Shown here one piece after another: positions 1-39,717 of a DNA stretch of 39,717 nt. The translations under genes were made by a program, and so were the position numbers. The stretch covers positions 1-39,717 of IMG/VR virus record IMGVR_UViG_3300048670_000777; one strand, 5' to 3'. The notes under the pieces are model-generated. The model was not told where the DNA came from, did no database searches, and was given only the letters and a program-made list of their open reading frames with translations. The stretch comes from a virus (Duplodnaviria > Caudoviricetes). Positions within the stretch are counted from its first letter, which is position 1. Every line of letters starts with the position of its first letter.

Positions 1-1
1 A

Positions 2-1981
2 TGTTTATATTGTGATTGTCCCCAATCATCAAGTAGTAGCAGTTCTACAAGTACGTGTGGAGCAGTAGATAACGATACACAAAATTGCTCATGTAATGGT
101 TCAGCAAGTGGTGTATCAAGTGGACGAGAATATATTGGCTGTACCCATATAGTCACTTTAAATTTAAATAATTTATGCTGTGATGGCACAAAAAGAAAAA
201 CAGGAAAACCGTGTTTTAAAACATTTAATTCTGGAAGAAATGGTTCTATTAGTATTTCTAGTCCTCCAGCATGGTTTGTTCCTGTTGATCATAATAAACA
301 AAATACTCCAGGATTTCAGGAACGACCTTCATTAGTTTCTGGAGATAATCACCATATTGCGTTTGCAAAAAATTATGAATCTTTAGAACGCTTATCAAAT
401 CCACAATTAAATCCATCTACTAAATTAATTTCTTGGGGAGATAACAGTAGAGGACAGACAACAATACCAAATTTAGATACTTATAATATATCATATGAAA
501 ATACCCTAAATGTTAGTGATAATAATATTGGTATAAGTGCAGCAGGAGATACAACATCTATAGCATTTAAAGATAGTTTAAATAATACTACTCATATTAA
601 ATGTTGGGGAAATAAAAATAAAAATTATGATTGGCCAACTAGTCCTTCGGGATATCAATTTCCACCTGGTGTACAATTTAATACAAGTTCATCTTCAAAT
701 ATTTCATCTATAAAAGTTGGTTCAATTAAAACATTAAAAGGAACAAATGGAGAAAGTACATTTGCTATTTCTGGAGATAGTGGATTTATTATAAATTTTG
801 ATGGAATTGATTTAAATTCTCCACAACAAACACAAATAAATAATGAATTTTATTCTTATGAATTTCAGCAGGTTAATTTTATTGCGGGAGTAAATGGGAG
901 TATTATTAGACCATATGTGGATACAGGTTCATATAAAAGAAATATAACATGCGAAGAATTAATTGGAAATAAAACATCAAATATTATTGCCTCTCAAATA
1001 GTAAAACAAAAAACAACAACAAATGTAAATAATATTACAATAGAAGGAAAAGATTATCCTGTTATTTTTGATTATAATTATGATATGGGATTTGCTACCT
1101 CTTATCAACACCCAATATCTTTAGGTTCACAATCTTCACAAACATTTACATCATTTTATAATAAAGTTGCTCAAAAAGAATCAACTGGTATTAAGGCAAA
1201 GCAGGTTTATGAATTACATGTTTCTGATAATTATGGAATAACTGCTCTAACGACAAAAGGAACATCTTCAACTGGAACTGACAATCCAGAATTAGTAACA
1301 ACATCATTTCAAAATGTAAATACTGGATTTTCATCAACATTGGGTGATAACACCATAGGTTCAAAACTTTATAAAAAAATTGATAAGAATTCATCATTTA
1401 AAGTATCACCATCTGGTGCATTTTCTGCAATAGTTACAAATGAAGGAAAAGCATTAGTTTCAGTTTTACCATCATTTGCATCACAATATAAATTTAATAT
1501 TCCAAGTGACATGTATTTTGATCCTCGTTATATAACAGTATCCAAAGACAGTATAACTTTAGTTGAACTTAATTGTACAATAGATGAAAGTTATTTACAA
1601 AATACTAGAGTTTATACTTATTCAGACATTAAAGCGGCTGGAGATTCCACAACATTTGAATTACAAAATAAAAGTTCAACTGAATCTGAAATAAGAGGAA
1701 AAAGTACATTTATCGTTATCATGGAATACATAAGTGGCTCTACCGAAGAAGTAACATTCCAAATAGGATCATTATCTGGGACTACTGAAAAATATATTAA
1801 TAGGGTTTTAAAAGTTTCTTCTGATATTCCAAATATTAAAATATATTTAACAGAAGCAGAATCTTCTTCTCTTTCTAATAAAATTATAGTTAAAGCATTT
1901 TTAGGAAGTGGGCAACAAGCCAGTTATAAAATATATACATCTAAAATTAACTGCTCAGGTGCTCCTCCTACCTGCACATAA
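2..1981 (+). CDS. Large Cys/Ser-rich protein, 5'-truncated, with RCC1/BLIP-II-like repeats; probable virion surface protein
   Basis: Frame 2 is open from base 2 to the stop at 1979-1981, so the GTG at 917 is internal. Reads CLYCDCPQSSSSSSSTSTC..., SGDNHHIAF...LISWGDNSRGQTTIP and ISAAGDTTSIAFKD...IKCWGN (RCC1-like). Confidence 0.7.
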   Translation, partial: CLYCDCPQSSSSSSSTSTCGAVDNDTQNCSCNGSASGVSSGREYIGCTHIVTLNLNNLCCDGTKRKTGKPCFKTFNSGRNGSISISSPPAWFVPVDHNKQNTPGFQERPSLVSGDNHHIAFAKNYESLERLSNPQLNPSTKLISWGDNSRGQTTIPNLDTYNISYENTLNVSDNNIGISAAGDTTSIAFKDSLNNTTHIKCWGNKNKNYDWPTSPSGYQFPPGVQFNTSSSSNISSIKVGSIKTLKGTNGESTFAISGDSGFIINFDGIDLNSPQQTQINNEFYSYEFQQVNFIAGVNGSIIRPYVDTGSYKRNITCEELIGNKTSNIIASQIVKQKTTTNVNNITIEGKDYPVIFDYNYDMGFATSYQHPISLGSQSSQTFTSFYNKVAQKESTGIKAKQVYELHVSDNYGITALTTKGTSSTGTDNPELVTTSFQNVNTGFSSTLGDNTIGSKLYKKIDKNSSFKVSPSGAFSAIVTNEGKALVSVLPSFASQYKFNIPSDMYFDPRYITVSKDSITLVELNCTIDESYLQNTRVYTYSDIKAAGDSTTFELQNKSSTESEIRGKSTFIVIMEYISGSTEEVTFQIGSLSGTTEKYINRVLKVSSDIPNIKIYLTEAESSSLSNKIIVKAFLGSGQQASYKIYTSKINCSGAPPTCT

Positions 1982-1985
1982 TTTA

Positions 1986-1993
1986 TATAAATA
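1986..1993 (+). promoter_or_regulatory. T4-type late promoter TATAAATA
   Basis: Exact gp55 consensus in the intergenic gap, 16 nt before the ATG at 2010. Confidence 0.7.
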
Positions 1994-2009
1994 AAATATA
2001 AGGTTAAAA

Positions 2010-4616
2010 ATGGAATATAATATTTATAAAATAAAAGAAATATTGTGCATAGAAGGAAGCTATAAAACTGGTTCATCTAGCGCAGCAATATCTAGTTCAT
2101 CATCAAGCAGTTCCAGCACCTCAGTATCCAGTTCATCTAGTAGATCTAGTTCATCATCAAATAGTTCTAGTTCATCTAGTAGATCTAGTTCATCATCAAG
2201 TAGTTCTAGTTCATCTAGTAGATCTAGTTCGTCTAGTTCATCATCAAGTAGTTCTAGTTCATCTAGTAGATCTAGTTCGTCTAGTTCATCATCAAGTAGT
2301 TCTGCAATTTGTTTGGCGTGTTCGACAACAGATTTTACTACAGCATCCTTTCCAACAACATCACAACCAAATGGTGTAAACTTTACATTATTATACTGTG
2401 GTACAACAACAACAAAATACACATATAGAGTAGATGCAACACAACCATCGAATCCAATATTATTGAGATATCAAAATGGTTGTACAGAAAAAATATTTGC
2501 ACTACAAAACTATGAATTATATGATAAATTTACTATAATTTTTGAAGGATTTTCTGCAGATGATAAAATTGATTTTTATAATTATAATTTTATTACAAAT
2601 AATTATACACAAATACAACAAAATGTTATAGGAAATAATCAAACAATAGAAATATTGATCGATAACACAACAAGATCTCTTCCAATAAATGCTTTTTATA
2701 TAAACAAAAAACCCCAAGGAACAGATACTCGACCAGTTTATAGGTGCACCGAATGGTCTTTACAAGTAAAACCAAATTCTTGTATATTAAAAACAAGCAG
2801 TTCTAGTTCATCCAGTAGTTCTAATTCATCTAGTAGTTCATCGTCAACTAGTTCATCAAGTAGTAGTTCATCAAGTAGAAATTCATCAAGTTCTGTTAGT
2901 TTTTATAATTGCGATGTTGATAAAGCAATGCAATCTGCAAATTGCCCTACACCCGGTGATAATTGTTTAAATAATGGCTGCTATGCAAGATCCGGAAATG
3001 GTGATGGATTATCATCAATATATTCAGACACTTTGGGTGGAAATGTGGAATATTTTTATCATTATGTTAATAGAGTGTATCCAATAATATTATCAGCAAC
3101 GATAAAACAATTAACTCAAAATATTGGTGCATGCAAAGCTAGAATTAGATTGGGTCAATATAATAGTGAAGGACAAGTACTACTAAAAAATTTAAAGGCT
3201 TGGGAAATATCAGAAGCCCCCGTAAGTGCATCGCAGACATGTTTGCCTCTTGCTTCATGTGACGGTTCTCAACAAATATGTTATGATAAATTGACAACAT
3301 CTATGAGCGGCGTATCACAGATTGATCTTTCATACGTAATAGAAGAAGTCGATAGTTGTGGCTCTAGCGGCAGCAATACAAATTTTAAATTTATATTTAC
3401 TGTTGAATATATAAATTGTTCAGAAGGAAATTCTGATGACTCTACCGATATCCCTACACAATATGTTTTTGAAGAAGGTGGTATGACGATATGCTATACT
3501 CCTAGTAGTGGAGGATTATCAAGTGTGTGTTCATTTACAGCCACTTCAAATATGGGTGGAACAGTTGGGGCTTGGGCATTTTTTAATACAAAATGTTTTA
3601 ATGGAAATACAATATGTGGAGACCAAATACAAAATTGTGGAAATTTTATATTACAAATACAACCATCTAATCCAAATTGGTGTACTCAATTTTATAATAC
3701 CATAGAAAGTTGTCTCCCGCTGGATTGTGGCGCAGAAGAAGTATTTGGTTGTGTTGATTCAACATTAGACGCAACTTGTGACTCCCCAAATCCATTATGC
3801 AAAACATATTTAAAAAATCATTATTGGAAACCATTACAGCATATTCATAATACAAGTAGATCTGGTCAAGATGGTACTGGTTTATGGCCGGGATATGTTA
3901 CTTCAGCAGCATGCAATGGAATGACTTTATATTTTGATTGGGAACGATTTTTAACAATAGGCCAACATACAGGAAGTATTGCTAGTTTATTAAATACGGG
4001 ATCAAGAGGTGATAAAAATAATATTAATTGGCTTTGGGAGAACGATAAAATTTTAAATAATGGTGTAGGTGGCTATAGGCCAAGTCGAGCTTTATATGAT
4101 TATTTAAGAAATTCGAGACAATATCATGAAACGGATCCTGATGTTTATAAATTAAATTCTAATTGCAGTAATTATTCTTGTACTCCAGGATCGTTTGATG
4201 CATTAAGTGGAACTTTTTATAATTTTTGGAAAGATCCTAATTTTAATCTAACATATAGAATACAATTTGATGTTCAATATACAGTAACTGTTCCAACTTA
4301 TATAAACACATTATCTTTAGAAACCTTCCCTTTGACATTTAATTCACTAGGAGAAAGAGAATTATCGGGTGTATCTTATGCAAATATTGAAACAAATGAT
4401 GATTATAAATCAAATCTTTTTGTCTCTTCTAGTGGTGGGGAATGTGATTGGGATTTTAATTGGAATGGATTTACACCATTTTATAAGAAAAGAACTATAA
4501 ATTCTGTTTGTGATATGGGTTTACTTATATTTCCAATAAATAATAAAATTCCTTGGCTATGGCAATATCAAACATTTAGAATAAATCCAGATTCTATAAA
4601 AATTATTGAAATTTAA
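2010..4616 (+). CDS. Cys-rich multidomain protein with poly-Ser linkers, function unknown (late, likely structural)
   Basis: 868-aa ORF with about 33 Cys by hand count, two long Ser tracts and an upstream late promoter. Confidence 0.75.
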   Translation: MEYNIYKIKEILCIEGSYKTGSSSAAISSSSSSSSSTSVSSSSSRSSSSSNSSSSSSRSSSSSSSSSSSSRSSSSSSSSSSSSSSSRSSSSSSSSSSSAICLACSTTDFTTASFPTTSQPNGVNFTLLYCGTTTTKYTYRVDATQPSNPILLRYQNGCTEKIFALQNYELYDKFTIIFEGFSADDKIDFYNYNFITNNYTQIQQNVIGNNQTIEILIDNTTRSLPINAFYINKKPQGTDTRPVYRCTEWSLQVKPNSCILKTSSSSSSSSSNSSSSSSSTSSSSSSSSSRNSSSSVSFYNCDVDKAMQSANCPTPGDNCLNNGCYARSGNGDGLSSIYSDTLGGNVEYFYHYVNRVYPIILSATIKQLTQNIGACKARIRLGQYNSEGQVLLKNLKAWEISEAPVSASQTCLPLASCDGSQQICYDKLTTSMSGVSQIDLSYVIEEVDSCGSSGSNTNFKFIFTVEYINCSEGNSDDSTDIPTQYVFEEGGMTICYTPSSGGLSSVCSFTATSNMGGTVGAWAFFNTKCFNGNTICGDQIQNCGNFILQIQPSNPNWCTQFYNTIESCLPLDCGAEEVFGCVDSTLDATCDSPNPLCKTYLKNHYWKPLQHIHNTSRSGQDGTGLWPGYVTSAACNGMTLYFDWERFLTIGQHTGSIASLLNTGSRGDKNNINWLWENDKILNNGVGGYRPSRALYDYLRNSRQYHETDPDVYKLNSNCSNYSCTPGSFDALSGTFYNFWKDPNFNLTYRIQFDVQYTVTVPTYINTLSLETFPLTFNSLGERELSGVSYANIETNDDYKSNLFVSSSGGECDWDFNWNGFTPFYKKRTINSVCDMGLLIFPINNKIPWLWQYQTFRINPDSIKIIEI
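2130..2303 (+). repeat. In-frame tandem repeat (39+39+48+48 bp) encoding SSSSRSSSSS... linker
   Basis: Unit agttcatctagtagatctagttcatcatcaa(a/g)tagttct twice, then two 48-bp versions carrying an extra tcgtctagt. Confidence 0.9.
2796..2894 (+). repeat. Second poly-Ser low-complexity linker
   Basis: About 33 codons, almost all AGY/TCN. Confidence 0.8.
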
Positions 4617-4620
4617 TAAT

Positions 4621-4628
4621 TATAAATA
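4621..4628 (+). promoter_or_regulatory. T4-type late promoter TATAAATA
   Basis: Exact consensus, followed by AAGGA and the ATG at 4654. Confidence 0.75.
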
Positions 4629-4653
4629 TAATATATAACAAAAGGAAATTATT

Positions 4654-4953
4654 ATGGAATTTATAAAACCACTAATTAATAACAGTTTAGAAGAATTTAA
4701 ACAAAATATTGAAACTTCATTATATACCAAATTAGCAAAAAAATTAGATGAAGTTAAAATAGATGCTGCATCTAATGTATACAATGAAGGCAAATGTGTT
4801 CCTTGTATAAAAAAAGTAAATGAAGGAAAAAAACATGATTCATATGAAGATTGTGTAGAATTTTATATGGATGCAAAAGATTATTCACAAGAAGATGCTC
4901 GTAGAGAATGTGGCCATCAAAAAACAGCAGGGAATATATTAGATGAAGAATAA
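4654..4953 (+). CDS. Prohead core protein, gp67-like
   Basis: Lies upstream of gp21; N-terminal helix (LINNSLEEFKQNIETSLYTKLAKKLDEVKIDAASNVY) resembles gp67; has (L/V)xE protease-type sites. Confidence 0.5.
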   Translation: MEFIKPLINNSLEEFKQNIETSLYTKLAKKLDEVKIDAASNVYNEGKCVPCIKKVNEGKKHDSYEDCVEFYMDAKDYSQEDARRECGHQKTAGNILDEE

Positions 4954-5491
4954 TATTAAAAAATCAATGAAAACAAAATTATATAAAAAAACCGCAGAAA
5001 AAATAGAAGAAATGCGACAAGAAATTGCTGCTTCTATTTTTGAATTTTATAAAGGTTCACATGATACTGGAGAAGCAGAAGGCGAAGTTTCCGATGAACC
5101 AAGTGACAAAGAAAAAGACGAAGTTCACCGCGAAGATTGTTTAAATCGATTAAAGAAAAAATATCCAAATAAAGATACATCATTTTATAATCAAAAAATT
5201 GAAGATGGTGAATGCAAAAAATTAGACGAAGCAAAAAAACCCACAACTAAAAAACCAGTTAAAAAACCAGTTAAAAAACCAACACAAAAATCAGCACCAG
5301 AAATGGCTCCTGTTCGTCCACAAGCAAGACAAAGTGCTCTTGACATTATGGCAAGAGCGATGCTTGGATTAGGTTCTTTAGGTGAACAAAAAATTCCATC
5401 AGCAGTTTTAGCAAGAAGAAAAGCAGGTGGAATGAAAAATGCAGAATCAAAACCATTGGGATTCAAAGGTAAACATCCCGGTAAAGGATAA
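4943..5491 (+). CDS. Prohead core/internal head protein (gp67-like N-terminus, Lys/Pro-rich C-terminus)
   Basis: KLYKKTAEKIEEMRQEIAASIFE parallels the preceding ORF; IFE/LDE/LGE motifs; KKPV repeats; directly upstream of gp21. Confidence 0.5.
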   Translation: MKNNIKKSMKTKLYKKTAEKIEEMRQEIAASIFEFYKGSHDTGEAEGEVSDEPSDKEKDEVHREDCLNRLKKKYPNKDTSFYNQKIEDGECKKLDEAKKPTTKKPVKKPVKKPTQKSAPEMAPVRPQARQSALDIMARAMLGLGSLGEQKIPSAVLARRKAGGMKNAESKPLGFKGKHPGKG

Positions 5492-5493
5492 AC

Positions 5494-6135
5494 ATGAAAC
5501 TCATAACAGAACATACAACAGAAGTAAAAATATTAACAGAAGAAAAAGAAGGCAAGAAGCATTTTTTCATTGAAGGAATCTTCATGCAAGCGGATCAAAA
5601 AAATAAAAATGGTCGTATATATCCTTATCCAATTCTAACAAGAGAATGTGGTAGATATGTAACAGAGTATGTTCAACAAAATCGTGCTCTAGGTGAATTA
5701 GGACATCCAGAAGGACCAACAGTAAATTTAGAAAGAGTTTCACATATTATCAAAGAACTCAATGTAAATGGTAAAGATGTTATCGGTAAAGCAAAAATTA
5801 TGGAAACTCCATATGGAAAAATTGTACAAAATCTTATGGACGAAGGTGCAAGATTGGGAGTTTCTAGCCGTGGTATGGGATCATTAAAAGAATTTCAAGG
5901 CGTAAATATGGTTCAAGAAGATTTTTCATTAGCAGCAGTGGATATTGTTGCAGATCCTTCTGCTCCAAATGCATTTGTAAATGGCATTATGGAAGGAAAA
6001 GAATGGGTATGGGAAAATGGCATAATTAAACCAGTAGTCATTGAACAGTACAAAAAACAAATAACCAAAACAAGCCAAAGAAAACTTGAAGAACAAAAGT
6101 TAAATATCTTCAAGGATTTTTTATCAAAATTATAA
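5494..6135 (+). CDS. gp21: Prohead protease
   Basis: MKLITE start, NKNGRIYP, ALGELGHP, GVSSRGMGS, DIVADPSAPNAFV. Confidence 0.97.
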   Translation: MKLITEHTTEVKILTEEKEGKKHFFIEGIFMQADQKNKNGRIYPYPILTRECGRYVTEYVQQNRALGELGHPEGPTVNLERVSHIIKELNVNGKDVIGKAKIMETPYGKIVQNLMDEGARLGVSSRGMGSLKEFQGVNMVQEDFSLAAVDIVADPSAPNAFVNGIMEGKEWVWENGIIKPVVIEQYKKQITKTSQRKLEEQKLNIFKDFLSKL

Positions 6136-6139
6136 ATTT

Positions 6140-6147
6140 TATAAATA
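6140..6147 (+). promoter_or_regulatory. T4-type late promoter TATAAATA
   Basis: Exact consensus upstream of the AAGGAG RBS of gp22. Confidence 0.8.
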
Positions 6148-6180
6148 TAATAGATTAATTGTCTAAGGAGATTACATAAA

Positions 6181-7368
6181 ATGGACGCCAAAAAAATAGC
6201 AGAAGAAATCATGCAAAACCTATTTGCATCAAATGAAGAACTCTACGAAGCCGAACAAAACGAAGAAGAAGGTGAAGAAGAGGAAAGTGAAGAAGAAGAA
6301 GGCGAAGAAAGCCCAGAACACGAACAAAAAGAACCAGCAGGCCACGAAGAAGCAGAAGCCAAAAATGGTTCTGTTGTTAACAATACTGCAGGTTCTACTG
6401 CTGCATCAGTTTCAATGAAACCAACAGGTAATATGGCTAGCCAAACAAACGCTGGTTCTGGAACATATTCCTCAGATGCACATGGCAGAAGTACCCACGA
6501 TGCAATGGGTAAGAGTGGACAATTTATTCAACCAGTCGCACAACCAGGCATGGCACAATCTGCAGCAGCAACTCTTCAAATGAAACCATCATGGGCTGGC
6601 GTACAAATGCCAACTTTTGATCGTGGCCAAATGGCAGAAGAAGTTAAGGCTATGTTTGGTGGTGCAGAAGATCTATCAGAAGAATTTGTTAACAAAGCAG
6701 CCAATCTATATGAAGCTCGTTTATTAACAAATTTACAAGAAATTACAGAACAATTATCAGAACAATTTGCAAATAAATTAGTAGAATCTGTAGAAACCGT
6801 TGCTGCTACTTTAGAAGAACAAGTTGATAATTATCTAAATTATGTTGTTGAACAATGGATGACAGAAAATAAATTAGCAGTTGAACAAGGTCTTCGCACA
6901 GAAATTGCAGAAAACTTTATCAATGGTTTAAGAGAACTTTTCAATAATTCATACATTGAGATTCCACAAGATAAGGTAAATGCATTCGATGAGATGGCTA
7001 CTGCAATTGAAGCACTAGAATCAAGAGTTAATGAAGAAATGGAAAAGAATGTAAATCTTGTAAACGAAATGCAAGATATGAAGGCTTCATTAATTTTTGC
7101 TGAAGAAACAGAAGCCCTCTCTGATCTAGATACAGAAAACATGAAGAAATTAGTAGAAAATCTTCGTTTTGATAATGAAGAAACTTTCAGAAGCAATGTT
7201 CAAACCTTAGTCGAAGGTTATGTCAAGAACAAAGTTTCAAAACCAACAAAGACTGCAAACACACTAACAGATTCAACTGTAAGTGAAGAGCCATCAAATG
7301 ATAAGGTTTTCATAACAGAATCTGTAAAGAGATATGCAGAAATTTTAGGTAGAACAATCAAGGGATAA
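6181..7368 (+). CDS. gp22: Prohead core scaffolding protein
   Basis: Between gp21 and gp23; LSEEF, VDNYLNYVVEQWMTENKLAVEQGLRTEIAENFINGL; acidic N-terminus. Confidence 0.93.
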   Translation: MDAKKIAEEIMQNLFASNEELYEAEQNEEEGEEEESEEEEGEESPEHEQKEPAGHEEAEAKNGSVVNNTAGSTAASVSMKPTGNMASQTNAGSGTYSSDAHGRSTHDAMGKSGQFIQPVAQPGMAQSAAATLQMKPSWAGVQMPTFDRGQMAEEVKAMFGGAEDLSEEFVNKAANLYEARLLTNLQEITEQLSEQFANKLVESVETVAATLEEQVDNYLNYVVEQWMTENKLAVEQGLRTEIAENFINGLRELFNNSYIEIPQDKVNAFDEMATAIEALESRVNEEMEKNVNLVNEMQDMKASLIFAEETEALSDLDTENMKKLVENLRFDNEETFRSNVQTLVEGYVKNKVSKPTKTANTLTDSTVSEEPSNDKVFITESVKRYAEILGRTIKG

Positions 7369-7387
7369 TTTTCAAAAAAAAGTAAAT

Positions 7388-7395
7388 TATAAATA
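7388..7395 (+). promoter_or_regulatory. T4-type late promoter TATAAATA
   Basis: Exact consensus upstream of the gp23 RBS (AAGGAG). Confidence 0.85.
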
Positions 7396-7431
7396 TATTT
7401 ACAAACAAATAGTTTAAAGGAGCTAGAAAAA

Positions 7432-8925
7432 ATGGACCCCCGCAATCAAATGTTAACAGAATCAGTAAGACAAAAATGGGACGCTATCGTTAATCACGAA
7501 GCCCTCCCAGAAATTAAGGATAACTATCGCAAGACAGTAACCACCATTCTACTTGAAAATCAAGAGAATGCTCTTCTCACAGAGAACGGCGTTCTTGGTA
7601 CAAGTTTAGGTAATGTTGGTGGTGGATCAGGCTCAACAACTGGTATCGATGCATTCGATCCAATTCTTATCAGCCTAGTTCGTCGTGCAATGCCAAATCT
7701 AATGGCCTACGATATTGCTGGCGTTCAACCAATGAATGGCCCAACAGGACTTATCTTCGCAATGAAGACCAAGTACAACGGCGCAGATTCAGTAACAGGT
7801 TCTCGCGGCAACAGCGAAGCACTCTTCAAAGAAGCTGATAGCGGTTTCTCTGGAAAGAACACAATCACAAAGAACACCAATCAAACGGGTGCAAACAACC
7901 AAGCAGCAGGTAGCAACAGCTATCATGCAGGCAGCATGGGTGATATGTTTGCTGGTGACGTTGGTGGCGGTTCTGATGGTTCATTCGAAGCTGGTACAGG
8001 TATGCCAACAACTACTGCTGAAACTTTAGGTTCAACAGGTAATGCATTTAACAAGATGTCATTCAGCATTGAAAAGACATCTGTAACTGCTCGTAGCCGT
8101 GCTCTACAAGCAGAATACACAACAGAACTCGCTCAAGACCTCAAGGCAGTACACGGTCTAGATGCAGAAACTGAACTTGCAAACATTCTTTCAACAGAAA
8201 TTATGTTTGAAATCAACCGTGAACTAGTAAGAACAATTTATCAAATTGCTCGTCTAGGTTGCCAACAAAGCGATCTAAACGGCAAGCAAACTGGTAGAGG
8301 TCTAAACAGTAATGCAGGCGGTGGTGTATACGATCTAGAACTAGACTCCGATGGCCGTTGGTCAGCCGAGAAGTTCCGTGGTCTAACTTTCCAACTTGAA
8401 AGAGAAGCCAATGTAATTGGCGCAGAAACACGTCGCGGCAAGGCTAACTTTGCCATCGTTTCACCAGACGTAGGTGCAGCACTAAGCATGAGTGGTCTAT
8501 TAGACTTCAGCCCAGCTTTTAGTGGCGGAATCAACACCGACGTAAATGGTAACAGCTTTGCTGGTACTCTGCATCAAGGTAGAATCAAGGTCTATATCGA
8601 TCCATATTCAATGCCAACACAATATAATGACTTTACACCAGTCAACTATGTTTGTGTAGGTTACAAGGGAACAAGCCCATATGATGCAGGTATATTCTAC
8701 TGCCCATACGTTCCACTACAAATGGTAAGAGCTGTTGATACTGCTACTTTCCAACCAAAGATTGGATTCAAGACTCGCTACGGCATGGTCAGCAATCCAT
8801 TCGTCACAACAACTGTTAGTGGTTTCACACCAGACGGCGAACAACTAACACCAAGAGTTAACCAATACTACCGCATCTTCCGCGTAGACAACCTACACGG
8901 TAACGACGCAAGTTACGGTGGCTGA
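7432..8925 (+). CDS. gp23: Major capsid protein
   Basis: DPILISLVRRAMPNL, GVQPMNGPTGLIFAM, ELAQDLKAVHGLDAETELANILSTEI, FYCPYVPL, FQPKIGFKTRYG. Confidence 0.99.
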   Translation: MDPRNQMLTESVRQKWDAIVNHEALPEIKDNYRKTVTTILLENQENALLTENGVLGTSLGNVGGGSGSTTGIDAFDPILISLVRRAMPNLMAYDIAGVQPMNGPTGLIFAMKTKYNGADSVTGSRGNSEALFKEADSGFSGKNTITKNTNQTGANNQAAGSNSYHAGSMGDMFAGDVGGGSDGSFEAGTGMPTTTAETLGSTGNAFNKMSFSIEKTSVTARSRALQAEYTTELAQDLKAVHGLDAETELANILSTEIMFEINRELVRTIYQIARLGCQQSDLNGKQTGRGLNSNAGGGVYDLELDSDGRWSAEKFRGLTFQLEREANVIGAETRRGKANFAIVSPDVGAALSMSGLLDFSPAFSGGINTDVNGNSFAGTLHQGRIKVYIDPYSMPTQYNDFTPVNYVCVGYKGTSPYDAGIFYCPYVPLQMVRAVDTATFQPKIGFKTRYGMVSNPFVTTTVSGFTPDGEQLTPRVNQYYRIFRVDNLHGNDASYGG

Positions 8926-8952
8926 TAGAGTTAGTTAAAGGGGATTCATTGA

Positions 8953-8987
8953 ACAAGGGCGGCTAGAAATAGCCGCCCTTGTCTTTT
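8953..8987 (+). terminator. Rho-independent terminator after gp23
   Basis: Perfect 13-bp stem ACAAGGGCGGCTA / TAGCCGCCCTTGT with GAAA tetraloop, followed by CTTTT. Confidence 0.9.
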
Positions 8988-8994
8988 ATAGATA
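8987..8994 (+). promoter_or_regulatory. Late-promoter variant TATAGATA
   Basis: One mismatch to consensus; immediately after the terminator and before AGGAGG and the ATG at 9009. Confidence 0.5.
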
Positions 8995-9008
8995 CTTTAG
9001 GAGGATTT

Positions 9009-9557
9009 ATGGCATCAGAAATAGCAAAATCAGTTATAGGAAGACAACCCCAAACAATAAATACATTACAATATAATCAATTTAGATTTATATTACACAG
9101 AACCCCTGAAATAATTTATTTTTGTCAAGGAGTAAAATTTCCGGGATTGTCTATGGATACGATAAAACAACCTTCTCCGTTTGCAACAGCAATTCAAAGA
9201 ACTCCAAATAATGTTACATATGAAAATTTAGAATTTTCATTTTTAGTTGCAGAAGATTTTAAAAATTGGTTAGAAATTCATAATTGGATGCATAAATTAT
9301 TACCAATAAGACAGTTTGATAATCAGTATAAAGAAAATATCAACAGTCTAACTGGAGACACGCGAGAAGTTAGATTTCAAGATGCAAGTTTGGTGTTGAT
9401 AAACAGTGTATCTAAAGGATTCATGGAAGTAGTCTTTCATAATTGTTTTCCAGTTAATCTTGCTGGTATAGAATTTTCAAGCACAGTTACAGATTCAAAA
9501 CCAGTAATTTCTTCTGTACAATTTGCATATTCGGGATATACTATAAACACAATATAA
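9009..9557 (+). CDS. gp3: Tail tube terminator / tail completion protein
   Basis: NQFRF, YFCQGVKFPG, YENLEFSFLVAEDFKNWLEIHNWM, FHNCFPVNLAGIEF. Start moved from the TTG at 8979 (inside the terminator) to ATG 9009, which follows AGGAGG. Confidence 0.88.
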   Translation: MASEIAKSVIGRQPQTINTLQYNQFRFILHRTPEIIYFCQGVKFPGLSMDTIKQPSPFATAIQRTPNNVTYENLEFSFLVAEDFKNWLEIHNWMHKLLPIRQFDNQYKENINSLTGDTREVRFQDASLVLINSVSKGFMEVVFHNCFPVNLAGIEFSSTVTDSKPVISSVQFAYSGYTINTI

Positions 9558-9567
9558 GGAGTGATTT

Positions 9568-10005
9568 ATGGATATTATGAAAATTCGTGAGATGGTAAAA
9601 GATGATCTTCCAATTAATGAAGAAAAACTTGATGTAGAGTCCTTAACAATACCACAAATACATGGCAAATATCTTAACATTTATCAAGATGAAAAGATTG
9701 TACTACATGGTATTAAAATTGAATACCGCAAATTAAAAAAATTAAAGTGGGAATATTATACAGGTAAATTGGATCAAGAAACTCTTAAAAAATATAATTG
9801 GGAACAATTTGATTTAAAAATATTACGTCAAGATATTGATCTGTACCTTGAAGCAGATGATGAATTGATAGCACTAGAAAAGAAACTTTTAATTCAAGAA
9901 GAAAAAGTAGATTATTTACAATCAGTATTAAAGGCATTAAATAATCGTCAATTTCATATTCGTGATGCCATATCTTGGAGAAAGTTCATTAATGGGGTAA
10001 ACTAA
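9568..10005 (+). CDS. uvsY: Recombination mediator UvsY
   Basis: ESLTIPQIHGKYL, KWEYYTGK, YLEADDEL, NNRQFHIRDAISWRKF; sits between gp3 and uvsW. Confidence 0.92.
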   Translation: MDIMKIREMVKDDLPINEEKLDVESLTIPQIHGKYLNIYQDEKIVLHGIKIEYRKLKKLKWEYYTGKLDQETLKKYNWEQFDLKILRQDIDLYLEADDELIALEKKLLIQEEKVDYLQSVLKALNNRQFHIRDAISWRKFINGVN

Positions 10006-10008
10006 ATA
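10001..10008 (+). promoter_or_regulatory. Late-promoter variant ACTAAATA
   Basis: Located 7 nt before the uvsW ATG. Confidence 0.45.
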
Positions 10009-10015
10009 CTATTAG

Positions 10016-11509
10016 ATGTGTGATCTGAAAATATCCAATATTGATTCTGTTTTTATAAAGGTTGATTGTGATGCAGGCTATGCTAAAGAACTATCAGACT
10101 TCTTTACATTCACAGTCCCTGGGCATAAGTTTATGCCCGCATTCAGAAAGAAGATGTGGGATGGAAAGATCAAACTCTTCAATTTTTACAAAAAAGAAAT
10201 CTATGCAGGACTTTATGACTATGTTGTGCAGTTTGCAAAGGATAGATCATATACGGTTGAGGAACCCCAAATTCAACCAAAAACTAGAGTATCTTTTGAA
10301 CAAATACGAGATTATGTATCCCAACTATCACCCTACGCAGCAGGGAAGCCGCTAGAGGCTCACAAGCATCAATTAGAGGCTATTACACACGGTATAAATG
10401 AAGATAGATGTCTTTTACTGTCTCCCACTGCTTCCGGTAAAAGTTTAATAATATATGCACTTTGCAGGTATTATTTAGAAAAAATAAACCCCAAAAAGAA
10501 AATACTAATAATAGTTCCAACTATATCTTTAGTATCTCAAATGTATTCTGATTTTATGGAATATTCCTCCAAATCAAAATGGAAGGCTAGAGATTATTGC
10601 CACAAAATACATGGTGGGCAAGATAAAGAAACCAATAAAAAAATAGTAATATCTACTTGGCAAAGTTTGTATAAAATGCCAAATAAATATTTTGAACAAT
10701 TTGAAGCAGTATTTGGTGATGAATGTCATTTATTTAAATCCAAATCTTTAGCAAGTATTATGACTAAATTAAAAGATTGTCCATATAGAATAGGCACAAC
10801 AGGAACCCTAGACGGTTCTTTTACACATAAACTTGTAATTGAAGGATTATTTGGCAGAGTATACAAAGTTATATCAACTAAAGAATTGATGGAGAAAAAA
10901 ATTCTATCTGGATTATCGATAGATTGCATTGTTCTTGATCATGATGATATTGATAGAAATATAACTAAAAAAATGGCATATGCAGATGAAATTAATTGGC
11001 TAATTTCCTGTAATAAAAGAAATGAATTTATTTGCAAATTAAGTGGATCGTTGAAAGGAAATACCTTAATACTATTTCAATTTGTAGAAAAACACGGAAA
11101 AATATTGTATGAAACAATAAAAACAATGTTTCCAGATAAAAAAGTATATTTTATACATGGACAAACAGATGTTGATATGAGAGAATCTGTTCGAAAATTA
11201 GTAGAAAAATGCGATAGTTGTGTTATAATTGCATCATATGGAACATTTTCTACTGGTGTAAGTATCAGAAGACTAAATAATATTGTATTCTCTTCTCCAT
11301 CCAAGAGTAGAATTAGAGTATTACAAAGTATAGGAAGACAGTTACGTAAATCAGAATTTAAAGATATTGCCAAACTATACGATATTGCTGATGATTTGAA
11401 GTGGAAATCATACGTGAACCATACATTAAAACATTTTAATGAACGAATTAAAATTTATGATTCTGAAAAATTTGATTACAAAATTATAAAAATTCCTTTA
11501 GGAGATTAA
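10016..11509 (+). CDS. uvsW: SF2 DNA helicase UvsW
   Basis: Walker A SPTASGKS, DECH, GTTGT, QSIGRQLR. Confidence 0.96.
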   Translation: MCDLKISNIDSVFIKVDCDAGYAKELSDFFTFTVPGHKFMPAFRKKMWDGKIKLFNFYKKEIYAGLYDYVVQFAKDRSYTVEEPQIQPKTRVSFEQIRDYVSQLSPYAAGKPLEAHKHQLEAITHGINEDRCLLLSPTASGKSLIIYALCRYYLEKINPKKKILIIVPTISLVSQMYSDFMEYSSKSKWKARDYCHKIHGGQDKETNKKIVISTWQSLYKMPNKYFEQFEAVFGDECHLFKSKSLASIMTKLKDCPYRIGTTGTLDGSFTHKLVIEGLFGRVYKVISTKELMEKKILSGLSIDCIVLDHDDIDRNITKKMAYADEINWLISCNKRNEFICKLSGSLKGNTLILFQFVEKHGKILYETIKTMFPDKKVYFIHGQTDVDMRESVRKLVEKCDSCVIIASYGTFSTGVSIRRLNNIVFSSPSKSRIRVLQSIGRQLRKSEFKDIAKLYDIADDLKWKSYVNHTLKHFNERIKIYDSEKFDYKIIKIPLGD

Positions 11510-12121
11510 ATGGAAAATAAATATAAAATAATCAAACTCACTTCGGGTGAATCATTGATTTGCAAAATTAATAAAGTTAAACAAGAAACAATAATATTGG
11601 AAAGACCAATGTTATTCAAATCTATTCAACTTCCAAACAATCCAATTTTTTTAGGCGCAGAAGCCTTACAACTTAAAAATTGGATGGAATTTTCAGAAGA
11701 TAAAACTGTAGAAATTCCAATTAATCACATCACCGCTTTAATGAAAGCGGATTCAATGATTTCACATTGCTATGATATGGAAAAAGAAAAAGAAGACAAT
11801 CCAGAATTAAAACAAAAAGAATTAACTGATTTATTTACACAAATAAAATCAATTAATCAACTTCCTCCTCCTGCTCTCCCACCGACTGATCAAACAGGAA
11901 TTCCTAAAAAATTAAACATAAATTTTAATATTCCTGAAGATATGATTCCCGATGTAATGGGGGCTTTAGGTATCAATATGGGAAATGATGATGAATTTAT
12001 GAATGATGAAGGAATGATTGAAGATGCTCCTGAATTTCCGCCAAATAATCCTAATTCATCAAAAGAAAATTGGGGTAATGACTGGAAAGATTGGCCAGCA
12101 GATCCCCATGACTATATCTAA
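11510..12121 (+). CDS. Conserved T4-like hypothetical protein (Sm-like N-terminal domain)
   Basis: KIIKLTSGESLICKI N-terminus; occupies the usual slot between uvsW and gp55. Confidence 0.6.
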   Translation: MENKYKIIKLTSGESLICKINKVKQETIILERPMLFKSIQLPNNPIFLGAEALQLKNWMEFSEDKTVEIPINHITALMKADSMISHCYDMEKEKEDNPELKQKELTDLFTQIKSINQLPPPALPPTDQTGIPKKLNINFNIPEDMIPDVMGALGINMGNDDEFMNDEGMIEDAPEFPPNNPNSSKENWGNDWKDWPADPHDYI

Positions 12122-12153
12122 TTAGATTTACTCTTTGATGACTTACACAGTCA

Positions 12154-12182
12154 AGTGTAGCTATACAAAATATATAAGTCAA
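12154..12182 (-). promoter_or_regulatory. Putative antisense sigma70-type promoter TTGACT-N17-TACACT
   Basis: Reverse complement of agtcaa (12177-12182) and agtgta (12154-12159), 17-nt spacer. Confidence 0.4.
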
Positions 12183-12190
12183 GTATTTTC

Positions 12191-12218
12191 TTGCTATCTT
12201 TGAGTTTTGTTGTAGAAT
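12191..12218 (+). promoter_or_regulatory. Sigma70-type promoter for gp55, TTGCTA-N16-TAGAAT
   Basis: Intergenic, upstream of the AAGGAG RBS. Confidence 0.55.
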
Positions 12219-12242
12219 ACAAACATAATTAAGGAGTATAAC

Positions 12243-12815
12243 ATGGGACGCAAGAAAAAAGTAATAAAAACAGAAGAACCATCTAAAAAGAAAAAAGTTA
12301 AAGAGCATTATGTAGATAATAAAACCTTTTTTAAAGAAATGGTTGAATGGAAAAAGAAATATAAAGAAGCCCAAGAAATGGATGAGCCAGCTCCCCCTGT
12401 TTCTGAATATATTGCAACATGTTTCTTTCATATAGCAGAAAATCTTGCTAAAAAACCAAACTTTGTAAATTATCCATTTAAAGAAGATATGGTTGGGGAT
12501 GGAATAGAAAATTGTTTGATGTATTGTGGTAATTTTAATCCAAGAAAATCAAAAAATCCATTTTCATATTTTACTCAAATAATTTATTATGCATTTTTGC
12601 GTAAAATTCAAAAAGAAAAGAAACAAAATTATATAAAATATAAATTTTTAGAGTCTCAAGATACCAAAGGAGATTTTTCAGAGTTTTTAAAAATATTAGG
12701 TATTAATGAAGAAGAGAGTGAGATGTATAAGAGAATGTCTGAAGAGAAACAAGAAAAAAGTATAATAAAGAAAAAGAAAAAAAAGAAAAATGCTATTATT
12801 GAGGAAGATGAATGA
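12243..12815 (+). CDS. gp55: Late-transcription sigma factor
   Basis: HYVDNKTF, PNFVNYPFKEDMVGDGIENCL, NPFSYFTQIIYYAFLRKIQKEKKQ. Confidence 0.96.
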   Translation: MGRKKKVIKTEEPSKKKKVKEHYVDNKTFFKEMVEWKKKYKEAQEMDEPAPPVSEYIATCFFHIAENLAKKPNFVNYPFKEDMVGDGIENCLMYCGNFNPRKSKNPFSYFTQIIYYAFLRKIQKEKKQNYIKYKFLESQDTKGDFSEFLKILGINEEESEMYKRMSEEKQEKSIIKKKKKKKNAIIEEDE

Positions 12816-13855
12816 GTAAGATTGCATTTATTACTGATACGCATTTTGGGGCTAGAAATGATTCTCCTTTATTTGTAGAATATTTTCTGTCCTTTTTAGA
12901 AGGACAATTTTTCCCCTATTTAAAAGCAAATAATATAAAAACAGTCATCCATCTTGGCGATCTTATGGATCGTAGAAAGTATGTAAATTTTTATGTTCTT
13001 TCTCAAGTAAAATCCAAATTTATGGATTATTTGAGAAAAAATAATATTGATTTTCATTGTATAGTTGGTAATCATGATACTTTTTTTAAAAATACAAATG
13101 ATCTAAATTCAATCAATGAGTTATTTGGTGAAAATGGAATTTATATCTATGATAAGCCCGTGTGCAAAACAATTGAAGGATTTGATTTTGCTATTGTTCC
13201 TTGGATCAATAAAGAAAACGAAAAGGAATGTTTAGATTTTATAAAAACTGCAAGAGCATCCGTATGTTTAGGTCATTTTGAATTATATGGATATGAAATT
13301 ATGCGAGGCATACCCCACGAAGATGGTATGGATCCAGATCTACTTGCGCGATATGAAATGGTTTTGAGCGGGCATTTTCACGTTAAACACAGTAAAGATA
13401 ATGTTCATTATTTGGGAACACCATATCAAATAACATTTAATGATCTGGGTCAAAAAAAGGGATTCTATATCTTTGATACAGAAACCAGAAACTTAGAATT
13501 TATTGAAAATGAAAGAAAACTATTCTACACATTAACGTATAATGATGTGGATTTTGATATGTTAAGTTTAGATTTTGAACGATATAGAAATTGTTTTATT
13601 AGAGTTTATATTCAAAAGAAAAAGAGTCAAAAATTATTTGACCAATATTTAGAAAAATTAAATTCTGTAGAAGTTTCAGAACTTAATATCATTGATATGC
13701 CAACACAAACTACGGAGGAAAACGTTGACATTGATACAACAAAGGATACACTGACCATCATCAGCGATGAGATTGATCGTATGGAAGAAGTACCTAATAA
13801 AAATAAATTAAAAACTATTATTCATAATTTGTATTTGGAGAGCCTTTCCCAATGA
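12812..13855 (+). CDS. gp47: Recombination endonuclease subunit (Mre11/SbcD-like)
   Basis: DTHFG, HLGD, GNHD, GHFH metallophosphoesterase motifs. Confidence 0.96.
   Translation: MSKIAFITDTHFGARNDSPLFVEYFLSFLEGQFFPYLKANNIKTVIHLGDLMDRRKYVNFYVLSQVKSKFMDYLRKNNIDFHCIVGNHDTFFKNTNDLNSINELFGENGIYIYDKPVCKTIEGFDFAIVPWINKENEKECLDFIKTARASVCLGHFELYGYEIMRGIPHEDGMDPDLLARYEMVLSGHFHVKHSKDNVHYLGTPYQITFNDLGQKKGFYIFDTETRNLEFIENERKLFYTLTYNDVDFDMLSLDFERYRNCFIRVYIQKKKSQKLFDQYLEKLNSVEVSELNIIDMPTQTTEENVDIDTTKDTLTIISDEIDRMEEVPNKNKLKTIIHNLYLESLSQ
13725..13752 (+). promoter_or_regulatory. Internal sigma70-type promoter TTGACA-N16-TACACT
   Basis: Inside the 3' end of gp47, about 100 nt upstream of the glycosylase gene. 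Confidence 0.5.
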
Positions 13856-14472
13856 ATATTTTTGCAGTTCACAATAATCCTATAATTTCTGCAACACAAC
13901 TTTGTGATAAGCATGTTGTAAAAATGATCGTAGAGAGTTGTCAGTTGCTCTCTACCGCACACAGAATTCTTGATGGATATCAGACTACTGTTCCAAATAA
14001 AAATGGAAAACCACGTAAAGTATACAAACTTAGAGATCCAGAAATGGAATCAAAATTGTGTAAATTTGTAATGCCAAACCATCCCTGTGCTATTTGGACT
14101 AGAGAATCTACTTCAAATTATATGTGGTTGGCAAAACATACTCTTGGTCTTTGTAGCGAATATACTACTCGGTATGGCAAAGTCCATTCTATGGAACCTC
14201 TAGCAATGCTACTACATGAGAGACTTCCAGAAAATATTCCTATTGATGTTCTTACTGAATTTGTTCAGGCCATGCCAACACAATATAAAATGCCAAATCC
14301 TATTCTAGGGTATCGTTATTATTATTGTTATGAAAAATCTAGATTTGCTACTTGGAAGAGTATAAAGCGACCAGATTGGTATGTAAATCTTTCAAATCTT
14401 AAAGAACATGTTAAAACTAGTTCAATTGATGTTGAGCTGAATGCTCCATCGTTTGTTAAAACAGATTTATAA
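13852..14472 (+). CDS. denV: Pyrimidine-dimer DNA glycosylase / endonuclease V family protein
   Basis: MNIF...CDKHVVKMIVESCQLLSTAH, NHPCAIW, EYTTRYGKVH. Confidence 0.8.
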   Translation: MNIFAVHNNPIISATQLCDKHVVKMIVESCQLLSTAHRILDGYQTTVPNKNGKPRKVYKLRDPEMESKLCKFVMPNHPCAIWTRESTSNYMWLAKHTLGLCSEYTTRYGKVHSMEPLAMLLHERLPENIPIDVLTEFVQAMPTQYKMPNPILGYRYYYCYEKSRFATWKSIKRPDWYVNLSNLKEHVKTSSIDVELNAPSFVKTDL

Positions 14473-14475
14473 ATA
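14468..14475 (+). promoter_or_regulatory. T4-type late promoter TATAAATA
   Basis: Exact consensus overlapping the denV stop, 8 nt before the ATG at 14484. Confidence 0.7.
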
Positions 14476-14483
14476 CTATTACT

Positions 14484-14975
14484 ATGTACGATAAAAATAT
14501 ATTTAGACAATATCAAGAAATAAAAGAAGAAAATACTCAAATAATATTTGAAGAAACTGGTATTGTTTTAAATGTAAAATGTCCAGAATCTATTTATGAA
14601 GAAATATTAAATGTTTTTGATGAAGAATATTTAACATATTTAGAAACAAATTCTGGCATTATTCTTGAGCATAATTTAGACGAAATTGTTGAAATTTTGT
14701 CAGATTATGATATATTTTTTTCATTAACTGAAGCCGCTCCTGTTAGAAAGATGGTTGTAAGGGGAGGAAGAAGAAAGATTGTCTTTAGATGTCCTCCTGG
14801 ACAGAAAAAAATAAAAAGAAGATGTGTCCGTAGACCTGCTGCAGAATTGGCAAGAGTTAAACGTGGGGCAAGAAAGGCAGCAAGAAAAGCAAAGGGGAAA
14901 AAATCAAGAGCAAATCGTCGCAGAAAAATTTCTTTAAAAAGAAGAATTGGTTTACCTAAAAAACACCACAAATAA
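14484..14975 (+). CDS. Prohead core protein, gp68-like (acidic N-half, very basic C-half)
   Basis: C-terminus ARKAARKAKGKKSRANRRRKISLKRRIGL resembles the T4 gp68 tail as recalled; LTE site between the halves; own late promoter. Confidence 0.6.
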   Translation: MYDKNIFRQYQEIKEENTQIIFEETGIVLNVKCPESIYEEILNVFDEEYLTYLETNSGIILEHNLDEIVEILSDYDIFFSLTEAAPVRKMVVRGGRRKIVFRCPPGQKKIKRRCVRRPAAELARVKRGARKAARKAKGKKSRANRRRKISLKRRIGLPKKHHK

Positions 14976-14978
14976 ATT

Positions 14979-16706
14979 ATGTTGATATTAAAAAAGATAC
15001 GCTGGAAAAATTTCCTTAGTACAGGAAATAGTTTTACTGAAATTATAATAAACAAACGTAAAAGCACACTCATAAGTGGTGCTAATGGATCAGGCAAAAC
15101 TACTTTGCTTGATGCTTTAGTATTTGGTTTATTTGGAAAACCATATAGAAATATTAATATTCCACAATTAGTTAATAGTATCAATAAAAAAGACTGTGTA
15201 GTTGAGATTGAGTTTTCTATTGGTGGAATTGATTACAAGGTTATACGCACTCTTGCTCCAAAAACATTAGAAATTTATAAACAAGGTAAACTTATAGATC
15301 AAGATTCTAAAGCAAAGGATTATCAAAAGATGTTTGAAGAAAATATCTTAAAGATGACCTATAAAGCATTCTGTCAAGTAATTGTTCTTGGATCAACTAA
15401 CTATGTTCCTTTCATGGCACTGACTGCATCTGAAAGGCGTGAAATTGTAGAAGCCCTTCTAGATATTGATGTGTTTTCTATGATGAATGTTCTTCTTAAG
15501 GGTAAGATCTCTGAAAATAAAGAAGAATTAAAAGATATTCAACATAAGTTAGATATTCTTAAAGAACGAGCAGATGCTCAAACAAACCATATCAAAGTTC
15601 TCAAAGAGAAGAGCAAGTCTTCTATTGATAAGTATCAAGAAGAAATAGAACAATCAAATATACAAAATATTGAATTAGAAAATGAAGTTTCAGATCTTAT
15701 GGCACAGATAACATCTTTACTTGATAAACTAAAAGGTCAAGATGAATCTTTGTCTGAATATTCTATAAATGAAACTGCAATAAAAACAGATAAAATTGGC
15801 ATGGGTAAGATTGATAAAGAAATACAATTTTACCATAATAACGATAAGTGCCCAAGTTGTTCCCAAATTATTTCTTCAGATTTAAAGAATGAAAAAATTC
15901 ATGAATGCAATCTTAATAAATCTGAAATAGAAAAAGAAATAGAAAACAAAAGAAAAATAAACGAAGCTTTATCAAAGAAGATAGAACAATATTCTCAAAT
16001 TGATTCTAAGATAGAGAAAATTCAAGATAAAGTGAAAGAAATTAAAGCACACATTTCTTCAAATAATCAGTATATAAAAAAGATAAATAAACAAATATCT
16101 GATCTTCAAACTGAATCAAATAGTATGGATTTAGAGAATGAGACTCTTCAGACTATAATTGAAGAGGGTAAAAAACATTCTGGTGATAAGAAAGAATTAG
16201 AAGAAAATTCTCAATATTATGCTATGGCTGCAATGATACTCAAAGACTCTGGTATTAAAAGCAAAATTATAAAATATTATTTACCAATTATGAACAAGAT
16301 TATCAACCAATACCTTGATCATATGAGTTTCTTTGTTCATTTTGAATTAGATGAATCTTTTACAGAAACAATTAAGAGTAGGCATAGAGATGTGTTTACC
16401 TATGCAAGTTTTAGTGAAGGTGAAAAAAGAAAGATTGATTTGGCTCTTCTATTTGCATGGAGAGAAATAGCAAAATTAAAGAATTCTTTAAATTGTAATT
16501 TACTTATTTTTGATGAAGTGTTGGATGGTAGTCTAGATGATATTGCTACTGATTCTTTTTTAAGTATTATAAATTCTAAATTTTTTAAGAAAGATACCAA
16601 TATATTTGTTATATCACATAAACCAAAGGATACTCTACAAGATAAATTTAAGGGACATTTAACCTTTGTGAAGAAAAATAACTTTAGTAGACTTGACATT
16701 CCGTAA
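14979..16706 (+). CDS. gp46: Recombination ATPase subunit (Rad50/SbcC-like)
   Basis: WKNFLSTG, GANGSGKT, CPSC zinc hook, FSEGE signature, LIFDE. Confidence 0.97.
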   Translation: MLILKKIRWKNFLSTGNSFTEIIINKRKSTLISGANGSGKTTLLDALVFGLFGKPYRNINIPQLVNSINKKDCVVEIEFSIGGIDYKVIRTLAPKTLEIYKQGKLIDQDSKAKDYQKMFEENILKMTYKAFCQVIVLGSTNYVPFMALTASERREIVEALLDIDVFSMMNVLLKGKISENKEELKDIQHKLDILKERADAQTNHIKVLKEKSKSSIDKYQEEIEQSNIQNIELENEVSDLMAQITSLLDKLKGQDESLSEYSINETAIKTDKIGMGKIDKEIQFYHNNDKCPSCSQIISSDLKNEKIHECNLNKSEIEKEIENKRKINEALSKKIEQYSQIDSKIEKIQDKVKEIKAHISSNNQYIKKINKQISDLQTESNSMDLENETLQTIIEEGKKHSGDKKELEENSQYYAMAAMILKDSGIKSKIIKYYLPIMNKIINQYLDHMSFFVHFELDESFTETIKSRHRDVFTYASFSEGEKRKIDLALLFAWREIAKLKNSLNCNLLIFDEVLDGSLDDIATDSFLSIINSKFFKKDTNIFVISHKPKDTLQDKFKGHLTFVKKNNFSRLDIP

Positions 16707-16721
16707 TCGTGCATATATATT
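16693..16721 (+). promoter_or_regulatory. Sigma70-type promoter TTGACA-N17-TATATT
   Basis: Predicted start site falls at about the ATG at 16728. Confidence 0.6.
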
Positions 16722-16727
16722 GGTTGT

Positions 16728-17834
16728 ATGGCTAAGAGAATCCAAAAAGGCGACAGCGTTGAATCTATTGTTATGGGTGATGAGCCTCTGTGGAATACTA
16801 ATATTCCGCTGACGGATGAATATCTTTCTGGTTATATCATCAAGCATACTAATTGGTGTAATTACCATTGGGATCAGAGAGATTACCGAAAGGCAGTCAT
16901 TGAATATTTAAAGAGTAAGAAGAATAAAAATCTCTTTAATAGTATTGGCAAAAAGAGTTCTGATAATTTTGCATTCCGTGAAATTGGCAATCTATGCCGA
17001 ATGTTGACTTTGGGTTGTCCATTATCCGACAAACTGCTTTCCTTTATCAATAGCAAACTGAAGGAACTGAATTCTACAAACGATGTTATTGAAACAGAAA
17101 CAGAACAAGTAGAAAAAGTAGACATTCAGCAGAGAATTAAGGATAAGACAAAAGATCTTATCGATATTATTGAAGAAAAGGTAGACCATTTTGTGGAATC
17201 TCTGTGCGAAGATCGGCCTTATTATTTTCAACCACTTTCTTGGTTGGTTAATATTGGTGTAAAGCCTGTACACACACAAGAAATTATTAAACTCTTTACT
17301 CCCCGTAAAGAGGAATTGGAGAAGGCTTTAAACGGCGATAAGGAGCTCATGGAAGGATACTCCTTCTTGGGAAGGGCCAAGACTCGCAAGTATTTGGAAT
17401 TCAATACAGACATTCTAGCGGCCTGCAATACGATTGCAGAAAATAAGCGCAAACCCAGAAAGAAGAAGAAAGTTTCTCCAGAAAAACTTGTTTCTAAACT
17501 AAAGTATATGGTAGAAGACCCATCTACTAAAATTAAGTCAATTGATCCTAGAAAGATCATTTTTGCAAATATTTTATTAACTTATAACACAAAAACTAGG
17601 AAAGCTTGTTTTTTTAGTTCAAAATCGGGGTTGAGTATTAAGGGTAGTTCAATTATTGGTTTTGATGAAGCAGAATCTTCTTTAAAGTCCTTAAAGAAGG
17701 AAAGTTATATTTTTGACTTGACAAAACAAAATAAAGACGTATCATCTGTCTATAAATCTATAAAATCTAAGGAGAAGCCTGTAAAAAATAGACTAAATAC
17801 TGATGTGCTATTGTTGCAGGCAATTAAATTATGA
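16728..17834 (+). CDS. Conserved T4-like hypothetical protein
   Basis: 368-aa ORF; C-terminal KPRKKK...LKY...SIDP...YNTKTRK...GLSIKGSSI resembles a family commonly found near RNase H. Confidence 0.65.
   Translation: MAKRIQKGDSVESIVMGDEPLWNTNIPLTDEYLSGYIIKHTNWCNYHWDQRDYRKAVIEYLKSKKNKNLFNSIGKKSSDNFAFREIGNLCRMLTLGCPLSDKLLSFINSKLKELNSTNDVIETETEQVEKVDIQQRIKDKTKDLIDIIEEKVDHFVESLCEDRPYYFQPLSWLVNIGVKPVHTQEIIKLFTPRKEELEKALNGDKELMEGYSFLGRAKTRKYLEFNTDILAACNTIAENKRKPRKKKKVSPEKLVSKLKYMVEDPSTKIKSIDPRKIIFANILLTYNTKTRKACFFSSKSGLSIKGSSIIGFDEAESSLKSLKKESYIFDLTKQNKDVSSVYKSIKSKEKPVKNRLNTDVLLLQAIKL
17718..17745 (+). promoter_or_regulatory. Internal sigma70-type promoter TTGACA-N16-TATCAT
   Basis: About 85 nt upstream of the RNase H start. 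Confidence 0.5.
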
Positions 17835-18667
17835 TCCTAATTGATAATTCACAATTGTTTTTTTCTTCATATTTTTCGCATGGTCATGCAACCGGAGAAG
17901 TAAATGACAATCTTGTGCGACACACTCTACTCTCTCAATACGCCAGAATTAACGATAAATATCGTTCTAAGTTTGGTGATATTGTTATTTGCAATGATGC
18001 TGATAATTATTGGAGAAAAGAGATATATCCGGGATATAAACAACAAAGAAAAGAACAAAAAGAAAAAAACACAGATGTAGATTGGAAGCATCTATATGAA
18101 ACCTTTGATCGTATAAGAGAAGAAATTAAAAACAATCTTCCATATAAATCGATTAGAGTTGCTAGATGTGAAGCAGATGATACCATGTATGTTCTGTGTA
18201 AGCATTATTCTCATAAAGAAAAAATGCTTATTGTATCATCTGATAAAGATATGATTCAACTTATGAAATTTAAAAATGTTTCTATCTATTCTCCAAAAAC
18301 AGATAGCATCATTAAAGCAATTGGAAATTTAGATCATTTGCTATTTACCCATATACTCAGGGGTGATATTTCAGATAATATTCCAAATGTATTAACAGAT
18401 ACTGATGTTTTCCTTTCTAAAAAAGAAAGGCAAAAGCCAATGACAGCAAAACGTATTGTGGAATTTACCGAGAATTCTTCGTTGATTAATGAAAAAAATT
18501 TGAATAGAAATAGAAATTTAATTGATTTATCTTATATTCCAGAAGAATATGAAAACAATATTCTTAAAAAATTTAAAGAAACAATTCCAGCAAGTAGGCA
18601 AAATATTTTTGACTATTTGGTTTCTAATAAAATGAAACTGCTCTTAGAGAGCGTAGAAAGTTTTTAA
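17831..18667 (+). CDS. rnh: T4-type RNase H (5'-3' exonuclease, FEN family)
   Basis: ILID, YWRKEIYPGYK, EADD, SSDKD, GDISDNIP. Confidence 0.94.
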   Translation: MILIDNSQLFFSSYFSHGHATGEVNDNLVRHTLLSQYARINDKYRSKFGDIVICNDADNYWRKEIYPGYKQQRKEQKEKNTDVDWKHLYETFDRIREEIKNNLPYKSIRVARCEADDTMYVLCKHYSHKEKMLIVSSDKDMIQLMKFKNVSIYSPKTDSIIKAIGNLDHLLFTHILRGDISDNIPNVLTDTDVFLSKKERQKPMTAKRIVEFTENSSLINEKNLNRNRNLIDLSYIPEEYENNILKKFKETIPASRQNIFDYLVSNKMKLLLESVESF

Positions 18668-18668
18668 C

Positions 18669-19100
18669 ATGAAATATATTACAAGATTGTATTCAGAAGT
18701 TTTAAATGAAATTAGACAAACTAAAACAGAAGAGCAAAAAATTGAACTTCTTAGAGAAAACAAGACAGAAGGATTGATTAAAATATTTCAATTGGGATTT
18801 GGTAAATTAAATACACCATATAGAAATGGTGTACCCGCATATAAGCCAGATGATTCCCCATATGGATTTTCTTATACAACTTTGCAAAAAGAATTGCATA
18901 GATTACCATATTTTTATGAAACTAAATTACTAATTCAAAACGAAAGACTAAGAAATCAAAAATTAAAAAATATGCTAGAAATGCTTCATTTTTCTGAAGC
19001 ATCTTTATTGGAAAATATTTTAACACAAAAAATGGATATTTATATTGATAAAAACATTGTTTTGAAAGCATTTCCAGAATTAGAAAAGGATATTCTATGA
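18669..19100 (+). CDS. Conserved T4-like hypothetical protein (DUF6433-like)
   Basis: SEVL...KTEEQKIELLRE...PAYKP...LEMLHFSEA...KAFP; downstream of rnh. Confidence 0.6.
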   Translation: MKYITRLYSEVLNEIRQTKTEEQKIELLRENKTEGLIKIFQLGFGKLNTPYRNGVPAYKPDDSPYGFSYTTLQKELHRLPYFYETKLLIQNERLRNQKLKNMLEMLHFSEASLLENILTQKMDIYIDKNIVLKAFPELEKDIL

Positions 19101-19684
19101 CAGAAGATGAATTACAATCTATAAAAAATGAGTTGCTTTCTTTGGATCTTACGGTTTTAAAGAGAGCTGTTTTGGTTGCACGTTCGATGAAACCACCTAC
19201 AACCACACCGATTCCGGAACAACAATCTTTGCTAGAAAAAGCAGGATCAATGACTAAATCTTATATCTCTAGAGGATTAAATAACAAGAAGGCCGCAGAT
19301 TCTGTTAAGTCACTTAGAGTTTTAAGTTGTCACGGCGGAGAAGCATTAGAGGCATGTCCACACAGAAAGAACAGTGAAAAGTTTTCAAATTCATTTTTCT
19401 GTGGAGCATGTGGTTGTGGCGATAAACAAAACACTCAACTCATAAATATTACAAATGAAAAGGGAGAAGAGCAGTATTCAAAACTAGATTTTCCAAAGGT
19501 ATATTGTCCACTACATATGCCAGGATTTTCTAATTACGTTTCGACACCAGAAACATCGGAAGAAAATTCTCGTAAGATTATTATTGAAACTTCCTATAAT
19601 GTGCAGTATATTATAGACAATTCAAATTTAGATAATGGAAAGGTAAAAACAAATGAAGACGACCACAACAATGAAACTAAGTAA
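19097..19684 (+). CDS. Cys-cluster, probable metal-binding protein
   Basis: SCHG...ACPH...FCGACGCG...YCPL. Confidence 0.65.
   Translation: MTEDELQSIKNELLSLDLTVLKRAVLVARSMKPPTTTPIPEQQSLLEKAGSMTKSYISRGLNNKKAADSVKSLRVLSCHGGEALEACPHRKNSEKFSNSFFCGACGCGDKQNTQLINITNEKGEEQYSKLDFPKVYCPLHMPGFSNYVSTPETSEENSRKIIIETSYNVQYIIDNSNLDNGKVKTNEDDHNNETK
19584..19612 (+). promoter_or_regulatory. Internal sigma70-type promoter TTGAAA-N17-TATATT
   Basis: About 40 nt upstream of gp45. Confidence 0.4.
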
Positions 19685-20351
19685 GAGAACTCTTGATATT
19701 TTAAAGAACTTTTCAACAATCAATCAAAATCTATACATTGAGCCGGGAAATAGATTATACACAATCAACACTCAATTAAATGTTGTTGCCGAAGCATTTG
19801 TTGAGGAAAATTTTGATTCAACAATTTGTATTTATGAATTGACTAAATTCCTTGGTGTTGTTTCTTTATTCGATTCTCCAGAATTTGAATTTGATGAAAA
19901 GTCCACAACAATTCATGGAAATAATAATTCACAAGTAAAGTTTTATTTTTGTGAATCAAAAGTCATTGAAAAGTTTATGAAGAACTATGGCAAACTGCCA
20001 AAGCAAAATAAAAATATGTACTCTTTTAACATTACTCAAAAGCAAATTGATGAACTTATTCGTGCTGCAAGTGTTCTTCAAATTAAATCTATTTGTGTTT
20101 CTAAATGTGAAGATGGTGGTGTAAATGTTAGTGTTATTGACCGCGAAAATACAACTGCCAATTCTTATACAGTAAATATTCCAGATGCTATTGTTGATGA
20201 AGATGCAGAAGATATTTTTATTCAAATTAGCCTTCTCACAATTATGTCTGGTAGTTACCATGTAAATATTGATAACGGTAATACAACCAAATGGACAAAT
20301 AAAGATATTGATCTAAAGTATTATATCGCAAAAGACATTAACAAGGATTGA
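19653..20351 (+). CDS. gp45: Sliding clamp
   Basis: MKLSKRTLDILKNFSTINQ, IYELTKFL, LKYYIA; alternative start at 19671. Confidence 0.93.
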   Translation: MKTTTTMKLSKRTLDILKNFSTINQNLYIEPGNRLYTINTQLNVVAEAFVEENFDSTICIYELTKFLGVVSLFDSPEFEFDEKSTTIHGNNNSQVKFYFCESKVIEKFMKNYGKLPKQNKNMYSFNITQKQIDELIRAASVLQIKSICVSKCEDGGVNVSVIDRENTTANSYTVNIPDAIVDEDAEDIFIQISLLTIMSGSYHVNIDNGNTTKWTNKDIDLKYYIAKDINKD

Positions 20352-20353
20352 TT

Positions 20354-21298
20354 ATGAAATTTAAAGAATCATTTCTTTGGGTAGAAAAATATCGACCCCA
20401 AAGAATTGAAGATTGTATTCTTCCTGATGCATTGCAAAACATGTTTCAAGAAATGGTAAATTCTGGTGAACTCCAGAATTTGCTATTATCTGGTGGGCCT
20501 GGATGTGGTAAAACTACTGTTGCAAAGGCATTGTGTGAAGAACTTGGAATGGATTGGATGATTATCAATTGCTCTGAAGATGGTAATATTGACACTCTTC
20601 GCACAAAGATACGTGATTTTGCAAGTACGGTCTCACTAACAGGAAATAAAAAGGCAGTTATTTTAGATGAGTTTGATTATTCAAATCCATCAAGCATGCA
20701 ACCTGCTCTTAGAGGATTTATTGAAGAATTTGCTAATAATTGCAGATTTGTTATGACCTGTAACTTTAAAAATCGAATCATTGATCCATTAAAATCTAGA
20801 TGTACAAATGTAGATTTTAAATTTTCTAAAGAAGATAAATCAAAAATAAATGGTAAGTTCTTAAACAGATTACAATTTATTCTTGGTAATGAAAAAATTA
20901 ATTATGATGATAAGATTTTAGCAAAACTTATCATGAAACATGGATCAGATTTCCGCAGAATTATAAATGAACTTCAACGGTATTCTGTATCTGGTATGAT
21001 TGATTCTGGTGTTCTTCTTGAAGTTAATGATGTAAATATTCAAAAACTTTTTGAGAGCATGAAGAATAAAAATTTTACAGAAATTCGTAAATGGGTTTTT
21101 GATAATATTGATAATGATACCACAAACATTTTTCGAAGAATTTATGATTCTGCTATTCAATATTTTTCTGCAACAAGTGTTCCACAAGCAATTCTAATCA
21201 TAGCAGATTATCAATATAAGGCATCATTTGCTGCAGATCAAGAGATAAATATGACAGCATGCCTGATTCAATTGATGGTTGAGTGTGAGTTTAAATGA
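20354..21298 (+). CDS. gp44: Clamp loader large subunit
   Basis: LWVEKYRP, GPGCGKTT, ILDEFD, LKSRC; ATG 20354 follows AAGGA. Confidence 0.97.
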   Translation: MKFKESFLWVEKYRPQRIEDCILPDALQNMFQEMVNSGELQNLLLSGGPGCGKTTVAKALCEELGMDWMIINCSEDGNIDTLRTKIRDFASTVSLTGNKKAVILDEFDYSNPSSMQPALRGFIEEFANNCRFVMTCNFKNRIIDPLKSRCTNVDFKFSKEDKSKINGKFLNRLQFILGNEKINYDDKILAKLIMKHGSDFRRIINELQRYSVSGMIDSGVLLEVNDVNIQKLFESMKNKNFTEIRKWVFDNIDNDTTNIFRRIYDSAIQYFSATSVPQAILIIADYQYKASFAADQEINMTACLIQLMVECEFK

Positions 21299-21690
21299 AA
21301 ACTAAACGAACAAATAATTTATTTTTTATATTAGATAATATAACAAATGGAAAAATTAATTTATTAGAAGATGGTATGGAAGAATCTTTGTATTCGGCTT
21401 TTATGATAAACAAATGCCTATCATATTATTCGGATACGGTGATGCATGCTAATGAAATGAATACCCGATATATGACACCAAAGCGGTATCAGTACGAATA
21501 TTTACACAGAAGTATTCGAAAACGTAAACGATTTAGTAAAATGCATAAAAAACTTGATAATAATAATATTAAAATTATTATGGAGTTTTATGATATTTCT
21601 GCATCAAAGGCTCAAGAATACTTAAAAATACTATCGGCTTCTCAGTTAAAGGAAATGGCTTCTAAACTAAATAAAGGGGGTCTAGACTGA
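21295..21690 (+). CDS. gp62: Clamp loader small subunit
   Basis: YSAFMINKCLSYYSDTVMHANEMN, IRKRKRFSK; follows gp44. Confidence 0.92.
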   Translation: MKTKRTNNLFFILDNITNGKINLLEDGMEESLYSAFMINKCLSYYSDTVMHANEMNTRYMTPKRYQYEYLHRSIRKRKRFSKMHKKLDNNNIKIIMEFYDISASKAQEYLKILSASQLKEMASKLNKGGLD

Positions 21691-21696
21691 TATTTT

Positions 21697-21704
21697 TATA
21701 AATA
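21697..21704 (+). promoter_or_regulatory. T4-type late promoter TATAAATA upstream of regA and the fibre cassette
   Basis: Exact consensus in the gp62-regA gap. Confidence 0.65.
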
Positions 21705-21740
21705 TAAATGATAAAAATACATTTATATGGAAAAAATATT

Positions 21741-22148
21741 ATGGAACAGAATAATTTGTTGGTTGAGTCATTATTAGAAGTAACTTTACAAAAAGAAGAT
21801 GATTTCTTAAAAATAAAAGAAACACTTACCCGTATAGGTGTATCATCTAAAAAAGAAAAAAAACTTTACCAATCTTGTCATATTTTACATAAGAAGGGTA
21901 AATATTACATAGTTCATTTTAAAGAGCTATTTTTACTTGATGGTCTAGAATCTGATATTAGTGAAACTGATATTGGTCGTAGAAATACAGTAGCAAAATT
22001 ATTAGAAGAGTGGGGGCTACTTTCAGTAGTAGATAAAGAAAAAATGAATGCTATTATTACACCATTAAATCAGATCAAGATTCTTCCTCATAAGGAAAAG
22101 AATGAATGGCAATTGGTACCTAAGTACCACATAGGAAAGAAATTTTAA
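21741..22148 (+). CDS. regA: Translational repressor RegA
   Basis: DDFLKIKETLTRIG, LYQSCHILHK, YYIVHFKELF, LVPKYHIG; ATG 21741 preferred over 21708. Confidence 0.97.
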   Translation: MEQNNLLVESLLEVTLQKEDDFLKIKETLTRIGVSSKKEKKLYQSCHILHKKGKYYIVHFKELFLLDGLESDISETDIGRRNTVAKLLEEWGLLSVVDKEKMNAIITPLNQIKILPHKEKNEWQLVPKYHIGKKF

Positions 22149-22537
22149 TGACTGGCATTTACGACATAACAACAGAGGCCAATTCTGATTTTAAGTTGGA
22201 GATGCAGTATACCAACTATAATGATGTTGCTATTAATTTAACTAATAAAAAATTAGTATTTTCCGTCAAAAGAACATATTTAAATATTCAAGATGATGTT
22301 TTTAGTATTCATAGTGATGTGAATGATCAGGTTGAAGGTACTTTAGAATACCCTAATTCGGATAATAGCTATGGTAGCATAGAAATTATCGCAATTTCTG
22401 GGGAAATTGTTATAAATATTAATAAAGAAGTTATGCAATTATTGGAGCCGGGACAATATTTTTATGCACTTCGTTTGATTAGTAGCAATTTTTCAGAAAA
22501 TATCTTAAAGGGCAAATTTGAAGTACAGGCATTCTGA
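22148..22537 (+). CDS. Beta-sandwich virion adaptor (LtfC/p132-like fibre-attachment protein)
   Basis: GIYDITTE...FKLEMQY...INLT...FSVK...LEPGQYFY...ILKGKFEV pattern; first gene of the fibre cassette. Confidence 0.55.
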   Translation: MTGIYDITTEANSDFKLEMQYTNYNDVAINLTNKKLVFSVKRTYLNIQDDVFSIHSDVNDQVEGTLEYPNSDNSYGSIEIIAISGEIVININKEVMQLLEPGQYFYALRLISSNFSENILKGKFEVQAF

Positions 22538-22660
22538 ATGAAGAATAAATTAAAAATAAAATATCTTAAAGATAATATTGTAGTTGTTTTGAGAGATTTA
22601 CCTAAAAAAATAAAGGTAAAAAAATCAAAACAATATACCGTTATTGTATTAACAAACTAA
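22538..22660 (+). CDS. 40-aa basic microprotein missed by the ORF track
   Basis: ATG directly after the previous TGA; TAA one base before the next ATG; MKNKLKIKYLKDNIVVVLRDLPKKIKVKKSKQYTVIVLTN. Confidence 0.65.
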   Translation: MKNKLKIKYLKDNIVVVLRDLPKKIKVKKSKQYTVIVLTN

Positions 22661-22661
22661 T

Positions 22662-23630
22662 ATGGCAACAATAGGAAGAAATTCTGGAATAACATATTTT
22701 GGCAACAACGCTGCTGCCAGAAATATTTCTGTTGGAGCAAGAGGTCCCAAGGGAGATAAGGGAGATACTGGCGTTGGAGTTTCTTCTGCAAATGTCGATA
22801 CAAATGGTGAATTACTTTTAGGATTGACAAATAATACAATTTTAAATGCAGGTTCAATAGTTGCTCCATCAGAAGTCTGGTCAAAAGATGATGTTATACC
22901 CACTGGCATTGGTGGTATAAGTGCAGGAACAGTTGGTCAAACTCTTGATGGATTGACTCCAATACAAATATTAGAAAAATTATTATATCCATACCAAACT
23001 CTTTCTTTTGCATCTTTTAGCATGGGATTACCAATTTCTTCCACAGTGGAAGTTGGTACAACCTGTGCCGCAGGAAGTTATTCTGCATCTTGGTCATTGA
23101 ATAATTACTCTAATTTAACTGCAAATAGTATATCAATTTTACAAAATTCAACAACTTTAGCAAGTGGATTGAACACAAGCCCAACATCAATAACACATTC
23201 GCAATACCAATATAATACCCCAACTCAATTAACATTTACAATATCTGCTGGGCAAAAAGAAGGTTCAAACGTAACTTCTACTTCATCATATTCTTGGAAG
23301 AAAAAAATATGGTATGGAAAATCAAATTTAACTTTCTTGTCAGCATATTCTGATTTTTCTAGTTTTTCTTCTATTTTTACACAAGGTCTTACGAGCATTA
23401 GTTCTGCAAACTATACCTTTAGTGCAACAACTGGGGATGATCAATATTTGTATATAATTATTCCAGATACTGGTTCTTATGGCACCTTTACTGAAAGTGG
23501 ATTTGATTATCCATTTGAAAACGCCCAAACCATAACATTTACAAATAGTTTAGGTGTTTCTTTAACATATAAATATTACAGATCTACAAATGCAACAGAA
23601 TCATCAGTAACAGTATATGCTGGAGTTTAA
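22662..23630 (+). CDS. Fibre-associated protein with short collagen-like segment and Ig-like domains
   Basis: GAR-GPK-GDK-GDT-GVG triplets, GGISAGT...ILEKLLYPY, Ser/Thr-rich beta regions. Confidence 0.65.
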   Translation: MATIGRNSGITYFGNNAAARNISVGARGPKGDKGDTGVGVSSANVDTNGELLLGLTNNTILNAGSIVAPSEVWSKDDVIPTGIGGISAGTVGQTLDGLTPIQILEKLLYPYQTLSFASFSMGLPISSTVEVGTTCAAGSYSASWSLNNYSNLTANSISILQNSTTLASGLNTSPTSITHSQYQYNTPTQLTFTISAGQKEGSNVTSTSSYSWKKKIWYGKSNLTFLSAYSDFSSFSSIFTQGLTSISSANYTFSATTGDDQYLYIIIPDTGSYGTFTESGFDYPFENAQTITFTNSLGVSLTYKYYRSTNATESSVTVYAGV

Positions 23631-23632
23631 TT

Positions 23633-23935
23633 ATGGCAAAAATACCAGGAACGGTAGGATTGGGTGGAAAAATTGCCCCAAAAGACGAAAATGACAAATA
23701 TGCAGTAACTGACCCAAAATATGGCCTTGGTGGTCTAAGAACTGTAGCAAATTTAACTGAACGAAATAGCATACCTTATCCCAGAAGAGAGGTTGGAATG
23801 CTTGTTTATGTGACTTCTGAATCTGGATATTTTAAAATGTTGAGTGTTGGGGTAGATGGGTCGAATACTGATTCTTCAAATTGGGAATTATTAAATACTG
23901 GAACCGTTGGGGACATAGATGCTGGAACTTATTAA
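23633..23935 (+). CDS. Small fibre adaptor ending in the IDAGTY plug motif
   Basis: GGLRTV...ERN.I...RREVGMLVYV module; C-terminal DIDAGTY. Confidence 0.6.
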   Translation: MAKIPGTVGLGGKIAPKDENDKYAVTDPKYGLGGLRTVANLTERNSIPYPRREVGMLVYVTSESGYFKMLSVGVDGSNTDSSNWELLNTGTVGDIDAGTY

Positions 23936-23937
23936 AT

Positions 23938-23945
23938 TATAAATA
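23938..23945 (+). promoter_or_regulatory. T4-type late promoter TATAAATA
   Basis: Exact consensus upstream of the 1475-aa fibre gene. Confidence 0.75.
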
Positions 23946-23983
23946 TAGGAAAGATTATAAACTATTCATAGGGGAAATGTAAA

Positions 23984-26900
23984 ATGGCAACACCAAAAAT
24001 TAGAATAAAAAGAGGTATAACAGCACCAACATCGACAAATTTGCCATCTTCTGGCGAATTAGCAATTGATACAACTGCTAAGAGATTTTATATTCAAGCA
24101 GATCCTGCTGGCACAACTGCTCCTTTATGGATGGGTGCAGAAATTGAAAATAGTGTTACTAATTGGAATACCACAACTAAACTTGCAACACAAAGTGCAA
24201 TTGACACTAGATTTATGCCCAAAACTGGTGGTACATTTACTGGTTCTATAAGTGGAACATCATTAGTTATGAGTAGTACAATTTCATGCACTTCTTTAAC
24301 CAGTACACTTGGATCTTTAGTTTTAACAGAAACAGGTGGTGGTGGTAATACAATTACAATTCAATCCCCAAGTGATGTCGCGGCCAATGTAACATATACT
24401 TTACCCGATGTTCCTAGTGCAAATGGCAAAATTTTAAGTTCAACTACTAGTGGTACCTTATCTTGGGTTTCTGCTGCTAATGGTATAACAATTACAGAAG
24501 CAACAACTCCATCATCAGGAACAAAACTTTACAGTTTATTATTAACTGATACACAAGGGAGTAATATAACTGAGATATATGCAGACGGTTCTCCGGGACT
24601 TTTGCCAACTAATGGCCCTCTTCAATACAATAAAACTACAGGAGCACTTATAGTCAATGGTAATATAGTTGTAAATGGTCCAGCCGCATCAGTAACTCTG
24701 ACACCAACTAGAGGAAATGCAACAACAAATTTGATATCAGATGGTGACACCACATTTACATTTGCTGGAACAGTAGATTTGAGTAGTTTTGTTATTGGTA
24801 TGGAATTTGGAATAAATGATTCATATAATGCACCTTCTGGTATTACAGTAACCATAAACAATGGTACATTAATTACAGCTGTTAATAATACTAGTAAAAC
24901 TATTACAATTAGTTCGGGCATTCTTGTAAAAACTACATCAGGTAATACTTCAACAACATTAGCAGTATTATCAAATCAAGCAGATTCCTTATTTTCAGTT
25001 GCAACTGGAATTATTGATATAGGACCAAATAGTGTAGGAAATACAACTGGTAATTTATATAATACAAATGTACCAACTATTAATATTGGTAGAACAGATG
25101 CTAGCACAATCAATATAGGTAAAGCTGATTCAACTGTAAATATCGGTACAACAGGAGGAAATTCTACTTTAACGATTAATGGTAGTAGTACTGCAACATT
25201 AACAACAAACGCTGCAACATTTAATCTTGCAAATACAAATGCAACAGCAGTAAATATTGGTGGTGCTGCAGCTACATTGACACTAGGTGGTGCAGCATCA
25301 GCTACAACAAATATCAATGTTAATCCGAGTGCAACAACAACAAATATTGCAACAGGTGCCAATGCTTCAGGCACTAAAACAATTAACATTGGTACAGGCG
25401 CTAGCGGTGGTACTTCTACAATAACAATAGGCACAGCTAGCGGTGGTTCAAATAGCATAACAATAAATGGTCTGATTACAAATACAGCGGGCAACAATCC
25501 AACTGCCAATACATTAGTAACTAAAACTTACGTCGATGGTGTTGCAGCAGCCGGATTAACTAGTAAAACTGCAGTTAGAGTTGCAACAACAACATCCGGA
25601 ACATTATCAAGTAGTTTTGAAAATGGAGATACTATTGATGGTGTAACTTTAGCAACTAATGATAGAATTTTAATTAAAGATCAAGCTACTGCTACAGAAA
25701 ATGGTATTTATGTAGTTAAGGCATCTGGTGCTCCAGATCGTGCAACTGATGCAAATGAGGCATCAGAACTCACAAAGGGTACATATGTATTTGTTACCGC
25801 CGGAACTTCTAATGCTGGTAAAGGATTTATTTTAAGAACAGGTGTAGTTACATTAGGAACAGATGCTTTGAATTGGGATCAATTTACAAGTAGCACACTT
25901 TTTACATTTAGTGATGGATTGACAAATACTTCAGGAACAATAACAGTAAATCCTGCAAGCAATGGTGGGTTAACTGTAGGTAGTGGTGGAGTTTCAATAT
26001 CATCATCATTTGCTGGAAAAGGATTAAGTTTAAATAGTGGTGTATTGACTGTTGATGGTCATACTACTGTAAAAGTGGCTACAACAACATCCGGAACATT
26101 ATCAACTAGTTTTAGAAATGCAGAGTCTATTGATGGTGTAACTTTAGCAACTAATGATAGAATTTTAATTAAAAATCAAAGTAATCCTTCAGAAAATGGT
26201 ATTTATTTTGTAAATGCATCTGGATCCCCAACCAGAGCAACTGATGCAGATACTTCTGCAGAATTATTAAGCCTAAGAAGAATATATGTTACAAGTGGAT
26301 CAGCAAACACTGGAAAAGTGTTTAAATTAACTAATACTGCAGCAATAACTGTCGGAACAACACAAATTAATTATGTTGAAGATTCTGCAACTGGTGGTTC
26401 TTCTTATACACCTGAACAATATTTTGTAATAGGTGCTGGATTAGATAGAACATCTACTGCAGCAGCAAAAAGTTATACTTTAAACGGAACATGGACACAA
26501 AATACCGCTCTTGCTGCTAATGGCACATTTACTATAACTTTTGGAAGTACTGGTAATGTAATTTTGGATTCAATTTATCCCGGAATGGCAATAACAAAAT
26601 TAGGTACAACATTCACCAGCAATTTAATAATAGATTCAATAAGTAGAAATGCAAGTCCAAGAACAATTACTGTCAGAAATATAGGAACAGCTGCATCAGT
26701 AAGTATAACTGCCGCCTCAACAAATACAGATTTTATTGTAAACGGAGACACCTCAACGGGAAGTGATTCTTATGACACATCAAACCATAAAGGTATTTTA
26801 GTATACAAAAATAAAGATTATAGTACATGGAGCGTTTTAGGATATAATAAATCTTCTGATCATTGGAGTATATTTAATCAAGGAAGCAACACAGAATATC

Positions 26901-28411
26901 CAATAGTTACTAGAAATGGTGTTGAGACTTTAACAAATAAAACCTTATCCAGTGCAGGATTAACATACACTGCTTATAATAGTTCAACTTATATCAATGA
27001 TGCTTCATTACCAGCGGCAGTCTCTGGCGCAGTGCAAAATGCATATATGTGGGATCCATTTGTTAGAACTACCTATTCAGCTAGTGGTGATAGAGCTCCT
27101 GGATATATATGGTCTAAAGATCATGATTTAGGTTATGTTCAAAAATGGATGTCAACAGATCCTGTTGCGTATGCTGCAAATGCCCAAACAGTACCATCAT
27201 CAGGAACAAATGATGACGTAATTACATTAAATTCTCCAAATAATAATGAATTAAGAACAGGCCATGCCGTAAGAGCATTTGGTGCAGGCACAGGAATTAC
27301 AAATGGTATTACAAATGGTAGTTTATATTATATAATTAAAGTTGGTCCATCTTCAATAAAAATAGCATCAAGTTATGCAGACGCTATTGCAGGAATTGCT
27401 ATTAATGTTAGTGGAAATGCAATAGACACCGGATCAAATTATTTAAGATTTTATACTTATATTAATACAACAAAACTAGGCAGTGATGATGTTGTTGGTG
27501 GTGGTGCATATATTAAATTAGCAAATACAGAATTTTTTGGTAAATATGATACTGTATTTGGTGATTCTTATGCTCTAACTGAAACCACAACAACAAATAT
27601 AGGAAACACTGGCGATTCAATTGGTTCAACTTATTCTTATCTAATAACATCTATCAATGATGGAGTATCGACAGCACCAGATAACGAAGCGTTAAATGTA
27701 GATTTAGGTCCAGTTTCCAGTATAGCATTAGATGGTTCATCCACTGCAACAATAACATTTTCAACTGCACCAAGTGTAACAACAAATGGAAAGTTAACAG
27801 CAAATAGAAGTTATGTAATGTTGTGTGCAGTTAATACTGGAAATTCCACTGTAAATACATTAATGAATTTTTATCATAAAGTTACAGCATATACTGCTGG
27901 ATCAACCTCTGTCACTGTTGAATTAAGAAGAGCCGCCACAGGTTTAACTGGAAACTATACAGCAAACGTTGGTTTTGGTGTAAAAAATTACGAAGTAAAA
28001 ATTATTATGGCGGCGGGTGCTCCTACCTATAGCGTTGGAGATTCTATTGTTTTTAGTAGTTCAGCTTCTTCCACATCTGATCCTTCACGTGTCGTAATTG
28101 GTGATTATGCTGGAACACATGGATCAACTCGCACGGATAGTAGTTCTTGGACAACTAGTAATGCTTCTACAACAACTGCCAGAGTAACAACAGTATTTAC
28201 TACAGCAAATTCAAAAGTATTTTCTTTTAGATGCCCATATCCACTTACCACTACTAGCGGCGGTACATTATTAAATACAGTACCAATATTTGGTGCTGCT
28301 TCTATATCCGCTAATCTTAGGTTATCGTTGATTACTGCACAAGAAGCGTTAACTTCTTATACAGGAAGAAGAGTTCTTCTCAATACTCTAATTGATTGTG
28401 GTTCTTATTGA
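23984..28411 (+). CDS. Long tail-fibre-like protein (segment 1)
   Basis: gp37-like N-terminus IRIKRG...GELAID, TINIG beta repeats, duplicated VRVATT...IDGVTLATNDRILIK domain, C-terminal IDCGSY. Confidence 0.8.
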   Translation: MATPKIRIKRGITAPTSTNLPSSGELAIDTTAKRFYIQADPAGTTAPLWMGAEIENSVTNWNTTTKLATQSAIDTRFMPKTGGTFTGSISGTSLVMSSTISCTSLTSTLGSLVLTETGGGGNTITIQSPSDVAANVTYTLPDVPSANGKILSSTTSGTLSWVSAANGITITEATTPSSGTKLYSLLLTDTQGSNITEIYADGSPGLLPTNGPLQYNKTTGALIVNGNIVVNGPAASVTLTPTRGNATTNLISDGDTTFTFAGTVDLSSFVIGMEFGINDSYNAPSGITVTINNGTLITAVNNTSKTITISSGILVKTTSGNTSTTLAVLSNQADSLFSVATGIIDIGPNSVGNTTGNLYNTNVPTINIGRTDASTINIGKADSTVNIGTTGGNSTLTINGSSTATLTTNAATFNLANTNATAVNIGGAAATLTLGGAASATTNINVNPSATTTNIATGANASGTKTINIGTGASGGTSTITIGTASGGSNSITINGLITNTAGNNPTANTLVTKTYVDGVAAAGLTSKTAVRVATTTSGTLSSSFENGDTIDGVTLATNDRILIKDQATATENGIYVVKASGAPDRATDANEASELTKGTYVFVTAGTSNAGKGFILRTGVVTLGTDALNWDQFTSSTLFTFSDGLTNTSGTITVNPASNGGLTVGSGGVSISSSFAGKGLSLNSGVLTVDGHTTVKVATTTSGTLSTSFRNAESIDGVTLATNDRILIKNQSNPSENGIYFVNASGSPTRATDADTSAELLSLRRIYVTSGSANTGKVFKLTNTAAITVGTTQINYVEDSATGGSSYTPEQYFVIGAGLDRTSTAAAKSYTLNGTWTQNTALAANGTFTITFGSTGNVILDSIYPGMAITKLGTTFTSNLIIDSISRNASPRTITVRNIGTAASVSITAASTNTDFIVNGDTSTGSDSYDTSNHKGILVYKNKDYSTWSVLGYNKSSDHWSIFNQGSNTEYPIVTRNGVETLTNKTLSSAGLTYTAYNSSTYINDASLPAAVSGAVQNAYMWDPFVRTTYSASGDRAPGYIWSKDHDLGYVQKWMSTDPVAYAANAQTVPSSGTNDDVITLNSPNNNELRTGHAVRAFGAGTGITNGITNGSLYYIIKVGPSSIKIASSYADAIAGIAINVSGNAIDTGSNYLRFYTYINTTKLGSDDVVGGGAYIKLANTEFFGKYDTVFGDSYALTETTTTNIGNTGDSIGSTYSYLITSINDGVSTAPDNEALNVDLGPVSSIALDGSSTATITFSTAPSVTTNGKLTANRSYVMLCAVNTGNSTVNTLMNFYHKVTAYTAGSTSVTVELRRAATGLTGNYTANVGFGVKNYEVKIIMAAGAPTYSVGDSIVFSSSASSTSDPSRVVIGDYAGTHGSTRTDSSSWTTSNASTTTARVTTVFTTANSKVFSFRCPYPLTTTSGGTLLNTVPIFGAASISANLRLSLITAQEALTSYTGRRVLLNTLIDCGSY
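25586..26173 (+). repeat. Internal direct repeat at a 495-bp offset
   Basis: Identical 25 bp at 25586-25610 and 26081-26105; identical 47 bp at 25632-25678 and 26127-26173. Confidence 0.9.
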
Positions 28412-28444
28412 TCTGAGATATATATAATATAAAGGAGATTTATT

Positions 28445-28708
28445 ATGAGTGAAACAAAAAACTATAATGAGACAGTAATTATACCATTCTTACAAAGAAA
28501 AGTACAAGAATTAACAAATCAAAATTTAGTTCTTGAAGCAAATCTTTTAATAGAAAGGCAGAAAGCAGCAGATGTTCAACAAGAATTAACTAATTTACAA
28601 AACGAATTAGTTGAATCTGGTTTAGCAGAAGAAGAGCCATCAACTATTCCAAAGAAGAAAAGAAAAGTAAAAGCGGAGCCAGAAGTATTAGACGCTAGCA
28701 CATATTGA
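28445..28708 (+). CDS. Small coiled-coil protein ending in a plug-like LDASTY
   Basis: Strong AAGGAG RBS; heptad pattern LQRKVQELTNQNLVLEANL...LTNLQNEL; TATATATA at 28419-28426 upstream. Confidence 0.8.
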   Translation: MSETKNYNETVIIPFLQRKVQELTNQNLVLEANLLIERQKAADVQQELTNLQNELVESGLAEEEPSTIPKKKRKVKAEPEVLDASTY

Positions 28709-28726
28709 AAGGTGTAATTTTTTGTT

Positions 28727-31480
28727 ATGGCTACGCCTGTACTGAAAATAAAAAGAAAACAATCAGGAACTGGTGCCCCCAGTTCATTGCAACCTGGAGA
28801 ATTAGCGGCTGATATAACTTCTCAAATTCTTTATATTGGAAATTCATTAGGGACTCCTATTGCAATAGGAACAGGATCTGTTGCTTCTGGGGGAGTTTCT
28901 AGTGTAGCTCTAAGTACTCCAGATATTTTTTCTGTTTCTGGTTCACCAATATCATCTGGGCAATCTGGAACACTAAGTTTTTCTTTAGCAAATCAAAGCC
29001 AAAATACATTTTTTGCTGGCCCAATTAATTCAACTGGAACGCCTTCTTTTCGAAAAATTCATCCAGACGATTTTACCACTGGTGGTACTAATGGTAAATA
29101 TTTAACTTCGGATGGAGCAAACTTTTTTTGGTCCACTCCTCCAGGAGGATCTGGTGGTTCTCCGGCAGGAAGTAATGGACAAATACAAATTGCAGCATCT
29201 TCTGGATTTTCTTCATTAAATAATTTTCAAATTTTAAATAATTCTTCAGTATTTTCTACACCAAATACAGCAAATTTAATTACAAATTCTGCAGTACAAA
29301 ATACAACCTACAGTAGAATTAAATTTTCATTTAATAATATTATTTCTAATAATGATATTGTTAATATTAAATTTGACGGAACATCAAGTGCAAATTATGT
29401 TGTAAGAAATATAACAAACGGTTCATTTAAATTATATGCATTACCCACAGGTTCTGGTGGAACAATAAATACCACTGCTAATATATTCAGTAGTCCTATA
29501 ACATCAAAATCTAAAGTAGAAATAATACCATATACAAATTCATCTTCTCCTATATTTGTACAAGGAACTTTAAAAACTTCATCAACAGCATCTACAATCA
29601 CATTATCGTCATCACCATCTTCACTAGGGTTAACAGTTGGAATGAGAGTTACTAGTGGTATTGCACCAATAAAAATAAGAGGAATAATTTTAACTACAAC
29701 AGCATCTAGTTCATTTACAACAGCAGATAGTCTTTTGTCTGGTTATCTTGATTGTTTTGTTGATACGGATAATACTAGTATTTCTACATTAGGAACAACA
29801 CCAACAAATGATACAAAATCAATTTCTGGTCTTTTAGCAAATAACACATATATTAGTGCAGTAAATACATCAACTAAAACTATTACATTAAGTACTAATA
29901 TTTTAGGAACATTTGTTAATACAGACGGTAATCCAGATAAAATAAACGATACAAAAGCAGTAGTTAATATTGTGTTTTATCCTAAAGGGTGTATGCGTCC
30001 TGATACATTTATTACCCATATAGACGAAACAAATAAAGTAATAACTTTAAACCAAAAACAACATAATACAACAGATACTAGTGGTAATGCTTTTACTTTT
30101 TATTTTAGCAATTCAGAAAAACAAATTTTTTCATTTGGTACTCCGCTGTTAAATTCTACTGCAGATTTAATTTCTAATGAAAGTATTTCTTTAATAAAGC
30201 AATTAAATGATGGTGGTAGAAATTTAGAACAAAAAATATTATTTAAATCTCCAGAAAATTATAGTATAAGTATATCTAATACATTAGCAAATAACACCAC
30301 TTCATTAACATTATCAATAAAACAAAATTTAGCAGAAATTAATGTTGGAGATATTGTGTTGTATGCTACAACTAGTGATGGTTCTTCGGTTTATGTTCCG
30401 GGTACTTTATGTTATGTATCAGCAATAAATTATAATACGGGTGTGTTAACTCTTAATACTGGAATATCAAGTATTCCTTCAGGTATTTCAAATTCTTTAT
30501 TAACATTAAGATCCAGCAGAACAATAAAAAGTGTAATAGAACACAGAAGTTATCCATATTCTCAATATATGGCAAGTAAAAGATACAATTCTACTAATTC
30601 TATAAAAGAAGCAGTTGACTTTGGGTATTCTCAAGGAAAATTGTCATATGGAGCAAATTCTTTTGAACAATATTTATTTGATGTTTCTCAAAATTCTAGT
30701 ACAAATAATTTAGGTTCAATAAATGACATGGGATTATATATATGCAGTGATACATCAATAAAAATTGGATTATCTACAATAAGTAGAGGTGCAAATTCTG
30801 AAGGTTCTTTTATAAAAGAACCAATAGACTCTGTTCTTTCGCATATTTCAATTGAACCTACAGTTTATAATAATGATGAGACTATAAATGGCATTTTTTT
30901 TAAAAATGTTCCTGTTATTACTTCAACTAATGTTTATGCTAATTCTAATTATATTTACGTTTTAGGGTGTAGATCAGACACACCAAGAATGAATGATGGG
31001 TTTAATTATTCAGTTTGGTATAGATTGGCAACAACTGCAGTTTCAACATTAGTGGCAGGAAATGGTACAAATAAAGATGAAATTGTAAATGAAATTACTG
31101 GTGAATCAGAAATAGTTTTTTCACTTTCTGATGAAGTTCCAGTCAATACATCTCTAACAGTACCTTTATTAAAAAGCCCAGAAACAACAGATCTCAGCAT
31201 AACAACCACTTCTTCTAATTCAAATATTAATATTACAATTCCAGAAAGCAACACAGATGTTGCTCTTTCATCTGGTAGCATTTATATTACTTCAGGATTA
31301 GACGCAGGCGATGTATATGTGCAATCTGCAGAAGATATTTATTTAACTTCTCAAACAACAAGGGTTTCTGGTAATTTAATTGTTGATGGTTATATCCAAG
31401 TTGCAAATGGAATAATTGGAGATGCCACCGATGGAGAAGAAGAACTTTCTGGTCTATATTTGGATGGAGGTTCTTTCTGA
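28727..31480 (+). CDS. Tail-fibre-like protein (segment 2)
   Basis: N-terminus LKIKRK...PGELAAD...LYIG, PAGSNGQIQ fibre motif, C-terminal LDGGSF. Confidence 0.8.
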   Translation: MATPVLKIKRKQSGTGAPSSLQPGELAADITSQILYIGNSLGTPIAIGTGSVASGGVSSVALSTPDIFSVSGSPISSGQSGTLSFSLANQSQNTFFAGPINSTGTPSFRKIHPDDFTTGGTNGKYLTSDGANFFWSTPPGGSGGSPAGSNGQIQIAASSGFSSLNNFQILNNSSVFSTPNTANLITNSAVQNTTYSRIKFSFNNIISNNDIVNIKFDGTSSANYVVRNITNGSFKLYALPTGSGGTINTTANIFSSPITSKSKVEIIPYTNSSSPIFVQGTLKTSSTASTITLSSSPSSLGLTVGMRVTSGIAPIKIRGIILTTTASSSFTTADSLLSGYLDCFVDTDNTSISTLGTTPTNDTKSISGLLANNTYISAVNTSTKTITLSTNILGTFVNTDGNPDKINDTKAVVNIVFYPKGCMRPDTFITHIDETNKVITLNQKQHNTTDTSGNAFTFYFSNSEKQIFSFGTPLLNSTADLISNESISLIKQLNDGGRNLEQKILFKSPENYSISISNTLANNTTSLTLSIKQNLAEINVGDIVLYATTSDGSSVYVPGTLCYVSAINYNTGVLTLNTGISSIPSGISNSLLTLRSSRTIKSVIEHRSYPYSQYMASKRYNSTNSIKEAVDFGYSQGKLSYGANSFEQYLFDVSQNSSTNNLGSINDMGLYICSDTSIKIGLSTISRGANSEGSFIKEPIDSVLSHISIEPTVYNNDETINGIFFKNVPVITSTNVYANSNYIYVLGCRSDTPRMNDGFNYSVWYRLATTAVSTLVAGNGTNKDEIVNEITGESEIVFSLSDEVPVNTSLTVPLLKSPETTDLSITTTSSNSNINITIPESNTDVALSSGSIYITSGLDAGDVYVQSAEDIYLTSQTTRVSGNLIVDGYIQVANGIIGDATDGEEELSGLYLDGGSF

Positions 31481-31523
31481 ACACATATATACTCTAGAAG
31501 TGTGCAGCAAAGAAATATAAAAA

Positions 31524-33977
31524 ATGTCAACAATAAAAATAAAAAGATCACAAACAGCAGCAGCGCAACCAGCATCACTTGCTTACGGTGAACTTGCTAT
31601 TAATATTACAGATAAAAAAATATTTATTGGTAACAGTTCCGGTGCGACTACTCTTTTAATTGATGGAAATGCAATAGGTGGTTCAACATCAACCGAAACA
31701 ATTCAAGACGCTGCTGCTTCTCTGTTCACTACAGGAACACATACAGGAATTTCTATATCTTATCCAGATACAAACAATGCAATTAATTTAACAAATACTG
31801 GTGTTCTTTCGTTTAACACAAGAACTGGTGCAGTATCTTTAACTTCATCTGATGTCACAACTGCTCTTGGATTTACTCCAGTTAACTTTCTTGGCTATGA
31901 CTACGAGATTCATGTTAGTCAAGTAGATGGGAATGATACTACTGGTAACGGTGATTTACTTACTCCTGTTGCTTCTATTACTAAGGCACTGACTTTAGTA
32001 GGTTCACAGCGTAAAACCATCATTGTTCACCCAGGAACTTACACTGAAAGCCCTTCAATAACTGTTCAGTACACGACCATAACTGGTCCTGGTCTTATTG
32101 GTGGAAACATCGTAATTTCTGGAACTGTAAGCACAAACACAGGTTGCACTATTTCAGGTATAAAGATGACCAACCTGACTGTGACTACACCTAGCGGTGC
32201 AGGAAATGTAAACATCCTTAACTGTGAAGTTTCTGGAACTTTCACAAAAAGCAGTAATGCTGACTACACCGTTCTTCGTTTGTGTGACCTCACCTCTGCA
32301 AGTATTACTGGAGCAGGTTTAGTAGCTATCTTCGGTGGTAATCCAAACTTTATAACAGTTAATAATGCTAGTGCAAATGTAATCGTTAAAAGTGCGGTTA
32401 CTGTTTCACCAGTTCTAACTGCTGGAGCACTAAGTATTGTAGATTGCGTTGTGGGTGCTGCAGTAACCAACGCTGTTACATCGGCTGCCTCAAGTGTGAT
32501 TACCTTAGCCAATAGCCAGTTTTTAACATCAAACCTAGGTGGTGTTGCCCCAGTTGTTTTGAACGGCTTTTACTCAATACTCAACTGTGTATACGATAAG
32601 CCAAACTCGACTCTAGTGGCTACATCAGGAACTGGTGGAACTACTAACTCTATTGATTACTTCCAATACATCAACGCCGATAAGTTTATTACTCAAGGTG
32701 GAACTTCTGCTCAGTTTGTGAAGGGTGACGGTTCTCTTGACTCCATAAATGCACTCACAATAGGAACTGGTTTATCTGGAAGTTCTTATAATGGATCCAC
32801 TGGTGTTACCATTGCTATAGATTCTACTGTAGCAACCTTAACTGGAAATCAAACATTAACTAACAAGACATTAACCAGTCCAACAATAAACAGTCCAACA
32901 ATAAGTAATCTTTATCTATCTGATGGACTTATTCTTGTTGAAGGTACAACAAACGATTCAAATGAAATGTCTCTTGTTGTTGGAACATTAACTGCTGATA
33001 GAACAATTACATTCCCAAATGCAACTGGTACAGTAATCACAACTGGCAATTTAACTTCTATTACATCGACAGGTACTATTGCGTCTGGTACATGGAACGG
33101 AACAGCAATTGGAACAGTTTATGGTGGTACTGGATTAACTTCATATACTCTTGGTGATCTAATTTATAGTTCTGCGTCAAATACATTATCTAAGTTATCC
33201 GGAAATACTACAAGTACAAAGAAGTTTTTAGCACAAACTGGTACTGGTACTGTTTCGGCAGCACCATCTTGGACTACATTGACCAGCACTGATGTTGGTC
33301 TTGGAAATGTAGAAAACACAGCGTTATCTACTTGGGCAGGATCCTCAAATATTACTACTGTTGGTAATTTGGTAGGATTAACTTTAAATACTGGGTTTAT
33401 TACTATAAACACAGGTGAAACAGAAACACTTTATATTAATAATACTGGAAATACTACAACATACATAGGAGATGTAGATGGTTCTGGAAACGGAACATAT
33501 ATTGTTATTGACGATGCTCTTGGAACTATTACACTAAATTCAGTAGGTGGAATAGACAATAGTGGTGCTGCTTTTAACTCTAGTGTAACAGGACCATCGT
33601 TCACAGATACCTATTCAGTAATTCGAACATATCGAACTACCACATCGTCTACTACAGACAGTCAAACTATTGCTACGGTTAGTGGTGTTTATTCAGTCGC
33701 AGATGGTATGAATTATTCCGCATTTGAAGTCACCGTGTCAGCATGGGATACGGTAGCATTAAAGGGAGAAATGCTCAAGATGTTGGTGATGCAGGACGGA
33801 AGCAATACTGTAAACACGCAATATGGATACATTCGTACAGGAGCAACTAGCATTGTGTCTTCGTATACTACAGGCTTAACAGGTGTATCAAATAAAAGTT
33901 TGCAAATTAAAGCAACACCACTTTCCGCAAACTCTACAAATTTCACAGTAACAGTTCGTTATCATATAGGAGTATAA
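31524..33977 (+). CDS. Tail-fibre-like protein (segment 3) with a putative beta-helix module
   Basis: N-terminus IKIKRS...LAYGELAIN...IFIG; HVSQVDGNDTTGNG...PGTYTE; TLTNKTL; GTWNGT...GGTG; no C-terminal plug. Confidence 0.8.
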   Translation: MSTIKIKRSQTAAAQPASLAYGELAINITDKKIFIGNSSGATTLLIDGNAIGGSTSTETIQDAAASLFTTGTHTGISISYPDTNNAINLTNTGVLSFNTRTGAVSLTSSDVTTALGFTPVNFLGYDYEIHVSQVDGNDTTGNGDLLTPVASITKALTLVGSQRKTIIVHPGTYTESPSITVQYTTITGPGLIGGNIVISGTVSTNTGCTISGIKMTNLTVTTPSGAGNVNILNCEVSGTFTKSSNADYTVLRLCDLTSASITGAGLVAIFGGNPNFITVNNASANVIVKSAVTVSPVLTAGALSIVDCVVGAAVTNAVTSAASSVITLANSQFLTSNLGGVAPVVLNGFYSILNCVYDKPNSTLVATSGTGGTTNSIDYFQYINADKFITQGGTSAQFVKGDGSLDSINALTIGTGLSGSSYNGSTGVTIAIDSTVATLTGNQTLTNKTLTSPTINSPTISNLYLSDGLILVEGTTNDSNEMSLVVGTLTADRTITFPNATGTVITTGNLTSITSTGTIASGTWNGTAIGTVYGGTGLTSYTLGDLIYSSASNTLSKLSGNTTSTKKFLAQTGTGTVSAAPSWTTLTSTDVGLGNVENTALSTWAGSSNITTVGNLVGLTLNTGFITINTGETETLYINNTGNTTTYIGDVDGSGNGTYIVIDDALGTITLNSVGGIDNSGAAFNSSVTGPSFTDTYSVIRTYRTTTSSTTDSQTIATVSGVYSVADGMNYSAFEVTVSAWDTVALKGEMLKMLVMQDGSNTVNTQYGYIRTGATSIVSSYTTGLTGVSNKSLQIKATPLSANSTNFTVTVRYHIGV

Positions 33978-33990
33978 CTGAGAATATAAC

Positions 33991-34659
33991 ATGGCAGATA
34001 CTATATTACCATTCAATGCAATTTCCGGATTAGAATCTACTGATTCTTCTGGTTTAATATCCAAATTACAAGTTTTTAGACCAATGACAGGTGGAACAGG
34101 AAATAATTTAAAATATTTACATTGTGATTACTGTACCGCAGGAACCGTTTCTGCTTCTGCTGCAACAAATACTCTTGTATATTACCTACCATTTACTATT
34201 GGTGGATCTGGAAATACTTCAGTAAAGGCAGCAGTTCAAAGTGCTGCTTCCAGTCCCGGAGCAAGTCCGGGAACAATAACAGCAAAAATATATGGTGCAT
34301 CATCAACAACAGGAAATCCATCTGGAAGTTCTCTTTATGATTTAGGAACAATAACACTAACAAATACAACAAGTGCTGCCTTTATTGGTGATACAACAGT
34401 TTCATTACCTCCCGGACACTATTGGATTGGGTATAAATTTAGTGCTACACCAATATTAAGAAGACTACAAATAGAACAAGGTGCTTCATACAGAACTGTT
34501 GGTGGAGAAGTTCAATCTGGAACAAATTATATTTTTTCGTATTTTAGTGAAACTGTATCATCTGGTTCCACTGCACCTTCCACAGTTGGAACAGTATCAG
34601 AAACTAATAGTACATCTTTAAACACAGTAGTTCCAGCTATATATTTACAGGTACAATAA
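33991..34659 (+). CDS. Putative distal fibre / receptor-binding protein
   Basis: Ser/Thr/Gly-rich beta domain (YYLPF...AKIYG...LPPGHYWIG) following the last fibre gene. Confidence 0.5.
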   Translation: MADTILPFNAISGLESTDSSGLISKLQVFRPMTGGTGNNLKYLHCDYCTAGTVSASAATNTLVYYLPFTIGGSGNTSVKAAVQSAASSPGASPGTITAKIYGASSTTGNPSGSSLYDLGTITLTNTTSAAFIGDTTVSLPPGHYWIGYKFSATPILRRLQIEQGASYRTVGGEVQSGTNYIFSYFSETVSSGSTAPSTVGTVSETNSTSLNTVVPAIYLQVQ

Positions 34660-34660
34660 T

Positions 34661-34984
34661 ATGAAAATAGTAAAAACTAATTCTGATGGTTCGACCACTC
34701 TAACAGATTTAAGAGTTTTTTCTTTAGTTAAACAAAACCAATTAAACGCAGTTAAATCTCGGGCAATGGAATTAATACTAGAAGGTGCTCCTGAATATAA
34801 ACAACGAAACGCTGCTTTAGGTTTATTATCTGATGCGGAAGCAAATGCAATCCGAGCACATATTCAAAGTATTCGCACAATTTCCAACCAAAAAGAAGTT
34901 CAAATAGAAGCAATTACATGGAATGGTGATCCCGCAACCCGTGCTGCTGCTTGTGATGCAATAGAACAAATTTATTGGGATTAA
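34661..34984 (+). CDS. Putative tail-fibre assembly chaperone
   Basis: Small helical protein (ILEGAPEYKQRNAALG...IRTISN) closing the fibre cassette. Confidence 0.5.
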   Translation: MKIVKTNSDGSTTLTDLRVFSLVKQNQLNAVKSRAMELILEGAPEYKQRNAALGLLSDAEANAIRAHIQSIRTISNQKEVQIEAITWNGDPATRAAACDAIEQIYWD

Positions 34985-34986
34985 AT

Positions 34987-35014
34987 TTGACATTTTTGTT
35001 TGTGAGGTTATACT
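34987..35014 (+). promoter_or_regulatory. Sigma70-type promoter TTGACA-N16-TATACT
   Basis: Fills the intergenic gap; predicted +1 at about the dut ATG (35021). Confidence 0.65.
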
Positions 35015-35020
35015 TTTATC

Positions 35021-35542
35021 ATGTTAAAAATCTACAAGTTATACCCTGAAGTAAAGACACCAAAGAAAGCAACTGCACAGGCTGCGTGTTTCGATTTACA
35101 TGCTTATCTTGGTCAACCTCTCTATGAAGTAAAAGGTTATTGTGCAAATAATAGAGAGTGTGTAGCAAGAATTACAGAATCAAAAGAAGAAAATCGTTAT
35201 ATTGCTATTGATCCCGGTCAAAGACTTTTAGTTCCGACTGGGATTATTTTTAATATTCCTTCTGGTTATTCTGTGCGTATTCATGCGAGATCTGGTCTAT
35301 CACTAAAGCAAGGTCTTGTTATGGCAAATGCACAAGGCATTATTGATTCTGATTATGTAGAAGAATCTAGAATTATGTTGCACAATATCTCAAATGATAA
35401 ATTATATATTTACAACGGAGATCGTATAGCACAAGCAGAAATGATTCGTTGTGAATTGTATGATATTGCAGAAACAGCAGAAAGACCAGCACAAAAAACA
35501 GACAGAAGCGGTGGGTTTGGTTCCACAGGAGTTAGTATTTGA
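35021..35542 (+). CDS. dut: Trimeric dUTPase
   Basis: All five motifs present: ACFDL, RSGL, GIIDSDY, GDRIAQ, RSGGFGSTG. Confidence 0.96.
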   Translation: MLKIYKLYPEVKTPKKATAQAACFDLHAYLGQPLYEVKGYCANNRECVARITESKEENRYIAIDPGQRLLVPTGIIFNIPSGYSVRIHARSGLSLKQGLVMANAQGIIDSDYVEESRIMLHNISNDKLYIYNGDRIAQAEMIRCELYDIAETAERPAQKTDRSGGFGSTGVSI

Positions 35543-36327
35543 AATTTTATATGTCATATTGGTCTGGAGGATATTATAAAAATATCAACCAATATCTCAT
35601 AGATTTTCATAAACTTTCTGTATTTTTAATAAAAAAATATTATGGTGAGTGTCATTTAATAACTGATACTTATAGTAAAGATTTTTTTAAAGATGTCCAA
35701 TTTACTTCTATTAATACTGATCTTGATGTTTTAAATGGAGTCAAAACACATAATTGGGCATTAGGAAAAATATTTACTTATAAATTATTAAGTGAAAAAA
35801 ATATTCCATTTGTACATATAGATTATGATGTATTTTTATGGAATCCTTTACCTCAAAAACTATTAGATTCTCAAGTCTTTGTTCAAAATATTGAACAAAA
35901 TGTTTATGAAACTTATAATTTAACAGTATTGGATAAACTTTATTTTAATAAACATTTAATAGATAAAATTTCTACTAAAGATACTGCATATAATATGGGT
36001 ATATTTGGTGGAAATAATTTAGAGTTTATAAAAAAATATGCAAATGCAGCAATACAATTCACTCTAGATGAAGATAATGTTTATTGTTACAATGAAATGA
36101 TAAAAAAATATAGTTATGCAGTTGCCTGTCTATGTGAGCAATATTATTTAAATATATGTTCTAAAAAATGGAATATACCGATTACTTGTTTACTAAATAA
36201 AACAGATGAAAATAAATTGGAAGAAGAAGCAAATCAAATTGGCTATACTCATATAAACTATGGGAAAGATGAGCCAAAAGTAAAAGAAAATTTATATTTA
36301 AGACTTAAAGAATTGGGTATTAATTAA
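35539..36327 (+). CDS. DUF6734-like protein, putative GT-A fold nucleotide-sugar transferase
   Basis: LITD, WALGKIFTY, FVHIDYDVFLW (DxD), NMGIFGG, EQYYL; TTG start with AGGAG RBS. Confidence 0.65.
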   Translation: MKFYMSYWSGGYYKNINQYLIDFHKLSVFLIKKYYGECHLITDTYSKDFFKDVQFTSINTDLDVLNGVKTHNWALGKIFTYKLLSEKNIPFVHIDYDVFLWNPLPQKLLDSQVFVQNIEQNVYETYNLTVLDKLYFNKHLIDKISTKDTAYNMGIFGGNNLEFIKKYANAAIQFTLDEDNVYCYNEMIKKYSYAVACLCEQYYLNICSKKWNIPITCLLNKTDENKLEEEANQIGYTHINYGKDEPKVKENLYLRLKELGIN

Positions 36328-36338
36328 AGGATTATATT

Positions 36339-36659
36339 ATGACAAAAGAAGAATTGTTAGAAAATCACAAAAAGCTTTGTGAAACTGCAAGAGCACTTAT
36401 GGAAAAGAAAAATGCAGATTATGCTGGTCGTTCTGGAACTGAACCCTTCGCTAACTTTACAAGAGTAGAGGCAATGGGTATTTGTTCAACAGAGAGAGGA
36501 ATGCTTGTTAGACTTACTGATAAGATGAGCAGATTATCCTCGTTCATGGAATCTGGCAAATTAGAAGTTGCAAATGAATCTTTTGAGGATACAATAGTGG
36601 ATGTAATCAATTATATGATATTATTACATTCATATCTCAAAGATAAACAAAATGCATAA
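36339..36659 (+). CDS. Nucleotide-modification-associated domain 1 (DUF1599 / all-alpha NTP-PPase-like) protein
   Basis: KKNADY, PFANF, VRLTDKMSRL, ESFEDTIVDVINY. Confidence 0.75.
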   Translation: MTKEELLENHKKLCETARALMEKKNADYAGRSGTEPFANFTRVEAMGICSTERGMLVRLTDKMSRLSSFMESGKLEVANESFEDTIVDVINYMILLHSYLKDKQNA

Positions 36660-39255
36660 TTTTTATACAAGCGTATTGATCAGGGGAGATTATATCTATT
36701 ATCGTGGATATAAAGACAATGATCGATTTACATCTAAAATTCCTTATAGACCAAAAATTTATTTGTTATCGCAAAATAGTGATGCAAAATGGAAAACTTT
36801 AGATGGACGAGCAGTAGAAGAATTTTATGCAGGCTCTATTAAAGATACCAAAGAATTTATAGAAGAACATTCTGATATTTCTAATTTTGAAGTATTTGGA
36901 AATACGGATTTTCAATATCAATATATTTCTGAAGAGTTTCCTGGAGAAATAAATTATAATCCTTCTCTATTAAATGTTTGTTATTTAGATATTGAAACAG
37001 AATGTGAAGACGGATTTCCATCTATCGAATATGCTGATCAAAGAATTAATTTGATTACATTTAGAGTTTCTTCTAAAAAAGAAAAAAACAAATTTGTAAC
37101 ATATAGTTTTTGTTTACATGATAAGCATGATATTTTAAATAAAATATCACCTGAGCATATTGTATTTCAGTTTAATCATGAATTTGAACTGCTTGAACAA
37201 TTTGTTCAATCTTGGCAGCATATCATGCCAGATGTCATTACTGGATGGAATGTTCAATTCTTCGATATTCCTTATCTAATTCATAGGATTAATAGAATTC
37301 TTGGAGATAAAACCTCAAATAAACTGTCTCCGTGGGGAATTATTAGAGATAGAAAAGTATTTGTAAAAAATACAAACAAAGAACAAATTGCATATGAATT
37401 ATTTGGAATCTCTACATTAGACTATCTTGATCTTTACAAAAAATTTACATTTGTAAATCGTGAATCCTATAGTCTAAATCATATTTGTTCCGTTGAACTG
37501 GGAGAACAAAAAGCAAAATTTGAAGGATTCAATAGTCTTCAGGATTTATATAAAAAAGACTTTCAAAAATTTCTTGAATATAATTATAAGGATGTTCATT
37601 TAGTTGTTAATCTTGAGACAAAATTAAGATTATTAGAACTTGCTATCGCTTTAGCATATTCTGCTAAAGTTAATTTTTCTGATGTATTTTCTCAAGTAAG
37701 AACTTGGGATGCAATCATTTATAATTATTTGAATGAAAAGAAGATAGTAGTACCAAGAAAAACAGAACAAGATAAAGAAGATCAGTTTTCTGGTGCTTAT
37801 GTAAAAGAGCCTCAAATCGGCATGCACGATTGGATTGTTTCTTTTGATTTAAATAGCCTATATCCGCATCTTATTATGCAATATAATATTTCTCCTGAAA
37901 TGAAATATCCAGATAGAACAAAAAGAAGTAATATAAAAGTTGAACATATCATAGATCCTGAATCAGAAGAGGCAAAAAGACAATTTATACAATTAAAGGA
38001 TCAGCAGAGTTTTGCAAAACCATTAAATCTAGCAATTGCTGCAAATGGTGTATTTTTTTATAAAAATCGCCAAGGATTTTTGCCTGCTCTCATGGAGAAA
38101 ATGTATGAAGAGCGCAAATTGTATAAAGAAAAAATGATTGAAGTTAAGAAGAAATTAAAAGAGGCAGGAAATAATTTTTCTATTGCAGAGAAAAAAGAAT
38201 TAGAATATGAAATTTCTAAATATCACAATTTTCAATTGGTAAGAAAGATTCAATTAAATTCTGCTTTTGGTGCTATCGGAAATCAATATTTTAGATATTT
38301 TGATATCGATCTTGCAGAGGCAATTACTTTGTCTGGTCAACTTTCAATTAAATGGATTGAAAATAAAATTAATAAATTTTTAAATGAAAAACTTGAAACA
38401 GACAATATTGATTATATTATTGCTTCTGATACAGATTCTCTTTATATCTGTTTAGAGAAACTAGTAAACAAATATTTTAAAGATACTTCTGATAAAGAAA
38501 AGATTGTTAAGTTTCTCAATAAAGTATCAAATGAAATGCTTCAGCCATTTATTGATTCGTCATTTGATGAATTATCAAAGACTATGAATTCTTATGGACA
38601 AAAGATGAGCATGAAAAGAGAATCCATAGCCAGTAAGGGGATCTGGACTGCCAAGAAAAAGTATATGTTAAATGTTCTTATGGGCGAAGAAGGCATATAT
38701 CTAAAGCAACCAGAATTAAAGGTAATGGGAGTTGAGATGGTAAAATCTTCAACACCACAAGTTTCCAGAGATGCTTTGAAGAAGAGTATTGATTTGATAA
38801 TGAATCATACCAAAAAAGATTTGAAATTATTTGTAAGTGAGTTTAAAAAAGATTTTAAATCGTTTCTTCCAGAAGATATTGCATTCCCAAGAAGTTGTAA
38901 TCATTTAGCAGAATATACAGATGCTGCTAATATTTTTAAAAAATCCACTCCAATTGCTGTCAGAGGTTCTTTGCTTTATAATCATTATATTATTAAAAAG
39001 AAGCTCCAAAAGAAATATCCAATTATTAAAGATGGTGAAAAAATTAAATATTTGTATTTGAAAAAACCCAATATAATTGGCGAACATGTTATTGCATTTC
39101 CAAATGTTTTGCCTAAAGAATTTGAATTAGCTGATTATATTGACTATAATATTCAATATGAAAAAACATTCTTGGATCCACTGCAATTAATCCTAGATAC
39201 GATAGGCTGGAAATTAGTAGAAAAAGTAACACTATTTGATGAGGAGGAAGTATGA
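36652..39255 (+). CDS. gp43: Family B DNA polymerase
   Basis: Exonuclease DIETE, GWNVQFFD, YNYKD; polymerase SFDLNSLYP, KIQLNSAFG, SDTDS, KKKY. Confidence 0.98.
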   Translation: MHNFYTSVLIRGDYIYYRGYKDNDRFTSKIPYRPKIYLLSQNSDAKWKTLDGRAVEEFYAGSIKDTKEFIEEHSDISNFEVFGNTDFQYQYISEEFPGEINYNPSLLNVCYLDIETECEDGFPSIEYADQRINLITFRVSSKKEKNKFVTYSFCLHDKHDILNKISPEHIVFQFNHEFELLEQFVQSWQHIMPDVITGWNVQFFDIPYLIHRINRILGDKTSNKLSPWGIIRDRKVFVKNTNKEQIAYELFGISTLDYLDLYKKFTFVNRESYSLNHICSVELGEQKAKFEGFNSLQDLYKKDFQKFLEYNYKDVHLVVNLETKLRLLELAIALAYSAKVNFSDVFSQVRTWDAIIYNYLNEKKIVVPRKTEQDKEDQFSGAYVKEPQIGMHDWIVSFDLNSLYPHLIMQYNISPEMKYPDRTKRSNIKVEHIIDPESEEAKRQFIQLKDQQSFAKPLNLAIAANGVFFYKNRQGFLPALMEKMYEERKLYKEKMIEVKKKLKEAGNNFSIAEKKELEYEISKYHNFQLVRKIQLNSAFGAIGNQYFRYFDIDLAEAITLSGQLSIKWIENKINKFLNEKLETDNIDYIIASDTDSLYICLEKLVNKYFKDTSDKEKIVKFLNKVSNEMLQPFIDSSFDELSKTMNSYGQKMSMKRESIASKGIWTAKKKYMLNVLMGEEGIYLKQPELKVMGVEMVKSSTPQVSRDALKKSIDLIMNHTKKDLKLFVSEFKKDFKSFLPEDIAFPRSCNHLAEYTDAANIFKKSTPIAVRGSLLYNHYIIKKKLQKKYPIIKDGEKIKYLYLKKPNIIGEHVIAFPNVLPKEFELADYIDYNIQYEKTFLDPLQLILDTIGWKLVEKVTLFDEEEV

Positions 39256-39717
39256 GTTTTCTTAATGATTTAATTAAAAGTTCAGGTAATGAGTTTGCAA
39301 GTATAGTTGAAGATGGTCTAGAAGGTGCAGATATCAATGGATTTATTGATACTGGTAGTTATTCACTAAATGCTCTTCTATCTGGTAGCATGTATGGTGG
39401 TCTACCAAATAATAAAATAGTATGTTTTGCTGGCGAAGCAGCAACTGGTAAAACTTATTTTACAATTGGTATTGTGAGTAAGTTTTTAGATAGTAATCCA
39501 GAAGGCGTGGTTCTTTACTTTGATTCAGAGCAAGCTGTAACTTCTGATATGTTTAGAAGTCGCGGTGTAGATCCCAAAAGAGTTGCAGTATTTCCGGTGG
39601 CAACAATCGAAGAGTTCCGCCAACAAGCAATCACAATTGTTGATAAGGTTCTAGAGAAGCCAGAGTCAGATAGAAAGCCTATGATGATTGTTCTTGATTC
39701 TCTTGGTATGTTATCGA
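39252..39717 (+). CDS. uvsX: RecA-like recombinase UvsX, 3'-truncated
   Basis: MSFLNDLIKSSGNEFA...DTGSYSLNALLSG...GEAATGKT (Walker A)...YFDSE...VLDSLGML; open to the window end. Confidence 0.95.
   Translation, partial: MSFLNDLIKSSGNEFASIVEDGLEGADINGFIDTGSYSLNALLSGSMYGGLPNNKIVCFAGEAATGKTYFTIGIVSKFLDSNPEGVVLYFDSEQAVTSDMFRSRGVDPKRVAVFPVATIEEFRQQAITIVDKVLEKPESDRKPMMIVLDSLGMLS

Follow-up and report, generated by a model that had tools for sequence, protein, structure and literature searches.

The fibre genes in a 39,717-nucleotide stretch of DNA from a T4-like phage (here called the window) probably encode trimers that link up into one fibre, each tail joined to the next head in the order of the genes, likely with the help of a coiled-coil protein that bears a related C-terminal tag. 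This reading, to which we assign a probability of about 0.62, draws on the comparison of gene ends and gene order. A terminal hexapeptide, the plug, closes one protein and an N-terminal domain of about 50 residues, the socket, opens the next, and many aquatic phages have their plug and socket genes in the same order. Given the paired ends and this shared order, end-to-end attachment of the proteins is likely. An earlier note on this DNA had proposed that a T4-type joint is repeated here to link four proteins into one fibre. Serial joining is still the best reading of the sequences, but the fibre likely starts further upstream, with genes for proteins of 129 and 322 aa.

The four open reading frames of that proposal were confirmed on the + strand, for proteins of 100 aa (an adaptor, 23633..23935), 1475 aa (fibre segment 1, 23984..28411), 917 aa (segment 2, 28727..31480) and 817 aa (the terminal segment, 31524..33977). 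The plugs of the first three, IDAGTY (23915-23935), IDCGSY (28391-28411) and LDGGSF (31460-31480), are located exactly as first described, directly before the stop, and follow the consensus [IL]-D-x-G-[ST]-[FY]. Sockets open the 1475-aa (~23984-24150), 917-aa (~28727-28895) and 817-aa (~31524-31690) proteins. The 817-aa segment, with a structure model of pLDDT 90, has no plug. Three plugs had been counted for three sockets, but between the 1475- and 917-aa genes lies an 87-aa coiled-coil ORF (28445..28708, + strand) that ends, after a basic linker, in a fourth plug-like sequence, LDASTY (28688-28708), and the count is 4 to 3. The motif TATAAATA, which we take to be the T4-type late-promoter motif, lies on the + strand 5' of the 100-aa gene (23568..23575) and 5' of the 1475-aa gene (23938..23945). 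There are nine + strand copies in the window, eight of them within 70 nt 5' of a gene start, including that of the major capsid gene. The cassette is positioned between regA and dUTPase.

IDGGTF before a stop is found in about 2,200 viral stretches, versus 9 for a scrambled hexapeptide, and because the scrambled control is so rare, chance occurrence of the plug can be rejected. The residues that precede the hexapeptide are unconserved among plug proteins, suggesting that the tag is portable. The T4 protein ends that had been given in support of the joint are right for the T4-like phage PP01, in which gp36 ends in SVQDFGYY before the stop and gp37 begins with MATLKQIQFKRS...EGELAIN. The gp36 C-terminus reads D-F-G-x-[FY] in all five of the T4-type phages examined.

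The N-termini of the three window sockets share 40-42% identity over 55-58 aa, which bears out the common module described earlier, and have an I-K-R...GELA core in common. A socket search within the record recovers the other sockets (E 2e-9 and 6e-4). The 817-aa socket matches 1,021 phage records (E<=1, typically 1e-4), mostly gp37 N-termini, as well as phrog_19966 and phrog_1699, 'long tail fiber protein distal subunit' (E ~1e-6), and an HMM derived from the window scores the start of PP01 gp37 at E 8e-9. As judged by these profile matches, the sockets are homologous to T4-type gp37 N-termini. The claimed likeness to the T4 joint is supported for both partners, given that the plug resembles the gp36 ends in five of five cases.

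Against Mtd_N (PF18454) the window sockets score 16.6-21.6 bits, with a curated cut-off of 26.3, and the 1475-aa socket gives E 0.008; related sockets reach E 9e-17, and 37 of 135 match at E<=0.01. In weak fold comparisons of a monomer model, the top rows are the collagen XV/XVIII trimerisation domains (Z 3.5, rmsd 4.0, 48 aligned), and there are weak matches to residues 5-56 of Mtd (Z 3.2) and 7-62 of HylP1 (Z 3.0). The socket of about 50 aa is predicted to be a small trimeric beta-prism of the Mtd/HylP1 N-terminus type, with fold matches (Z 3.0-3.5) that suit a plain trimerisation domain equally well. A PDB sequence search, both with a single socket and with a 135-sequence profile, gave nothing significant, and with Foldseek neither the adaptor model nor the socket model had a match at E<=0.001.

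That pure trimerisation domains (collagen XV/XVIII) head the fold matches would suit a different reading, in which the N-terminal domain serves only for trimerisation or mounting, the tag is a folding or chaperone signal, and the fibres attach singly to the baseplate, neck or head. The tag on a non-fibre coiled coil, and the lack of a socket near some plug genes, point the same way, as does an internal domain of the 1475-aa protein that matches the 'head decoration' family phrog_2647. The internal matches of this protein also include phrog_11518 'tail fiber protein'. We consider separate attachment distinctly unlikely, given that it leaves unexplained the position of plug genes directly before socket genes, the tagless terminal segments, and the presence of the tag on T4-type gp36, which is described as binding the N-terminal region of gp37 (PMC3004832).

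The pairing of plug and socket genes is not due to chance. In loci selected for a plug, the next gene encodes a socket at 80 of 119 sites, as scored by an HMM built without those loci, versus 32 of 386 genes that lack an upstream plug. A socket also follows the variant plugs ISGGTF (75/107) and INGGTF (68/104), and it follows none of 9 scrambled hexapeptide sites. When loci are selected by socket instead, a plug, broadly defined, stands directly upstream of 50 of 74 sockets versus 21 of 751 other genes, so that the co-occurrence of the two motifs, set beforehand as a test, is found in both directions. According to which HMM and rule are applied (80 or 86 hits), 39-43 of the 119 plug sites have no adjacent socket, and 24 of the 74 sockets have no upstream plug. 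In loci L009, L010 and L012, a single plug accompanies several socket-only genes, an arrangement that would fit alternative tips. A basic residue occupies the socket Arg column after 75 of 85 Asp plugs versus 31 of 137 Ser/Asn plugs. Tree-based analysis of this covariation gives 2 supported independent pairs, too few to reach significance, and within lineages the column with the highest mutual information is a different one. The covariation of plug Asp and socket Arg is suggestive, but not phylogenetically independent.

Upstream of the fibre segments, the 129-aa Ig-like protein (22148..22537, + strand; phrog_1084, E 3.7e-11, BppU_N-like) is likely an anchor at the start of the cassette. A plug-ending gene lies within the next two genes for 53 of its 56 distinct homologs, and within the two before for 1 of 56; in its feature look-alike cluster (score 0.95), BppU_N is found in 16% of members. 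The 322-aa starter (22662..23630, + strand) consists of a short collagen-like stretch and then a conserved C-terminal region, and its matches to tail-fibre PHROGs are weak ones only. In L220-L226, unrelated phages included, homologs of the 100-aa domain come after a protein with a similar C-terminal end, which by gene neighbourhood marks the starter as the donor in another gene-pair joint, distinct from that of plug and socket. The 100-aa adaptor had been described as a plug only. Rather, its residues ~1-88 form a conserved domain, which in other genomes occurs as part of different fusion proteins. Among its 20 homologs, most of the full-length ones end in a plug, and some in other genomes have D-C-G ends. 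The adaptor was modelled as a monomer (pLDDT 73). Its best fold match, a weak one, is the trimerisation domain of collagen XV (Z 4.8, rmsd 2.8, 50 aligned), and a small trimerisation beta-prism is predicted for the N-terminal domain. Profile comparison of adaptor domain and socket was not significant (E 0.096) and does not support common ancestry of the two heads.

Further downstream, the 917-aa segment is 50% identical to a 907-aa protein of L220 and carries a 40-aa C-terminal module (~31346-31477) that ends in the plug and is common to 131-136-aa homologs of the adaptor, at 27-47% identity. A 222-aa protein (33991..34659, + strand) could be a tip or receptor-binding cap, although its membership of the cassette is uncertain and it has no Pfam or PHROG match. 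The nearest named look-alike cluster of the 222-aa protein (score 0.86) has Mtd_N in 44% of members, which is a lead only.

Across relatives, the conserved order is Ig-like anchor, plug-bearing starter, fibre with socket and plug, coiled-coil helper and further segments, and the segments vary in number and size. By this shared order, the block in the window is an enlarged version of a conserved cassette. In the cultured phage Melnitz, genes 184-187 of MZ577098, the cassette has two joints, and in the window, L005 and Melnitz the middle genes carry both ends while the last genes lack the plug. Plugs differ by slot: the adaptor ends in D-[AS]-G-T-Y, the first fibre in D-C-G-x-Y, the helper in D-A-S-T-Y and later segments in D-G-G-[ST]-[FY]. 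These slot-specific plugs are kept in four relatives, in some of which the fibre body has been replaced, suggesting ordered joints, although shared descent could also account for them.

The opposite possibility is a joint that is real but promiscuous or branched, which would give mixed virions, skipped or repeated segments and alternative adaptor tips, with the coiled coil as a cap or branch point. The core shared by all three sockets, the two ends on both long middle proteins, the separate late-promoter motifs for the adaptor and the 1475-aa gene, and the loci with one plug and many sockets are all consistent with it. There is also precedent, both in a self-chaining trimer within the neck fibre of cyanophage A-1(L) (PMC10966104) and in the duplicated g37 of the T4-like phages RB43 and Aeh1, which gives alternative tips. 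Each RB43 or Aeh1 fibre is nevertheless described as having just one gp37 trimer (PMC3157838), a point that counts against serial joining. We regard promiscuity as rather unlikely, since retention of plug variants by slot, also in relatives whose fibre body was exchanged, fits ordered specificity; that argument is weakened by possible shared descent and by the adaptor homologs with D-C-G ends. For the skipping, reordering or self-polymerisation of segments in one virion, as suggested earlier, there is no direct evidence, and the slot-specific plugs point to ordered joints. The related idea of combinatorial fibres holds for documented change between genomes, but is unsupported within one virion.

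The 87-aa coiled coil is likely an assembly helper, judging from its ends and neighbours. Its terminal plug variant is kept in 49 of 57 close homologs. The wider family comprises 506 clusters at 50% identity, and among 148 distant homologs a full plug is found in 15 and a polar/acidic-[FY] tail in 56. In fetched loci, genes of this family come after a plug-ending gene in 19 of 19 cases and before a socket gene in 11 of 19. A metagenome scan with the coiled coil gave matches in two contigs only, and no annotated phage matched a distant homolog. Alignment with T4 gp57A by hhalign gives E 0.061 over 25 columns, too weak to support homology, and the 25 Pfam matches listed of 84 are generic coiled-coil families only. 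In the window, L004, L005 and L220, the coiled-coil gene stands directly before the socket gene of the 917-aa type. Together with the retained plug in close homologs and the socket gene next to 11 of 19 family members, this placement could mean that the coiled coil is a virion spacer and that the 917-aa socket really pairs with its plug, with the 1475-aa and 917/817-aa proteins in different fibres. Such a role is highly improbable: the coiled coil has no socket of its own, its tail decays in the wide family (full plug in 15/148, polar/acidic-[FY] in 56/148), the gene that always adjoins it is the plug gene upstream (19/19) rather than the socket gene downstream, and the 1475-aa plug would be left with no partner.

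If the segments are joined in series, as we favour, the three plug peptides of an upstream trimer would insert into the downstream socket trimer, and the plug Asp may pair with the Arg of the socket I-K-R. The fibre path would run from the 129-aa anchor through the 322-aa starter and the 100-aa adaptor to the 1475-, 917- and 817-aa segments. The three long segments would measure ~170-190 nm at the residue-to-length ratio given for the T4 half-fibre (PMC3004832). More tentatively, the coiled coil with its degenerate plug might hold or trimerise free sockets, in the role of a gp57A-like helper, until a true plug displaces it. It is possible, though doubtful, that aquatic phages share a general kit of this sort that can be read from sequence, with an Ig-like anchor, a C-terminal plug of six residues, co-evolving plug and socket subtypes by which the order of assembly is fixed, and a decoy-plug helper that gates the joints. 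Variable-length fibres would then be possible, in that middle segments with both ends could allow one genome to vary fibre length and make-up. Confirmation of the joint would make it possible to deduce from gene ends the order in which uncharacterised phage fibre clusters assemble. The T4 gp36-gp37 junction, still unsolved, would come down to a peptide of six residues and a domain of 50 that can be put to the test, and the exchange of very unequal fibre segments between related phages would be accounted for. The conserved, plug-tailed coiled coil also provides a concrete and testable model for client recognition by a small fibre chaperone, and the presence of the cassette in cultured Melnitz makes tests feasible.

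Several known systems resemble parts of this arrangement. The neck fibre of A-1(L), gp82-(gp81)14-gp80, is described as a head-to-tail series of separately encoded trimers, in which an anchor, a middle and a terminal subunit can be told apart, with genes apart from other structural genes; unlike the proposed fibre, it has globular beads, N-terminal beta-hairpin joints and one subunit repeated ~14 times (PMC10966104). The termini of its three proteins (gp82 identified from its length, the other two from their positions) have neither a plug nor a GELA start. The chain-like fibre of A1002 was dropped as a model, its dimers being described as sitting on a rope protein (PMC13730344). Mtd_N of BPP-1 Mtd and the N-terminus of streptococcal phage HylP1 are weakly alike to the socket in profile and fold, and BPP-1 Bbp9, encoded before mtd, has no clear plug. 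The gp57A chaperone is described as a small oligomeric helper of ~80 aa (PMC3004832), and the 87-aa protein is like it in size and coiled-coil character; gp57A has no aromatic C-terminal tag, and its gene lies at a distance from those of the fibre. The lock-and-key fit of the gp37 C-terminus and the gp38 adhesin likewise uses matched subtypes of neighbouring gene ends as a docking code, although at another joint, the fibre tip, and with unrelated motifs (PMC3157838). A literature search, with subscription journals mostly outside its coverage, found nothing on a GGTF-type terminal motif in phage tail fibres. No Pfam or PHROG match to the gp34, gp35 or gp36 families was found among the cassette proteins of the record, which is ~22% complete, so that such genes could sit elsewhere. 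The closest parallel is the T4 gp36-gp37 joint, with its homologous acceptor N-terminal domain, its D-F-G-x-[FY] donor tag and its donor gene directly before the acceptor gene, an order that one joint in the window interrupts with the coiled-coil gene. The T4 long tail fibre is described with one such joint per fibre, versus a proposed three in series here (PMC3004832). The window cassette departs from T4 in three further respects: its first product is Ig-like, it sits between regA and dUTPase, and it has a gene for a tagged coiled coil.

The plug, a C-terminal hexapeptide of the form [IL]-D-x-G-[ST]-[FY] directly before the stop, and the socket, an N-terminal domain of about 50 residues on the next fibre protein, form a real sequence pattern that appears to be a variant of the T4-type joint, with binding between the two parts putative. 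Plugs end the 100-aa adaptor (IDAGTY, 23633-23935), the 1475-aa protein (IDCGSY, 23984-28411) and the 917-aa protein (LDGGSF, 28727-31480), and the 817-aa protein (31524-33977) has a socket only. The earlier note placed these genes and their terminal peptides correctly. Its tally of three plugs for three sockets overlooked an 87-aa ORF (28445-28708) between the 1475- and 917-aa genes, which ends in a further plug, LDASTY, and makes four, and the 100-aa protein, which it took for plug only, carries a conserved N-terminal domain of its own. The gp36 tail that it gave for T4 is found as a D-F-G-x-[FY] end in gp36 of five T4-type phages.

An IDGGTF-stop end is estimated to occur in about 2,200 viral stretches, extrapolated from 4 of 64 parts scanned, against 9 stretches for the scrambled control IGDGTF-stop, which is followed by a socket at 0 of 9 sites. 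The co-occurrence of plugs and sockets anticipated across genomes was borne out in loci that are not independent genomes (merging was limited to near-identical sequences). With an HMM built from other loci only, a socket is the next gene at 80 of the 119 distinct IDGGTF sites that leave 200 nt or more downstream (3 sites lacked that room and were dropped), versus 32 of 386 genes after a plug-less neighbour by the extended HMM. Seven of the IDGGTF sites without a next-gene socket have no called downstream gene, and about ten are followed by a coiled-coil gene. Variant plugs behave similarly, with a socket next at 75/107 ISGGTF and 68/104 INGGTF sites. In socket-selected loci, a broad plug lies directly upstream of 50 of 74 sockets (31 when the pattern is strict; the count omits 6 sockets that have no ORF upstream) versus 21 of 751 other genes. 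A large lineage (loci L229-L350) has ISGGTF plugs before sockets with Y-[YHFN] replacing K-R.

Among 82 distinct examples, no residue upstream of the plug hexapeptide is strongly conserved. The socket Arg column is basic after 75 of 85 Asp plugs versus 31 of 137 Ser/Asn plugs, a trend that persists in two broad lineages (3/3 vs 13/98; 72/82 vs 18/39). Within lineages, other socket columns equal it in mutual information with the plug, and the socket tree gives just 2 supported independent pairs for this covariation; a contact between plug Asp and socket Arg is a lead, not a result.

The N-terminus of the 817-aa protein matches 1,021 annotated phage records, chiefly T4-type gp37 starts, and two PHROG 'distal subunit' families (E about 1e-6); a match to Mtd_N falls below that family's cut-off. 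A socket model built from 135 sequences (pLDDT 90) has the collagen XV trimerisation domain as its best, weak fold match (Z 3.5), followed by Mtd 5-56 (Z 3.2), the E2 ORF18 N-terminus (Z 3.2) and HylP1 7-62 (Z 3.0), low scores that all fall in one fold class. The 100-aa head model has the same top match (Z 4.8), and its profile gives no significant alignment to the socket profile.

The window is a linear virus record of 39.7 kb, about 22% complete, from a T4-like phage, with genes for a prohead protease, scaffold, major capsid gp23, UvsY, UvsW, a gp46/47-like pair, RNase H and a family B polymerase. The fibre block of nine genes is flanked by genes taken, from sequence features, to be regA-like and dUTPase-like. 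The motif TATAAATA, presumably the T4 late promoter, has 9 copies on the + strand, 8 of them at most 70 nt from a gene start, including those of the capsid, 100-aa and 1475-aa genes. Upstream of the head genes (917-4616) lie 354- and 868-aa ORFs without a Pfam match, the latter with a poly-serine run and TATAAATA upstream. Between the dUTPase-like and polymerase genes (35539-36659) are a DUF6734 protein and a DUF1599 nucleotide-modification-associated protein, possible DNA modification genes.

The 129-aa Ig-like protein (22148-22537) matches phrog_1084. For 56 homologs of this anchor, in loci picked by plug or socket and so informative for gene order only, the next gene ends in a plug in 45 cases and one of the next two does so in 53; either of the two preceding genes does so in 1 case. 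The usual cassette runs from anchor to a plug-only starter of 70-110 aa to a socket-and-plug fibre. Methylophilales phage Melnitz-3 (L478:8363-13562) has a 111-aa anchor, a 90-aa starter (LNGGTF), a 648-aa protein with socket and IDGGTYS, and a 517-aa socket-only protein, directly upstream of neck genes and with no coiled-coil gene between them; this cultured phage is a ready test system. In the window, two genes, of 322 aa (22662-23630) and 100 aa, fill the starter slot. Because such pairs recur in unrelated phages, with the 100-aa domain at the start of long proteins there, they are likely a second joint type. In 22662-23935 and in loci L220-L226, a protein whose C-terminal region is conserved precedes one starting with the 100-aa head; cultured Bacteroides phages DAC/SJC03 and Pseudomonas phage Lu11 also have homologs of this head.

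The 87-aa coiled coil belongs to a family of 506 clusters (phrog_26572-like) by profile search. Of 57 close homologs, 49 have a terminal [ILVMF]-D-[GACS]-x-[TSA]-[FY]. A search of 3,313 small ORFs with an iterated HMM gave 19 members; every one (19/19) comes immediately after a plug-ending gene, 11 stand before a socket gene and 6 have the full plug. Among 148 short members of the best 150, 56 have a polar/acidic pair with an F/Y tail (background 33/3,050) and 15 retain the full plug; the tail is often degenerate. Its size and its place in the cassette point to a helper like gp57A that carries a mimic of the plug; profile comparison gave no significant match to gp57A. That the coiled coil is a structural spacer is very improbable, fitting worse than either serial joints or promiscuous docking.

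Relatives with 66-82% clamp-loader identity differ in their long segments: the window has 1475, 917 and 817 aa, L220 has 1683 and 907 aa before its contig ends, L005 has 642, 116, 279 and 299 aa, and L004 has 677 and 171 aa followed by others. The first window segment shares its first 79 residues with the third L005 segment (44%), its body has little in common with first segments of relatives, and the C-terminal module of the 917-aa protein is also found on adaptor homologs. Segments were therefore exchanged and added in evolution. Free mixing of segments fares worse, in that plug variants are constant per slot across the four relatives and favour putatively ordered joints. Promiscuous or alternative docking is unlikely; in its favour are loci that hold one plug and many sockets, fibres with a single gp37 that arise from duplicated g37 genes (PMC3157838), and the A-1(L) neck fibre, which chains with itself through another joint type (PMC10966104). 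In nine loci (L009, L010, L012-L018) with 1-2 plug genes, socket-only genes outnumber free plugs, which suggests interchangeable tips. Burkholderia phage BcepSaruman (L473:7872-10119) has a socket-like protein ending LDEGTYSGT, then a second socket-like protein, and a third socket-like start at 1303.

Putative serial joints best account for the polarity, the adjacency and the T4 precedent, with a probability of about 0.6; fibre proteins would join as trimers, one after another in gene order. Independent attachment of each fibre fits worse than serial joints or promiscuous docking and is improbable. Two observations bear on where the fibre may be mounted: the 1475-aa protein matches both head-decoration and tail-fibre families, and the Melnitz cassette sits ahead of the neck genes. 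One domain is present twice in the 1475-aa protein (residues about 505-680 and 690-810), and its copies match several families of virion proteins as well as phrog_2647 'head decoration'.

A literature search of limited coverage found no motif-level description or serial reuse of the T4-type joint, a look-up for the coiled coil yielded nothing, and the available text of PMC9004378 has nothing on window-type fibres. For T4 itself, gp36 reportedly binds the N-terminal region of gp37 (PMC3004832, in the text available), and this type of joint is already known there, as protein order.
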